Shown: piece by piece, positions 1 through 50,075 of the stretch | How the letters are laid out: each line of letters starts with the position of its first letter | Numbering within the stretch: position 1 is the first letter of the stretch | Source: an uncultured Candidatus Bathyarchaeia archaeon | GTDB taxonomy: Archaea; Thermoproteota; Bathyarchaeia; 40CM-2-53-6; JALHTG01 | Direction: 5' to 3' | Assembly (NCBI GenBank): GCA_964653695.1 | Contig: CAZZFQ010000004.1 | Location: forward strand, 1-50,075 | DNA length: 50,075 nt | Position numbers and translations under genes: made by a program | Notes under the pieces: model-generated | What the model saw: only the letters and a program-made list of their open reading frames with translations | Told to the model about the DNA's origin: nothing | The model's database searches: none

Positions 1-365
1 GCTTTCTTGGGCAAAATCTCACACCTTCAAGTGGACAGTAATACATGTTTGGAGAAGATAGATAAGTTTTGGGTTTCCTTGACTTCGACGGCGCTTCATG
101 GGCAACGTTCTATAGGGCTTCGTGTGTGTGAGGCCTCGCGTGAGAGTCATCCTTGAGCTTTCCCTTTGCCTCCGGCAACTCAAGGGACCAGCCAAACGCT
201 TCTTTCAGCTGAAGGATTCCATTCAATGCTGTTCTGCTAGAGCTTTTTTCGAGGTTCTCATCAAGAGAGAATGGCTCATTTTCTCAATATTCCGGCGAGA
301 AAGGAAAGAAATCACTCCAATGCGGTCAACCCGCCACAATTTCCCGCGTAGCGCTGATCTTTGCT

Positions 366-848
366 CTAACGTGCGAAAGGCTCGAAGTACGCTATGTCGA
401 GAACCGATCCTACCCGATCTTTCTTCTCTCTGAAGACGGCCTTGACCTCCATGCCAACGTGGACCTGTTGATCGCGTATCTTTCGAACTCTGTGAATAAT
501 GCCCTCGTTCGCTCCTTCAAGTCTTATCACCGCCAAAATCTCAGGTTCAGCCAATCTATTCCCGTCAGCGTCGAAATAGCACATAGTAAATGTTTCTATC
601 TGTCCCTCACTCGCCAGCTCTGTCCATTCACCTAGGCGTTCGAAGCATCGCTCACAGTAGATCTTTGGTGGAACGTGTACCATATCGCATTTCCTACATC
701 TGACGCCAAGAATCTTTGCGTTCTCTTTGATCTCTCTGAGAAATCTCTCTCCGGCAACGCCTGCAGTATACAAGAAGTTAACAGGCATCTTGCCCTTCAC
801 GTGCTTCATGTCCTCGGCAGATTGAATCCTTTGTGTGAAGCTCATCAA
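366..848 (-). CDS. DUF35-family OB-fold/zinc-ribbon protein (thiolase-associated)
   Basis: 160-aa ORF with a rubredoxin-like knuckle (RCRKCDMVHVPPKIYCERCF) followed by an OB-fold-like C-terminal half. It is the last gene of a minus-strand cluster with a second DUF35 gene and two thiolase-fold genes. Confidence 0.8.
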   Translation of the reverse strand: MMSFTQRIQSAEDMKHVKGKMPVNFLYTAGVAGERFLREIKENAKILGVRCRKCDMVHVPPKIYCERCFERLGEWTELASEGQIETFTMCYFDADGNRLAEPEILAVIRLEGANEGIIHRVRKIRDQQVHVGMEVKAVFREKKDRVGSVLDIAYFEPFAR

Positions 849-851
849 TAC

Positions 852-1361
852 TCACCTCTCAATCGGCCTGAAGTACCTGATATCCGTGATTGCGCCTGTT
901 CTCTCTTCTGGGCGTTTCCATACTGCTTGCACCTTCATCCCGAACTTGACTTTCTTGGGATCTGTCTCTCCAACTAGGTGTAGGATGCCGGCATCAGTCG
1001 TCCCGTCAATTTGAATCACAGTTGGTATCAGTGGTTCCTTGATTCTTGTTGCATCAGCTGCGATGTGACTTATTGAGTAAGTATTGACGACCCCGCTGTC
1101 TTTGAGAATAACCCAGCGATCGTTGGGCCTGAAGCACCACTCACAGAACATCCGCGGAGGAACTACTGTCCGGCCGCATTTATCGCATTGCCTTCCAACT
1201 ATCCTAGCGTTCTTCAGTTCGGCTAGATACCTGCCTATGGCGACCCCTGCAGACCAGTTGTACTTCGCTTTTGGCCAATAACCAATTGACAGTACTTTGC
1301 CCTGCTTCAAATCTTCTTCTCTAAGCGGAGTTCCTGCGTATTCCTTGATCTTGATGCTCAT
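852..1361 (-). CDS. DUF35-family OB-fold/zinc-ribbon protein (thiolase-associated)
   Basis: 169-aa ORF with a C-x2-C...C-x2-C knuckle (QCDKCGRTVVPPRMFCEWCF) and an OB-like C-terminus ending RYFRP. It lies 12 nt downstream of the thiolase-fold gene 1374..2549. Confidence 0.8.
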   Translation of the reverse strand: MSIKIKEYAGTPLREEDLKQGKVLSIGYWPKAKYNWSAGVAIGRYLAELKNARIVGRQCDKCGRTVVPPRMFCEWCFRPNDRWVILKDSGVVNTYSISHIAADATRIKEPLIPTVIQIDGTTDAGILHLVGETDPKKVKFGMKVQAVWKRPEERTGAITDIRYFRPIER

Positions 1362-1373
1362 TTTCTCCTCCCC

Positions 1374-2549
1374 CTACGCACGCATCACCACGACCGTTCC
1401 TACTTGCATGAGATCACCCCAAGCTTGGGCCACCGCGGTCTTGGGATCTCCTGGAATCTGTCTCTTCCCAGCTTCCCTTCTGAGTTGCCAGAAGAGTTCG
1501 CAGATCTTCATCAATCCAGCAGCAGCGATCGGGTTTCCAACGCCAAGAAGTCCTCCTGACGGACATACAGGAAGCTTTCCGTCTCGTTGAGTCACACCTT
1601 CCCACACAAGGTCAGGAGCCTCTCCCTTCTTGCAGAGCATGAGTCCCTCCATGTGATGAAGCTCCTTGTAGTCGAAAGGGTCGTAGGGTTCGGCGAAGTC
1701 TATTTCCTGTCTCGGGTTCTTGATTCCAGCCATCTGATAGGCCATCTTAGCTGCGTTCTCTACGTACTGTGGATAGTAGAGATCCCTGTTAGTCCAGTAG
1801 GCTGTGTCAAGATTCCATCCTACGCCATCAATCCAGACTGGAGAATCCGTGATCTTCCTTGCCACATCCTCAGAAGCCAAGACTACGGCCGCGGCGCCGT
1901 CGCTGGTAGGGCTGATATCTAACCGTTGAACTGGCCAGACGAGAACCTCTGAGTTGAGAACGTCCTCAACAGTAATCTTCTGTGCTAGCTGAGCGCACGG
2001 GTGATCCATTGCGTTTTTCTTGTTCTTGACAGAGACGGCTGCGATCTTCTCCTTCGGTATCTTGTGCACATGCATATACCTGTGCATCTCAAGTGCGAAG
2101 ATCCACACCAAGTTCGGGCCTAGTGGGCGCTCGGTGAAGTTGTCGAAGATCGTTAGAAAGGCGGCCTGCGGATGGGGCCTGCAGCTTGACATCTTCTCTT
2201 CGCAGACAACGAGGCACGTGTCGAAGAGTCCAGAAGCCACATGTTGCCACCCATGAATCGGTGCGAATACACCTGTGCCTCCTCCCACGTAGTTTCTCAT
2301 GTATGGTTTTCTCCAAGCTCCGGCCCCGTCGATAAGATACTCTCCCTTCATGTGAACACCGTCGAATGCGTCCGGTGCTGACCCCATCGTAACGCTCTCT
2401 ATGTCCTCTATCCTTAGACCGCACGAGTCGACGGCCATTCTTGCAGCTTCGTATGCCAGTTCCTTTCCCGTCTCCTGTGCTCTACGCATGAACTTTGTCA
2501 TCCCGGCGCCGACGACTGCAACTCTCTTCTTTATCAACAAGCCATTCAA
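1374..2549 (-). CDS. SCP-x/archaeal-type thiolase-fold protein with a non-canonical active site
   Basis: 391-aa ORF with thiolase-like N-terminus (VAVVGAGMTKF) and C-terminal SGGLLGVGNPIAAAG. This aligns by eye with the canonical paralog at 3877..5052. GGGTG occupies the CASSG nucleophile position and Asn replaces the GHP histidine. A 4-nt start/stop overlap with the upstream gene suggests coupling. Confidence 0.8.
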   Translation of the reverse strand: MNGLLIKKRVAVVGAGMTKFMRRAQETGKELAYEAARMAVDSCGLRIEDIESVTMGSAPDAFDGVHMKGEYLIDGAGAWRKPYMRNYVGGGTGVFAPIHGWQHVASGLFDTCLVVCEEKMSSCRPHPQAAFLTIFDNFTERPLGPNLVWIFALEMHRYMHVHKIPKEKIAAVSVKNKKNAMDHPCAQLAQKITVEDVLNSEVLVWPVQRLDISPTSDGAAAVVLASEDVARKITDSPVWIDGVGWNLDTAYWTNRDLYYPQYVENAAKMAYQMAGIKNPRQEIDFAEPYDPFDYKELHHMEGLMLCKKGEAPDLVWEGVTQRDGKLPVCPSGGLLGVGNPIAAAGLMKICELFWQLRREAGKRQIPGDPKTAVAQAWGDLMQVGTVVVMRA

Positions 2550-3703
2550 CTCCCCTCAGAAGTCAGGATCATAGCTGCACCACTCGCAGTTGGAATCCCT
2601 CTCCAACATTGAACAAATCCTGTTCGAGCGTTTTTCACTTGGTGCTCACCTGCCCGGTTCCGTAGTTGCAGAACCGTTTCGCAAAGCCTTTGGAGACCAG
2701 CCATCTCAAAGGTGTACCCCATTCCCAAGCTTCCTCCAGAAGCGTTCACTGGGATCTCACCGTCAGGCGCGGTTACCCCCTTCTCTGTGAGAACACCTGC
2801 CTCCCCTTCCTTGCAGAATCCCATAGCTTCAAGATGCTGAAGCTCCTTGTAGGAAAATGAATCGTCGATCTCAAGTAGGTCTAAGTCCTTCGGCCGAACA
2901 TCCTTCGCCATTTTGAACGTCTTGTCCGCAGCTACCTTCGCATATGTCGCTTCCCCCCATTCTCTTGCCTCCAAACACGGAGTGTCCGAGCACCATCCCA
3001 GTCCAAGGATCCACACAGGATCATCACAGAAGTCTTTGGCTTTCTCCTCGGACGCTAGGACGACTACGGCGGCGCCGTCGGCAGGCTCGGCAATATCCAT
3101 CTTGCCTAGGGGAAAGCAAACAGCTTCAGAAGCCAGTACATCTTGGGCCGTCGTTTGGGAGGCGTATGCTGCGTACGGATTTTCTAGCGCGTTCCTTCGA
3201 TTCTTCTCAACCACCCTTGCGCATTGTTCTCGAGTGTTACCGCTTTCGTGTAGGTATCTCATCATTTCTAGTCCTGCAACGAAGTATGGATCTGGGCCCA
3301 AAGGTCTCACATATACTGGGTCGAGTGCCAAGCTCATTATGTTCCGAATCGAGACTATCTCTGAGGGTTTGCTGTGGGCTTCGACGGCCGCCACATCAAT
3401 GAGTCCAGTTGAGATCTGCATGTATGCCGTTATTAGGCTGTAGAGTCCATCTGCGGATATTGTGCAGACAGGTTTCAAGGATGCGCCGATTTGATCTGGC
3501 ACGTATTCGTCGAATATGCTTGTTCCTTCCCAGAAGTCCTCTGATGAGCAGATGAAGCTCTGCACATCTCTTCGAGGGTCTACTCCTGCGTCGTTGTAGG
3601 CCTTGACAGCGGCCTCAAACATCATCTCTTTATATGACAGGTCGGGTGCTATCGACCTGAGCTGCGTCATCCCGACACCGATCACTGCGACCCTAGGTGC
3701 CAT
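2546..3703 (-). CDS. SCP-x/archaeal-type thiolase-fold protein with a non-canonical active site
   Basis: 385-aa ORF with VAVIGVGMTQL N-terminus and SGGSLGMGYTFEMAG, where Tyr replaces the GHP histidine. Ungapped eye alignment puts Ser (TISADG) at the nucleophile position. It is the first gene of the 4-gene minus-strand cluster. Confidence 0.8.
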   Translation of the reverse strand: MAPRVAVIGVGMTQLRSIAPDLSYKEMMFEAAVKAYNDAGVDPRRDVQSFICSSEDFWEGTSIFDEYVPDQIGASLKPVCTISADGLYSLITAYMQISTGLIDVAAVEAHSKPSEIVSIRNIMSLALDPVYVRPLGPDPYFVAGLEMMRYLHESGNTREQCARVVEKNRRNALENPYAAYASQTTAQDVLASEAVCFPLGKMDIAEPADGAAVVVLASEEKAKDFCDDPVWILGLGWCSDTPCLEAREWGEATYAKVAADKTFKMAKDVRPKDLDLLEIDDSFSYKELQHLEAMGFCKEGEAGVLTEKGVTAPDGEIPVNASGGSLGMGYTFEMAGLQRLCETVLQLRNRAGEHQVKNARTGFVQCWRGIPTASGAAMILTSEGS

Positions 3704-3876
3704 CCTTTCACCATCGGAACTGGCTTCAGGTAATCCTCATTTTCTAATTTAAGACGATCGACAATCATGACAAACTTAGCAATGCCTAGAGAGGGCCGAC
3801 TGAGACGAGTGCTGTGCCTCAATGAAAGGATTATACGCCTAGTGCTTTCAATGTCAAACCATTCAAGTGGTAGAGC

Positions 3877-5052
3877 TTGAAGAGGAGACCTCTAGCATCG
3901 ATAGTTTCAGTAGGCCTTTCCAAGTTCGGGATATTGGAAGGAAAATACTCTAGAGAGATTTTCCTTGACGCTGCGAGAGAAGCTTTTGACAGTTGCTCGA
4001 ACCTTGATCCGAAGAGAAATGTAAAGGCACTATTTGTCGGACAGATGTCTGAGTCATTCGAGCATCAGGGGCATGTAGCACCCTCGCTGTCAGATTGGAT
4101 GGGTCTTCTACCCATTCCTGCGATCAGAATCGAGGCGGCGTGTGCCTCCTCGGGTGCGGCCCTGAGATGTGCGATTTTCGCAATCATGTCTGGAGCATAT
4201 GACATCGTGGCAGTAGGCGGCGTGGAAAAGATGACCCACCGGGCCACCTCTGACGTAACAGAATACTTGGCTATGGCTTCCGATTTTCCAATGGAACAAT
4301 GGCACGGTATAACGTTTCCGGCGATCTTCGGATTGATTGCTACTGCCCACATGCACAAATACGGAACGACTGAGGAGCAGATGGCCATGGTCGCGGTAAA
4401 GAATCACCACCACGGATGCCTCAACCCTAAGGCTCAGATGCAGACCGAGATTACGGTGAAGCAGGTAATGGAATCCAAACCGATAGCGTGGCCGCTGAAG
4501 CTATTTGACTGCTCTTTGATCAGCGATGGAGCAAGCTGCTTGGTCATCACCAGACCCGATATCGCTAGACGTTTCACCGACACCCCCGTAGATATTGTTG
4601 GTACTGGGCAAGCCAGTGACACGATAGGGCTCTATGAAAGAGATGACATAACCTTCATGCAAGTCGCTCGATTGGCTGCCAAGCAAGCCTATGAGATGTG
4701 GGGCAAGACGCCTCGTAGCATAGATGTCGCGGAGGTGCACGATTGCTTTACGATAGCGGAGATAGTTGCATACGAGGATCTGGGTTTCTGTGCACCAGGC
4801 GAAGGAGGAAAGCTAGTTGAGGAAGGAGAGACACAGCTGGGTGGGAGAATCCCGGTAAACACGAGTGGCGGCCTCAAGGCCAAGGGGCATCCTGTCGGAG
4901 CGACTGGTGCTGCGCAAGCGTGCGAGATCTATCTTCAACTGACTGGGCAGGCTGAAGGGCGACAAGTCGAAGATGCGAGCATAGGCTTGACCCATAATAT
5001 CGGTGGCTCGGGGTCGACTGGGGTCGTCCACATCTTCAGGAGAAGAGGTTGA
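3877..5052 (+). CDS. Acetyl-CoA C-acyltransferase (archaeal/SCP-x-type thiolase), canonical motifs
   Basis: 391-aa ORF with the nucleophile motif AACASSGAA, plus VHDCFTIAE and GHPVGATG motifs. It is followed directly by a DUF35 gene, the classic archaeal thiolase/DUF35 pairing. Confidence 0.85.
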   Translation: MKRRPLASIVSVGLSKFGILEGKYSREIFLDAAREAFDSCSNLDPKRNVKALFVGQMSESFEHQGHVAPSLSDWMGLLPIPAIRIEAACASSGAALRCAIFAIMSGAYDIVAVGGVEKMTHRATSDVTEYLAMASDFPMEQWHGITFPAIFGLIATAHMHKYGTTEEQMAMVAVKNHHHGCLNPKAQMQTEITVKQVMESKPIAWPLKLFDCSLISDGASCLVITRPDIARRFTDTPVDIVGTGQASDTIGLYERDDITFMQVARLAAKQAYEMWGKTPRSIDVAEVHDCFTIAEIVAYEDLGFCAPGEGGKLVEEGETQLGGRIPVNTSGGLKAKGHPVGATGAAQACEIYLQLTGQAEGRQVEDASIGLTHNIGGSGSTGVVHIFRRRG

Positions 5053-5533
5053 TACGGACTTGGAATCCCCCCTAACACTTGAGAGTTTCTACGAATTCTG
5101 CGCCCAGAACAAGTTGATGGGCGCAAGATGCAAATCGTGCGGAGCAATTCTGGTACCACCTAGAGCCGTCTGCCCCAAATGCGGCTCAACAGATACGCAA
5201 TGGACAGAGCTTAAAGGAACTGGAAAGCTCTTGACGTACTCAGTGGTGCATGTGGCCCCGCGAGCCTTTCAGCCATTCGTACCCTACGCGGTTGGGATAG
5301 TCCTGCTCACTGAGGGTGCTAGGCTCCCAGGAATGATCCGAACTGATCTGAAAGATCTCAGGATAGGATTGGTCCTGAAGGCCGCCTTTGACCCTGCTCA
5401 GTCAGAGAGCTGGCCTTCTTGGGCAAGATACTACTTTGTGAGAGCCGGCACTCTGAGAGAGTACACAGGTCACTCATGTTGGCGGAAACATCCAAGTGGA
5501 CTAGCGCTTCCGTCTTTTCATGAAGCACTTTGA
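5003..5533 (+). CDS. DUF35-family OB-fold/zinc-ribbon protein
   Basis: Contains ARCKSCGAILVPPRAVCPKCGS followed by an OB-like region. The ORF-track start at 5003 overlaps the thiolase by 50 nt. A TTG near 5060, after an AGGAGAAGAGG string, is a more likely start. Confidence 0.75.
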   Translation: MARGRLGSSTSSGEEVDTDLESPLTLESFYEFCAQNKLMGARCKSCGAILVPPRAVCPKCGSTDTQWTELKGTGKLLTYSVVHVAPRAFQPFVPYAVGIVLLTEGARLPGMIRTDLKDLRIGLVLKAAFDPAQSESWPSWARYYFVRAGTLREYTGHSCWRKHPSGLALPSFHEAL

Positions 5534-5649
5534 AGAAAATTGACACAGCGATGACACCTGCAAGTGCGTCTACAATCGACTCCTAAGGATCACGGGGCAT
5601 TCGCAGAAGACATCGCTGCAATTGCTCCGATCCTTCGGAAGCAACCAAG

Positions 5650-6231
5650 TTATGACAGTAATCTTCGAATTAGTCTCAGCACCAGTAGAGGAGAGATTAT
5701 CATCGTGCTCAAAACCAATGTTCCAGTTGAAACCATGGCTATGAACTCTGCGATGCTTATTTGACCGATGTAGAGAAACACGTATGACATCCCGAGGGCG
5801 AGGAGTGAAACGAGCCAGACTAAGGCCAGAGGCCTCAACGACATTCCGCTCTTCTTTCGTTTGTCGTCTGCTTTGACTGCGCCAAGGGCGATAATAGGCG
5901 ACGCGTATAGAAGCCCGAGGAGTGAACCTGAGACCAGGCCTGCCATAAGTACTCCGATCTCTGATTGTGGCTGGCAGATGTCGAACAGGGCTTGTCCGAG
6001 GCTGAGTGATCCAAGTAGTGGAGACAGTAGGACTCTTACGGCGGCTCTGGCAGTATCGCTTGCCGATATGAGTTCTGCTAGAGACGGGCTGAACGAGTAG
6101 TAGAACGCGTTGAATGCCTTCATGAACTGTGATCCCGCAAAGCTGCTCAATACGCGGCGATCTCTAAACTCTCTTAGAAACTGCACATGTGGTGAGAGCT
6201 CTGACTCGTATGCGGCTGAAGCTATGAGACA
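5650..6231 (-). repeat. Coding repeat: shared C-terminal Cys-box/FNAFYYSFSP anchor module, copy in gene 5650..7920 (extended version, 193 aa)
   Basis: Begins at the Cys codon (plus-strand ACA at 6229-6231). Contains the shared DNA string GGGCTGAACGAGTAGTAGAACGCGTTGAA starting at 6086. Confidence 0.85.
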
Positions 6232-7920
6232 TCTGCCCGGCGTTACAGCACGAGTCGTGGTTGTTGTCGCGGTGGTGGTTGCCGATGTAGTGGAGGTTGT
6301 GGTGGATACGGATGTTGAAGTTATGGTCGTTGTCGTCGTTGTGCTTGTGGAGCTGACGCTGTAGAAAGTCGTGGTTGTACTGACCGATACTGTCCAAATG
6401 TAGCTTGTCGAGGTGGCTAGGAACGTGAATATCGACATCGTATACGTGAACCCAACAGTCGTGTTTGTCGTCGTGGTCGTAGCCATCGCCGTGTAGATGA
6501 AGGACGTACTGGTTACAGGTATCCACGTGACGGTCGTGGTCCACGTGGATAGCGTAGAAGTTGTTGTGGTCGTATAGACCACCAAGGTTCCAGTTCTCGT
6601 CGTTGTTGCCGACGCAGTTGTTACAACGAACAAGAGTGGGCTCATTAGCGGGAAGAAGTCTTTGCTGTTCTTCGGACCGGAAAGCGTGTACGGAGTATCT
6701 CCGATTCCGTCGTTGTTGTTGTCGAAGCCGCTGTAGGCTGACCAGTAGTTTCCTCTCGAACCATCGTCCCATGCTATCGTTGTGCCATTGTCCCATGCTT
6801 GGATACCGGCCGGCTGTATACAGGGCAGCGAGTGAAGACCATTGTTTCTTATGTCGTTTCGATAGGTCTGGCACAGAGTCGTGACGTTTCCAAGTTTAGA
6901 GCCTACAACTATTCCTGCGAAGTCGTTGAGGTATATATCATTGAAGGTGATTCGCACGTTCCTTGCGCTCTGCATGAAGATTCCGGTGCCATTCGTGGCG
7001 GCGCTGTGTATCCTATTGTTGTAGATGGTGATGTCTTTGTTCTCGTAGTCTAGGCTTGTGTCATTGGACCTCCGCAAATATATGTTTCCTCCTGTTCCGT
7101 TTGTGGCTCTCTGATAGTTTGCATACATGATGTTTCCAGCGATCTCCAAGCTCTGAACGTGGTCCAGTCTGATCGCTGAGAGATGACAGTTGTATATCGT
7201 GTTGTCCCTGATCTTGTTGTCTATGTTCATAGAGCTTCCAATGGAACCGTTGATGACTATGCCTTCTCCCCTATTGAAAGGGGGAGAAGGAGGTCCGATC
7301 TTGTATATGGTGTTCCGCGATATCTCGTTCCTTTGGCATCCTTGCCTTAGGCAAACCGCGGACTCCGAATTCTCATAGATCTCGTTGTCAGTGATCATGT
7401 TTCCCTCAGCTGCGCTGATGAGTATGCTGGCAGAATTGTATCGTATTATGTTGAAGGTAATTATGTTGTTGAAGGAGCCGTATGCACTGATCGCTGTTCT
7501 GGCGTTCATCATATAACAGTAGCTGATGGTGCTTGGTCTGGTCGCACTGTAAAGGTAGATTCCTGCCCACTTGTTGCGATCGGTTCCGCCATCCTTCCAA
7601 GCGAATGTGATACGGTTCCCTGCTGTTCCAGAAGCTGCCAGCTTACCTCGTACCGTTAGGTTATAGTAGCCGTCGAAGTAGACTATTACCCCTGGCTCTA
7701 TGGTCAGGCTCTCATCGGTTGGGATAGTGACGTCTCTCTTTACGTGAAACGGGCTGTCAATAATCCTCCAGACCCCTCTTACAATTCCGTCAGAAGGATT
7801 CACGTCAGTTCCATAAGCTATTCTTATCTGCTCAATCATGAGTGATGAAACGATAATTCCCACGGCTATTAGGATAAGCAGCCAACATCTTCTCATTGAG
7901 ACAGCTCCGCGCGAGACCAA
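5650..7920 (-). CDS. Membrane-anchored surface protein: NosD/PbH1-like right-handed beta-helix head + Thr/Ser stalk + shared C-terminal Cys-box anchor module
   Basis: 756-aa ORF with an N-terminal hydrophobic segment (MRRCWLLILIAVGIIVSSL). It has repeated beta-helix turns (..ITDNEIYEN.., ..ISRNTIYK.., ..IRDNTIYNC.., ..IYNNRIHS.., ..ITFNDIYLN..) ending in GNYWSAYSGFDNNNDGIGDTPYTL, a motif typical of NosD-like domains. A Thr/Ser-rich stretch follows, then CLIASAAYESELSPHVQFLREFRDRR...FNAFYYSFSP and several C-terminal hydrophobic helices. The likely true start is the ATG at 7896. Confidence 0.75.
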   Translation of the reverse strand: MVSRGAVSMRRCWLLILIAVGIIVSSLMIEQIRIAYGTDVNPSDGIVRGVWRIIDSPFHVKRDVTIPTDESLTIEPGVIVYFDGYYNLTVRGKLAASGTAGNRITFAWKDGGTDRNKWAGIYLYSATRPSTISYCYMMNARTAISAYGSFNNIITFNIIRYNSASILISAAEGNMITDNEIYENSESAVCLRQGCQRNEISRNTIYKIGPPSPPFNRGEGIVINGSIGSSMNIDNKIRDNTIYNCHLSAIRLDHVQSLEIAGNIMYANYQRATNGTGGNIYLRRSNDTSLDYENKDITIYNNRIHSAATNGTGIFMQSARNVRITFNDIYLNDFAGIVVGSKLGNVTTLCQTYRNDIRNNGLHSLPCIQPAGIQAWDNGTTIAWDDGSRGNYWSAYSGFDNNNDGIGDTPYTLSGPKNSKDFFPLMSPLLFVVTTASATTTRTGTLVVYTTTTTSTLSTWTTTVTWIPVTSTSFIYTAMATTTTTNTTVGFTYTMSIFTFLATSTSYIWTVSVSTTTTFYSVSSTSTTTTTTITSTSVSTTTSTTSATTTATTTTTRAVTPGRCLIASAAYESELSPHVQFLREFRDRRVLSSFAGSQFMKAFNAFYYSFSPSLAELISASDTARAAVRVLLSPLLGSLSLGQALFDICQPQSEIGVLMAGLVSGSLLGLLYASPIIALGAVKADDKRKKSGMSLRPLALVWLVSLLALGMSYVFLYIGQISIAEFIAMVSTGTLVLSTMIISPLLVLRLIRRLLS

Positions 7921-7926
7921 TTGAGG

Positions 7927-8358
7927 CTATCCGTGCCCTATCCGTCGCCAAGACAGGGCTTGATTCACCGCTCTCTTGATGTCACCTTTCCTTCTGATTA
8001 CGCATCTAATTCCCATAACGGGTAGTACAAATGAAACGATCCCAACTAGAGCGCCGGAAAACAGCCCTAATGCGACCACCCCAAGTTCTGGAGCAAAGCC
8101 TAGCGCATTGAAGACGGATGATGAGACTTGAAGGATATATATCAACGGGTATACTAAGGCACGGACCACCGCCGCCAGAACTGGTGACGAGGCGATTATT
8201 GAGGCAACGGTTGGGCTGAACGAGTAGTAGAACGCGTTGAAGATCTTCATGAATTGCGCCCCAGCGAAGGTCGATAGGATTTTCCTGTCTCTGAACATTC
8301 TGAGCGACTGAACTTCTGGTGCGAGCTCTGACCCGTACGCTGCTGAGGCTATTATACA
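7927..8358 (-). repeat. Coding repeat: shared C-terminal anchor module, copy in gene 7927..10173 (143 aa)
   Basis: An identical 29-nt string GGGCTGAACGAGTAGTAGAACGCGTTGAA starts at 8213. The protein motif is CIIASAAYGS...FRDR...FNAFYYSFSP. Confidence 0.85.
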
Positions 8359-10173
8359 TGGTCGTATGGGCAGAAAGGTCGTGAAGGTTGTGGCCGTCGA
8401 TGTCAAAGTCACTGTCGGCGAGTACGAGGTTGTTGTGGTCGCGCTGGCTGATGTTGTGGTTGTTGAGGTTTCCTTTGTGGTGGTAGAAGTGAGTGTCACG
8501 GTTGGAGAGTACAAGGTTGTGTTCGCCTTGGTCGTCCTCGTTGTCGGCACCGTTACCGTGGGTGAGAAGATGGTTGACACCTGTGTGGCGGTTGTTGTTG
8601 ATGATGTGGTCTCTGAGAACCAAGATATGGATATCGCAGTTGCGGTCGTGAGTGTCGTGACGCTTTCCCAAGAGGTCGAAACGTATGTAGCGGTTATCGA
8701 CGTAGTTGTCGATGTGGTCTCTACAGAAACCAAAGATAACGTGTAGGTTGTGGTGGTCGTCGTAAATGACGTGCTTGAGGTGTAAGTGTATGTTGTGCCC
8801 CAATAGGTTGGTGAAGTTAGGACAGTGCTTACTGTGTCGACGATGGTCGAGCTTGCGGTTGTAGCGCTGGCTGTGACCGGTGTCTTTGTTGTTGGTGTTG
8901 TCGCAACAACAGCAGTCGATGTCGATACCATCGTGGGCGATGTAGTGACGGTAAGGACGGTTGAAGATGTGGTCACAGCATAGGAAATAGAGTATACAGT
9001 GGTTGTGACTGTTGGACCTTCAGGCTGCCTCAACCTTCCTATTCTTCTTCCTCCGTACTCCGTGAACCACACATTGATTGTCCCCGCCGCCTCACTCACC
9101 ACCGCTAAACCTTGGGGCTTAGCGGTTGGAGTGATGACGGAGTATTCCGTGAACGTGTTTGCAACTGGGATGTATTTTCCGATTTTATTGGCATAGTCTG
9201 AGAATTCGGTGAACCATACGTTGCTCTGTGAGTCGAGTTCGACTTCGTGAACTTCACTGTTAGGTGTAGGAACCCTGAAGATAGTTAGCGCCCATCTCGA
9301 GGTCTCATATGCGACTGGATTTAACCTGCCAATAATATTCTCGTCAGTGCCGACTCTTTGAGCAGTGAACCATACCATTCCGTCTGCATCGACCGCTAGA
9401 TCCCATGGATTGAAAGGATCGATTGAGTACGCTCTGAACTGTCCTGTTTCAGGGAGGAATCTGACTATGCTTTTCCTTGAGAAGTCAGCATACCATATGT
9501 ATCTCTGGGTCGGAGCCGGTCCAGTTGTGTCGAGTACGATGCCGATTGGATTCGATCCTGATATCGGAATCGGATATTCAACAAATGACGATAACCAGCT
9601 TCCCGCTATGGGAAAGCTGAACCTGCCAATCTTGCCCACTGCATACTCAGTGAACCATGTGCAATTCCGCCATCGATCATGGACTAACTTGCGTGGGCCA
9701 CTTCCAAGCGTTGGAATCGCGTACTCTGCTATGTTATGCGTGTTGTTTCGCGCCACGACTCCTATCTTGTTCGCATAGGCTTCGGTGAATACTGCTGCGG
9801 TCGCCGGCCAGTCCACAGTTGTGATAGCCCACGGCTGGCTGTTGAGCGTCGGCACGGGGATCTGCCTAAGCGTGCCATCGGCATAGTTTAGGCGGCCTAT
9901 ATTGTTACCGGCGCTTTCTGTGAACCAAACAAGCGGTGACGTTCCGTCCACACTTAGATCCCACAAGCCCGGATTACCTGGCACGACATATTCTGTAATA
10001 GTCGCGGCTTGAGCTGGCGTAAAGAAGAGCCCTGCAAGAAATAGTGCGGAAGCCACTCCAGCGATCCTACGCACGCCACATTTGGCTAGAATGTTGCCAG
10101 AATGGCCACGCCGAGCGAATAGGCCAAGGAGTAGACACACTGTAAAGCCAGAAAGGCACACTATCGGTGACAA
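7927..10173 (-). CDS. Membrane-anchored surface protein: Vgb (virginiamycin B lyase)-like 7-bladed beta-propeller head + Thr/Ser stalk + shared C-terminal Cys-box anchor module
   Basis: 748-aa ORF. Seven blade repeats of the WFTE-x(4-6)-N[KR]IG[RK] type are visible (VWFTESAGNNIGRL, VFTEAYANKIGVV, TWFTEYAVGKIGRF, IWYADFSRKSIVRF, VWFTAQ..NIIGRL, VWFTEFSDYANKIGKY, VWFTEYGGRRIGRL). A stalk of roughly 200 aa follows, then CIIASAAYGSELAPEVQSLRMFRDRK...FNAFYYSFSP plus hydrophobic helices and a basic tail. An SD-like AGGAGGAG lies 9 nt upstream of the TTG start. Confidence 0.8.
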   Translation of the reverse strand: MSPIVCLSGFTVCLLLGLFARRGHSGNILAKCGVRRIAGVASALFLAGLFFTPAQAATITEYVVPGNPGLWDLSVDGTSPLVWFTESAGNNIGRLNYADGTLRQIPVPTLNSQPWAITTVDWPATAAVFTEAYANKIGVVARNNTHNIAEYAIPTLGSGPRKLVHDRWRNCTWFTEYAVGKIGRFSFPIAGSWLSSFVEYPIPISGSNPIGIVLDTTGPAPTQRYIWYADFSRKSIVRFLPETGQFRAYSIDPFNPWDLAVDADGMVWFTAQRVGTDENIIGRLNPVAYETSRWALTIFRVPTPNSEVHEVELDSQSNVWFTEFSDYANKIGKYIPVANTFTEYSVITPTAKPQGLAVVSEAAGTINVWFTEYGGRRIGRLRQPEGPTVTTTVYSISYAVTTSSTVLTVTTSPTMVSTSTAVVATTPTTKTPVTASATTASSTIVDTVSTVLTSPTYWGTTYTYTSSTSFTTTTTTYTLSLVSVETTSTTTSITATYVSTSWESVTTLTTATAISISWFSETTSSTTTATQVSTIFSPTVTVPTTRTTKANTTLYSPTVTLTSTTTKETSTTTTSASATTTTSYSPTVTLTSTATTFTTFLPIRPCIIASAAYGSELAPEVQSLRMFRDRKILSTFAGAQFMKIFNAFYYSFSPTVASIIASSPVLAAVVRALVYPLIYILQVSSSVFNALGFAPELGVVALGLFSGALVGIVSFVLPVMGIRCVIRRKGDIKRAVNQALSWRRIGHG

Positions 10174-10178
10174 GCTGA

Positions 10179-10562
10179 CTATCTCCTCCTCGGCTTCTTC
10201 CTTAGGGCTTTCAATAAGAGTACAATCGGCGAAATGTAGATCGTGCCAATCAGCGAGCTCGCCAATGTGCCCGCCAAGAGAACCATCAGTTCTGGATTCA
10301 ACTGAAGCGAGTTAAACATCCATTCCGCCGAACGTAGCGAGGCGACAAGAGGATACATAAAGACTCTGGTGATCGCTTGGAGCGCCGGACTTGCCCCTGT
10401 CAGCTCTGCAACTTTCGGGCTGAATGAGTAGTAGAAGGCGTTGAAGACGCGCATGAACTGAGCGCCGGCGAGTGTTGACAATACTGCTCGATCTCTGAAC
10501 ATTCTGAGGAACTGTACTTCTGGAGCAAGCTGCGAACCATACGCAACAGATGCAATCACACA
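10179..10562 (-). repeat. Coding repeat: shared C-terminal anchor module, copy in gene 10179..12341 (127 aa)
   Basis: A near-identical string GGGCTGAATGAGTAGTAGAAGGCGTTGAA starts at 10417. The protein motif is CVIASVAYGS...FRDR...FNAFYYSFSP. Confidence 0.85.
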
Positions 10563-12341
10563 TGGGCGGGTGACCCCGACCGTTGTTGTTGTCACGGTTG
10601 TCGTTGCGAGAATTGAGGTGCTGACCGAGGTCGTAGGAGTAACAGAGGTACGGACGGAAATCAATGTGACCGTTGGTGAGAACGTCGTCGTCGCTATGAA
10701 TGACGTGTTCCCTAGTATGACAGTGACAGTCGGGTAGTTTAAGGTCGATGTTGCGGTGACCGTAGTCGTTGTTGATGAAGTTGAAACAATGACAATCGTA
10801 TTTGTTCTTGAGGTTGTCGAAGTGGTTGGTTGAACCATCCAAGATGTGAAAGTGGCGGTTGTGGAAGTAGTGGTAGGAAGCGTTGAGACGCTTACGATTG
10901 TCTGTGTCGCGGTGGTGGTTGTAGTCGTCGTGGTATATGAGGTTGACCAGGACGTCATCGTATAACTGTAGATGCTCGTGGTTGTCAACTGGAGCATACT
11001 GCTTGTGAAGGTGTACGTCGATGTTACGAGTGTCGCAGAAGCGGCCGCCGAGCCTATCGTGTTGATCGCGGCGACGATAGAAGCTGCCGAAGAATTGGTG
11101 TAGGCTCTGCTTGTCGTCATGGTCCGACTCGTCATCACAGCTGAGGATATTGTTCCAACTGTTGTGGTTGTGACGAGCGGGGGCGCGGACCAGCCGTATA
11201 TCGATCCAACTTTCTGAGCAAACGGCTCAGTAAACCACACTGTTCCATAGGGTCCCGAGACCGCCACGCCATGAGGCCTTCCGCCTACAGAGATAATGGG
11301 GTATTCAAAGAAGACATTTAGCCCAGGATCGTATCTTGACACTCTGTCACTACTATATTCTGTAAACCAGACATTCAGTACTGTGAATGGCGGGATGGTC
11401 GTTGCTTCAATGGCCAGTTCGCGGGGTTCTGAGTTAGGAGTTGGAACCGCAAAGGTCACGTATTCGCCTGAGACAGGGTTCAGTCTACCTATGCAGTTTC
11501 TCTTACTCTCGGTGACCCACACGAATCCATTCGGGTCTACTCCGATTCCCCACAAGCCGCTGTCAGGCGTTGTCGCGTAGTGTCTGAACAAGGCTGTGCC
11601 GTTCTCCAACAGCTTGATCGAGCTAATTCGATTAGTCCCGTATTCTGTGAACCAGATCGAATAGTCCATTGGACTCATGGCGATACAGAGGGGCTGAGTA
11701 TTCACTCCGGGCGTCGGGTAAGGTACTGAGTAGAACGAGAACCTCACATTAGTCGCGCCGTGAGTTTCGTTGCCGTATAGGTGGCCGATACGGTTTCTAC
11801 CCCACTCAGTGAACCAGACATCATACCTTGGGGTCTTCCCGTTCGACATCTTCGTTATGTTCATCGTTATGCCTCGAGGCCTCGCTTGGAATTGGTCGGG
11901 GAGACCCCATTCGTAGAACTTCTGTTCTGACGGTGCGTACCGAGCTATCTTACCGTGTGTTTCCTCGGTTACCCAGATGTCTTCGTGATCTTTACTGGCA
12001 GTTATTCCCCAAGGGATGGCGCCAACTGTCGGTATGTCCATTTGATAGAAGGGGACAGATACCTTGGCTATCCTGTTGGCGCCCTGCTCGGTGATCCACA
12101 CGGCGCCGTCCTTGTCTATGGCTATTCCCCAAGGAACGGGCGTGCCTGTCAGTCCATACTCGTAGACGATCACTGCCCTAGCTGGGGTCAGCAATAGTCC
12201 AGCTAGGCTTACCAGACAGATCAACGCGAGAAGTGCTCGCACTCGGATGTGCGTGCTCCTATCGCGCTTGTGAGAAAGGAAGAGAGCGATCGCGCCTGCG
12301 TTGAGGAGTACAAGCCAAGTCGCTGCCCACAAGCAAACCAC
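10179..12341 (-). CDS. Membrane-anchored surface protein: Vgb-like beta-propeller head + Thr/Ser stalk + shared C-terminal Cys-box anchor module
   Basis: 720-aa ORF with blade motifs (VWITEQGANRIAKV, IWVTEETHGKIARY, VWFTEWGRNRIGHL, IWFTEYGTNRISSI, VWVTESKRNCIGRL, VWFTEYSSDRVSRY, VWFTEPFAQKVGSI). A Thr/Ser stalk follows, then CVIASVAYGSQLAPEVQFLRMFRDRA...FNAFYYSFSP, hydrophobic helices and an RKKPRRR tail. Confidence 0.8.
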   Translation of the reverse strand: MVCLWAATWLVLLNAGAIALFLSHKRDRSTHIRVRALLALICLVSLAGLLLTPARAVIVYEYGLTGTPVPWGIAIDKDGAVWITEQGANRIAKVSVPFYQMDIPTVGAIPWGITASKDHEDIWVTEETHGKIARYAPSEQKFYEWGLPDQFQARPRGITMNITKMSNGKTPRYDVWFTEWGRNRIGHLYGNETHGATNVRFSFYSVPYPTPGVNTQPLCIAMSPMDYSIWFTEYGTNRISSIKLLENGTALFRHYATTPDSGLWGIGVDPNGFVWVTESKRNCIGRLNPVSGEYVTFAVPTPNSEPRELAIEATTIPPFTVLNVWFTEYSSDRVSRYDPGLNVFFEYPIISVGGRPHGVAVSGPYGTVWFTEPFAQKVGSIYGWSAPPLVTTTTVGTISSAVMTSRTMTTSRAYTNSSAASIVAAINTIGSAAASATLVTSTYTFTSSMLQLTTTSIYSYTMTSWSTSYTTTTTTTTATQTIVSVSTLPTTTSTTATFTSWMVQPTTSTTSRTNTIVIVSTSSTTTTVTATSTLNYPTVTVILGNTSFIATTTFSPTVTLISVRTSVTPTTSVSTSILATTTVTTTTVGVTRPCVIASVAYGSQLAPEVQFLRMFRDRAVLSTLAGAQFMRVFNAFYYSFSPKVAELTGASPALQAITRVFMYPLVASLRSAEWMFNSLQLNPELMVLLAGTLASSLIGTIYISPIVLLLKALRKKPRRR

Positions 12342-12353
12342 ACGCGCGATCCT

Positions 12354-12749
12354 TCAGTTCTCCTCGCGTCTTCTCCCAAGTCTCCTTGAACATAGGCTTG
12401 CTATGGTTGCGAGCGGAGTGACGTAGACTACCCCGATCAGCGCCGATGCCGCAACTCCAGAGGCTGCTATGGCGAACTCCGATGTGGAGCTGAACACACC
12501 GAATACCGTTGACGCTGACCGAAGCACTACTACCAACGGATAAAGAAGTACCTTCACAGCCTCTCGCAGGATCTGATACTGAGTGACCGATGAGGCTACC
12601 GCCGGGCTGAACGAGTAGTAGAATGCGTTGAAGATCCTCATGAAGGAACTGCCCGCGAATGTTGCTTCAACGGATTGGTCTCTGAACCCTCTGAGGAACT
12701 GCACTTCGGGCTCCAGTTCTGATCCGTAAGCCGCCGAGGCGATTAAGCA
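12354..12749 (-). repeat. Coding repeat: shared C-terminal anchor module, copy in gene 12354..14405 (131 aa)
   Basis: The string GGGCTGAACGAGTAGTAGAATGCGTTGAA starts at 12604. The protein motif is CLIASAAYGS...FRDQ...FNAFYYSFSP. Confidence 0.85.
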
Positions 12750-14405
12750 TCGGCGCACAGTGGGCGTGACAGTGACAGTCGTCAGATAGGTCGTGATAGA
12801 CGTTGATGTGGATGTTCCCGTTGTATAGGTCGTTGTCGTGCTGAAGCTGGAAGAGGTTGAAGTCCAAGATGTAACAACCATGCTTGTGATGGTTGGTGAA
12901 AATGTCGTCGTAGGATAGGTTACAGTCGTAGTCGAGGAGGAGGTCTCAGTAGTTGTCGATGTGGTCGTTGTGGATGTGGTTGTCGTCGTTGTAGATGTCT
13001 CTGTCGTTGTTGAGGCCTGCGAAGTTGTAGTTGTGGTCGTCGTAGTGGTTATGGTTGTACTCGTTGATGTCTGCGTACTCGTTGTTGTCGAGCTAGTGTA
13101 TAAAATCGATTTGGTTTCAGTGATTGTAGAACTCGTTATCGACCAAGCTGTTGCAGTGGAGGTGGTGTAGGCGGTTGCGATAGACGGGGACGTTGGAGAT
13201 ATAGTAGTTCTCGCCGAAACCGTTGCAGCTGCCGTTGATGTCGGAGACGCATGGCTTATCCAGTCCACAGTCGTAGTCTTCGTGTCTACTCCTCCGGCCA
13301 TCCACGCTGGCTGGAACACCCTTCCAAGCCTGTTTGTCTGCGCCTCAGTGAACACTATCGTGTCAGAGGAATGTATGCAGATTCCGTATGGTTGGCTTCC
13401 CGGAGTCGGAGTTGGATATTCATGGAAGTTGGCAGTTCCAGGAACGAACTTTCCTATCTTCGATGTGGCGAACTCCGTAAACCAGACATTACGATCTTGG
13501 TCAACTACTATCTGGCTGGGGCTCGATCCACCTGTCGGTATCACCCAGCCAACCGTCTCGTTCCTCCACCAGTTCAGACGGCAAATCATGTTGGTTCCGA
13601 TCGACGTGAACCATACGAATCCGTCTTGGTCGAACGTTACTCCGTTCGGTGAGGACGGGACTACGTAGCCTGTGAACTCTCCCTTCCAAGGATTGAAGCG
13701 TACTACGTGGTACGATCCGATAGCGGTGAACCAGACTATCCCGTCGCTATCTACCGTTAGGTGATGCGGTCCGCTGATCCCCGGCGGGATTGGATACTCG
13801 GTCATCTGCCATCCAACTCCCCCTAAGTACGTTAGCTTTCCAATTCGATTAACCATGAACTCCGTGAACCATACAGTTAGCCTAGGCCTGTCAATTGCAA
13901 TATCGCGAGGTTCTGCTGCGGCCGTGGTCGTTCGCCACTCCACGAACTCTCCGCTGATTGGATTTAGCCTGCCGATCTTGCTTCCGACTGACTCAGCAAA
14001 CCAGACAAATGTGCCTGTGTCTGTGTATATCTCTGGCCCCAACGCGATGCCCCAAGGATTGGATCCTTGGGTTGGAATCGCCCACTCTGTGAATTTCCCT
14101 GCACCCCATTCGACAAGTCCGATCCGGTTGCTCATCTGCGCCGTGTAGAACGCACGGTTCGCCGAAACGTCGCAGGCAACCTCCCACGGACGTGCCGGGC
14201 CAGTCGAATGCCAGTACTCAGCGATCACAGCAGCGCTAACAGGAGTGATCAGCAGCCCGATAAGGAATGCTGATGAGGCTAATAGGCTCAGTCCTCTAAA
14301 CCACATCTTGGATCTCGGACACTTCAACCAACCCGTCGCAAATAGAACTAGGAACATGCACACGTTGAAGCCTATGAAGCCGACCATGCTCTCCAAATCA
14401 AACAC
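12354..14405 (-). CDS. Membrane-anchored surface protein: Vgb-like beta-propeller head + Thr/Ser stalk + shared C-terminal Cys-box anchor module
   Basis: 683-aa ORF with blade motifs (FYTAQMSNRIGLV, VWFAESVGSKIGRL, VWFTEFMVNRIGKL, VWFTAIGSYHVVRF, VWFTSIGTNMICRL, VWFTEFATSKIGKF, IVFTEAQTNRLGRV). It has an extreme Thr stalk (TTTTTTTTTSQASTTTETSTTTTTTSTTTTSTTTE), then CLIASAAYGSELEPEVQFLRGFRDQS...FNAFYYSFSP. Its start overlaps the upstream gene's stop. Confidence 0.8.
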   Translation of the reverse strand: MFDLESMVGFIGFNVCMFLVLFATGWLKCPRSKMWFRGLSLLASSAFLIGLLITPVSAAVIAEYWHSTGPARPWEVACDVSANRAFYTAQMSNRIGLVEWGAGKFTEWAIPTQGSNPWGIALGPEIYTDTGTFVWFAESVGSKIGRLNPISGEFVEWRTTTAAAEPRDIAIDRPRLTVWFTEFMVNRIGKLTYLGGVGWQMTEYPIPPGISGPHHLTVDSDGIVWFTAIGSYHVVRFNPWKGEFTGYVVPSSPNGVTFDQDGFVWFTSIGTNMICRLNWWRNETVGWVIPTGGSSPSQIVVDQDRNVWFTEFATSKIGKFVPGTANFHEYPTPTPGSQPYGICIHSSDTIVFTEAQTNRLGRVFQPAWMAGGVDTKTTTVDWISHASPTSTAAATVSARTTISPTSPSIATAYTTSTATAWSITSSTITETKSILYTSSTTTSTQTSTSTTITTTTTTTTTSQASTTTETSTTTTTTSTTTTSTTTETSSSTTTVTYPTTTFSPTITSMVVTSWTSTSSSFSTTTTYTTGTSTSTSITTYLTTVTVTPTVRRCLIASAAYGSELEPEVQFLRGFRDQSVEATFAGSSFMRIFNAFYYSFSPAVASSVTQYQILREAVKVLLYPLVVVLRSASTVFGVFSSTSEFAIAASGVAASALIGVVYVTPLATIASLCSRRLGRRREEN

Positions 14406-14790
14406 CTCCTGAAGCTATCACCCTTCTGCGAAAAGCCTTCAGCAGAATCACAATTGGTGAAACATATGCTACACTGACCAGGGCACTCGCAAGGATCCCC
14501 GCAACCATGACCATCAACTCTGGCGCCTGCGGACAGAGCTGATAGACTGATGCCGTTACGCGAAGTGAGGCGACTAGCGGATAAATGAGAACTCGGACGA
14601 TAGCTTGGAGAGTCGGATTCCCAGCTACTATCTCCGCTACATTCGGACTGAAGGAGTAGTAGAACGCGTTGAAAGCCTTCATGAACTGGGCGCCAGCGAA
14701 TGTTGACATTACCGCTCTATTTCTGAACTCTCTAAGGAGCTGGACTTCTGGAGCAAACTGCGAGCCATACGCCGCAGACGCAATGACGCA
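14398..14790 (-). repeat. Coding repeat: shared C-terminal anchor module, copy in gene 14398..16611 (130 aa)
   Basis: The string GGACTGAAGGAGTAGTAGAACGCGTTGAA starts at 14645. The protein motif is CVIASAAYGS...FRNR...FNAFYYSFSP. Confidence 0.85.
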
Positions 14791-16611
14791 GGCCCTTGAA
14801 GGAGGAGTAGCAGTTACAGTCACAGACGTGATAAGTGTCGTCGTCTGAAGGATCACTGACGTTACAGATAAGGTTGGAGTTGTTGTGGTGGTCGTCGTTG
14901 TTAGGTAAGTTGAAGTTGTACTCATGGTTGTCGGGGTAGTTATCGTAGGCGAGTAACTTGTGGATGTGTAGGTGGTACCTGTCGTTGTTGTTGTACTCGT
15001 CGTAGTCAGGGATGTAGTCGTTGAAGTTGAGGTTGGCGTCGTGGTAGTAAGCGTTGTTGACGTTGTGGTTGTCACTGATGTACTGGTCGATGTTGTGGTT
15101 GTTATGGAGGTCGATGTTGTTGTCTTCGTCCATGTACTCGTCGTCGATGTTTCAAGAATTGTGAGTATATCAGGTAGAGTCACTGTTGCGTCGGCTACTG
15201 ATGTTGTGGCTCTAGTGGCTGTCACCACCGCGGCGGCAGGGATTACCGTTAAGCTTGCCGTCGCTCCCGTTGACAGCGTTGTTGCTGAGGACGTCGTTGT
15301 ACTTGCAGAGGATACCCATCCAACTGAGGTTGCTGTCCAAGGACCAAGAAGGAGCGCTATCTTCCCGATCTTGTTTGCAACTTCCTCCGCAAAGAAAACG
15401 TTTATCTTGCCGACGTGGTCGGGATGCACACCAGGCCCCACGGTACCAGACCAAAGTCTCGGTGTGACAGCTATTCCATGAGGCTTAGAGCTGTCCGTCG
15501 GGATCACGAACTCCTGAAACACGTTGAATCCAGGAATGTATCTTCCGATTCTGTTGGAGGCGCTCTCCGTGAACCATATGCAACGATCTGTGTCGTTTGC
15601 CAAGTAAAGAGGCTCGTTCCCTGGAGAATGAACTGGAAGAGGTACCTCAGTTATGATTCCTGTCCAAGGGTTGAGTTTTGCCAACCTGTCTCCAAGTTTC
15701 TGCGTGAACCAAACAAATGCCTCTTGATCAACAATTATTGCCCAAGGAGTGCCACGAGTTGAATATTCATCGATGAGCCCCGTCTGGCTATTCACCCTTC
15801 CAATCTTATTTGCTGCCTGCATGGTAAACCACACATAGGTGTGCTTCCCTACCTGTGGACCCGTTCCAGTCACAGCCCAGTAGTTTGGATCAACCGCGAT
15901 GTCTGTAGGATAGCTCTCGGGGGTTGGTAGGCTGTACTCAACGAATTTCCAAATGCCAGATGGGATGTGAAGGAATAGCTTTCCGATCTTGTTCGCTTGG
16001 TACTCAACGAACCACACGCTTCCGTTGTATGGGTCGATTGCCAAGTTCATCGGGCCACTGTTTGGGGTCGGAATCGTCCATTCGGACATCCGTCCTGTGG
16101 TGAGATCTAGTACGCCGATACGGTTTCTAACAAACTCGGTGAACCAGACCATCTTCTCTTTATGATTAACATCTCCTGCCTGCAAAGTGTAGTTGCCAAG
16201 CTGGACATCGCGAGGTTCAGCTGTCCGCCAGTCATCTCCTGGGAGCCGAAACTCAGCCAGAGTTGTGTTGTAGATACCGTTGAGAAGGCACTGACCTGTG
16301 CCCATAAAGCCGATCATGCCAGCATGCTTCTCAGCAAATACTACAAAGCTACTGTTAATGGCGACATCAATCCCGAAGGGCACCCTCACCGAGGGATCTG
16401 TGGAAGGCAAAGATCTTTCGACAATAACAGTGGCGACTGCTCTTTGAGGAATAAGCATCGCAAGTAAGAATACCGACAAGAAGATTAGAAGGAGCCGTCT
16501 GACGGTATGTTTTCCGGCGATTTGGCTCAAGAATCGACCGGATAGCATCAAGGCGGCGAGGAAGCATATGTTGAAGCCTAGAAAATACCAAATCGGCTCC
16601 AAACGTATCAC
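14398..16611 (-). CDS. Membrane-anchored surface protein: Vgb-like beta-propeller head (longer loops) + Thr/Ser stalk + shared C-terminal Cys-box anchor module
   Basis: 737-aa ORF and first gene of the array. Blade motifs include VWFTEFVRNRIGVL, VWFVEYQANKIGKL, VWFTMQAANKIGRV, VWFTQKLGDRLAKL, IWFTESASNRIGRY and VFFAEEVANKIGKI. A Thr/Ser stalk follows, then CVIASAAYGSQFAPEVQLLREFRNRA...FNAFYYSFSP. It has a GTG start with a TATA-like box about 30 nt upstream. Confidence 0.8.
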   Translation of the reverse strand: MIRLEPIWYFLGFNICFLAALMLSGRFLSQIAGKHTVRRLLLIFLSVFLLAMLIPQRAVATVIVERSLPSTDPSVRVPFGIDVAINSSFVVFAEKHAGMIGFMGTGQCLLNGIYNTTLAEFRLPGDDWRTAEPRDVQLGNYTLQAGDVNHKEKMVWFTEFVRNRIGVLDLTTGRMSEWTIPTPNSGPMNLAIDPYNGSVWFVEYQANKIGKLFLHIPSGIWKFVEYSLPTPESYPTDIAVDPNYWAVTGTGPQVGKHTYVWFTMQAANKIGRVNSQTGLIDEYSTRGTPWAIIVDQEAFVWFTQKLGDRLAKLNPWTGIITEVPLPVHSPGNEPLYLANDTDRCIWFTESASNRIGRYIPGFNVFQEFVIPTDSSKPHGIAVTPRLWSGTVGPGVHPDHVGKINVFFAEEVANKIGKIALLLGPWTATSVGWVSSASTTTSSATTLSTGATASLTVIPAAAVVTATRATTSVADATVTLPDILTILETSTTSTWTKTTTSTSITTTTSTSTSVTTTTSTTLTTTTPTSTSTTTSLTTTSTTTTTGTTYTSTSYSPTITTPTTMSTTSTYLTTTTTTTTPTLSVTSVILQTTTLITSVTVTATPPSRACVIASAAYGSQFAPEVQLLREFRNRAVMSTFAGAQFMKAFNAFYYSFSPNVAEIVAGNPTLQAIVRVLIYPLVASLRVTASVYQLCPQAPELMVMVAGILASALVSVAYVSPIVILLKAFRRRVIASGGV

Positions 16612-16639
16612 AGAAGTAAGGTTATACCTTTGGATAGGC

Positions 16640-16647
16640 TATATAAT
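16640..16647 (-). promoter_or_regulatory. Candidate archaeal TATA box for the five-gene surface-protein operon
   Basis: The minus strand reads ATTATATA, centred about 32 nt upstream of the GTG start at 16611. This spacing fits a very short leader. It lies within a 405-nt AT-richer intergenic region. Confidence 0.35.
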
Positions 16648-16990
16648 GTTAACGACAAGTCCTATGTAATTTTCATGGCGCGTTTATAGAAGATTAATCG
16701 CCAACTTGCAATCATCTCCGTTGCCGGACGAGAATCATCAGAAGACTGATGGAATGGAAGAGGTGGCCCGCCCGGTCAAGCTTTGGAACACCTTCCTATG
16801 AATTGATCATGAAGGTTTCGGGACATTATGCGAGCTTCTTCAGAGCGAAGACCATGACATCAACAGGCCGTAGTCAAGCACCGCATCTTGACAACTTCGC
16901 TTCTTTGACGGCTCACGTGACGTAAGTTCCACTAGAAACAGAGGTAGGGCCTACCGAAGCTTCTTGAAAAGAGAGCTTCTTCCGAATAGA

Positions 16991-17019
16991 CAATCCTTTA
17001 AATACGGCTCAAAGGATTG
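16991..17019 (+). promoter_or_regulatory. Candidate TATA box (TTTAAATA, 16997-17004) embedded in a perfect 9-bp inverted repeat (possible operator)
   Basis: CAATCCTTT (16991-16999) and AAAGGATTG (17011-17019) are exact reverse complements with an 11-nt spacer. TTTAAATA overlaps the left arm and spacer. The ATG of the lectin-like gene at 17035 is about 35 nt downstream of the box. Confidence 0.4.
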
Positions 17020-18315
17020 TTCACGGGATCAACAATGAATAGGCACTTTCTCATTGCAATAGGGGCACTTCTTAGCTTGCTTGTTGTCTCGAACACCTCC
17101 GTTACTAGGATTGTGGAGGCGCAACCCTTCACGGCTGTCTGGTTTGAAGCCTTCGACGGGTTGACTACTTTCGATGACTTTGGGGGCCAGTTATCTGATC
17201 ATTGGACGACTTACCGAGGAGGCCCTGAGATCAGGGCTGGAGGAGGCAGAGGCTCGGTCCTCGTTATGACTCATCCTGACCCAGGAGGAGAACTCGGCGC
17301 CTTCAAAGATCAGGCCTCGACTGCTCTGTTCCTATCGAACCCAATGACAGTGAACTTTGTCGACGGAATGATTGAGTTTGACATTTACTTCGAAACCATG
17401 AGAGAGAGCGGAGCCAGCGCTATGCTTACATTTCGAATGCAAAGCGAAGACACCTACTATGCTCTTAGACTTACAAGTACGAGGGATTGGAGATGTTACT
17501 TTGCCAGGTATTTTGGATGCGGAAACTGGCGGACGTTAGGCACACAATCAGACCTCGGCGTCTTTCCGACGCAGGCTTGGTCCCATGTTGTGGTCACGGT
17601 CGGCGGCCCGAGATTCCAAGCCTACAAGGATGGAGTACTCATCTGTGAGGCTGTCGATGAGACTTGGCAAAGAGGATGTTGGGGCGGGATAGGATTCCAG
17701 AACAACTACTATGGCGCTTCCTTCTACATCGACAACTTCAGGATTCCAGAAGGTTTCCAATGGACGACATATAGAGGGGCTCCTGGCCGTGACACCTTCT
17801 CAGGTAGGTCCGCTCCGTCAATGCTCTTTGACCATCCCAGCGAATTAGCCGACGGCGCTCCATTTGCAGACATAAATTGCTACTCGGCTTACGTCTCGAA
17901 ACCGGACATGAGATGCTTCACGAACGGGGCCGTAGAGTTTGACATACTATTCGACAATCCCGGAGGGCAGAAGGCGTTCATCACATTCAGAATGCAGAGC
18001 GACACTGAATACTATGCAGTCAGGTTGACGAGCACAAAGGACTGGACCTGCTATTTCCTTAAACAAAACGGGTGGGGCAGCTATGAGATCTTAGGGACCC
18101 AGTCCGCGAACGGAGTCATTCCTCTTCAAGCTTGGACGCACATCAAGATAGTCATCAATGGTGGGCAATTCGAATGCTACCGAGACGGCTACTTGATATG
18201 CTCGGCCTTTGACCAAACATGGTCAATCGGGACTTGGGGAGGCATCGGTTTCTACAGCGCATACAACAGAGGACTGTTTCACATAGATAACCTGAAGATC
18301 TGCCTCGCAAGATAA
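17017..18315 (+). CDS. Secreted protein with two tandem concanavalin-A/LamG-like (DUF1080-like) jelly-roll domains
   Basis: 432-aa ORF whose likely start is the ATG at 17035 (MNRHFLIAIGALLSLLVVSNTS signal-like). Two internal repeats of about 185 aa share WTTYRG, EFDI.F, TFRMQS..YYA.RLTST.DW.CYF, LGTQS, QAW.H, Y.DG.LIC, WGGIGF and IDN..I. The W..v.v...G....y.dG and G.IGF...IDN.rI patterns resemble LamG/DUF1080 folds. The family call is by eye only. Confidence 0.6.
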   Translation: MFTGSTMNRHFLIAIGALLSLLVVSNTSVTRIVEAQPFTAVWFEAFDGLTTFDDFGGQLSDHWTTYRGGPEIRAGGGRGSVLVMTHPDPGGELGAFKDQASTALFLSNPMTVNFVDGMIEFDIYFETMRESGASAMLTFRMQSEDTYYALRLTSTRDWRCYFARYFGCGNWRTLGTQSDLGVFPTQAWSHVVVTVGGPRFQAYKDGVLICEAVDETWQRGCWGGIGFQNNYYGASFYIDNFRIPEGFQWTTYRGAPGRDTFSGRSAPSMLFDHPSELADGAPFADINCYSAYVSKPDMRCFTNGAVEFDILFDNPGGQKAFITFRMQSDTEYYAVRLTSTKDWTCYFLKQNGWGSYEILGTQSANGVIPLQAWTHIKIVINGGQFECYRDGYLICSAFDQTWSIGTWGGIGFYSAYNRGLFHIDNLKICLAR

Positions 18316-18500
18316 AGAGCTGCATCTTCACCTTCGAAAAGCCGCAGCAAACGACGGAAGAGTTTCTTTACGAATTCCCGGGGGCATATTGCTATCAGAG
18401 ATTCTTGACAACCCCCTTCTCTTCGCCGGTTGATTGGGTTCGCAGTCTCGGACAGATGAGGAAAAGAGGCTGAGAATCGAGTTTCTGCGACTCCCACCTG

Positions 18501-18510
18501 TTTTATATAA
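18501..18510 (+). promoter_or_regulatory. Candidate archaeal TATA box
   Basis: TTTTATATAA is centred about 32 nt upstream of the TTG start at 18538, consistent with a leaderless or short-leader transcript. Confidence 0.35.
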
Positions 18511-18537
18511 GTTTTCAGAACTAGTCGGGCGGGAGTC

Positions 18538-19731
18538 TTGTTGACTGAGAAGAGTTGGGGCTCACCAATTCCAAAAGACTTGGCTGAGATTCTGCTTGTC
18601 TCAGGAATAATACTTGCTTTCGGCTTCTGGGAGCACTTCCCAATGATAGTGCCTAACCACTACACGGATATAGCAAGCATATTCTGGAGAGAAGGTATAG
18701 GGAAAGGCCGCCTCGGGATCCCTTACTACGACTACGTTTTTGAATACCCTGTGATCGTAGGCTTCTTCACGTATCTCTGCTCATACTTTGGCAGGTCGAT
18801 GTCAGGTGACTTTGGAATCTCCATGGCTTTCTACTCTTTCGGGATGTATCTTGTGTTGATCGCGTTTGCGCTGGGAACAGTAGTCGTTGTCTATAAGCTC
18901 TGTGAGCTAGTAGGGGCTGACAAGAGAAGGATGTTCCTTTACTTTCTTGTGACGCCCGCGTTTATCATGTTCACGATATATAACTGGGACATATTCGCGG
19001 TCTTCTTTTCGGCTCTCTCGATCTACTTCTATCTCCGTGGACAGAAACATTATTCCGCGATCAGTCTGGGGCTTGGAATAGCCTCCAAGATCTATCCCGC
19101 GGTTTTAGGTCCGATCTATCTTCTTGAGGAGAAGACTTGGAAGGCGAGGCTCGTGTTCTTTGCTCTTGCGGCCGGTGTCTTCGCGCTTCTAAATGCGCCG
19201 TTCATCATCTTGAAGTATGATGTGTGGTTTGGGACTTGGCGACATCATATGACCTGGGGGATTGAGAACTCGTGGTTGATCTATCTCTTTGATCAGATGG
19301 ATCCGAACGCGCACTACGCCAGCTTGTTGGTCCTGCTGTATCTGGTCTACAAAGGAATAGCGGGAACTATCAAGAAGGACTACGGTTCACAAGCCTCCAG
19401 AATCTTGGAACGATCATTCTTGATGAGTTTGGCCTGGCTCATAAGCTCGTATGTCTGCCCACCCCAGATGGCTCTAATGATTCTGCCTTTTCTGGTCCTG
19501 ATGCCTCTTGCACCTCTCTGGCTGTTCTACTTGGCTGAGATCTTCAATGCGCTGATCATAGTCTTGTGGTTCACTCCTCAACTGAATCTTGGAAATCCTC
19601 TGGTGGCAAGTAGCCCGGTGCAGGCGTTCTCCGCGATGAGACAGTTGATATGGCTACTGTTCTTCTTGATGGTGCTGTACCCGGGAAAGCTTAAGGTCTG
19701 GACTGAAGATCTTTTTGCAAGGATCAGATAA
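18538..19731 (+). CDS. Polytopic membrane protein, GT-C-fold glycosyltransferase candidate (DUF2029/GT87- or PIG-V-like)
   Basis: 397-aa ORF with about 9-11 hydrophobic helices. The first loop carries acidic and aromatic residues (HYTDIASIFWREG...IPYYDYVFEYPVIVGFFTY), as in GT-C mannosyl/arabinosyltransferase-like families. The family assignment is not verified. Confidence 0.5.
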   Translation: MLTEKSWGSPIPKDLAEILLVSGIILAFGFWEHFPMIVPNHYTDIASIFWREGIGKGRLGIPYYDYVFEYPVIVGFFTYLCSYFGRSMSGDFGISMAFYSFGMYLVLIAFALGTVVVVYKLCELVGADKRRMFLYFLVTPAFIMFTIYNWDIFAVFFSALSIYFYLRGQKHYSAISLGLGIASKIYPAVLGPIYLLEEKTWKARLVFFALAAGVFALLNAPFIILKYDVWFGTWRHHMTWGIENSWLIYLFDQMDPNAHYASLLVLLYLVYKGIAGTIKKDYGSQASRILERSFLMSLAWLISSYVCPPQMALMILPFLVLMPLAPLWLFYLAEIFNALIIVLWFTPQLNLGNPLVASSPVQAFSAMRQLIWLLFFLMVLYPGKLKVWTEDLFARIR

Positions 19732-19811
19732 TCATTCCGCCAAGTAAATCTTGGAATCTCTTATATGCAGTGTAACAGACTATATGCAATCGTCAGCTGA
19801 GGCGTCATCGC

Positions 19812-20402
19812 TTGAAGCATCGGTGCATTCTGGTCACTCTCTTCTTTCTGTTGCTTCTGTCTACCCCCATTTGGGCACAGGAAACAGGACTTTCAGTTAG
19901 ATGGGTCTGGAATGACGGAAACAATCTTCCACCGGGAAAGGAGATATCGTCAGTCAGCATTACTCTTTCCAATGACGGAAGAAAGCAGCTGACGCTTGAG
20001 TTCGTTGGATTGCACTTCGCTTGGATGCCTGAGAACTCATATGTCTACGGTGGAGGAAGCGAGAGGACCAACGCTCTAGTTCCTGGCCAAAGCATAACCT
20101 ATACGATTCCCTTCGGCATTCCGAAGGATATTGCTCTGGGTCCGTACAAGTCATACGCCGCAATCACCTACTATTTTGCGAATGATACCGCACAGACAAA
20201 GATCTCAACTGCCTATCTCCCTTCGCAAAGCTTGGAGATAGTGCCTCTAGTCGTTGTGACCGTCACGTCAACAAAGACCGTTGAACAGCCTGCCGATTGG
20301 ACAGTGGACTTCGCACTTCTAGTTGCTTTCACAGTTGTAGGATTGGCCTTGCTTGCGACTCTTCGATCAGCCAGAAGAAAGGGGGAAGAGCCGACCAAGT
20401 GA
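19812..20402 (+). CDS. Small secreted/C-terminally anchored protein, Ig-like (CARDB-like?) domain, unknown function
   Basis: 196-aa ORF with a signal-like N-terminus (CILVTLFFLLLLSTPIWAQE). It has a beta-rich middle, a C-terminal TM (FALLVAFTVVGLALLATL) and a basic tail (RSARRKGEE). Confidence 0.55.
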   Translation: MKHRCILVTLFFLLLLSTPIWAQETGLSVRWVWNDGNNLPPGKEISSVSITLSNDGRKQLTLEFVGLHFAWMPENSYVYGGGSERTNALVPGQSITYTIPFGIPKDIALGPYKSYAAITYYFANDTAQTKISTAYLPSQSLEIVPLVVVTVTSTKTVEQPADWTVDFALLVAFTVVGLALLATLRSARRKGEEPTK

Positions 20403-20444
20403 CAGGAGATCGACTGTTGGAGGTGAAGACTAATCAAGTACGGT

Positions 20445-20594
20445 TTGAGTTGGGCATGCAGGAGCTTTCATGTCGACCTTGATTTGAAGGACTCCTACGA
20501 CAAGGCTATTGTCTACTTGCTCGCAATCAGTCTTGCGCTAAGACTCGTGTGGTTGGACATGCCAAAGGGCAGCCTAATATTCGACGAGAGGTAG
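20445..20594 (+). pseudogene. Detached N-terminal fragment (TM1 + FDE motif) of the PMT-like glycosyltransferase, in a different frame from 20549..21751
   Basis: This frame is open from 20427 to a TAG at 20592-20594. It encodes ...DLKDSYDKAIVYLLAISLALRLVWLDMPKGSLIFDER*, the first TM helix and the loop-1 (F)DE motif of PMT/GT39-like enzymes. Candidate TTG starts are at 20445 and 20484. It is shorter than the ORF-track cutoff. Confidence 0.55.
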
Positions 20595-21751
20595 CGGCAG
20601 ACGCTATCCGTCATTGGTACTACGTGAATGCTGCCCGAAACATCTTAGGTTTGCCCCAAAGCATTGGGGGGGAAGGAAAGCCTCCATACCCTGATGCTGT
20701 GAAAGGCTTAGATCCCAATCACGAACATCCTCCACTTGCCAAACTCATAATTGCGTTCTCGATGTGGTTCATTGGAAACAATGAGTATGGGTTTAGGCTT
20801 CCAAGCGTGCTGTTTGGGACCTTATCCATACTAGTGTTCTATCTGCTACTGAAGAGAGTGAGTGGTGATAGGTTGCTGTCGCTGATGGCAACATTTCTCT
20901 TTAGCTTTGACAACCTCGTCTTTGTGCATAGTCGGATAGCAACCTTGGATATATTTGTCCTCTTCTTCATGATTCTTGGATTCTACTGGTACTTTGGAAG
21001 GAAGATGGTGTTGAGCGGGGTTGCGTTTGCCCTGTCAACACTATGCAAGATAGGAGGACTGTATGGGGTTCTAGCTGTCGGCTTCTGGCATGTGGGCAAA
21101 GCTCTTTTTGGCAAGAAGGAAAGCTCGGGTCAGCACTCTTTGATGCGCAGGCTCGAGGATCTCGAGCGACTCGTCATCACATGCGGCACAAGCTTTGTCG
21201 GGCTTCTTTTCCTGATGGATAGGCTCTGGGTCGGGTACGCCAACCCGATAGAACACATAACATTCATCCTGAACTACACTCGGGCGTTGACAGCTCCTTT
21301 TCCCACAGGGATACAAAGCTACCCATGGCAGTGGTTACTTAACCAAGTCCAGATCCCGTACCTCAAGGTAGACGTGAACAAGATAGTCGATGGTGCTGTC
21401 GTGGGAACTTACACTTCAGTCCACTTTGAGGGAGCCATGAATCCACTTATAATCTACCTGACGCTACCAGCAATCCTCTATACTGGATACCTATTCTTCT
21501 CGAGAAGGAATGACGTTTCACTACTTGCGATCGCGTGGTTTGCTGGGACCTATCTACCATTCATTCCAATGGCCCTTCTATGGAATAGAATAATGTACCT
21601 ATTCTACTTCCTCAACACGATCCCAAGCGTATGCATAGCCATAACCTCAATGGCATTGGATCAGAAGCCTCCGAAGATAATCATGGGACTATATCTTCTG
21701 GCTGTCGTCGGAATGTTCGTGATGATGTTTCCATTCAAAGCCGTGCCCTGA
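20549..21751 (+). CDS. Dolichyl-phosphate-mannose-protein mannosyltransferase-like (PMT/GT39-like, GT-C) membrane glycosyltransferase, N-terminally disrupted
   Basis: 400-aa ORF with YYVNAARNILG...DPNHEHPPLAKLIIAFSMWFIGNNEYGFRLPSVLFGTLSILVFYLLLKR, a pattern typical of PMT-family loop 1/TM2-3. Multiple further TM helices follow. The expected preceding TM1+FDE is encoded in another frame (see 20445..20594). Confidence 0.7.
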   Translation: MVGHAKGQPNIRREVAADAIRHWYYVNAARNILGLPQSIGGEGKPPYPDAVKGLDPNHEHPPLAKLIIAFSMWFIGNNEYGFRLPSVLFGTLSILVFYLLLKRVSGDRLLSLMATFLFSFDNLVFVHSRIATLDIFVLFFMILGFYWYFGRKMVLSGVAFALSTLCKIGGLYGVLAVGFWHVGKALFGKKESSGQHSLMRRLEDLERLVITCGTSFVGLLFLMDRLWVGYANPIEHITFILNYTRALTAPFPTGIQSYPWQWLLNQVQIPYLKVDVNKIVDGAVVGTYTSVHFEGAMNPLIIYLTLPAILYTGYLFFSRRNDVSLLAIAWFAGTYLPFIPMALLWNRIMYLFYFLNTIPSVCIAITSMALDQKPPKIIMGLYLLAVVGMFVMMFPFKAVP

Positions 21752-21856
21752 GGAAATAGCAGCTCGTGGACGATTGGCTCAATATCTCGTACTCAGACTT
21801 CGCAACTGACCACTCAAGAAACTCGACTCATATGCATTCCACGTCGCAGGCTGCGC

Positions 21857-22366
21857 CTAGAGGCGCATATCTATTACCTTTCTCTTTACGAGAGCATACA
21901 TGACTAGGATGCTGAAAGCGAGTTCAACCGCTAGGTATGAGCCATTGTAGATCGCAGAGTACACCGCAGGGTTCATCCCTGCGGGAGCATACATCCAGAA
22001 GAATATCACTCCAGACAGAAAGTGGCAGACAAATCTCCCGGCAATGCCTACGACAACGCCTGCGATCGGATACCTCTTGAAGAATCCCGCCAGACCAAGA
22101 GCGCCAAACGCAAGTGGGTAGTCAAGGAGGAATTGAGCTGGATGCACAATGTAGGGCTGAGGGAACATATCCATAAGCCCATAAACGACTCCTCCTAACA
22201 CTCCTATCTTCGGTCCTCTTCGCAGAGCCAACCACAGTAGAGGAACCATGCTAACTGCAGTCACTGAACCACCTTGGGGCAAGCGGAATAGTACTACTAA
22301 GTTCAGAACGTAGGCAAGCGCTACGGCGGCGACTATCTCGGCTACGACCTTTGTCTGACTCTTCAC
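21857..22366 (-). CDS. thiT: Thiamine transporter ThiT (ECF-type S component / YuaJ family)
   Basis: 169-aa, 6-TM ORF. It aligns by eye with the Lactococcus ThiT sequence as I recall it (LALRRGPKIGVLGGVVYG; LLDYPLAFGALGLAGFF; HFLSGVIFFWMYA; VYSAIYNGS). A TPP riboswitch lies directly upstream. It has a GTG start. Confidence 0.8.
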   Translation of the reverse strand: MKSQTKVVAEIVAAVALAYVLNLVVLFRLPQGGSVTAVSMVPLLWLALRRGPKIGVLGGVVYGLMDMFPQPYIVHPAQFLLDYPLAFGALGLAGFFKRYPIAGVVVGIAGRFVCHFLSGVIFFWMYAPAGMNPAVYSAIYNGSYLAVELAFSILVMYALVKRKVIDMRL

Positions 22367-22407
22367 TCACTTCACACTCAGGGGCTGGTTTGAGCCCGCA
22401 GAGAAGT

Positions 22408-22510
22408 ACCCTTCTTAGTCCCTTCGCCAGCATTGTCTGGAGCAGGTTCAAAGGGTCGGCGAATCCAGAATTCGCCCTCTCAGCCGGGTCTACCCAGCTC
22501 CCCGAAGATT
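22408..22510 (-). promoter_or_regulatory. TPP (THI-box) riboswitch aptamer
   Basis: The minus strand reads UCUUCGGGGAGCUGGGUAGACCCGGCUGAGAGGGCGAAUUCUGGAUUCGCCGACCCUUUGAACCUGCUCCAGACAAUGCUGGCGAAGGGACUAAGAAGG. Conserved CUGAGA, ACCCUUUGAACCUG, a CCAG-ACAAUG-CUGG hairpin and GCGAAGGGA are all present. P1 (UCUUC/GAAGG), P3 (GCUGGG/CCCGGC) and a variable insert hairpin (GGCGAAU/AUUCGCC) can be drawn. It ends about 40 nt upstream of the thiT start. Confidence 0.85.
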
Positions 22511-22526
22511 GTGGCCAGGAAAGATT

Positions 22527-22536
22527 CCTATAAGAG
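22527..22536 (-). promoter_or_regulatory. Candidate TATA-like box for the riboswitch-thiT transcript
   Basis: The minus strand reads CTCTTATAGG about 20-25 nt upstream of the first paired riboswitch nucleotide. This is a weak match. Confidence 0.25.
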
Positions 22537-22760
22537 TTTGCGTACTGGCATCGCTCTGGACCTCGGCAAACAAGGACATAAAGGAGCGTCTGGGGAGACG
22601 AAAAGAAGAATACTCGAAAGATATCGAAGTAGCCTTAGCGATCTGACTGGGTGCAGCAAAATCAGCTATAGTCACGAGAATCGAAGACGACCATGTGGCT
22701 TGATTTCGACCATTCGTTGTGGTTGCTGGCGTGATCGGGACGCTGTTCTGGTCACTCTAC

Positions 22761-23897
22761 TTATCGCAGCACTTCTCTGGCGACTATTAGCCGCTGAATC
22801 TCAGACGTACCTTCAATTATCGCTAGTGTCTTCGCATCTCGCATATATCTTTCGACAGGCAACTCGCGCGAGAGCCCGTAGCCGCCGTGAATTTGGATGG
22901 CCCGTTCCGACGTTCTCAGGGCGACCTCTGATGCATACACTTTTGCCATTGCTGCATGTTTTGTGAATTTTTCGTTTCTGTCTGCGAGAGTGGCCGCCTC
23001 ATAGCAGAGAAGCTTTGCTGCCTCGGTTTGGGTTGCCATATCTGCGATTGCAAACTGAATGGCTTGGAACGACGCTATTGTTTGGCCAAATTGAACTCGT
23101 TCTTTCGCATAGGCAACTGAGGCCTCCAACGAAGCCTCTGCCAACCCGACTCCCATTGCTGCGGCCCCGATCCTGCCGTAGTCGAGTGCAGTCAAAGCAA
23201 TCTTGAATCCGTCTCCCTCTTTCCCGAGTACGTTCTTTTCGGGGATTTTGCAGGCCTCCAGAACAATCTCTCCGTTGGAGGATGCTCGTAACCCAATCTT
23301 GTCTTCTATCTTCCCAACCCTGATCCCCGGGTTGTTTCCTTCAACGATGAAGGCGCTGATGCCCCTAGACCCCTTCGAAGGGTCCGTGGATGCAAACACA
23401 AGGTAGATGCCTGCGGCGCCGGCGTTTGTGATGAAACACTTGTTTCCGTTCAGCAAGTACTCGCCACCTTTGCGGATAGCAAGGGTCTTTATCGCCCCAG
23501 CGTCCGAACCGGCCTGGGGCTCCGTCATCGCGAAAGCTCCAATCCTTTCCCCGCGGCCGAGAGGGGTGAGGAAAGTCTTCTTCTGATCTTCAGTTCCGAA
23601 GAGCTGTATGGAGAGAGCCGCCATCGTGTGAACTCCGCAGATGAAGGCTGTATTCGCGCAAACCTTTGCGAGTTCCTGAACTGATATTGCGAAGTTCTTC
23701 ATTCCAGCTCCTGCTCCGCCGTACGACTGGGAAATAGGGATTCCAAGAAGATTCATCCTGGCGAGCTTCCGGACGGTCTCGAATGGATACTCGCCTGTCC
23801 GGTCAATCGTCGAAGCTTTTGGGGCAACCTCTCTCTTGGCGAAGTCTTCAACAGTTTTCTTCAGGAGCATCTCGCTGTCAGAAAGTAGAGACGACAT
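22761..23897 (-). CDS. Acyl-CoA dehydrogenase (short/medium-chain, butyryl-CoA dehydrogenase-like)
   Basis: 378-aa ORF with typical ACAD blocks (FAMTEPQAGSDA, KCFITNAG, YGRIGAAAMGVG, QFGQTIASFQAIQF, IHGGYG, IIEGTSEIQRLI). Confidence 0.9.
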   Translation of the reverse strand: MSSLLSDSEMLLKKTVEDFAKREVAPKASTIDRTGEYPFETVRKLARMNLLGIPISQSYGGAGAGMKNFAISVQELAKVCANTAFICGVHTMAALSIQLFGTEDQKKTFLTPLGRGERIGAFAMTEPQAGSDAGAIKTLAIRKGGEYLLNGNKCFITNAGAAGIYLVFASTDPSKGSRGISAFIVEGNNPGIRVGKIEDKIGLRASSNGEIVLEACKIPEKNVLGKEGDGFKIALTALDYGRIGAAAMGVGLAEASLEASVAYAKERVQFGQTIASFQAIQFAIADMATQTEAAKLLCYEAATLADRNEKFTKHAAMAKVYASEVALRTSERAIQIHGGYGLSRELPVERYMRDAKTLAIIEGTSEIQRLIVAREVLR

Positions 23898-24053
23898 CTG
23901 CCACCTCTCCTACATGCGAGTCTACTGAATGGACATAGAGCTTTTCTCGGATAAGCCTGTACCTGCTACGATTCAGTTAGACGAATTGGACCTCTCGCCA
24001 GGCTTTTTTACTAGAAGGCTCCGTACCATGGGATGAGTCTTTGGTGATCTCGC

Positions 24054-24959
24054 TTGGTTGAGGCGGCTGTAGAGGACAAGAGAGTGACCTTACAGGAAGC
24101 TGCCAAAATAGTCTTCGATGGCGCACATCTCTTTTGGGGAGGTTTTGGTTATCAGAGGCCTCCTGCCGAGTTTGCGCGAGAGCTCATTCGTCAGAAGAAG
24201 AGAGAGCTGACGCTCTACACCTGTGGCTCTGAAGTCGACATCGATATGCTTGCGGGTGCTAAGGTTGCTAAGAGGTTTGAGTTGGCATACGTGGCGATTG
24301 AGGCGATAGGCCTTGCTCCGAATACGGGTCGGAGGATCAAGGAGGGGTTCCTTGAGATAGAGGACTACTCGAACTTGGCGATGGCGATGAGGTTCTACGG
24401 AGGCGCCATGGGAGTTCCTTTTATGCCGATCAAGAGCATGATGGGAACCGATCTTGAAAGGCCGAAGTTTCGCAAGAACAAGCTGAAGGTGATTGATTGT
24501 CCTTTTACAGAAGAGCGAGTATGTCTCGTTCCATCTGTGAAACCTGACTTCAGTATTGTGCATGCATCAAGAGTGGATCCTGAGGGGAATGCTCAGATCG
24601 ATGGGACGAGAGGAGAAGATGAGGAAGGCGCCAGAGCTGGGAAGAAAGTCATCGTCCTTGCAGAGGAGATAATCGATAATGAAGTTGTGAGGGCTCAACC
24701 GGATCAGACAGTCATACCTGGACTATATGTCGACAAGGTTGTAGAATGTCCCTGGGGCAGTCACCCTATGATGGCATACAATTACTACGACTACGATCTA
24801 GAGCACATAAGGTTCTACATCAAACAGTGTGAGACAGAAGATGGATGGCAGAAGTACTGCGAGGAGTTCATTACAGGGACAGATCGCTTAGGCTACCTGA
24901 GAAAGATTGGTCTGGAGAGGCTCCTCAAGCTTCGAGCCAAGAAACCCTATGGCTACTAG
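24054..24959 (+). CDS. CoA-transferase subunit A (glutaconate/3-oxoacid CoA-transferase family)
   Basis: 301-aa ORF with N-terminal ..LQEAAKIVFDGAHLFWGGFG.. and family-I CoA-transferase alpha-like blocks. It abuts the B-subunit gene with a 0-nt gap. Confidence 0.8.
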   Translation: MVEAAVEDKRVTLQEAAKIVFDGAHLFWGGFGYQRPPAEFARELIRQKKRELTLYTCGSEVDIDMLAGAKVAKRFELAYVAIEAIGLAPNTGRRIKEGFLEIEDYSNLAMAMRFYGGAMGVPFMPIKSMMGTDLERPKFRKNKLKVIDCPFTEERVCLVPSVKPDFSIVHASRVDPEGNAQIDGTRGEDEEGARAGKKVIVLAEEIIDNEVVRAQPDQTVIPGLYVDKVVECPWGSHPMMAYNYYDYDLEHIRFYIKQCETEDGWQKYCEEFITGTDRLGYLRKIGLERLLKLRAKKPYGY

Positions 24960-25766
24960 GTGATCGAGATGAAAGAATCGGAAACGGCCAAGCCGGGCGA
25001 GTATTCTCCATTGGAGATGATGGCAACTTGCGGCGCCCGAACGATCAAAGATGGCGAAACAGTCTTTGCAGGAACGGGCCTTCCGGTCCTCGCAGTCATG
25101 TTAGCCCAGAAGACACACGCGCCACGTTCCAGGGCGATCTACGAGGGAGGGTTCATCGAACCGAGAAACATCGATCTTCCTCTCTCAGTTGCGGACTCTA
25201 GACTTACCTATCGAGCAGCAGCGGCAATAGGCCTCAGAGAGACTCTTGGGGTTCTACTCCAAGGCGGGCGAATAGACATAGGGTTCTTGGGAGCAGCTCA
25301 GCTTGACGAATATGGAAACATCAACACGACGTATATCGGAAGCCTCGAGAAACCTTCTGTAAGACTTCCTGGAAGTGGTGGCGGAAACGATATTGCTTCA
25401 TGTGCTAAACGGATCGTAATCATAATGAGTCACGCCAAGAGGAAATTCGTGAAGAAGCTAGACTATTTCACAAGCCCCGGGCACATAGACGGACCTGATG
25501 GAAGACGAAGATTGGGACTTTCAGGTGAAGGCCCGTCTCTAGTGGTCACTGATCTCTGCCAGATGACATTTGACGAATCAACGAAGAAGGTTCGTTTGTT
25601 CTCGGTGCATCCCGGCGTGACTGTGAAGCAGGTCTTAGAAAACACAGGATTCGAACTCGCAGTTCCAAAGCAGGTTGCCGAGACAGAGCCTCCAACACGC
25701 TTTGAACTGGAAACGCTCAGAGGAATCGATCCTGCCGGGATCTACATCCCGAGAACCATGAAATAG
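24960..25766 (+). CDS. CoA-transferase subunit B
   Basis: 268-aa ORF containing IYEGGFI, a candidate catalytic-Glu region, and LPGSGGGNDIAS, both typical of beta subunits. The GTG start follows the A-subunit stop directly. Confidence 0.8.
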   Translation: MIEMKESETAKPGEYSPLEMMATCGARTIKDGETVFAGTGLPVLAVMLAQKTHAPRSRAIYEGGFIEPRNIDLPLSVADSRLTYRAAAAIGLRETLGVLLQGGRIDIGFLGAAQLDEYGNINTTYIGSLEKPSVRLPGSGGGNDIASCAKRIVIIMSHAKRKFVKKLDYFTSPGHIDGPDGRRRLGLSGEGPSLVVTDLCQMTFDESTKKVRLFSVHPGVTVKQVLENTGFELAVPKQVAETEPPTRFELETLRGIDPAGIYIPRTMK

Positions 25767-25807
25767 CAGTACTGTGTTCAGCTTCTTGGATTCGTAAGCT
25801 CAAGGCG

Positions 25808-26677
25808 CTACTTCTTTTCCGTCCAGTCGTAGAATCCTTTCCCTGTCTTTCTTCCGAGAAGCCCCGCTCTCACCATCTGCCTAAGCAGCGAACTGGCTCG
25901 GTACTTAGGATCACCGGTCTCCTCTGAAAGAACGTTCGCTATTGACAGCGTCGTGTCCAGTCCGATGTAGTCTAGCAACGTTATTGGCCCCATCGGCCAG
26001 TTGAGTCCCAGCTTGATTGCCTTGTCGATTTCAGCAGGGTCGGCGACTCCTTCTTGAACCAGAAAGATCGCCTCGTTCAATGCAGGAAGAAGAATTCGAT
26101 TGACAATAAAGCCCGGCACATCTTTCTTCACTATGACTATCTCCTTTCCCATTTTCTCAGCGAATGCCTTCACTATCTGAACGGTCTCATCTGAGGTCTT
26201 CACTCCCCTAACGATTTCAACAAGCTTCATCAGCTGAGGGGGATTGAAGAAATGCATTCCACAAAACATTTCAGGCCTTTTCGTCGCTGCAGCCAGCATA
26301 GTAATGCTAATCGAGGACGTATTCGATGCAATGACCGTGCGTTGAGGAGCAAATTTGTCCACTTCGAACAGGAGTTGGCACTTTAATTGAGCTACTTCCG
26401 GGGCGGCTTCAATCACAAGGTCGGCCTCTCTTACAGCCTCCCTTGGCGAGAGGGTGGCATGAATCCTCTTCTTGATTTCGGCTCTGTCGCTCTCAGTTAG
26501 CTCTCCCTTTCGAAGGAATCTCCCTAGGCTGTCGTCGATCATCCTCAACCCTTTGTCAAGAAACTCTTGCTTCACATCGGTGAGGTAAACCTCTGATTTG
26601 GCGACCTGTGCAGCCACCTGTGCGATTCCATGACCCATCAAGCCAGCGCCTAGGACCGCAACTTTTGTGATCTCCAC
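25808..26677 (-). CDS. hbd: 3-hydroxyacyl-CoA (3-hydroxybutyryl-CoA) dehydrogenase
   Basis: 289-aa ORF with a Rossmann motif (VAVLGAGLMGHGIAQV). It also has SNTSSISIT, HFFNPP, PGFIVNRIL and a GPITLLDYIGLD C-terminal domain. Confidence 0.9.
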   Translation of the reverse strand: MEITKVAVLGAGLMGHGIAQVAAQVAKSEVYLTDVKQEFLDKGLRMIDDSLGRFLRKGELTESDRAEIKKRIHATLSPREAVREADLVIEAAPEVAQLKCQLLFEVDKFAPQRTVIASNTSSISITMLAAATKRPEMFCGMHFFNPPQLMKLVEIVRGVKTSDETVQIVKAFAEKMGKEIVIVKKDVPGFIVNRILLPALNEAIFLVQEGVADPAEIDKAIKLGLNWPMGPITLLDYIGLDTTLSIANVLSEETGDPKYRASSLLRQMVRAGLLGRKTGKGFYDWTEKK

Positions 26678-26901
26678 TCAAGATCACCCTGTCAGTGTAT
26701 CGTTCGCTCTCGTGATATAGGCTCTTGGGAACGCCGAGCCACGTGTGGGTACCTCCAGTTGGAGGAGAGGAACCTGGATACGGTCACGAAAATCTCTGAA
26801 GATCGAAAGAAGAGAAAACGTCCGCTGAAACGCCCCCCTAATCCCCCCCTTTTCGCGCGGTTAACGACAGAGGCTGGATTCATAGCGGACTGGTGAGTCG
26901 A

Positions 26902-28215
26902 TCATCCATATTTCTGCATGAAGCCTCTTACTAGACCACGGTAGGCGGTTTCCTTTCTGAGGTCAATGAACCTTGCCTCTTTCCTTCCTATCGACGGTAT
27001 CGATCCCATTGGAACGTATTTTATGAAGTTGGGCGAGACACAAATTCCTCCACCGAGTTTCTGAGAGAGGCTGTCTACAGTCTTGGGATCCTCACGAGTA
27101 GCTTCGAGGAATATCTTGATCTGGTCAACTACGCCTGTCCGATCTTTCTCCACGACGAAAAGGTAGTTTCTGATCTCCGGATATTCGAAGATGGCGTCGT
27201 CGATGGCGTACGGACTTGTTAGGGTTCCCCTGATCTTCACTAGGTCGTCGAAACGATACTTGGGTGGCAGGAGACGGATGAGGGTTCGTCCGCAAGAGCA
27301 TTCCTCAAGAATAGCATGGGTCTCGTCGTTTGATCTAAACCTGATAGCCATGGTTCCCGTTCTAGTCAGCGTCGTGAAGACAACTTCGCCGTCCTCTCCT
27401 TCGCCGACTCTCTCTCCGGTTTCAGGGTCAACTATCTCAGCGAGCGATTGATCCTCGGCCCAGTGTACCCCTTTTTTTTCTTCACATTCTGCTCCGCTTC
27501 CCGCCTCTGTCAGTCCATACCCGATTCTCACATCCGCGTTCCATCGGTCCTCAATCTTCTTCCTGACGGCCTCGGGCAGTGGTTCGCCAAGGGCGTAAGC
27601 TTTCCTCAGAGATGCTTTCGCTGGATCTTTGCCGTACTCTTCCTCGTATGTGTATGACAGCTTCAGAATGAACTGGGGAACCCCTACGATGACCGTGGGT
27701 TTGAAGAGATCAACTATCAAGGCTTGTTGCTTGCTTGTAGGCATCTTCCCTGCAGGAATGACGGTTGCTCCGATCCTTCTAGCGGCGTCGTGGAGGCATG
27801 TTCCAGCAAAGAACATCCCGTAGGGCGTCACATTGTGTACTACGTCACGCTCGGTAACGCCAGCGATCCTCAAATTCCTCTCCTCGAGGAGGATTTGATT
27901 CTCCATGTCGACCTTTGAGAAACCAACTATGGTTGGGGAGCCAGAGGTTCCTGACGTGGTATGCCAGACCGAAACTTTCTCAGCAACGGCTGCGACATAG
28001 TCCTCTGCTATCTCCTTTTTGGTTGAAAATGGAACCCTAACAAGATCGTCGATCGTCTTGATGTCGCTAGGGCGTATCCCCGCCTCCTTGAACTTGCGTC
28101 GGTAGAGCCGGGTCCGCTCATAGGCAAGACTGAGTGATCCTCTTAGACGTTTCGTCTGAAGCCTTCGGAGGGCGGAGCGCGAGTTGTATTCGACGCCCTT
28201 TCGCGTTGTGATCAC
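26902..28215 (-). CDS. Phenylacetate-CoA ligase-like (PaaK / coenzyme F390 synthetase family) AMP-forming ligase
   Basis: 437-aa ORF with TTSGTSGSPT P-loop-like motif, YGLTEAG, and a short PaaK-type C-terminal domain. It has a GTG start, with a TTATATAA box about 50 nt upstream. Confidence 0.8.
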   Translation of the reverse strand: MITTRKGVEYNSRSALRRLQTKRLRGSLSLAYERTRLYRRKFKEAGIRPSDIKTIDDLVRVPFSTKKEIAEDYVAAVAEKVSVWHTTSGTSGSPTIVGFSKVDMENQILLEERNLRIAGVTERDVVHNVTPYGMFFAGTCLHDAARRIGATVIPAGKMPTSKQQALIVDLFKPTVIVGVPQFILKLSYTYEEEYGKDPAKASLRKAYALGEPLPEAVRKKIEDRWNADVRIGYGLTEAGSGAECEEKKGVHWAEDQSLAEIVDPETGERVGEGEDGEVVFTTLTRTGTMAIRFRSNDETHAILEECSCGRTLIRLLPPKYRFDDLVKIRGTLTSPYAIDDAIFEYPEIRNYLFVVEKDRTGVVDQIKIFLEATREDPKTVDSLSQKLGGGICVSPNFIKYVPMGSIPSIGRKEARFIDLRKETAYRGLVRGFMQKYG

Positions 28216-28328
28216 CTTCTCTGAAAGTGGTTGACGAAGCCTGAGCCGATTAGGTTTTACGAGTTATATAAGTTCTGGAACGATTCTTCAAGACAGATAT
28301 CGGCCCCTGTGTTGGGAGAAGAGACAAG

Positions 28329-28788
28329 GTGGAGTTGAAGGACGAACTGTCGGTGGACGGCAACAGCTTGACGGTTGAAGACTTGGTGCAAGCTGCAAGA
28401 GGAAACGTGAGCGTGAGCCTTCTGACAAGGCAATCTCCAGAGTAGAGCTCTAGCAACACCTGTCAGCGTCCAGTCGATTCCGACGAATGCGAATAATCAA
28501 GACATCGTTAGTATGGGGCTGACCTCGGCCAGAAATGCAACTAGGATCCTTCGGAATGCCGGGCATATACTTGCCGTTGAGTTGATCAGCTCGGCTCAGG
28601 CGATTGATTTTCACGGTCCTGAGAAGGTTGGAACCGGGACACGTACGGCGTATGGACTCGTCAGGGAAAAGATCAGCCCGATCATAGAAGACCACGAGCT
28701 GCACGGCGACCTAGAACTTGCGACTAGACTAATCAACAGCGGAGATTTGCTTCGATACGTAGAAAGAGCAGTAGGGAAACTCGATTAG
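28329..28788 (+). pseudogene. Histidine/aromatic-amino-acid ammonia-lyase remnant with a large internal deletion
   Basis: The frame from 28329 gives VELKDELSVDGNSLTVEDLVQAARGNVSVSL...* (stop at 28443), which is HAL N-terminus-like. A different frame from about 28450 gives ATPVSVQSIPTNANNQDIVSMGLTSARNATRILRN..LAVELISSAQAIDF..., which matches the HAL C-terminal region (compare canonical [21 protein letters not shown]). The roughly 330 aa in between, including the MIO-forming Ala-Ser-Gly, are absent. Confidence 0.75.
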
Positions 28789-28792
28789 GTTC

Positions 28793-29320
28793 TCAGGTCG
28801 CTGACACATCCACTTCGTCTCTGTAGATTCGCCCGAGATAGACGTATCCTTCATTTCCTGCACTGATCATCGTGAAATGCCTGTTCTCCAATTCTTTGAC
28901 CACCTTGCCAGGAGCGCCCATGACAAGGGACTTTGGCGGAATGACCATGCCCTCCGTCAGCAAGGAGCCAGCAGCAATGATTACCCAGTCGTCGACCCTG
29001 ACGCCATCCAGTACAACGGCCCTAGCCCCGATTAGAACGTTGCTTCCTACGTGGCAACCGTGAGCGATGGCTCCGTGCCCCATTAGGACACGGTCGCCGA
29101 AAACAATAGGATGGCTGGGATCGACATGGATCACGCAACAGTCCTGTATGCTTGCCCTCTTGCCAATATTGACGCTGTTCCAGTCTCCTCTTATGACAGC
29201 GTTTGGCCAAATGTTTGAATCCTCTCCGACGGTCACGTCGCCAACTATCGTCGCATTGGATGCAACATAGCAAGTGGGATGTATCCTAGGCCTTTTGCCT
29301 TCAAACTCAAGTATTGGCAA
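28793..29320 (-). CDS. Gamma-class carbonic anhydrase-like / PaaY-CaiE-YrdA-like hexapeptide-repeat protein
   Basis: 175-aa ORF with left-handed beta-helix repeats (ATIVGDVTVGEDSNIWPNAVIRGD, IGKRASIQDCCVIH, GHGAIAHGCHVG, LIGARAVVLDG). It has a TTG start. Confidence 0.8.
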   Translation of the reverse strand: MPILEFEGKRPRIHPTCYVASNATIVGDVTVGEDSNIWPNAVIRGDWNSVNIGKRASIQDCCVIHVDPSHPIVFGDRVLMGHGAIAHGCHVGSNVLIGARAVVLDGVRVDDWVIIAAGSLLTEGMVIPPKSLVMGAPGKVVKELENRHFTMISAGNEGYVYLGRIYRDEVDVSAT

Positions 29321-29563
29321 ACATAAGACCTCCGCAACTATGTAGCGGCCACTTGTGAAACGAGCGATAAGGCGGTTGTGGTTAGGTCACATATCTCAAA
29401 GCTTGATCAACCGCATCCTTCGAGCCTAAGCCTCGTAGAACGTTCTACCGTCTGCTAGCACACGCGCTATTAACCTGTCATGACTATCTTCTGGCACCCG
29501 AGGGAAGAATAGTAATGGAACAGAAAAAGACGCAGATGTCTCCAGTCGCTTTCGAGGGTTCCA

Positions 29564-29968
29564 GTGCGACAGAAAAGATTGGGCCGCGTTAGGAGGAAAC
29601 GGCAGGTGACATGCAAAGACGATTTGGCAAGAGTCGCATTCGAGAAGCATATTCACCTCACAACCAGAGGGAGAAAGACAGGGAAGCCTCACACCGTTGA
29701 GCTTTGGTTTGCAGCCGATAACGGTAAGGTCTATCTGAGCCACGAAGGCAAAGAAACAGACTGGATGAAGAACATCAAGAAGAACAGTGAAGTCTCCTTC
29801 GAGATTGGTGTCAAGAGCTTCACGGGAAAGGCACGCTACCTGGAAGACCACACAGACGAAGCAGAGATGGCTAAAGCAGTACTTTACGAGAAATACTATG
29901 GGAAGGGGACGAAGGAAGTCATCGAGGATTGGTTTTCACTATCTAGATTGTTTGTGATCGAACTGTAA
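29564..29968 (+). CDS. DUF385/PNPOx-like split-barrel protein (deazaflavin-dependent nitroreductase family candidate)
   Basis: Contains HLTTRGRKTGKPHTVELWFAADNGKVYL...DWMKNIKKNSEVSFEIG, resembling the DUF385 family. The likely true start is the in-frame GTG at 29606, 8-10 nt after an AGGAGG. Confidence 0.6.
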   Translation: MRQKRLGRVRRKRQVTCKDDLARVAFEKHIHLTTRGRKTGKPHTVELWFAADNGKVYLSHEGKETDWMKNIKKNSEVSFEIGVKSFTGKARYLEDHTDEAEMAKAVLYEKYYGKGTKEVIEDWFSLSRLFVIEL

Positions 29969-30277
29969 GCAACGCGATCAATCGTTAGGGTTCGATACGG
30001 AAGGCGTCGTGGAGGAGGAGCAAAGTGACGGCGGCCATTGACAGTGTCGTACCTGGCATAGCCTAGCTGCTGAGCCGCGTTGAGCAAGCAAGCACATATG
30101 CACTTGAAGCTTAGCTATGATTTGCGAAGAAAAAGGTGTTTTGTGTAAACAAGATATGCGTCTTCCAACCTGTTTTGGAAGGCGGAACAAGCTGAATTAG
30201 GGTCTTGGCCCTGATCTAGGTGTCCCTTTCCTTAACTCGCTACGTAGGTTAAAGAGCAAGTTAACTCTATACTCACT

Positions 30278-30967
30278 GTGATTTCATTGAGAGTGTTCAC
30301 CACGGATCTTCTGCGCGGAACTCGCGGTAGGCCAAGTGCACCATGGCACTCCATCTCGGACTTCGTCTCTTTTACCTATTTGGTTAGGATCTCAAGGAAG
30401 TATGAGCTTGATGCACCAAGGCTTCTCAGAAGCATTCACTGCGCCTGGCTTCAGGGAGAATCTTCTTTCGATGATATATCCATCAAAAGACGCAAGATGA
30501 CAGGGGACGACGGAGTCTTTCTAATAACGCAGAACGATCATGTCATGACACAGCTGAAACTCACGTCTAAGTTGCTTGAATATTTGGGCAAAACAGATCT
30601 TAGAAGTCTTCGATTTGAAGGCCGCTCCTTGGGTGAAAGAATCAGCCCCGAACCTGAGGATTTAATGATCAAAGATTTGAGCTCTGAAGCCAAAGGGTTC
30701 AACCTGCAAGCAAAGGTCGCTGAGAAATCCACGCCCAGAGTCATACTCTCACGAGAGGGCAGGGAACTTCTGCTCTCGACCGCCACAATTAGTGACGGAA
30801 GTGGCACAATCAAGCTACCTCTTTGGAATTCTCAAGTGGATGCAGTTTCGGTCGGCGACACGTTGCGAATTGAGAATGCGCATCTGAAGAGATTCCAGGG
30901 AGAACTCCAAGTCTCAGTTCGCAAGTCGACAACACTAAAAGTAGTGGGAAAGGGAAAGACAGATTGA
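30278..30967 (+). CDS. OB-fold nucleic-acid-binding protein (archaeal SSB/RPA-like single OB domain at the C-terminus)
   Basis: The C-terminal 100 aa are IKDLSSEAKGFNLQAKVAEKSTPRVILSREGRELLLSTATISDGSGTIKLPLWNSQVDAVSVGDTLRIENAHLKRFQGELQVSV. This matches the typical archaeal mini-SSB pattern. The N-terminal 129 aa have no recognisable features, so the start is uncertain. An in-frame ATG at 30665 would give a 100-aa OB-only protein. Confidence 0.6.
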   Translation: MISLRVFTTDLLRGTRGRPSAPWHSISDFVSFTYLVRISRKYELDAPRLLRSIHCAWLQGESSFDDISIKRRKMTGDDGVFLITQNDHVMTQLKLTSKLLEYLGKTDLRSLRFEGRSLGERISPEPEDLMIKDLSSEAKGFNLQAKVAEKSTPRVILSREGRELLLSTATISDGSGTIKLPLWNSQVDAVSVGDTLRIENAHLKRFQGELQVSVRKSTTLKVVGKGKTD

Positions 30968-31160
30968 ACAGCGTAAATCTCCCTTAGATCGAAGATAGAT
31001 TATCGCCGCGGCCCTATCTCTATCTGTCTATCCAAGAAAGACAAGAACAGACAGTGACAGATCTTCATAATCTTCACATTACTAATTTGCAAGCGCAATG
31101 ATTGGGCCAGATCATATCAGTGTGCAAAAATGCGTTGCCGAACGAATAGGCCCAGCAATA

Positions 31161-34160
31161 CTAGCTCCTTCGAAGAATGGCGGTCAACTTAGATCTTTCC
31201 ACAACTATCACAAGGGCAATCACAGAAACCATCCCAACGACGAGTGCAATCATGATCATAGGCATTTCATAGCCTAGGTAGCCCGTTCTCGTTGTGGTTT
31301 GCTTCGTCACTGGCTCTATTGCTTCGAGAGAGATCAGACATACGGAGGAAGAGGGAACCTTGCCTGAGATGGTTAAGGATCCAGTTTGCGCTTGTTCGAA
31401 TCTGTCGACGAGCGTCAAATTGTTCGTCCCATCGATCAGATATACTTCGCATCTCAGACTTCTCCCCTGCCAAGGAAGATTTCTCAAAGCGAGAGTGAAC
31501 TCCTCAAAGTATGAGTCGAAGTTGCTGACGAGCACCCTTACAATACTGCCGCCATCCGATCTTCCAGCGAGTGCGGCAAACCCTGCGTCGTCAGATCCGT
31601 TGCATGCTAGCCTAACAGGTGTCTCTAGCATTCTGTTCATTGCGAGAAATGCGAATGCTGTCTTTTTGAATTCGCCATTGTCGTAGAACAGTCCGAACCC
31701 TCTCCCCTCTTTGCCACCAGCGTTTCCTCGATACCTAAGAGCTCCCGAAACGGTCGTGTCTTGAAGATAGATGAGCGCAGACGCGGTCCACGCTGCGCCT
31801 CTAGCGTTCCAGAATTCGTCGTGATTCGTAGAGTCGGCGTAGATATTCCATTCCGTCAGGAAATTTCCAACATTCTCGAAGCCATATCGCTTAAGCAGAT
31901 CTTGAATCCCATTTGCAGCCTCAGCGACCAGATGCGGGACACGACCTCCCGTGTAGATATGCCACGAAACAAAGTCAAGAGGCGACTTGTTCGTCCTACA
32001 GAACTGCAGAAATCTCTCTAGAAATTCTCGCCTTCCTGCCAGCGCAGGTCCCCCAACCCTCACGGCGGCGTCAACAGCTTTGACAGCCCTAGCTACAGTG
32101 TCGTAGAGTTTGAAGTACTGTTCAGGCGTTCCCTTCCAGAAGATCTTGATGTCAGGCTCATTCCAGATCTCCCAGTATTGTATCCCGTACTTGAAGCCGT
32201 TCGCCCAACCTTGATTGTAGTGCATAACTATGTGCTTGCAGATCTCCGCGAATTTCGCATAGTCGCTTGGAACGTCGCTAGGGCCTCCCCAACTGTATCC
32301 AAGCCTGTAGAACACCTCTGCGCCAACCGACCTTATTGCCTCAACCTGAAGATCAGTTGATCGAAAGTTGTAGCTCGACCCCTTCAAGGGGTCCGCTTGC
32401 ATATTCGGGAAGACTACATTTATGTCGAAGGCCCCTCGGACATCGTGTGTCCTGACGAAGTTCACGCCTATACGCTTGTACTGATCATATAGCGATGCCT
32501 CAAGCGGCCTCTGAGGCAATGGTCCAGCGTTGATTCCCTGTAACGATCTGATCCTTCCGATAGTTCTTGAGAAGTCGACTTCTATCGTGACTCGGTTCTC
32601 GAACCTCATCTTAGCAAGGTCTTGCTCAGACCTCGTCTGCAATGCATCCCGAAGTGGTGTCAATCCATTGGCAAGCTCTGCCTGTGATACCGACTGCTCC
32701 GCCGAACTCCTGACCATAGCGTCTGCCAAAACGATTCCATCCATTCTTCGAATCGGGATGCCCATCAAGGATAGCGCAGTTGGAGCTACGTCAACAAGTC
32801 TAGCAGGCATGTCAGAGACGTATCCCCTCTTCACACCGGGCCCGGCGAATATTATTGGAATGGATTGCACACCCCAAGATAGGCCGCCGTGAGATCCACG
32901 CTCATTCGGTGGCTGGTTTCCTACGCTGGTATTCTCGTCAAGTGCGATTGCCACGTCCGGACTCGAAGGGCCAGCATAGGTTGAAAGCAGATACCTGTAC
33001 GAAGCGTCCAGACTATGGCCTATCTTGGAGGCTGTCTGGCTAGCGGGTAGGTAATAGTAAGCGCCTTGCTCCTGAATCCGATAGTAGACGGCGTCGACGC
33101 CCACAATGTTGAGGGAAGCTATGATCTCTGCAGCCTCCTTGCCCTTTGTTTGATCTTTAAGGTACACGTTGAACGATGTTCCGCCTCCCAACGAGAGGAC
33201 CGTCGTCCCAGTCTTCTCGACCGCTTTTCTGATCAGTTCCCCTCGGACATTGAGTGAGTTCGGTATCATTCCGTGATCCGTTGTAACCACGAAGAGAGTC
33301 TGATCGAAGAGGCCCAACTTTCTGTACGTTTCGATCAGCCTTCCGATCTGTCGGTCAACGTTCGCCAAGACCTCCGCCATCGCGCTAGGAGCGACTATTC
33401 CCCCTGTGCTGTGCCCCACCCCATCAGTCTCAGGGAGATTTATCATCATAACTCTTGGAAGTTCCAACTCAAGCATCTTCACCGTAACATCCATGACCCA
33501 AGTATCATACTGGATTGCTGGGATTGGAAGACTGTAGCTTAGCGCAGGATCGTTGAGGATCTGGCCAGGGGGCAGATGACCGTCAACGCCACTCGGGACA
33601 AGTGTTGCCCTTCCAGATCGAATTGAGTAGACGATATAGTCAGCGTATTGATTGCCCATCGCTCCTGCCGCAAAAAACTTGTTTGAGCTTATCGCCAGAA
33701 CCTTGGCAGTGGAATCAGCCTCCTTCACCAACTGCGGAATTGAGACAGCCCCCGATGCCACTATCATCTCACCCAGCTTTCCTTGGCTCACAGCCTCAAT
33801 CGTCGTAGGTTGGACCATGTTGCCCGCAACCGGATCTCGCCAGCCGAAGCCAATGACACCTTGATTACGCGGAAGAGAGCCTGTGCTTACGGTTGCATGC
33901 CCAGGCGGAGTGTTAGATTCGAGTTGTCCAAGCCAGGCCTTCGCATACGTGACACCGTTTGCCATGAGAAGACGCAAGTTTGGCATTTCCGTCAACTGAA
34001 AGTAGTCGGGTCTGCAAGCGTCTATGACGATTATCGCGAGATATTTGGCTGAGGCGGCAGGTTGGTCCACCGAACAATTCGCACCATAAGAGAACAAAGC
34101 GATTACTAGGAGGGCCAATAGTAAGGTAGCCTTGAGCTGTCTCAACCCCAGCACCGTCAT
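31161..34160 (-). CDS. Secreted, C-terminally anchored fusion protein: alkaline-phosphatase-superfamily nucleotide pyrophosphatase/phosphodiesterase (NPP) domain + clan GH-A (GH39-like) glycoside hydrolase domain
   Basis: 999-aa ORF with a signal-like N-terminus. NPP motifs are IIVIDACRPDYF, NTPPGHATVSTG, ETDGVGHSTGG and VVTTDHGM. The TIM-barrel glycosidase motifs are YWEIWNEPDIKIFWKGTPEQYFKLYD (acid/base NEP), DFVSWHIY and FLTEWN (nucleophile-like). A C-terminal TM follows (MIMIALVVGMVSVIALVIVV). Confidence 0.75.
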   Translation of the reverse strand: MTVLGLRQLKATLLLALLVIALFSYGANCSVDQPAASAKYLAIIVIDACRPDYFQLTEMPNLRLLMANGVTYAKAWLGQLESNTPPGHATVSTGSLPRNQGVIGFGWRDPVAGNMVQPTTIEAVSQGKLGEMIVASGAVSIPQLVKEADSTAKVLAISSNKFFAAGAMGNQYADYIVYSIRSGRATLVPSGVDGHLPPGQILNDPALSYSLPIPAIQYDTWVMDVTVKMLELELPRVMMINLPETDGVGHSTGGIVAPSAMAEVLANVDRQIGRLIETYRKLGLFDQTLFVVTTDHGMIPNSLNVRGELIRKAVEKTGTTVLSLGGGTSFNVYLKDQTKGKEAAEIIASLNIVGVDAVYYRIQEQGAYYYLPASQTASKIGHSLDASYRYLLSTYAGPSSPDVAIALDENTSVGNQPPNERGSHGGLSWGVQSIPIIFAGPGVKRGYVSDMPARLVDVAPTALSLMGIPIRRMDGIVLADAMVRSSAEQSVSQAELANGLTPLRDALQTRSEQDLAKMRFENRVTIEVDFSRTIGRIRSLQGINAGPLPQRPLEASLYDQYKRIGVNFVRTHDVRGAFDINVVFPNMQADPLKGSSYNFRSTDLQVEAIRSVGAEVFYRLGYSWGGPSDVPSDYAKFAEICKHIVMHYNQGWANGFKYGIQYWEIWNEPDIKIFWKGTPEQYFKLYDTVARAVKAVDAAVRVGGPALAGRREFLERFLQFCRTNKSPLDFVSWHIYTGGRVPHLVAEAANGIQDLLKRYGFENVGNFLTEWNIYADSTNHDEFWNARGAAWTASALIYLQDTTVSGALRYRGNAGGKEGRGFGLFYDNGEFKKTAFAFLAMNRMLETPVRLACNGSDDAGFAALAGRSDGGSIVRVLVSNFDSYFEEFTLALRNLPWQGRSLRCEVYLIDGTNNLTLVDRFEQAQTGSLTISGKVPSSSVCLISLEAIEPVTKQTTTRTGYLGYEMPMIMIALVVGMVSVIALVIVVERSKLTAILRRS

Positions 34161-34516
34161 TTTCTCAAGGCCAACTCAATATAAAGGCGTGATGAACCAT
34201 TCATCCTAAGGATTCATCTACGGATCAATGTTCAGCTGCGCGACCATCCCCGTTTTCCATCATTGAGAGATGACACAAGCGCAAGACGCCCGAGCAATGG
34301 TGGCAGTTGAAGAAAGATCCTAAACATTGGAGGCCTTGCCTTAAGTCGTCGATTGCCTTAAAATGGAAAGCCTAGACGTTCTCATATAGAATAGGCGGTT
34401 CGACAAAGCACTTGCTATAAGCTATTATGTCCGTATCTTAGAAATCTCGCCATATTCTCTTAAGAATAGTCTAGGGGTACAGTGGTACAGTAAAACAAGG
34501 CTGGAAGCATCTCGTT

Positions 34517-35761
34517 TTGAGGGCCATGTCAATACGCCGCGTTGCGAGAGAGTTCTCATTCATTCGAGGCAACTTCCTGATACTACTCGCCAGTTGGACC
34601 CTAATGAACTTCGCCTCGGCTATCCCGAACACTTACTATTCACTCTACATCCTTGCACTAGGCGGCACTACGGTTATCATCGGCGTCATAGGCTCCATAT
34701 CCTCTCTTATTCTGGGACTAATCCAGTTTCCCGGCGGATATCTGGCCGACAAGCATGGACGAAGATGGCTTGTAGTGTCGATGACCTTCGGAGTCGCTAC
34801 CTCGTATCTCGTCTATGCAATCGCGCCCTCGTGGCATTTTGTACTCATGGCGGGAATCCTGCAAAACCTCTGTCTGATCTATCAGCCAGCCCTTGGAGCG
34901 ATCACAGCGGACTCTATTCCGCCAGAGAGAAGGGGCATCGGCTTCTCGGTTCAGACGCTACTTCTCAACGTAGCTAGCGTCCCAGGGCCAGTAATCGCTG
35001 GCGCCCTCTACCTAGCACTCGGGCTCGTCCCGGCTACGAGAGTCGGGTACACAATCGCATTCATTCTCTTTCTGATAGCTGCAACCATAAGAATGAAGCT
35101 ACGAGAGACATTGAAGGAAAAGGTCGATCGACCAACCGTTACCGCAGCCCTACGCTCCTACCCGAGATCGGTTCGGGAGAGCTTTCGCGTTTGGAAACTT
35201 CTTCCCAGGGCTATGTTCTGCCTCTTCGTGGTGTCGTCGTTGCTGCAGTTCTTCGCTTCGCTCTGCGATCTATTCTTCGTTGTATACGCGACAAAGATTC
35301 TGGGTATAAGCGGCCTTGAGTGGGCGCTTCTTACAACTCTTCTCTTCGTAGCAAGAATGCTGTCAGCACTCCCGAGCGGGAAGATCATAGACTTGTTTGG
35401 GAGAAGGAAGCCCCTCGCTCTCTCGCATCTGCTGCTCTTGCCTGTCACGCTGCTCTTCCTGTATGGAGATTTCTATAGACTGCTTGTCTCTTTCCTAATA
35501 TTTGGAGTTGCCCAGTCGATGCTCTCCGTATCTTCCCAGTCTCTTCAAGCTGACCTCGCGCCGAGAGAACATAGAGGTAAGGTCATAGGTTGCACGCAAT
35601 TCGCCAGCTACCTCCTGGCTGCGCTCGGTCAACTGCTCGGAGGAGTCCTATACAGTTACTATTCGCCTCAAGCCCCGTTCATCATACTGGCAGCATCAAC
35701 TGCCCCCCTCACGATCATGACTGTCCTCCTTGTGCATGACCCAAAGAAACGAGAAGAATAG
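34517..35761 (+). CDS. MFS transporter
   Basis: 414-aa ORF with about 12 hydrophobic helices and an MFS motif-A-like GYLADKHGRRWL after TM2. A second half-repeat has GKIIDLFGRRKP. Confidence 0.8.
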   Translation: MRAMSIRRVAREFSFIRGNFLILLASWTLMNFASAIPNTYYSLYILALGGTTVIIGVIGSISSLILGLIQFPGGYLADKHGRRWLVVSMTFGVATSYLVYAIAPSWHFVLMAGILQNLCLIYQPALGAITADSIPPERRGIGFSVQTLLLNVASVPGPVIAGALYLALGLVPATRVGYTIAFILFLIAATIRMKLRETLKEKVDRPTVTAALRSYPRSVRESFRVWKLLPRAMFCLFVVSSLLQFFASLCDLFFVVYATKILGISGLEWALLTTLLFVARMLSALPSGKIIDLFGRRKPLALSHLLLLPVTLLFLYGDFYRLLVSFLIFGVAQSMLSVSSQSLQADLAPREHRGKVIGCTQFASYLLAALGQLLGGVLYSYYSPQAPFIILAASTAPLTIMTVLLVHDPKKREE

Positions 35762-35916
35762 GCGCTTTGTCAAAAGCAACCACGTGATAAATAATAAGAG
35801 GAAACAAACAACACTATCACCTTAGCCTATATGAACCGAGTGTTCTATCTTTTGGACGGAATGTTCCAAAACGTAGCCTAATCTACCCGTGAGCGAATCG
35901 ATTCATTCGATGAAGC

Positions 35917-37260
35917 TTGTTGAGCAGCAAGACAGCAACAATCGTCCTTGTCTGCCTACTGGCGTCATTAACCCTACCTTCATTGCATGGTCAACAGACT
36001 CGTGCAGACCGATGCATCGTGCCAGTCAAGGATGTCGATGTCTATGGGCCCGGGCAGAGGGCGATCATCGCTTGGAACAAAGGGCTAGAACGACTGATCC
36101 TCTCAACCGACCTTTACGCCCATATAGAGACGAGGATATTGGAGGTCTTGCCCCTTCCGTCTCAGCCGACCGTCGAGAAGGCAAGCTTCGAGTCTTTTCG
36201 AGCTGTCCAAGACCTAATGATCATGAAGATGCCGCGGGCAATTGCCACTCAATACAAGGGAGGCCTTGAGGTAGTCTTTCATGAGAAGATAGGCGCCCAC
36301 GATGTCACTATTGTGAAAGCGATATCATTGACGGAATTGGCCAGCTTCATGGCGGATTACTTGGAAAAGAACGGATTGGACAGACTTATTGCAGTTGGTG
36401 AGGAAACTAGACGGATCCTTGGAGACTACGTCACCAGAGGGTTCAACTACTGGGTGTTTGACCTTGTTGATCTCTACTCAACCACGAGAAGCCTTGAGCC
36501 TTTGGCGTATCAGTTTCAAAGCTCAAGCATGTACTACCCCATGAAAGTATCCTCAGTCGCAAAGGGGCTAACCGAGATAGTTCTGTACCTGATAGCCTCA
36601 GACCCCCTCAAGGAAAGTGATATTCCTCCGAAAATGCGTCTGGGCCGATACGCCCCCAGCGACCAAGTAGTTCAGTTCCAGCTTACACCCCTAGACTTGG
36701 AGAGAGTGGATCCTCAACTGAACGAGCTCTTTAATGGCCGGGCTTGGTTCACTGCCGTAAAGTACTCAGGGTCGCTTGCAGAGCTGGATTTCGACCTTCA
36801 GATCGTTCCGCAACCAACATTGTGCAGGACAATAACGGTTCGAGTGAATGAGAGCACAAGCCATGTTGGCGACACCCTGACCATAGGCGTCGATTTCGTC
36901 CATCTGCTGCCAGGGTGCGCTGAGATCATGGTTCTGCATTTCCATGAGATCAGGCTTGAGGTCCTTGACTCGAACGGTGCCCGCAAGCAGGTTTGGGAAT
37001 GGAGGACGAACAGTGACCTTCATCAAGTGGTACTGTGGAGACCTCAGACCGAGGACAACTACGTCGTCAGGGCAAGCTCCTGGTGGAATGGCGAAAGGCT
37101 TGAGGTCGATGCTCGCACGTCTGTTACGGCAGCCAGAGAGGCCTTCCCGAAGGAGGTTTTTTGGCTTCTTGGCGGAGCCCTTGTTGCGGTAAGCTGTGTT
37201 CTGGTTGGCGCAGGCATAACATACATCTTGCTCAAGCCAAGGGTTACGAAGAGATCCTAA
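35917..37260 (+). CDS. Secreted, C-terminally anchored protein, DUF2330-like N-terminal domain plus Ig-like domain
   Basis: 447-aa ORF with a signal-like N-terminus. The blocks PGQRAIIAWNKGLERLILS, GAHDVTIVKAISLTELASFMADYLEKNGL and GFNYWVFDLV resemble DUF2330, from memory only. A C-terminal TM (LLGGALVAVSCVLVGAGITYILL) and basic tail follow. Confidence 0.55.
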   Translation: MLSSKTATIVLVCLLASLTLPSLHGQQTRADRCIVPVKDVDVYGPGQRAIIAWNKGLERLILSTDLYAHIETRILEVLPLPSQPTVEKASFESFRAVQDLMIMKMPRAIATQYKGGLEVVFHEKIGAHDVTIVKAISLTELASFMADYLEKNGLDRLIAVGEETRRILGDYVTRGFNYWVFDLVDLYSTTRSLEPLAYQFQSSSMYYPMKVSSVAKGLTEIVLYLIASDPLKESDIPPKMRLGRYAPSDQVVQFQLTPLDLERVDPQLNELFNGRAWFTAVKYSGSLAELDFDLQIVPQPTLCRTITVRVNESTSHVGDTLTIGVDFVHLLPGCAEIMVLHFHEIRLEVLDSNGARKQVWEWRTNSDLHQVVLWRPQTEDNYVVRASSWWNGERLEVDARTSVTAAREAFPKEVFWLLGGALVAVSCVLVGAGITYILLKPRVTKRS

Positions 37261-37340
37261 GGGCATCACGCGCTTACTAGAATCGATTGTCACAGCAGAA
37301 TTCCAGAGGCGATGTGTGCTGCAAGCAGAGGAAGAAAACG

Positions 37341-37348
37341 TTTTTTTT
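37341..37348 (+). terminator. T8 run, candidate archaeal intrinsic terminator for 35917..37260
   Basis: TTTTTTTT lies 80 nt downstream of the stop at 37260, in the convergent gap. It overlaps the stop codon of the minus-strand ccdA-like gene. Confidence 0.35.
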
Positions 37349-38001
37349 CATGGTGTTAGTAGGTAGCTGTAGATTTGATAGAGCCCGAATCCGATGAGTA
37401 AGATTCCTGAGATTTTGTTGAGTATAGGCGTAAGCTCTGAGAATCTCCGGACAACCGCGGATCTTCCAAGCTCCACGAGGACTGAGATCATAACAAGTGG
37501 CATGCCAATCCCAAGTGAGTAGATGGCAAAGGCGATTGCGCCTTCAGCAAGGCCCCTTGATGCTAAGGCGTATAACACTACAGAGTAGAAGACAGGAGCC
37601 GAGCATGCAGTCGAGGCGAAGCCGTAGGCGATTCCGTAGCCGAACGTTCCGAGAAGGTCTTGACCCCTTCCTATCTTGGACATGAAAGGGGAATGTGACA
37701 ATTGTCTCCCTGTCAGCGTCAGGGATCCCAACACTAACATAACGATTCCTGCTAGGAGCGGCAGAGCGCCGATGTAGATGGATAGAATAGCCCCAGCGAA
37801 GGATAGGAGAACCGCAATAATGCAGAAGACACTGACAAGTCCTAGAGCGCAGATCAATCCGGCTGCAATGGTTTTCCCACGACTGCTGGAGGTAGTCAGC
37901 CTATAGGAGAAGTATCCTGGAAGAAGGGGAAAGCTGCATGGAGAGAACACTGTGAACACGCCGGCTGTGAACGCCAACACTAGGCCTGGAAGGTCTATCA
38001 T
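37348..38001 (-). CDS. ccdA: Cytochrome c biogenesis/thiol:disulfide transfer membrane protein CcdA (DsbD-beta family)
   Basis: 217-aa, 6-TM ORF with VFSPCSFPLLPGYFSY in TM1 and a second Cys-Pro region (STACSAPVF), as in the CcdA/DsbD core. Confidence 0.75.
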   Translation of the reverse strand: MIDLPGLVLAFTAGVFTVFSPCSFPLLPGYFSYRLTTSSSRGKTIAAGLICALGLVSVFCIIAVLLSFAGAILSIYIGALPLLAGIVMLVLGSLTLTGRQLSHSPFMSKIGRGQDLLGTFGYGIAYGFASTACSAPVFYSVVLYALASRGLAEGAIAFAIYSLGIGMPLVMISVLVELGRSAVVRRFSELTPILNKISGILLIGFGLYQIYSYLLTP

Positions 38002-38250
38002 ATGGCTTTCCTGAGATCTTTAATGACTATGTCTGCACAACTGACTGATTACATTGCCTCTTGACGCATCTCATGACGACGAGACTTCTGCTAATAAACA
38101 TAGACAGATTGTGCAATGCTCTGAGGGAACTGAGAGGTGACCACATCTGTTCATGGATCGCTTGATTTGCTTACAAGGATTATATACCGTTGGCAAAGAT
38201 ACACTCAATGTGATCTATCACCACTAAGAAAAGGCTGAGGATTGAGCTGA

Positions 38251-38643
38251 TTGTTTCCTGAGATGCTAAACCATGTCAAGGAAATAATGGTCACGAACGT
38301 GGCGACCACGTCGCCTGACAGAACACTTGCCGAAGCAGCCAAGATCATGGAGGAGAAGAACATTGGCAGCCTGGTTGTTGTTGATCGCGAGCGAGTTGTC
38401 GGGATACTTACCGAGCGAGATTTCCTAAGACTCGCAGCGAAAGGCTATGATTCTAGAACCGCGACTGTCTTTGATGGCATGAGTAAACCTGCAGTTACAT
38501 GTGAACCTTTGACAACCATCACGGACGCGTTTGTTCTCATGAGGACGCACAGAGTACGACACCTGCCAGTAATTGAGAAGGAACGACTTGTCGGAATAGT
38601 CAGCTTACGCGACTTGATCTCTGTTGGGAAGTTGCTTCTCTGA
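38251..38643 (+). CDS. CBS-domain pair protein
   Basis: 130-aa ORF with two CBS repeats (IMVTNVATTSPDRTLAEAAKIMEEKNIGSLVVVD...GILTERD and AVTCEPLTTITDAFVLMRTHRVRHLPVIEKERLVGIVSLRDL). The likely start is the ATG at 38263. Confidence 0.85.
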   Translation: MFPEMLNHVKEIMVTNVATTSPDRTLAEAAKIMEEKNIGSLVVVDRERVVGILTERDFLRLAAKGYDSRTATVFDGMSKPAVTCEPLTTITDAFVLMRTHRVRHLPVIEKERLVGIVSLRDLISVGKLLL

Positions 38644-39013
38644 TCAGGCTCATTTGGAGGCAGAGCCTACGGGAAGCGGAGAATCTGCTAACGCATCACT
38701 GGATGAGCTTCCGGAGCTTGTGATGATCCCCCTTGGGACAAGAGGTGTTCAACGGATTAAGCTAAAGCATTGTCAATACTGCTCCAATGATGATCCATCT
38801 TCTCTGAAGCTAGTGGAACGATCGGTGAAGAACCTCGGAGAAGGGCAGGACACCATCTCATATCTGGTCCTATGTGAGAGATGCAGTCACAGGTTTACCT
38901 TCCATTGCAGAAACATCTACTCCACTGATCGTGGAGAGAAGAAACGAGTCGTCTCCTTCGTCTCTGTCCTGGACGAGGAAGGGAAAGATCAGGGATGGCT
39001 CGGAAATTTCTGA
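38624..39013 (+). CDS. Hypothetical protein with Cys-x2-Cys pairs (possible zinc ribbon)
   Basis: 129-aa ORF containing CQYC...CERCSHRFTFHC. It overlaps the CBS gene by 20 nt, and an internal start (VMIPLG, about 38721) is possible. I recognise no family. Confidence 0.4.
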   Translation: MGSCFSDQAHLEAEPTGSGESANASLDELPELVMIPLGTRGVQRIKLKHCQYCSNDDPSSLKLVERSVKNLGEGQDTISYLVLCERCSHRFTFHCRNIYSTDRGEKKRVVSFVSVLDEEGKDQGWLGNF

Positions 39014-39033
39014 CCAGAAATCCTGGTTCTAGC

Positions 39034-39666
39034 CTAGGCTCTCGTTCTAGGTTTGCAGATTACCTCTCGCACCGTCATCCTGAAGAAGTTGTTCGCATGA
39101 ACAGGGTTGACAACGAACGCTGTGTCAGCTCCTGACCCCGATCCGCCAATGGCGACAACGTCCCTATCGACTGGGATCAAGCCAGCGTCAGCTGCCATCA
39201 TGACTATTTCCACGCAGACCTTTGCGCCTTCGCCGAAAAGCCTCAACGCGTCAGCAACTATCTCTACAGGCTGAACCGTGTTCCACTTCGTCCTTATCGC
39301 CCGGTCAACTCCAGAGAGGCCGTGGATTCCTGTGAAGATCTTACCGCCTAGCGAGTTGATCTTCTCCTCGTTAGGCCTCAGGAGTTGGGGTACGCCAGGC
39401 TCCCGGAACCCAACGTGATGTGTCACCACGACCACATTGAACCCTTTGAAAACCTCACACGCCCTCACTCCGGTCGCTCCTGTCGTCGAGGCGACAACGA
39501 TATCCTTGACGTTCAAGGCTCGCGCCCTTTCAAGCGCAGCCCTTAGAGTCTCCTCCGTGTTTTCCTTGCCAGGCAAATCATGGTAGAGTATTTTCTCAGC
39601 CTTCATGTCCAATACCTCGATCAATTTGGAATGAGAATAGGTAATATGACTAACGGTTGTTCTCAC
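39034..39666 (-). CDS. Pyruvate kinase C-terminal (alpha/beta) domain-like protein, archaeal uncharacterised family
   Basis: Contains PGKENTEETLRAALERARALNVKDIVVASTTGATG...VVVTHHVGF..PG...LFGEGAKVCVEIVMMAADAGLIP...IGGSGSGADTAFVV...EVICKPR. This matches the family I recall being annotated as pyruvate kinase alpha/beta domain-containing. The likely start is the internal MKAEKILY. Confidence 0.75.
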   Translation of the reverse strand: MRTTVSHITYSHSKLIEVLDMKAEKILYHDLPGKENTEETLRAALERARALNVKDIVVASTTGATGVRACEVFKGFNVVVVTHHVGFREPGVPQLLRPNEEKINSLGGKIFTGIHGLSGVDRAIRTKWNTVQPVEIVADALRLFGEGAKVCVEIVMMAADAGLIPVDRDVVAIGGSGSGADTAFVVNPVHANNFFRMTVREVICKPRTRA

Positions 39667-39786
39667 ACTCAGAACGTCAACCGATCACGGTCTCAGGGAT
39701 GTACTGCCGTTTTCATCCAATCTTCACTTGCCTTAGCCTGACAAGCAGTCTCAAGAGCTGCTACCTGGAAGGTATGAAACGCAATC

Positions 39787-40113
39787 GTGGCTAGGAGAAC
39801 CGTTCACTTATTACATGAGGATAATGATATTTCTGGCCTTGGTGAATCAGGGTTGTCTGGCAAATCCTTGCCAAAGGTTCGCTTCTCTGCCAGAATGCCT
39901 AACGGAGACTTTTTGAGCTTGGCAGTCTGGCCTGGGAAGACTGATCCTACGGCTGAAGTTCTTACGGTTCAAGTTCGCCACCCTTCAGATACCGGTTGGC
40001 AGACCCTAGGCAGACTGGCGGTTTATAGAACGGTGGATGGAAGGTACTCCCAGTTGCCTGAGCGTGTTCAGACCCAAAATAGGGAATTCACAGGCCGGGA
40101 CCTCGGCCAGTGA
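39787..40113 (+). CDS. Hypothetical protein
   Basis: 108-aa ORF with a GTG start and protein-like composition. No motif recognised. Confidence 0.35.
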   Translation: MARRTVHLLHEDNDISGLGESGLSGKSLPKVRFSARMPNGDFLSLAVWPGKTDPTAEVLTVQVRHPSDTGWQTLGRLAVYRTVDGRYSQLPERVQTQNREFTGRDLGQ

Positions 40114-40238
40114 ATTGGACTTGGAACATCAAGTCTGAACAAGCGCTCATTCGATGACTCGGTCGCTTTCAGGATTTGAAAGCACCTATACCGATGCTTG
40201 CCGTCATCGATTTATGTTCCAGATGCTAACTCCTACTC

Positions 40239-41081
40239 ATGAAGAGGATTGTTTTCTCAGAGAAGTGTTTGGAATACTCATACTCTGGGCACGTCGAAGA
40301 TCCGGAGAGAGTGAGAAAGGCCCACGAGATTCTCAAACGCAGAGGCTACGAGTTTCTTGGCGCTAAGCATGCGTCTCGAGATGACCTGATCAAAGTTCAC
40401 ACCAGCTCATGGGTCGAAAGAGTGAGGAAAGGAGGCTTCTTCGACGGGGACACTCCGGGCGGCAGCAATATCTACGAGTACGCAAGTCTGAGCGCGGGAG
40501 CGGCGATTGTTGCAGCAAGGGAACGAGCCTTTTCTCTGATGAGGCCGCCTGGCCATCATGCGGGAAGAAATGGAAAGGCGATGGGCGCTCCCACATTAGG
40601 GTTCTGCTACCTCAACAACATAGCGGTCGCAGTGAAGTACCTTAACAAGCCGACGCTGATTATAGACATTGATGGGCATCACGGGAACGGAACTCAGGAG
40701 ATCTTTCAAGGAGAACCGGATGTGACAGTCATATCTCTGCATAGGGTTGGCATCTATCCGGGAACAGGCTACGAATCCGAAGGAAACTGTTTGAACTTCC
40801 CATTCTTCACTCCTCCTGGGGACGAGTTCTATCTCAGAACTTTGGACCAGGCGATCCGTCGAGTCGACCTGGAAAAGGTAGAGGTAGCGGCAATCTCAGC
40901 AGGCTTTGACTGCCATGAAGGAGACCTAGCTTCCTTAGGCTTGACCTCAAAATGTTTCCGAGAGATTGGAAAGAGGATCCAGGCTCTGGGAAAGTACACG
41001 TTCGGTGTCATGGAGGGAGGATATGAGGGTCAAAACGTCGGGGAAGACCTGGGCCAATTGCTGAAGGAGCTTCCTGATTGA
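40239..41081 (+). CDS. Histone deacetylase-family (HDAC/AcuC/acetylpolyamine amidohydrolase-like) zinc hydrolase, short form
   Basis: 280-aa ORF with RPPGHHA, IIDIDGHHGNGTQEIF, AGFDCHEGD and MEGGYEG motifs. Confidence 0.8.
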   Translation: MKRIVFSEKCLEYSYSGHVEDPERVRKAHEILKRRGYEFLGAKHASRDDLIKVHTSSWVERVRKGGFFDGDTPGGSNIYEYASLSAGAAIVAARERAFSLMRPPGHHAGRNGKAMGAPTLGFCYLNNIAVAVKYLNKPTLIIDIDGHHGNGTQEIFQGEPDVTVISLHRVGIYPGTGYESEGNCLNFPFFTPPGDEFYLRTLDQAIRRVDLEKVEVAAISAGFDCHEGDLASLGLTSKCFREIGKRIQALGKYTFGVMEGGYEGQNVGEDLGQLLKELPD

Positions 41082-41114
41082 CAGCTTCTCGTCTCTTTGA
41101 AAACACAATGCGCC

Positions 41115-41954
41115 CTAGTGGCGTGTTGGTTTTGTCTTCAGAAGCTTCCGCGCCTTTTGGAACGCATAGTCATGGTCATATGTTCCTTTAACAGCTTGCC
41201 TTGCGTCCTTGAGCACTTCCTTCTCCACTCTGTACTTCAGCTCGCCAATGGCATTCGCGCCGATGCCATATATCCCGGGTCGAATCTCACGCAGGTCGTC
41301 GTTTGGATTCAAGCCCTCGACTCCGAAGGGCGATATGGCGTTGACATCTAGCATGAGCTTTCTTCCTTCTAGCTGAGCCAGGATGTCTCTAGATACCAAT
41401 GTCACACTCGGAGGCCCGGTACAAATCACTACCGCGGCATCATGTATCGCATCACGAACCTCAGCTTCGCTCAACGCCTTAAGTCCGCCGATCCGCAATC
41501 GTGGTTCTTCTGCGATCTCTTGTACAACTGACTTGGCTCTACCAACGTCTCTGGATGTCACATATGTGTCAAATCCAAGCTTGGCACATAGAACCGCTGT
41601 TACTTTTCCGACTGGTCCAGTTCCAGCCAAGATGACTATCTTGGCTCTGGCAAGGAACTTGATTCTGAGTTTTCTCAAGCCATATTCGATTTTGGCCACT
41701 AGAGCAGCTGCAGTGGTGTAGGCACCGCGCGGATCGATGATCACCTTTGCCTCGAAGGGTGGGAGCATAGTAGCCATGATTGCTCTGGATATTTGTCTGG
41801 ACTTTGAAAGATCTCTTCCGCCCACTAGGAAGCAGGTATGCCGCATACCTTTGGGTCCTCTGGAGAACATTGTGTCTTGCACTAGCTGCTTGGCGATGTC
41901 TACCGTAACCCTCTCGTATGGAACGACAACGTCGAATCCAGCATCGTATGCCAT
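41115..41954 (-). CDS. Methylene-tetrahydromethanopterin/tetrahydrofolate dehydrogenase (MtdA-like), N-terminus apparently disrupted
   Basis: 279-aa ORF that aligns by eye with the Methylobacterium MtdA sequence as I recall it (FDVVV.Y; FLVGGRD; DPRGAYTTAAALVA; IVILAGTGPVGK). The conserved first strand (..ICFFLDSDEYASPFD..) is encoded upstream of the ATG, with no canonical in-frame start (see findings). Confidence 0.65.
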   Translation of the reverse strand: MAYDAGFDVVVPYERVTVDIAKQLVQDTMFSRGPKGMRHTCFLVGGRDLSKSRQISRAIMATMLPPFEAKVIIDPRGAYTTAAALVAKIEYGLRKLRIKFLARAKIVILAGTGPVGKVTAVLCAKLGFDTYVTSRDVGRAKSVVQEIAEEPRLRIGGLKALSEAEVRDAIHDAAVVICTGPPSVTLVSRDILAQLEGRKLMLDVNAISPFGVEGLNPNDDLREIRPGIYGIGANAIGELKYRVEKEVLKDARQAVKGTYDHDYAFQKARKLLKTKPTRH

Positions 41955-42291
41955 GCAAATATCAAACGGACTGGCATACTCATCGCTGTCTAGAAAAAAC
42001 AGATGTCACGATGTCTCATCATCTTCACTGCTTCAAGGCCCTTTATGAGATCTATTTCAAGGATTCTATTGTTTGGCCTGGCTATCCCAAAGAGCTGGAA
42101 CAACATTGAACTCAAGATCACTGAAGTACCGACGATAGAAGGCGGGAGACATAGATGAGGCCTGCTTCATGACAGGTCGGACTGTGAAAAGCACCAGAGA
42201 AAGGATCGCATTCGTCTATACTGTTAGAAGTGAAGGCTTGAAAGGAGATCTCTGCTGTTACAGACTTGCCCGTCGAAGAGAAGTGAGATTG

Positions 42292-42708
42292 CTAGGCCTT
42301 AGCTTTTCTTATTACGAAGGTTCGGTTCATCGAAGACCAAAAGCCTCCGTGTCTTCTGACAGCTTGAAGTACCGATCTGAAATCTTCACTGCCCAGATAT
42401 CGTCGAGGTCTCAAAGTTACCTGATCTGGCTGACCTCGTATCTCCAGAAGCTCCGCAAGTCCGCCGAGTTCGCCTCTCAGAGCATCTTCGACACGAACTG
42501 GCGCCACGGCCTTGGTGGAAAGCCCGGCCGACAACTCGTTGATTCGGCCGCTTATTTCTGCAATCTGAGCCTTCAGGTTTGCGATCTCTGCCTTGATCTC
42601 AGCGTCCAACTGCGTAGAAGGTATTCCAGCAGCTAGCTTCTTGATCATCTCTTCGATGATCCTCTCAATCTCATCTCTAGTCAAGACTTCAACTGGCAAA
42701 GAGTTCAC
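42292..42708 (-). CDS. Hypothetical protein with central coiled-coil-like segment
   Basis: 138-aa ORF containing LDAEIKAEIANLKAQIAEISGRINEL. I prefer it over the overlapping plus-strand ORF 42169..42636, which is Ser/Arg-rich and looks antisense. Confidence 0.45.
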   Translation of the reverse strand: MNSLPVEVLTRDEIERIIEEMIKKLAAGIPSTQLDAEIKAEIANLKAQIAEISGRINELSAGLSTKAVAPVRVEDALRGELGGLAELLEIRGQPDQVTLRPRRYLGSEDFRSVLQAVRRHGGFWSSMNRTFVIRKAKA

Positions 42709-42817
42709 CGATTGTATGGAAATGACTGAGGCTTCGAGGCAGATATTCTTATCCCTAAGCCCAAGGCAAGATGCTCTGCCAGTTCTGCAGAGTGAGATAC
42801 GAGGTGACTCTGTCTTT

Positions 42818-44248
42818 CTATTTGGACCATAGGCCCAGAGGCGGTTTCACGTCAGGTGGCAGAGGTGATTTATAGGTCCTTCCCGCCAGTTTCTGCTCAA
42901 ACTGGTCGTGAGCTTTCTTCAGCAATTCGGGTTTGGTTAGTAGGTCGAGGACGCATGCAGAGATTGTCTTGGCAGCAAAGATCAGTGACTTGTGTCCTAT
43001 TCCCATGCCTGACTGGGCTGTGTTCTGCCAAGAGTGGCCAGGGGTTCCTAGCACGAATGTCGCTGTAGTGAATTCCATCGTTGGTGCCCTCCAACTTACA
43101 TCTGCTACATCTGTTGAGCCGGGGCTTACCTCTCCTTCGTTCCACGCGTCAGGAACTGACTGGTCTAGGTCGATGTCCATCAGCTTCTCCCATCCAGGCC
43201 TTTTGGTTTTTCGCAAAGATCCTCTCTTGCTTTCAGGCGTTATGGTCTTGGCTATCTCTCTTGCGAACCTCTGTTCCTCTTCAGTATGCTTTGGCGCGCC
43301 GATCTCGCGCATGTTGCTGACTACGAGTTCACTAAGGACGCGGTTGGGAAGCTCGTTGTATACGGCCTTGACGAACTCCACTCTATGCGTCGTGTCAGTC
43401 ATTATCGTAGCGCCCTTGGCGATCTCAAGAATCCGATTGTATATCTGATCGACCTGCTCTCTTTCAGGAGCACGTATCAGGTACCAAGAGCGAGCATATG
43501 CAGGGACAACGTTAGGCTGGTCCCCTCCGGCCTCGACGACATAGTGAATTCGAGCTTCTTGAATGACATGTTCCCGCAAGAAGTTCACGCCAATATTCAT
43601 CAGCTCGACTGCATCCATCGCGCTGCGCCCCTGCTCCGGAGAACCAGCGGCATGTGATGAAATCCCATAGAAGTGGAACTTCACCGAATCGTTCGCCAAG
43701 CTACTCGAGAGGCCACCAGTATTCATCGAACCGGGATGATGGCTCAGTACTGCGTCCAAGCCGTCGAAGAGCCCTTCTCTGACCATGAAGACCTTACCGC
43801 TACCGCTTTCCTCCGCCGGAGTCCCAAAGAACTTGAGAGTACCCTTGATGCCATTTGCCTCCATGGCAACTCTTGCGCCTATCGCTCCGGCCATCCCTGA
43901 AGCTCCGTGAATATTGTGGCCGCACCCATGGCCTGGGGCTCCCTCAGCCAATGGCTCCTTTCTTGGAAGAGCTTTCTGGGACAGCCCTGGAAGGGCATCG
44001 TACTCGCCCATTACTCCTATGATTGGTCTGCCTGAGCCGTAGGTCGCCACGAAAGCGGTGGGCATCCCTGCAACGCCCATCTCAACCTTGAACCCAACCT
44101 TCGTAAGCTCCTCAGCGAGCAAGGATGAGGATTTGAACTCCTGCAATCCGAGTTCCGCGAACTCCCATATCTTATCGCTGACTTCAATGATTCTCGACTC
44201 GTTCTTGGAAATCCAGCTCAGAGCTTTCTCCTTGGCCGCTTGCGACAT
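42818..44248 (-). CDS. M20-family amidohydrolase (aminobenzoyl-glutamate hydrolase subunit B-like)
   Basis: 476-aa ORF with GEYDALPG, the HGCGHN metal motif, GTPAEE, and an AbgB-like length and C-terminus. Confidence 0.8.
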   Translation of the reverse strand: MSQAAKEKALSWISKNESRIIEVSDKIWEFAELGLQEFKSSSLLAEELTKVGFKVEMGVAGMPTAFVATYGSGRPIIGVMGEYDALPGLSQKALPRKEPLAEGAPGHGCGHNIHGASGMAGAIGARVAMEANGIKGTLKFFGTPAEESGSGKVFMVREGLFDGLDAVLSHHPGSMNTGGLSSSLANDSVKFHFYGISSHAAGSPEQGRSAMDAVELMNIGVNFLREHVIQEARIHYVVEAGGDQPNVVPAYARSWYLIRAPEREQVDQIYNRILEIAKGATIMTDTTHRVEFVKAVYNELPNRVLSELVVSNMREIGAPKHTEEEQRFAREIAKTITPESKRGSLRKTKRPGWEKLMDIDLDQSVPDAWNEGEVSPGSTDVADVSWRAPTMEFTTATFVLGTPGHSWQNTAQSGMGIGHKSLIFAAKTISACVLDLLTKPELLKKAHDQFEQKLAGRTYKSPLPPDVKPPLGLWSK

Positions 44249-44413
44249 GTCGATCAGTCCCCGCCTAGCTGCATATCTTCTCTATAAATGTAAGTTAGAT
44301 CAAGAGCAAGCTGAAAGTAGGCCCATTGCTGAGCACGGCCCGCACTCTACAGCGCACAACTTATCAGGCTTGCAACTCATCTTGAGCTGAGTGCGGGAAT
44401 TCGGGGTTCGGCA

Positions 44414-45388
44414 ATGATAAGATCGTTTGATTCTTTCGTCGGAAGAATGAGTTACTGCTACTCGAAGTGCCTCATGATGATACTTCAGTCGAAAGGCGAA
44501 TGCTACCAGTTGCCTTTCATGGAGTGCATAACAACCGCTCCTTTTGGTTTTGTCTATGCACCTGAAGACAAGGGAGGATTCGCCGTGAGCGGCTACAACC
44601 CTCACGTCAGCGTCGGCCGCGCCCTGAGACTGCTGAGGTACGACAACAATTTCAGATCCTTTTCGAGTAGTAGCGTAGCTCTGGGATTTCTCAGGCGAAC
44701 TCTCGAGAAAGACGCTGTGCTGATCGGTCCGGTTGACATGGGCTTTCTAACATACGATCGATATCGCGAATTCAAACTCGGTTCAGACCATTACCTTGTC
44801 GCAACCGAGGTAGATGATGGAAATGTTGTCGTAAATGATCCAGACGGCTACGTTCAAGTTCCAATCCCGATCGCGGATTTCCTCAGGGCTTGGAAGGCTG
44901 ACAGGATACAGTACAAGCGTGGGCCTTACTCCCTCTGGACCATAGGTAGAAGAAGAGGGAAGACGCCAAGAAGACGCATCTACAAGGCAACACTCAGACT
45001 CGCATTGAGAAACTTAAGGGAAAGGCAAGAGGTGAAAAGAGCGGGACGTATCGTCTATTGTACTGGGCCAAAGGCGATTCAGCGGCTTGCGGATGATATA
45101 AAGAGGAAGCGTTCATCACGCTGGCTTCGGTTCTATTCAACATTTACCTTCAGGGCCTCAGCGCAGAAGTGCTTCGACAGCTCTATCTTCATCAAAGAAG
45201 CACCGTCATCCAATGCGAGTCTCTCAAGAGCATCGGAGATTAGAATGACTCAGGCCAGACTATACAGCCGCACGCAACTCTACGGAGCAAGTAACAAATT
45301 CTCCCAGGTCTCAAGAACGCTTTCCTCAATATCTCAACTTGAGGAAGATTTCGAGAAGCAACTAGCGGTTGGCTTGGCCAGGATCTAG
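44414..45388 (+). CDS. Hypothetical protein, possible BtrH-N/C39-like papain-fold domain
   Basis: 324-aa ORF. The N-terminal Cys-containing segment (SYCYSKCLMMILQSKGECYQLPFMECITTAPFGFVY) and DHYLVATEVDDGNVVVNDPDG resemble BtrH_N/peptidase C39-like folds. This is a weak call made by eye. Confidence 0.4.
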   Translation: MIRSFDSFVGRMSYCYSKCLMMILQSKGECYQLPFMECITTAPFGFVYAPEDKGGFAVSGYNPHVSVGRALRLLRYDNNFRSFSSSSVALGFLRRTLEKDAVLIGPVDMGFLTYDRYREFKLGSDHYLVATEVDDGNVVVNDPDGYVQVPIPIADFLRAWKADRIQYKRGPYSLWTIGRRRGKTPRRRIYKATLRLALRNLRERQEVKRAGRIVYCTGPKAIQRLADDIKRKRSSRWLRFYSTFTFRASAQKCFDSSIFIKEAPSSNASLSRASEIRMTQARLYSRTQLYGASNKFSQVSRTLSSISQLEEDFEKQLAVGLARI

Positions 45389-45474
45389 CATGGTGTACTG
45401 TCATGTTTCAGGCCTCGCGGCTCACCCAATAGGTTAATTACTCCGACGATTGCCTAGCTGTACGCGTGGTGGTT

Positions 45475-45627
45475 ATGGCTGAGGTAAAGCCTTCAGGGCT
45501 TCCTTGCGGTCGAAACTGGGGATCCATCAGGCCAGAATGCAGAAAATGCGACCAAAAGATGAACTGCCGCCTCTACGTTGAGGATTGGAAGAAGAAAAAG
45601 AAGATGCAGCGAAGAGGAGGCATGTAG
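45475..45627 (+). CDS. Small Cys-rich protein (50 aa), below ORF-track cutoff
   Basis: ATG preceded by GGTGGTT (SD-like). It encodes MAEVKPSGLPCGRNWGSIRPECRKCDQKMNCRLYVEDWKKKKKMQRRGGM, with four Cys and a basic tail. A T-rich tract follows the stop. Confidence 0.35.
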   Translation: MAEVKPSGLPCGRNWGSIRPECRKCDQKMNCRLYVEDWKKKKKMQRRGGM

Positions 45628-45789
45628 CCCGCAGAGCCTGCTCTGCCCTTGCATCTAGTTTCTTCTTTTCTAGGTCAATCTTTCTGGCGCCACGAAACAC
45701 AATAAGAGTTGGATATATCCCCCCTTCTGATCTGCGGCTGACAGATTTTTAAGGCGAAAAGGATCTGCTCAAACGATGTGAAGGTCTAG

Positions 45790-46356
45790 ATGAGAATTGC
45801 ATTCATCATATATGACGGAATGACTGCCCTCGACTTTGTCGGTGTCTACGACCCAGTGACCCGACTCAGAACGATGGGTTTCCTGCCAGATCTCGAATGG
45901 GAGATCTGCGCTTATTCCAAAGAGGTGTCCGATTCCACGGGGCTTCGTTTCACACCAACCAAGGCAGGAGAGCCTCTTCAGGGGTATGATATGGTCATTG
46001 TACCAGGAGGATTCGGTTCAAGAAAACTGCTTGAGGATAAGAAGTTTATCGAATGGCTGAGAAGTGCTGCACCATGTGGGTTCAAGGTTTCTGTCTGCAC
46101 TGGCTCGCTTCTCTTGGGCGCTGCTGGATTCCTAAAAGGAAAGAAGGCGACGACCCATAGAAGCGCGCTTAGTGAACTTCAGATGTTCTGCGATAAGGTT
46201 GTTGATGAGCGCATTGTGGACGAAGGCGACGTCATAACTGCGCGAGGGGTAACCTCCTCAATTGACCTTGGTCTCTATCTCTGTGGGAAGTTTGGCAGTG
46301 TGGAAGCTAGAGAGAAAATCATGCAGCAAATGGATTATGAACGGTCAGGCAAATAG
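45790..46356 (+). CDS. DJ-1/PfpI/ThiJ-family protein
   Basis: 188-aa ORF with the nucleophile-elbow motif VSVCTGSLLLGAAGFLKGKKATTH and VPGGFG. Confidence 0.85.
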   Translation: MRIAFIIYDGMTALDFVGVYDPVTRLRTMGFLPDLEWEICAYSKEVSDSTGLRFTPTKAGEPLQGYDMVIVPGGFGSRKLLEDKKFIEWLRSAAPCGFKVSVCTGSLLLGAAGFLKGKKATTHRSALSELQMFCDKVVDERIVDEGDVITARGVTSSIDLGLYLCGKFGSVEAREKIMQQMDYERSGK

Positions 46357-46388
46357 TGCTTCGACCAGATGAGCCTTGTTCAGGAACT

Positions 46389-47594
46389 TTATGCCGCGAC
46401 CGTCAGCGAATCTAAGTCTCTTGGAAACTTTGTGACGCGTTCAGGGCCTTTCTCTGTGACGATCACGGTATCGGAGTGCCTGAAACCGCCGAATCCGCGG
46501 ACATAGATTCCCGGCTCACATGAGAGAACCATTCCTGGCTCTATCTTACGGTCCATGAACGCAGTATAGTAAGGGTACTCATGGCCTCCGAGCCCCATCC
46601 CATGAAACGTCCTGTGCATAATGTAGTCGCCGCAACCTGCGTCTTCGATGACCTTCTGCGCTGCCGCGTCTACATCCGAGAACTTGTTGCCAGGCTTCTC
46701 AGCTTCGAAGGCCCTTTGTTGGGCTTCCATCATTACGTTGAAGATCTTAGCCTGCTTCTCGGTTGGCTTTCCAACCATGAATGTTCTTTCGTTCTCCACG
46801 CCATATGCGTTGAGACGAACGGCAGTTATGTCGATGAGGCTGTCGCCTTTCTCGACTTTCCTGCCGACCCCTCGTGTCGTATGTGGCATCGGGCTGAAAA
46901 TAGGACCGGAACCCATGACCATGGCTCTGATCTCTATGGCGCCATCAGGATATTTCGCAGCGGCATCGCGCTGCATGGCCTTTGAGGCTTCTACACCGAT
47001 CTCAAGTTGAGGCTTCCCCATTCGGATTTCGCTCATGAGAACCTCTTGTCCCACGTCGCTGATTGGGCCGCACTTTCTTATCAGGTCGAGCTCTTCTCGG
47101 CACTTTATCAGCCGCATCTCTCGCAGAAGATCTGATGCGTCAACTAGGGTCGTATGAGCAAGCCTTGAAGACAGTTCGGAGGCAACTGCCGCAGGTCTCA
47201 TATCTACGCCGATCTTTCCGTGTAGACATTTCTTCTCATCGAGAGAGTCTGTAACCATGTCAGGCCATTGCACGGTAAGGTAAGTTCTGTTGACCTGTCT
47301 GGGATGCTCGACGTAGAGCCTTATGTCTTTGACTGCACAGGTGCCTTTTTCGACTTCGTAGAGCGCATGATTGGTGGACAGTTCACATAGGACCAGGAAA
47401 GGTTGCGCGTCAAGCGGAACAACGCAGACGATGGGCCTCTCTGCCGGGTTTCTGGTGTCATCTATGAATCCTGATACATATGTGAGATTCAGACTGTCGA
47501 ATACCATGAGTGCATTCAAGTCGTTTCTCTTGAGATATTCGCGTATTCTTCTGAATCGTTCTTCGAAAACAGATAGCGGGATCTCATATGTCAT
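46389..47594 (-). CDS. M24-family Xaa-Pro peptidase/creatinase-like metallopeptidase
   Basis: 401-aa ORF with a creatinase-like N-domain. Pita-bread motifs are present (GDSLIDIT, HRTFHGMGLGGHEYP, VLSCEPGIY, RHSDTVIVTE). Confidence 0.85.
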   Translation of the reverse strand: MTYEIPLSVFEERFRRIREYLKRNDLNALMVFDSLNLTYVSGFIDDTRNPAERPIVCVVPLDAQPFLVLCELSTNHALYEVEKGTCAVKDIRLYVEHPRQVNRTYLTVQWPDMVTDSLDEKKCLHGKIGVDMRPAAVASELSSRLAHTTLVDASDLLREMRLIKCREELDLIRKCGPISDVGQEVLMSEIRMGKPQLEIGVEASKAMQRDAAAKYPDGAIEIRAMVMGSGPIFSPMPHTTRGVGRKVEKGDSLIDITAVRLNAYGVENERTFMVGKPTEKQAKIFNVMMEAQQRAFEAEKPGNKFSDVDAAAQKVIEDAGCGDYIMHRTFHGMGLGGHEYPYYTAFMDRKIEPGMVLSCEPGIYVRGFGGFRHSDTVIVTEKGPERVTKFPRDLDSLTVAA

Positions 47595-47700
47595 TGAAGA
47601 CCCTCAAGTAAGGGTCCAGCTGACGAATTATAAGACTAACATTTTGCTCTCGCCGATCCGGGCGCGCTTGCAAATGACGAGCACAGGTCAGAACTGCGGC

Positions 47701-48291
47701 CTACGATTGGCAGCTTTGCCGTCGCCTCATCTTTGAAACAAACAGGTTGTCTTTGATGTGGAATCTGAGTCGGCGATCCTTCCATCCAGTTACCCCTATG
47801 CGTGGGGATGAGACAATGCTCTTAGGCCTGTAACCGTCATCTATGATTGAGACCTCTCTGTCCACGAGAGACTTCCCATCGTCCTGGCGTGTTATACCCA
47901 TTGCTCTGCACAATAGGCCCGGCCCAGAAGTTCTTTCGCTCACGTTTTCAAGGGGTTCGGCAGCTCTTATGAGCACTGCTTCGCCCTGCCCTGTGACTGC
48001 GTTCATACAGCTCTGACCGTGAACAGCGTAGACATAGATTGTTCCGGGACCTTTGAACATACTCTGATTTCTCCTGGTCTGACCTTTGAAAGCATGGTTG
48101 GCTGGGTCACCGCTCACATAAGCTTCGGTTTCGACTATGCGAGCAGTCAATCTTTTGTCTCGTTTTATCAGGATCAGTTTCCCAAGGAGTTCTCGCGCGA
48201 CAAGGACGGTGTTTCGACCGTAGAAGCTCTTGGGCAGGGCAATGTCCCGCTGGGCTCTCTCTTTTGCGATTTTGCTCATTTTCTTCTCCAT
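47701..48291 (-). CDS. DNA-3-methyladenine glycosylase (MPG/AAG family)
   Basis: 196-aa ORF containing FYGRNTVLVARELLGKLL, RIVETEAYVSGDPANHAF, RNQSMF, GTIYVYAVHG and AVLIRAAEP. Confidence 0.85.
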   Translation of the reverse strand: MEKKMSKIAKERAQRDIALPKSFYGRNTVLVARELLGKLILIKRDKRLTARIVETEAYVSGDPANHAFKGQTRRNQSMFKGPGTIYVYAVHGQSCMNAVTGQGEAVLIRAAEPLENVSERTSGPGLLCRAMGITRQDDGKSLVDREVSIIDDGYRPKSIVSSPRIGVTGWKDRRLRFHIKDNLFVSKMRRRQSCQS

Positions 48292-48426
48292 TGGATTTTG
48301 AGAATCTTCGGCTTCGCATCAATGCTGTATCTACTCAAGCGTGCTTTTTCTTGAGCAAGCTAAACTTTCAGAAGATACTCTTCGATAATTGTAGGTGGTC
48401 TAGTTCCTGCGTCTGTGCTCTTCTAT

Positions 48427-48594
48427 TCAGTACTTCCTCGGCTTGAAAGGGCTCTTGCTGTAGAAATCAATGGGTCTAGGGATCACCAAGAATCGGTTGC
48501 AGTCAGGGCAGATGTAGTGCTCCGAGAACGTTTCACTGGAGTAGAAAGTCATCTCCCTGTCGCAGCCAGGGCACTTCGGATCGGCCTTCTCCAT
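48427..48594 (-). CDS. Small zinc-ribbon protein (55 aa), below ORF-track cutoff
   Basis: Encodes MEKADPKCPGCDREMTFYSSETFSEHYICPDCNRFLVIPRPIDFYSKSPFKPRKY, with a CPGC...CPDC pair. An SD-like GGTGACGGTGG lies a few nt upstream of the ATG. It sits 71 nt downstream of the transporter gene on the same strand. Confidence 0.4.
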   Translation of the reverse strand: MEKADPKCPGCDREMTFYSSETFSEHYICPDCNRFLVIPRPIDFYSKSPFKPRKY

Positions 48595-48665
48595 CTATCC
48601 ACCGTCACCGGAGTGTACGCGTCCTCACACACATGTGCTTTTCGGTCATCTCCAGTTTTCAGACC

Positions 48666-49835
48666 CTATGCCTTTCCGGAAGTTTGATCGGATACTCGGC
48701 GACTAATTAGAAGAGCGATGTACCCTGTAGCGACGATATTCACTGCAGCTTGGATGAAGGTCGTACCGCCCACAAATAGCGCGACTGCTACGGCAACAAA
48801 CTTTGCAGAGCTCAAAGGCGTGACAACATGCAGTATGACAGGCATTGCAACGAGAAGCGTTCCGCCTTGTATTCCAGGCGACCCGAAGCCGATAAGAGCA
48901 ACCGGGACAGCCAGCAGAAGCATCTGCAGCCAAGAGATCTCCAAACCTGTATAGCGTGCAGCCATAAACGTCACAACAAGAACACCCATAACGCTGCCAC
49001 ATCGATTCAGCGAGGCTCCAAGCGAGAGAACGAGATCGCCAATGCCTTCGCTGATGCTGAAGTGTTCCTTGAAGATCTTGAGGGCTAGCGGGAGGGCCAC
49101 GTATGAAGAACCAGTGGATAGCCCGACGGCAAACATCCTCGTTGAATATCCTGACATTTCTCTGACTCTTACTTGAGTGACCCTTTGTACTGCAATGAAG
49201 AGACCAGCCAAAGCGGCCAATCCAAGGGTCAAAGTCAAACCCATGGAGATTAGGTAAACCAACAGCGAAACCTGCCCAAGATTGTAGTACAGGGCACCAC
49301 CCAGCGAGATTGCGATCGCTGGGAAGACCTTGAGTAAGAGCTTGAAGGCTTGCTCTTGACTTCCGTAGATCTTCTTTGAGAAATAAACGGCTTTCCCAAA
49401 GAATGAGGTGCGCGAGAATCCGTAGGCAAGGATTACGCCAAGAATTAGGGATACTGTAACCGGTCGAAGTAGGCTGGTCAGCATGATCTGCACGATGTAC
49501 TGGAAAGCTTCGACTGATATCCCCATAGAAGATGATGGGGGAGGCAGCACAGACGAAAGAATGATTGCTGCGAATAGGGAACATCCCAGAACAAGGGACA
49601 CAAAATACATGACGGATGCCTTGATCACTGTTCCTGCAACATCTCTCTCAGAGATCAATGAGCATGTGGAATTGAAGATGATCACAAACACTATGACAGG
49701 AGCAAGAAACATGAACACAGTGATGAAAGTGTGAACAACGATGGAGAATAGGTCGATCTTGGTCGGAACAACATAGGCGACGAGAAGTCCTAGCAGGAAA
49801 GAAACGAGTAGCCAATATTCAAAACGGATTCTCAT
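48666..49835 (-). CDS. Divergent dicarboxylate/amino acid:cation symporter (SDF/DAACS-like) membrane transporter
   Basis: 389-aa polytopic ORF. GLSTGSSYVALPLAL resembles the SSS.TLP hairpin motif. GASLNRCGSVM resembles the NMDGT region. GSPGIQGGTLLVAMPVIL resembles the G.PG hairpin-2 motif. The family call is by eye. Confidence 0.55.
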   Translation of the reverse strand: MRIRFEYWLLVSFLLGLLVAYVVPTKIDLFSIVVHTFITVFMFLAPVIVFVIIFNSTCSLISERDVAGTVIKASVMYFVSLVLGCSLFAAIILSSVLPPPSSSMGISVEAFQYIVQIMLTSLLRPVTVSLILGVILAYGFSRTSFFGKAVYFSKKIYGSQEQAFKLLLKVFPAIAISLGGALYYNLGQVSLLVYLISMGLTLTLGLAALAGLFIAVQRVTQVRVREMSGYSTRMFAVGLSTGSSYVALPLALKIFKEHFSISEGIGDLVLSLGASLNRCGSVMGVLVVTFMAARYTGLEISWLQMLLLAVPVALIGFGSPGIQGGTLLVAMPVILHVVTPLSSAKFVAVAVALFVGGTTFIQAAVNIVATGYIALLISRRVSDQTSGKA

Positions 49836-49944
49836 CTGATTTCCTCGCTAAGGTCGCCGAGATGTTCACTTCTCCTACATCAACCATCAGAAAGGTCGAG
49901 AGAGGGCGCCTAGGAAGTAGGCCTATACCTGAAGTTGGATGGAT

Positions 49945-50075
49945 CTAACCTGTGAGGAGATATAGCCCTGTCATCTCCCAGATGGCTCCGGCAATGAGAA
50001 GCACTACCACCACGACGTACAGCGTTGCCACGTCGCGCCATGTTTTCTTGAATGCGCTCCACCTGTTCTCAGCGC
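49945..50075 (-). CDS. Partial CDS (3' end only): C-terminal TM segment of an unidentified protein
   Basis: The open frame runs off the window edge: ..AENRWSAFKKTWRDVATLYVVVVVLLIAGAIWEMTGLYLLTG*. The stop is plus-strand CTA at 49945-49947. Confidence 0.3.
   Translation of the reverse strand, partial: AENRWSAFKKTWRDVATLYVVVVVLLIAGAIWEMTGLYLLTG

What the first reader, a model, noticed from the sequence alone, without database searches (positions are those of the whole stretch)
5650..16611. Five-gene tandem array of modular surface proteins: swappable head + Thr/Ser stalk + one shared Cys-box membrane anchor
Five consecutive minus-strand ORFs (14398..16611, 12354..14405, 10179..12341, 7927..10173, 5650..7920) are separated by only -8 to +12 nt. 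SD-like strings sit inside the preceding gene's 3' end (AGGAGGAG at 10183-10190, GGAGGTG at 14407-14413). A TATA-like box is seen only upstream of the first gene, so they read as one operon of about 11 kb.

All five share the same plan: a hydrophobic leader, a globular head, a Thr/Ser stalk of roughly 130-220 aa, and a conserved 127-193 aa C-terminal module. The heads are clearly diverged, and only blade motifs align by eye. The anchor module is conserved down to a nearly identical 29-nt DNA string recurring every 2.0-2.2 kb (starts 6086, 8213, 10417, 12604, 14645).

Four heads are Vgb (streptogramin lyase)-type 7-bladed propellers. One is a NosD-like beta-helix. This looks like a display cassette that presents different binding or enzymatic heads on a common glyco-stalk and anchor. 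I do not know of any functional description of this architecture.
Basis: partly seen in the sequence, partly recalled or inferred. Interest (0 to 1): 0.8.

Follow-up and report, generated by a model that had tools for sequence, protein, structure and literature searches.

The report
Operon of five anchored archaeal surface proteins
Five neighbouring genes of an uncultured Bathyarchaeia archaeon encode cell-surface proteins that carry different heads on a threonine-rich stalk and share one membrane anchor; the anchor is already a catalogued but unstudied family, and two glycosyltransferase genes that always sit next to the array are candidate enzymes for sugar-coating the stalks.

Summary
Five minus-strand ORFs sit at the stated coordinates, tightly packed behind one conserved TATA element. 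Each encodes leader, head, Thr/Ser stalk and a conserved C-terminal module.

Four heads are Vgb-fold seven-bladed propellers. For gene 2 the AF2 model matches PDB 2Z2N/2Z2O at TM 0.9. None of the four keeps the Vgb catalytic residues. The fifth head is a NosD-type beta-helix.

The "Cys-box anchor" is not new. All five hit NCBIfam NF041770, CFI-box-CTERM. That family has more than 22,000 representative clusters, carries heads from 86 Pfam families in a sample of 71, and has no literature, Pfam model or PDB analogue.

The same five genes in the same order occur in at least five other Bathyarchaeia assemblies. They always lie divergent to a PMT-like GT-C, a small ORF, a GT87 GT-C and a ConA-like secreted protein, even where the outer flanks differ.

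Best reading: one operon of type-I-anchored, probably O-glycosylated surface proteins with binding heads rather than lyase heads. The near-identical 29-nt string is an invariant peptide plus codon bias.

Verdict: a new member of a known kind, of moderate interest. The glycosyltransferase linkage and the invariant Cys are the parts worth following.

The parts
16639..16656 (-). Conserved promoter block GTCGTTAACATTATATAG (TATA-like TTATATA at 16640-16646), about 30-45 nt upstream of the gene 1 start
   Evidence: Identical in the window, L020, L001 and L026 while flanking bases vary. TATA-like hexamers listed.
14398..16611 (-). Gene 1 (737 aa): N-terminal two-helix leader, Vgb-fold propeller, S/T stalk (14791-15360), CFI-box anchor (14401-14790). 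The start may be TTG 16602.
14403..14409 (-). SD-like GGAGGTG inside the 3' end of gene 1, 8 nt upstream of TTG 14396 (probable gene 2 start)
   Evidence: Orthologues start MEP/MES.
12354..14405 (-). Gene 2 (683 aa). Leader helices, residues 4-52. Seven-bladed propeller, residues 57-364 (13314-14237). Folded beta neck, residues 383-430 (13116-13259). Disordered S/T linker, residues 431-552 (12750-13115). CFI-box anchor, residues 553-683 (12357-12749).
   Evidence: AF2 model. Foldseek to Vgb at TM 0.89-0.92. Pfam and NCBIfam.
10179..12341 (-). Gene 3 (720 aa): leader, Vgb-fold/NHL propeller, S/T stalk (10563-11198), CFI-box anchor (10182-10562)
10183..10190 (-). SD-like AGGAGGAG inside the 3' end of gene 3, 9 nt upstream of the gene 4 TTG start
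7927..10173 (-). Gene 4 (748 aa): leader, Vgb-fold propeller, S/T stalk (8359-9030) with three [FY]SPTVT motifs, CFI-box anchor (7930-8358)
5650..7920 (-). Gene 5 (756 aa, probably starting at ATG 7896): single signal peptide, right-handed beta-helix (Beta_helix/NosD) head, S/T stalk (6232-6648), long CFI-box anchor with two extra TM helices (5653-6231)
   Evidence: The long-tail anchor is the commoner family form.
17017..18315 (+). Divergent neighbour: secreted protein with two ConA-like (Laminin_G_3 / 3-keto-disaccharide hydrolase-like) domains. Part of the conserved nine-gene block.
   Evidence: Synteny.
18538..19731 (+). GT87-family GT-C membrane glycosyltransferase. Part of the conserved block.
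   Evidence: Pfam PF09594, 38.5 bits against GA 25. Synteny.
19812..20402 (+). Conserved 196-aa ORF of unknown function between the two GT-C genes
   Evidence: No family hit. Conserved in position.
20549..21751 (+). PMT-like GT-C glycosyltransferase; candidate stalk O-glycosyltransferase (inferred)
   Evidence: Pfam PMT 43.7 bits (GA 22.7) and PMT_2 38 bits. Best NCBIfam hit is protein O-mannosyltransferase, 68.7 bits against a cut-off of 800. Synteny.

Best explanation
The five genes form one operon of a Bathyarchaeia archaeon and encode five paralogous, C-terminally anchored cell-surface proteins.

Route and topology (inferred from sequence):
- Each protein is exported through an N-terminal hydrophobic leader, with AxA-type cleavage sites in genes 1-4.
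- The head sits outside the cell on a short folded beta neck followed by a disordered linker of about 120 aa or more, 50-64% Ser+Thr.
- The protein is held in the membrane by a CFI-box-CTERM module. This is a conserved helical domain that begins with an invariant Cys and lies on the outer face. One TM helix and a cytoplasmic Arg/Lys cluster follow. Gene 5 has two further TM helices.

Heads: four are diverged seven-bladed propellers of the virginiamycin B lyase fold that have lost the Vgb catalytic/metal residues. They most likely bind ligands or have a different activity. The fifth is a NosD/CASH-type right-handed beta-helix.

Glycosylation (inferred): the stalks are most likely O-glycosylated at the outer membrane face by the two lipid-carrier-dependent GT-C glycosyltransferases (PMT-like and GT87). 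These are encoded divergently upstream in a nine-gene block that is inherited as a unit.

Role (inferred): a fixed set of five glycoprotein 'lollipops' that forms part of the cell envelope and captures or processes extracellular polymers.

Shown here: gene structure, domain identities, fold, family membership and synteny. Inferred: co-transcription, signal cleavage, topology, glycosylation and ligand binding.
For: Gene order and signals:
- ORFs and spacing.
- An 18-nt TATA block conserved in four genomes.
- SD-like sites 8-9 nt before the internal starts of genes 2 and 4, with GGAGG occurring only 10 times in 11 kb.
- No T5 run on the coding strand across the array.
- An independent gene caller gives the same tight arrangement in L026 and L027.

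Domains:
- Pfam Vgb_lyase in four genes and Beta_helix/NosD in the fifth, all above gathering cut-offs.
- NF041770 CFI_box_CTERM in all five, 66-73 bits against a cut-off of 40.

Structure of gene 2 (AF2):
- 28 strands at pLDDT above 90, i.e. seven blades.
- A beta neck at residues 383-430, pLDDT 81-89.
- A linker at residues 430-553, pLDDT about 23.
- Foldseek best hits are Vgb structures 2z2o, 2z2n, 2z2p and 2qc5, at TM 0.89-0.92, rmsd 2.2-2.4 A and 27-28% identity.
- All four heads align to seven WFTE-type blades of Vgb.

Anchor:
- AF2 with 95 sequences gives pLDDT 87.6 and six helices.
- The last helix is hydrophobic with a low hydrophobic moment (0.09). Helix 69-93 is amphipathic with two Arg. 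The C-terminal tails carry 3-7 K+R with 0-2 D+E (net +3 to +7), which fits an N-out, C-in orientation.

Conservation:
- The same five genes in the same order occur in CAYQCQ01, JALHTG01 and three JGI contigs.
- Orthologues share 54-80% identity in the heads; paralogous heads share 30-37%.
- The block PMT-like / ORF / GT87 / ConA-like stays attached to the array in L027 and L028 although both outer flanks differ from the window.
Against: - There are no expression, proteomic or glycan data.
- Start codons are uncertain and co-transcription is inferred only.
- The PMT-like protein is a distant relative: 68.7 bits against an equivalog cut-off of 800. The N-terminal ~98 model positions, which include the DE motif, are unmatched.
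- In the more distant genome L009 the GT87/PMT pair lies about 5 kb from a small CFI gene, which is weak linkage.
- Genes 1-4 have an unexplained extra N-terminal hydrophobic helix. If the leader is not cleaved, the head would sit on the membrane and the stalk idea fails.
- The invariance of Cys, Gln, two Arg and YYSFSP in the anchor suggests more than passive anchoring.
- The ligand or activity of the heads is unknown.
Confidence: 0.68

Rival explanations
1. The CFI-box is not a permanent anchor. It is a recognition and processing module, as PGF-CTERM is for archaeosortase. An unknown enzyme would cleave at or modify the invariant Cys, for example by adding a lipid or making a covalent link to an envelope polymer.
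For: Cys, Gln, two Arg, YYSFSP and several Gly/Pro are invariant or nearly so across modules attached to heads from 86 Pfam families. A hydrophobic helix followed by a basic cluster ends genes 1-4. The family is huge and always C-terminal. It has no Pfam or PDB analogue, so its chemistry is open.
Against: The module is 127-193 aa, not a tripartite signal of about 25-30 aa (PMC6098224). Among the top representatives, 126 of 137 have more than 50 further residues after it (gene 5's tail holds two more TM helices), which is unlike a removable tail. No sortase-like or other recurrent neighbour turned up in 27 loci. NCBIfam scans gave no PGF/PEP-type signal hit.
Confidence: 0.2
2. The four propellers are active extracellular lyases or lactonases of the Vgb/SGL type. 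The array would be a surface-displayed enzyme battery that degrades cyclic esters or related environmental compounds.
For: The Vgb fold matches at TM about 0.9. Pfam Vgb_lyase scores are strong. SGL (lactonase) family hits are precomputed for homologues. His270 is retained in genes 1 and 3, and His228 in gene 4.
Against: Glu268 is replaced in all four: K, Q, R, K. His270 is Y in gene 2 and Q in gene 4. His228 is L, S and R in genes 1-3. 2Z2P is annotated as the catalytically inactive H270A mutant. In Vgb the catalytic Mg2+ and the substrate bind conserved polar residues of blades 6 and 7 (PMC8916777). NCBIfam Vgb(A)/Vgb(B) scores are 88-123 bits against a cut-off of 600.
Confidence: 0.15
3. 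The five proteins are subunits of one hetero-oligomeric envelope structure (an S-layer-like canopy or a stalk complex). They would be held together by their CFI-box helical domains.
For: A fixed 4+1 gene set in fixed order is kept at 59-67% identity. Each paralogue is under its own purifying selection. The juxtamembrane helical domain is strongly conserved. Cultivated Bathyarchaeum has an S-layer of unknown composition (PMC10477458).
Against: No multimer prediction or lattice evidence could be produced here. Known archaeal S-layers are built from one or two proteins (PMC5744192). CFI-box proteins elsewhere mostly occur singly or in pairs.
Confidence: 0.15
4. The array is a variation cassette. 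Heads or whole genes would be shuffled by recombination through the shared anchor sequence, to vary the cell surface against viruses or grazers.
For: Tandem paralogues share a near-identical 29-nt string. Array proteins diverge faster than flanking genes: about 60-80% against 82-96% identity to CAYQCQ01.
Against: Orthologues are strictly 1:1 and collinear in six assemblies. Paralogue DNA is diverged apart from that short stretch. The stretch is explained by the invariant peptide FNAFYYSFS plus C-ending codons, and its four-fold sites do vary. There are essentially no DNA tandem repeats in the array.
Confidence: 0.03

Closest known systems
NCBIfam NF041770, CFI-box-CTERM domain-containing proteins
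   Same: All five C-terminal modules match above the curated cut-off. They are C-terminal and start with the invariant Cys-x-Ile motif. As in the rest of the family, the module carries unrelated heads.
   Different: Genes 1-4 have the rarer short form with one TM helix: 11 of 137 top representatives, against 126 with a tail of more than 50 residues, as in gene 5, where it holds two more TM helices. The motif here is C[VLI]IAS rather than CFIAT. The family itself has no described function or literature.
Haloarchaeal S-layer glycoprotein (Halobacterium / Haloferax SLG)
   Same: Sec signal peptide, a large extracellular part, and a Thr-rich O-glycosylated cluster next to a C-terminal hydrophobic anchor (PMC6098224).
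   Different: SLG carries a short PGF-CTERM tripartite signal that archaeosortase ArtA cleaves and replaces with a lipid. Here there is a 127-193 aa helical module with no PGF motif. The heads are propellers or a beta-helix, and there are five paralogues in an operon rather than one abundant protein.
Virginiamycin B lyase Vgb (PDB 2Z2N, 2Z2O, 2Z2P, 2QC5)
   Same: Seven-bladed propeller with WFTE-type blades. TM 0.89-0.92 and 27-28% identity for gene 2. Pfam PF24684 membership.
   Different: Vgb is a cytoplasmic single-domain enzyme of about 300 aa. Here the fold is secreted and tethered, and the residues at positions 228, 268, 270 and 284 are not conserved.
NosD (nitrous oxide reductase maturation protein) and CASH-type beta-helix proteins
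   Same: Gene 5 matches Pfam NosD and Beta_helix above gathering cut-offs. It also shares the C-terminal cap motif with NosD structure 7O0Y.
   Different: TIGR04247 scores 52 bits against a cut-off of 300. The PDB match is a 32-residue stretch at E 5e-4. No nos genes lie nearby; the neighbours are thiolases and the other array genes.
Fungal GPI-anchored adhesins (Als, Flo, Epa families); comparison from my own knowledge, not tested
   Same: Functional analogy: a variable N-terminal binding head, a Ser/Thr-rich stalk O-mannosylated by PMT enzymes, and a common C-terminal anchor. The genes often occur as paralogue families.
   Different: No homology. The fungal anchor is a GPI/glucan link, the organisms are eukaryotes, and adhesin repeats vary in length, whereas stalk lengths here are conserved between orthologues.
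Actinobacterial protein O-mannosylation (GT39 PMT acting on S/T-rich linkers of secreted proteins)
   Same: A PMT-family GT-C enzyme is encoded next to secreted proteins with long S/T-rich linkers. In Cellulomonas and Corynebacterium such linkers receive up to about 65 hexoses (PMC11727336).
   Different: The window protein is only distantly PMT-like, and its DE motif was not found. A review states that archaea lack Pmts (PMC8147084). No glycan data exist here.

Membership tests
CFI-box-CTERM (NCBIfam NF041770) | HMM score above the curated cut-off (40 bits) | tested here: met
   70.1, 66.0, 66.1, 70.3 and 73.5 bits for genes 1-5, covering the full 69-position model
CFI-box-CTERM (NCBIfam NF041770) | The domain lies at the C-terminus and begins with the Cys-hydrophobic-Ile signature | tested here: met
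   The Cys is at residue 608, 553, 594, 606 and 564, which is 127-193 aa from the end. The motif is C[VLI]IAS. The Cys is invariant in 95- and 71-sequence alignments.
Pfam PF24684 Vgb_lyase family (fold level) | HMM above the gathering score, and a seven-bladed propeller superimposable on Vgb | tested here: met
   124-160 bits against GA 50 for genes 1-4. The AF2 model of gene 2 matches 2z2n/2z2o at TM 0.89-0.92. Seven blades align in all four. Only gene 2 was modelled.
Streptogramin B lyase Vgb(A)/Vgb(B) (enzyme, NCBIfam NF000022 / NF000096) | Score above the curated cut-off (600 bits) | tested here: not met
   88-123 bits
Streptogramin B lyase Vgb(A)/Vgb(B) (enzyme) | Catalytic/metal-site residues His228, Glu268, His270 and Glu284. 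The residue list is from my memory of Korczynska et al. 2007. The H270A mutant is labelled inactive in PDB 2Z2P. | tested here: not met
   Position 228 is L, S, R, H. Position 268 is K, Q, R, K. Position 270 is H, Y, H, Q. Position 284 is ambiguous in the alignment. The Vgb sequence was reconstructed.
NosD (TIGR04247, nitrous oxide reductase maturation) | Subfamily HMM cut-off (300 bits) and a nos operon context | tested here: not met
   52.1 bits. The neighbours are thiolase/DUF35 genes and the array itself. Only the generic Pfam NosD and Beta_helix repeats are met.
Archaeosortase/exosortase-type C-terminal sorting signals (PGF-CTERM, PEP-CTERM and similar) | A short signature motif directly followed by a TM helix and a basic cluster at the extreme C-terminus (about 25-30 aa) | tested here: not met
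   NCBIfam reported no such model. The Cys motif is separated from the TM helix by about 90 residues of helical domain. Most family members continue for more than 50 residues after the TM helix.
GT39 protein O-mannosyltransferase (for the neighbour at 20549-21751) | Pfam PMT above the gathering score | tested here: met
   PF02366 43.7 bits (GA 22.7); PF13231 38 bits (GA 26.1)
GT39 protein O-mannosyltransferase (for the neighbour at 20549-21751) | Equivalog-level score, and the DE motif in loop 1 (required for activity, PMC11727336) | tested here: not met
   NF058602 scores 68.7 bits against a cut-off of 800 and matches only model positions 99-183. An HPPLAK motif is present, but the position expected for DE reads D18-A19 by eye. 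There is no PDB sequence match.
Archaeal S-layer protein | Forms the 2-D lattice and is among the most abundant proteins | not testable with these tools
   No expression or imaging data. Only context from PMC10477458 and PMC5744192.

The most novel reading that the evidence does not exclude
The conserved nine-gene block is a self-contained archaeal protein O-glycosylation module with its substrates. The PMT-like and GT87 GT-C enzymes would mannosylate the Thr/Ser stalks of the five CFI-box proteins at the outer membrane face.

That would supply the first candidate enzymes for archaeal O-glycosylation. A 2018 review said the pathway components were unidentified (PMC6098224), and a 2021 review stated that archaea have no Pmts (PMC8147084).

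In addition, the CFI-box, with its invariant Cys, would be the recognition or attachment element of an undescribed and very widespread archaeal surface-anchoring system.
Probability: 0.22. Interest if true: 0.75.

Novelty: new member of a known kind. Interest (0 to 1): 0.45.

Why it matters
Bathyarchaeia are among the most abundant archaea in anoxic sediments, yet their envelope proteins are essentially unknown. This locus gives a concrete, conserved set of envelope glycoprotein candidates.

It shows that the catalogued but unstudied CFI-box anchor is a very large family (more than 22,000 clusters at 50% identity) that carries many kinds of heads.

It also ties two GT-C glycosyltransferases to Thr/Ser-rich substrates by conserved synteny. 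That makes the unsolved question of which enzymes carry out archaeal O-glycosylation testable by heterologous co-expression or by glycoproteomics of enrichments.

It further warns that the 'streptogramin lyase' annotations on these proteins describe a fold, not a function.

Tried and rejected
- Literature: searches for 'CFI-box', 'CFI box', 'CFI-box-CTERM', 'CFIATAAYG' and 'IATAAYGS' found no paper.
- CFI module against Pfam at E up to 1: nothing.
- CFI profile against PDB sequences: only a chance hit at E 1.1.
- Foldseek of the confident CFI model against PDB: best E 6.3.
- Search for a partner or processing gene, by clustering all ORFs of 27 loci: nothing recurrent beyond the GT-C/ConA block and the syntenic flanks.
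- Is the 29-nt string a DNA-level element or a gene-conversion tract? Rejected. Identical-codon use is high (78% against 43% elsewhere), but it is carried by F, N and Y codons ending in C and by Ser codon families fixed across 30 genes from many genomes. The four-fold sites vary.
- DNA tandem repeats in the stalks: essentially none.
- The antisense ORFs listed (for example the Val-rich ORF at 8366-8746 +) read as mirror images of the Thr-rich coding strand (my inference). I disregarded them.
- tRNA scan of the window: none found.
- Source names for ten large CFI representatives: only 'hypothetical protein'.
- Korczynska et al. 2007 (PMC1965523) is not held. The identity of the Vgb catalytic residues therefore rests on my memory, the PDB title of 2Z2P and PMC8916777.
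- PMT-like protein against PDB sequences: no match.
- The genome-contig scan used narrow peptide patterns, so it samples only close relatives. The taxonomic range of the family outside Thermoproteota was not established.


Full report
**Observation**

For maximal ORFs the gaps are -8, +12, +5 and +6 nt. The 29-nt string is present at all five stated positions with 0-2 mismatches. AGGAGGAG is at 10183-10190 as stated.

The start codons need adjusting.
- The N-terminal extensions are conserved at the protein level in orthologues.
- Many orthologues called in other metagenomes start with ATG as 'MEP..'.
- Gene 2 therefore most likely starts at TTG 14396, 8 nt after GGAGG and 1 nt after the stop of gene 1.
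- Gene 4 starts at its TTG, 9 nt after GAGGAGGAG.
- Gene 5 most likely starts at ATG 7896.

GGAGG occurs only 10 times in the 10,962-nt array, so these placements are not chance.

**Transcription signals**

Upstream of gene 1, the block GTCGTTAACATTATATAG (16639-16656) is identical in four genomes while its surroundings vary. No run of five or more T occurs on the coding strand from 17016 to 5500. Four other TATA-like hexamers lie inside coding sequence. One operon is the best reading, but it remains an inference.

**Organism and conservation**

A scan of species-representative genomes with the anchor profile returned 25 loci. All came from Bathyarchaeia, Thermoproteota or 'Nitrososphaerota' MAGs.

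- The flanking genes of the window are 82-96% identical in protein to those of the uncultured Bathyarchaeia MAG CAYQCQ01.
- The five genes occur in the same order in that MAG (L020 + L003), in MAG PFL18 (L001 + L002) and in a 296-kb JGI contig (L026).
- Two JGI contigs of a more distant lineage (L027, L028) also carry them. There the proteins are 59-67% identical to the window's and every one has the anchor and an S/T-rich stalk.
- Orthologous heads share 54-80% identity and paralogous heads share 30-37%. The duplications are therefore old and each copy is maintained.
- Gene 2 alone has about 22 orthologue clusters of 673-686 aa.

**Heads**

Genes 1-4 hit Pfam Vgb_lyase at E 1e-36 to 1e-47. 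Gene 5 hits Beta_helix and NosD.

An AF2 model of gene 2, built with 30 homologues, shows 28 strands (residues 57-364) at pLDDT above 90. Its best PDB matches are the Vgb structures, at TM 0.89-0.92, rmsd 2.2-2.4 A and 27-28% identity. All four heads align to the seven WFTE-type blades of Vgb.

The fold does not carry the enzyme.
- I reconstructed the Vgb chain from the printed alignments. It has H, E, H and E at positions 228, 268, 270 and 284.
- The four heads have L/S/R/H at 228, K/Q/R/K at 268 and H/Y/H/Q at 270.
- PDB 2Z2P is the 'catalytically inactive H270A' enzyme.
- The catalytic Mg2+ and the substrate bind conserved polar residues of blades 6 and 7 (PMC8916777).
- NCBIfam Vgb(A)/Vgb(B) scores are 88-123 bits against a cut-off of 600.

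The propellers are therefore Vgb-fold domains of unknown, probably binding, function.

The head of gene 5 meets only the generic beta-helix/NosD repeat models. TIGR04247 scores 52 bits against a cut-off of 300. The only NosD structure match is a 32-residue cap motif.

**Stalk**

The S/T-rich regions span 149-229 aa at 50-64% S+T.
- In the gene 2 model the first ~50 residues (383-430) form a confident small beta module (pLDDT 81-89). Residues 430-553 are disordered, at pLDDT about 23.
- Stalk lengths are nearly constant between orthologues, for example 139/139/141 and 224/222/228 aa.
- There are essentially no DNA tandem repeats.
- A motif [FY]SPT[VI]T lies 22-70 residues before the anchor Cys in genes 1-4.

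**Anchor**

All five C-terminal modules match NCBIfam NF041770, CFI-box-CTERM, at 66-73 bits against a cut-off of 40.

It is otherwise uncharacterised.
- No paper in the library mentions it.
- It has no Pfam family.
- It has no PDB sequence relative.
- It has no structural analogue: Foldseek best E is 6.3.

An AF2 model from 95 sequences is confident (pLDDT 87.6, pTM 0.71). It shows six helices: four short ones, an amphipathic 25-residue helix and a 37-residue hydrophobic helix. The C-terminal tails carry 3-7 K+R with 0-2 D+E (net +3 to +7). Gene 5 adds two more hydrophobic helices with basic loops on alternate sides. By the positive-inside rule the helical box lies outside, followed by one TM helix in genes 1-4 or three in gene 5.

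A profile search of 1.84 billion representatives found 22,176 clusters at E <= 1e-3 and 840 at E <= 1e-30. In the 150 listed the module lies at or near the C-terminal end.
- 126 of 137 top representatives have the long tail (more than 50 residues after the module), as gene 5 does.
- 71 full-length representatives carry heads from 86 Pfam families. Ig-like folds dominate (Big_3_5 in 29, Filamin in 11, Big_1 in 10, PKD in 8). Vgb_lyase occurs in 5 and NosD/Beta_helix in 3.
- Cys, Gln, two Arg and YYSFSP are invariant or nearly so. That is more conservation than a passive anchor needs.

**The 29-nt string**

It encodes FNAFYYSFS. Identical-codon use there is 78%, against 43% at other identical residues. 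Across 30 CFI genes from many genomes the pattern is C-ending F/N/Y codons and fixed Ser codon families, while the Ala and first-Ser four-fold sites vary. An invariant peptide plus codon bias explains it. No DNA-level element or gene conversion is needed.

**Neighbours**

Four genes lie divergently upstream:
- a secreted protein with two ConA-like domains (17017-18315);
- a GT87 GT-C glycosyltransferase (18538-19731);
- a conserved 196-aa ORF (19812-20402);
- a PMT-like GT-C (20549-21751). Its Pfam scores are PMT 43.7 bits and PMT_2 38 bits. Its best NCBIfam hit is protein O-mannosyltransferase, far below the equivalog cut-off.

These four genes stay attached to the array in every assembly examined. 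This includes L027 and L028, where the outer flanks on both sides differ from the window. No other recurrent neighbour of CFI genes was found in 27 loci.

The literature context makes this linkage the most interesting part.
- The components of archaeal O-glycosylation were unidentified as of a 2018 review (PMC6098224).
- A 2021 review states that archaea lack Pmts (PMC8147084).
- Actinobacterial PMTs mannosylate exactly such S/T-rich linkers (PMC11727336).

The linkage is still an inference. The DE motif was not found in the PMT-like protein, and its N-terminal third does not match the model.

**Explanation and rivals**

The best-supported reading is one operon of five type-I-anchored, probably O-glycosylated surface proteins. 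Binding-type heads sit on flexible stalks above a CFI-box anchor.

I considered four rivals.
- The CFI-box is a processed or lipid-attachment signal. This is plausible from its invariance, but the module is long and usually followed by more TM helices.
- The heads are active lyases. The residues at the Vgb active-site positions argue against this.
- The five proteins form a hetero-oligomeric envelope structure. This could not be tested here.
- The array is a surface-variation cassette. Stable collinear orthologues reject it.

**Unexplained**

Genes 1-4 carry an extra N-terminal hydrophobic helix before the signal-like helix. It is conserved in orthologues and rare elsewhere in the family: 3 of 112 representatives, at least two of which look like array-type proteins.

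**Verdict**

The anchor is a known though unstudied family, and the overall plan is the usual one for archaeal surface glycoproteins. I class this as a new member of a known kind, of moderate interest. The conserved glycosyltransferase linkage and the invariant-Cys module are the leads worth pursuing.

Noticed in passing
window 17017-21751 (+): A ConA-like secreted protein, a GT87 GT-C, a 196-aa ORF and a PMT-like GT-C form a block. It stays attached to the five-gene array in six assemblies, even where the outer flanks differ. They are candidate O-glycosylation enzymes for the stalks.
   Followed up: partly
window genes 1-4, N-termini (e.g. 14238-14405 for gene 2): Two hydrophobic helices with a K/R-rich loop precede the head, with AxA after the second helix. 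The feature is conserved in orthologues but occurs in only 3 of 112 other CFI-box representatives. The role of the first helix is unknown.
   Followed up: partly
window stalks of genes 1-4; L027 orthologues: The motif [FY]SPT[VI]T recurs 22-70 residues upstream of the anchor Cys (three copies in gene 4). It also occurs in three of the L027 orthologues.
   Followed up: no
P0001-P0377 (family-wide): Most CFI-box proteins have a longer anchor, with more than 50 residues after the module (126 of 137); in gene 5 that tail holds two extra TM helices. The one-TM form of genes 1-4 is the minority. JGI names many CFI fragments 'peptide/nickel transport system substrate-binding protein', which looks like annotation carry-over.
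   Followed up: partly
window 366-5533: Three thiolase-like genes and three DUF35/ChsH2-type OB-fold zinc-ribbon genes are clustered (archaeal thiolase/DUF35 type). The cluster is syntenic in CAYQCQ01.
   Followed up: no
window 22761-28215: A beta-oxidation-like set: acyl-CoA dehydrogenase, two CoA-transferase subunits, 3-hydroxyacyl-CoA dehydrogenase and an AMP-binding ligase.
   Followed up: no
window 31161-34160 (-): A 999-aa protein combines a type I phosphodiesterase/nucleotide pyrophosphatase domain with a glycoside hydrolase family 39 domain.
   Followed up: no
window 8366-8746 (+) and other antisense ORFs listed: Long ORFs on the opposite strand of the stalks (the one at 8366-8746 is visibly Val-rich). 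I read them as mirror images of the Thr-rich coding strand, not genes.
   Followed up: partly
window 16997-17002: A palindromic TTTAAA lies 15-20 nt upstream of the TTG start of the ConA-like gene. It may be the TATA box of a leaderless divergent transcript.
   Followed up: no

Follow-up and report, generated by a model that had tools for sequence, protein, structure and literature searches.

What does the conserved tail encoded at positions 7927–8358 do: does it mark a surface protein for processing by a sorting enzyme, or does it hold the protein in the membrane for good? The interval codes for the C-terminal 143 residues of a secreted beta-propeller protein (gene 7927–10173) and lies in a stretch of 50,075 nucleotides from an uncultured Candidatus Bathyarchaeia archaeon, referred to below as the window. 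In an earlier note, this tail and four paralogous copies of it were described as a candidate sorting or anchoring signal. Our analysis makes it probable that the tail is a permanent membrane anchor combined with a folded juxtamembrane domain. The earlier interpretation is reasonable as far as anchoring is concerned; as a sorting signal, the tail stays hypothetical, and its anatomy is a poor fit.

For the window, this result is mostly clarifying: the tails belong to a domain family that had already been catalogued, and the gene suspected as a partner encodes a glycosyltransferase. The family concerned, CFI-box-CTERM, comprises more than 23,000 clusters in Archaea and Bacteria, with no publication found and with neither a PDB structure nor a fold match. 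The role of its Cys, if worked out, would explain how surface enzymes are retained in many uncultured archaea, including Bathyarchaeia, and in many bacteria, and would tell whether a family name ending in “-CTERM”, with its implication of a sorting signal, is fitting.

Results and Discussion

Five Tandem Genes Share a Stalk and a C-Terminal Module

Five head-to-tail genes on the minus strand (14398–16611, 12354–14405, 10179–12341, 7927–10173, and 5650–7920, from translated ORFs) form a tandem, operon-like array with stop/start overlap. All five products are built alike: a signal-peptide-like, hydrophobic N-terminus leads into a globular domain, which is followed by a long stretch rich in Thr and Ser and then by a conserved tail with a basic end. 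The globular domain is a Vgb_lyase/NHL-type beta-propeller in four genes (Pfam PF24684, E = 8e-36 to 9e-47) and a right-handed beta-helix/NosD-like domain (Pfam) in gene 5650–7920, which has only the stalk and the module in common with the other four. The stalks are 113–201 residues long and consist of 57–73% Ser plus Thr. The array is kept in related genomes, one of which, from the Bathyarchaeia (loci L001 and L021), also keeps the flanking genes. Two ORFs that run over the stalk of gene 7927–10173, at 8006–8803 (same strand, other frame) and 8366–8746 (opposite strand), were taken as by-products of the Thr-codon repeats, and an RNA reading was dropped because Rfam gave no match in 5000–17500.

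The translations of all five genes contain the module motif C-[ILV]-IAS-[AV]-AY-[GE]-S, followed by FR[DN][RQ] and then by FNAFYYSFSP. Both the motif and the intervals given for it in the earlier note are correct, with the Cys codons (6229–6231, 8356–8358, 10560–10562, 12747–12749, and 14788–14790) forming the upper ends of all five intervals. The distance from this Cys to the stop codon is 127–193 residues in the five window proteins, which places the module at the C-terminus, and 36 invariant columns in the alignment of the five modules bear out the claim of a distinct conserved C-terminal unit that opens at an invariant Cys. A search of the six-frame translation of the window with an HMM built from the five modules yielded no sixth copy. 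The features discussed here are collected in Table 1.

Table 1. Features of the Gene Array and of the Neighboring GT-C Genes, with Positions Counted within the Window
Positions	Strand	Feature	Basis
7927..10173	-	Carrier ORF (longest form, 748 aa, true start uncertain): signal peptide, Vgb_lyase/NHL-type beta-propeller, Thr/Ser-rich stalk, CFI-box module	PF24684 1.9e-45; NF041770 70.3 bits, residues 606-678
8359..8961	-	Thr/Ser-rich stalk of gene 7927-10173, 201 aa, 41% Thr, 16% Ser	Composition
8329..8358	-	CFI box: invariant Cys (codon 8356-8358) and IIASAAYGS, predicted short helix	Alignments; model residues 5-10
8278..8328	-	Predicted helix with invariant L-R-x-F-R-D motif	R23, R26 invariant; D27 118/125; model residues 16-30
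8188..8268	-	Predicted 27-residue helix with FAGxxFM..FNAFYYSFSP, no membrane helix on its own	G36, F39, F43, Y47, Y48, S51 invariant; model residues 34-60; rough hydrophobicity sum +7.8
8101..8184	-	Marginally hydrophobic predicted helix with R-x-x-L-Y-P-L, probably at the membrane interface	P74, L79 invariant; model residues 62-89; rough sum +3.9
8011..8085	-	Predicted transmembrane helix with G-x-x-x-S-x-x-x-G spacing	Rough sum -0.9; Kyte-Doolittle 2.48; G101 125/125, S105 114/125, G109 122/125
7930..8010	-	Arg/Lys-rich tail, cytoplasmic by the positive-inside rule; stop codon 7927-7929	Sequence; alignment columns 125-130 mostly R or K
5650..6231	-	Long-form CFI-box module (193 aa) of the beta-helix/NosD-like paralog (gene 5650-7920), two extra membrane helices predicted after the basic patch	NF041770 73.5 bits; AF2 pLDDT 90, pTM 0.80, seven helices
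10179..10562	-	CFI-box module, short form, paralog 10179-12341	NF041770 66.1 bits; alignment
12354..12749	-	CFI-box module, short form, paralog 12354-14405	NF041770 66.0 bits; alignment
14398..14790	-	CFI-box module, short form, paralog 14398-16611	NF041770 70.1 bits; alignment
18538..19731	+	GT87-like GT-C glycosyltransferase, the “unassigned polytopic protein” of the earlier note	PF09594 GT87 1.4e-09
20549..21751	+	PMT-like protein O-mannosyltransferase (GT-C)	PF02366 PMT 3.1e-11, PF13231; NF058602 4.3e-19, below curated cut-off

The Tails Match the Curated CFI-Box-CTERM Family

An HMM scan of NCBIfam matched all five proteins to NF041770 (CFI-box-CTERM) with scores of 66.0–73.5 bits (Table 1), covering HMM positions 1–68 or 1–69 of 69, and reported no other model for the tails. 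As these scores exceed the curated cut-off of 40 bits, the five tails are, as judged by sequence, new members of a catalogued, curated family. The C-F-I-A-T-A-A-Y-G type motif of other surface proteins, to which the earlier note had likened the opening of the module, thus exists, and it is that of NF041770: the CFI motif C-[FILV]-I-A-[TS]-A-A-[YF]-G-S is present in all five proteins, in a column that aligns with the members named by RefSeq. No Pfam model covers the tail, a literature search for the family name or motif found no paper, and the paper defining Cys-containing C-terminal sorting signals does not mention CFI-box-CTERM.

To estimate the size of the family, we searched 1.84 billion cluster representatives (50% identity) with a profile that spans the first 92 residues (alignment A4); it matched 23,036 clusters at an E-value of 1e-3, 9,681 at 1e-10, and 511 at 1e-30; a protein search with the single divergent module of locus L022 gave just 11 matches. 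The closest genomic relatives, all of them metagenome-assembled, belong to the Bathyarchaeia, other Thermoproteota, Nitrososphaerota, and Wolframiiraptor. Because 127 of the 144 closest cluster representatives have 180–200 residues after the Cys, the long form, as in gene 5650–7920, is the usual one in this lineage, and the four propeller paralogs carry a shorter version.

NF041770 members of Haloquadratum, Cupriavidus, Acinetobacter, and Aeromonas share the CFI motif, L-R-x-[FW]-R-D, and Y-Y-x-x-S-P with the window proteins. Compared to these other members, the Bathyarchaeia/Thermoproteota form has a four-residue insertion (FNAF) and a longer, more hydrophobic fourth helix, and in its usual version it has two further membrane helices that lie outside the 69-position NF041770 model, whereas canonical bacterial members have only about 100 residues after the Cys. 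The passenger domains vary widely, as expected of a general surface-protein anchor: 76 Pfam families were found in 81 full-length relatives, mostly Ig-like, PKD, filamin, MG2, beta-helix, propeller, and carbohydrate-binding domains. Genomes have several carriers with unrelated passenger domains, and carriers are often encoded singly.

The Module Is Old, and Its Cys Is Conserved

Over the first 56 residues after the Cys, the paralogs are 66–77% identical to each other, compared to 33–39% for their N-terminal propeller domains. For the same 56 codons, dN is 0.15–0.30, far below a dS that ranges from 0.8 to >2.5 or is saturated, and recent gene conversion is therefore ruled out; the five module copies are old and under purifying selection. 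Taking this into account, a plain membrane anchor whose similarity among the five genes merely reflects recent duplication or gene conversion is no longer a credible explanation, even though the genes are tandem paralogs. It is refuted by the cluster count, with 23,036 clusters elsewhere matching the core, by the paralog identities, and by the saturated synonymous sites, and it also sits poorly with the beta-helix paralog, which shares the stalk and module alone, and with the small protein encoded at 19812–20402, which is an example of a plain anchor from this genome.

Loss of the Cys in orthologs had been named in the earlier note as a finding that would speak against the proposal. The Cys is instead conserved, being kept in 94 of 94 homologs that reach its column, in all 144 representatives of 50%-identity clusters, and in 34 of 35 copies of related genomes, the exception being a degenerate copy (locus L009, 9446–10453) that has Ser at this position together with changes at other invariant positions. 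The residue preceding the Cys is, in turn, unconstrained (Gly 28%, Arg 21%, Pro 14%, and Ala 10% of n = 322 sequences), and in two of the window paralogs it is Pro. This variability argues against a lipobox-like or intein-like cleavage directly at the Cys. Possible roles of the Cys are lipid modification, a part in folding or assembly, or recognition by an unlinked enzyme.

A Predicted Helical Domain Separates the Cys from the Membrane Helix

AlphaFold2 modeling of the long tail of gene 5650–7920, from an input alignment of 125 sequences, gave an all-helical model (pLDDT 90.0, pTM 0.80) with helices at model residues 5–10, 16–30, 34–60, 62–88, 94–131, 136–162, and 165–195. The model of tail 7927–8358 (pLDDT 85.8) has the first five helices as in the long form. 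In a Foldseek search of the PDB, the best hit of the long-form model had an E-value of 0.72 and the short-form model had no hit, and a sequence profile of the module likewise found no match among PDB chains.

Membrane propensity was estimated by summing the Hessa scale over 19-residue windows, a rough measure. By this measure, module residues ~92–110 (sums of −0.9 to +1.2) and the two extra helices of the long form (−1.6 and +2.1) are predicted to span the membrane, the FNAFYYSFSP helix (+7 to +10) would not do so alone, and the R-x-x-L-Y-P-L helix (+4 to +9) is marginal. The membrane helix is nearly invariant at G101, S105, G109, Y112, and P115 in the homolog alignment, and in the four short-form genes it is followed by basic tails such as RRKGD, RKKPRRR, RRLGRRR, and RRR. 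The “one or two hydrophobic helices” of the earlier note therefore need to be specified: four genes have a single clearly membrane-spanning segment, at module residues ~92–110 and after the marginal helix, and gene 5650–7920 has two further ones. Since the hydrophobicity sums mark just this segment, some 90 residues and four predicted helices separate the invariant Cys from the only clear membrane helix downstream. We note that the two 27-residue helices could also form a membrane hairpin, and the charge distribution is compatible with a topology of one helix as well as of three.

Neighboring Genes Point to Probable Glycosylation of the Stalks

Among the ~45 ORFs of the window, Pfam and NCBIfam scans detected no sortase, archaeosortase, exosortase, rhomboid, or CPBP protease, which agrees with the earlier observation that no sortase-like gene is recognizable here. 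The one gene that had been singled out as a candidate partner, at 18538–19731, can be discarded as a sorting enzyme on the basis of its assignment to PF09594: it encodes a GT87-like GT-C glycosyltransferase and not a sorting protease. It is followed by a gene (19812–20402) whose small secreted product has a plain membrane anchor and by the PMT-like gene, and this trio is found beside carriers in three closely related Bathyarchaeia genomes only. Judging from this gene neighborhood, the GT87-like and PMT-like enzymes probably O-glycosylate the Thr-rich stalks.

Clustering of the neighbors at 105 loci (25 genome and 80 metagenome loci) likewise revealed no recurring partner gene beside the carriers. 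This is a weak test, as a sorting enzyme need not adjoin its substrates and such enzymes are often encoded elsewhere. The largest neighbor cluster (38 loci) is an artifact of antisense ORFs over the carriers, and the next two comprise two-component regulators and ABC ATPases. Of 45 polytopic proteins encoded at most 6 kb from a carrier, only the GT87-like one, in the three close relatives, belongs to a family that recurs. Single adjacencies were seen at two loci, namely, an Rce1-like gene near a carrier (L023), which scores 21 bits against the archaeal myxosortase model MrtA (NF040590, cut-off 200), and one generic exosortase gene two genes from a bacterial carrier (L037). By a rough estimate, this is about as many as chance would give.

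The CFI-Box Core Also Occurs without a Membrane Helix

The CFI core was further found by tblastn on plasmids of Bacteria and of one haloarchaeon, often in proteins named CFI-box-CTERM by RefSeq, several of which have neither a signal peptide nor a membrane helix after the core. On plasmid PL47 of Haloquadratum walsbyi, it follows an Mrr_cat nuclease and a WYL domain; on a Burkholderia cenocepacia plasmid, it follows a cold-shock domain and a Cys-rich zinc-ribbon-like segment; and in Cupriavidus and Aeromonas, small CFI proteins of 137–139 residues are encoded on conjugative or mobilizable plasmids. An Acinetobacter plasmid protein is a further form with the core only. The core helices of the plasmid proteins without a signal peptide are far too polar for the membrane (sums of +13 to +18). 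In members from Geobacteraceae, Nitrospiraceae, Thermodesulfovibrionia, and Hydrogenedentota, a Gly-rich linker leads to CFIATAAYGS and the core, after which come a single membrane helix and an Arg-rich tail. At least 600 metagenome matches to CFIATAAY were obtained, and the 80 loci kept from these have a median of 101 residues after the Cys, with a membrane-like helix in 62/80 and a basic tail in 67/80, in a sample that is biased toward membrane-helix forms because the query used for selection itself contains a membrane helix.

Eight residues are invariant across Archaea and Bacteria (C1, G9, R20, R23, D24, Y40, S44, and P45 in the numbering of alignment A6). As there are relatives that carry the core without a membrane helix, the CFI-box core is an independent small helical domain that usually, but not always, precedes a membrane anchor, and it must do something besides spanning the membrane. 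The earlier note had treated the module as a feature of surface proteins; the presence of the same core on cytoplasmic-looking proteins (Mrr nuclease plus WYL, cold-shock) speaks against an exclusively secretory role.

Permanent Anchor or Processed Signal

The succession of signal peptide, passenger, Thr-rich stalk, module, membrane helix, and basic tail agrees with the anchoring role proposed earlier. In the reading that we favor as the probable one, a Sec-type signal peptide would export the N-terminal domain, and the Ser/Thr stalk, probably O-glycosylated by the neighboring GT-C enzymes, would space this domain from the membrane. The single membrane helix and the Arg/Lys tail would then stop transfer and hold the protein in the cytoplasmic membrane for good. 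The CFI-box core, with its ~90 residues and four predicted helices and opening exactly at the Cys, would probably lie on the outer face of the membrane, where R-x-x-R-D, N, and Y-Y-S-x-S-P, together with the G-x-x-x-S-x-x-x-G face, may provide a specific contact, be it self-association or the binding of lipid head groups. The length of 127–193 residues, the confidently predicted fold, and the purifying selection over the whole module, the membrane helix included, all speak against cleavage and loss of the tail. What a purely structural anchor does not account for is the invariant Cys at the exact domain boundary, which, by analogy, recalls the Cys-containing sorting signals processed by myxosortases.

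Alternatively, an enzyme encoded elsewhere in the genome, such as a CPBP/Rce1-like myxosortase, an archaeosortase, or a rhomboid, may recognize the CFI box, in which case the Cys would be lipidated, the tail cleaved, and the protein left lipid-anchored, as has been proposed for MYXO-CTERM and CGP-CTERM and demonstrated for PGF-CTERM. We consider such processing unlikely here, while giving it real weight, since besides the position of the Cys there are several points in its favor: a low-complexity linker precedes the Cys (Thr-rich in archaea and Gly-rich in bacteria, with CGP-CTERM being similar), canonical members mostly have the membrane-like helix and basic tail counted above, genomes contain several carriers with unrelated passengers, the NCBIfam name follows the “-CTERM” convention of putative sorting domains, and an Rce1-like and an exosortase gene each lie near a carrier. 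However, these two adjacencies are at about the level of chance and no partner recurs in the 105 loci, the residue before the Cys is unconstrained, and some members lack a signal peptide as well as a membrane helix and bear cytoplasmic domains that bind DNA or RNA. Furthermore, the Cys does not adjoin the membrane helix, and a module of 100–190 residues with a confidently predicted fold is far larger than the tripartite signals of 20–40 residues. Processing without any enzyme, in which an attack of the first Cys on the peptide bond before it (N-to-S acyl shift) would free the passenger or pass it to a lipid, appears extremely improbable. The domain does always open exactly at a Cys, no partner gene was found, and Gly-Gly-Cys-Phe, which resembles the Hedgehog cleavage site, is frequent in bacterial members. 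Nevertheless, the predicted fold is all-helical and unlike the beta-rich Hint domains, the homolog alignment has no invariant His or Thr-x-x-His motif, and the Cys is often preceded by Arg, Lys, or Pro, the last of which blocks intein-type cleavage when it stands just before a Cys.

A role in assembly, for which we see a quite small likelihood, would make anchoring secondary: the CFI core and the glycine-zipper helix would join carriers, for example, the five paralogs, into homo- or hetero-oligomers. Such a device would be in line with the nearly invariant G-x-x-x-S-x-x-x-G spacing, with a tandem operon-like array that has stop/start overlap and is conserved in related genomes, and with the presence of the core on cytoplasmic proteins, where oligomerization would make sense; the small-residue spacing could, however, equally pack against helices of the same molecule, and many carriers are encoded singly. 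Finally, the CFI core may be a new kind of self-sufficient membrane-attachment domain, in which modification of the first Cys, or cleavage of the chain by it, would require no sorting enzyme of its own. This would explain the start at the Cys, the lack of a linked partner, and the occurrence of the core on both exported and cytoplasmic plasmid proteins, and we nevertheless rate it as very unlikely.

Comparison with Known Anchoring and Sorting Systems

The permanent anchor that we favor can be set against established systems for the surface attachment of proteins. The tripartite Cys-containing sorting signals that serve as myxosortase substrates are 20–40 residues long, with the Cys motif directly beside the membrane helix. 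The CFI tails resemble them in their invariant Cys, their C-terminal position, the membrane helix followed by an Arg-rich cluster, the Thr/Ser-rich region upstream (in archaeal examples), and the many carriers with unrelated passengers. They differ from them in the 127–193 residues of the module, in the folded domain of ~90 residues predicted between the Cys and the helix, in the fact that no CPBP gene is linked to the carriers, and in that some CFI members look cytoplasmic. The likeness to known sorting signals drawn in the earlier note is not supported, as a predicted folded helical domain of ~90 residues separates the Cys from the membrane helix, although the tail may, with low probability, still act in a roughly comparable manner.

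A second comparison concerns PGF-CTERM and PEP-CTERM, which, in work by Haft and co-workers from 2012 and in work on Haloferax ArtA, are reportedly paired with archaeosortase A and with exosortase, respectively. Here too, a C-terminal anchoring region is said to follow a Thr-rich, glycosylated linker in archaeal surface proteins, but the CFI tails have neither a PGF nor a PEP motif, their module is several times longer, and the 50 kb window contains no archaeosortase gene. Bacterial-type lipoproteins, in which [LVI][ASTVI][GAS]-C ends an N-terminal signal peptide, are different again, in that the CFI Cys lies near the C-terminus and is preceded by a variable residue.

Archaeal solute-binding proteins, such as those of Sulfolobus ABC transporters, have C-terminal membrane anchors after a Ser/Thr linker, and the window proteins share with them the order of signal peptide, extracellular domain, Ser/Thr-rich linker, and C-terminal membrane helix. 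Several fragments consisting of the module alone are labeled “peptide/nickel transport system substrate-binding protein” by JGI, and these labels suggest that some annotated binding proteins carry a CFI tail.

Glycosyltransferases Adjoining the Array

The five-gene array, whose products end in the CFI-box module (opening at its invariant Cys) preceded by a Thr-rich stalk, is adjoined by a trio of genes that probably constitutes the O-glycosylation machinery for these stalks. The whole trio, including its small secreted protein, is found near CFI-box genes in two loci from related Bathyarchaeia genomes (L021 and L006), and in another such genome (L005) only the two glycosyltransferases lie near carriers.

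Features discussed in this section (window coordinates unless a locus is named)
Feature	Position	Strand
Three pairs of a thiolase-like and a ChsH2-type OB-fold/zinc-ribbon (DUF35-like) gene	366-5533	
Long ORF across Thr-rich stalk, another frame	8006-8803	-
Long ORF across Thr-rich stalk	8366-8746	+
E-L-E-P-I-x-x-x-G-F-N-[IV]-C... hydrophobic stretch, conserved in translated ORFs of three propeller paralogs	about 10080-10173, 14300-14405, 16510-16611	-
GT87-like GT-C glycosyltransferase, small secreted protein, PMT-like O-mannosyltransferase	18538-21751	+
Small secreted protein of the trio, with plain membrane anchor	19812-20402	+
Acyl-CoA dehydrogenase, two CoA-transferase subunits, 3-hydroxyacyl-CoA dehydrogenase, AMP-binding enzyme	22761-28215	
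999-residue protein: type I phosphodiesterase/nucleotide pyrophosphatase and glycoside hydrolase family 39 domains	31161-34160	-
DUF2330 protein adjoining DsbD/CcdA-like membrane protein	35917-38001	
Divergent CFI-box copy, Ser replacing the invariant Cys (Bathyarchaeia genome)	L009 9446-10453	
CFI-box core proteins from bacterial and haloarchaeal plasmids	L027 5218-6252; L029 3653-4234; L026 5815-6228; L031 3815-4234	

Variation in the Array and in CFI-Box Copies

In three propeller ORFs, the true starts of which are uncertain, the conserved hydrophobic stretch lies upstream of the signal peptide and is retained in orthologs from L001 (a locus of the genome that keeps the same array) and L006. 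It could be a genuine N-terminal membrane helix or an in-frame reading of conserved intergenic DNA. The long ORFs over the tabulated stalk, and similar ones overlapping the remaining stalks, look like by-products of Thr-codon repetition; a 38-locus "family" that emerged from neighbor clustering arose through the same effect, and we rejected it as false.

In the divergent copy that carries Ser, further normally invariant positions are altered as well (Asn to Asp and Ser to Asn). The plasmid-borne core proteins have neither a signal peptide nor a membrane helix. In some, the core is fused to Mrr_cat plus WYL or to a cold-shock domain, partners that look cytoplasmic; in others, it forms the tail of a small protein of 137-139 residues, with conjugal-transfer (TraG/TraH) genes within about 3 kb.

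Other Gene Clusters

We found no connection between the CFI-box Cys and the DUF2330 and DsbD/CcdA-like pair; DsbD/CcdA-like membrane proteins are of a kind that transfers thiol-reducing power. The acyl-CoA dehydrogenase-containing cluster looks like a beta-oxidation cluster, and the thiolase-like/ChsH2-type cluster is retained in L001.
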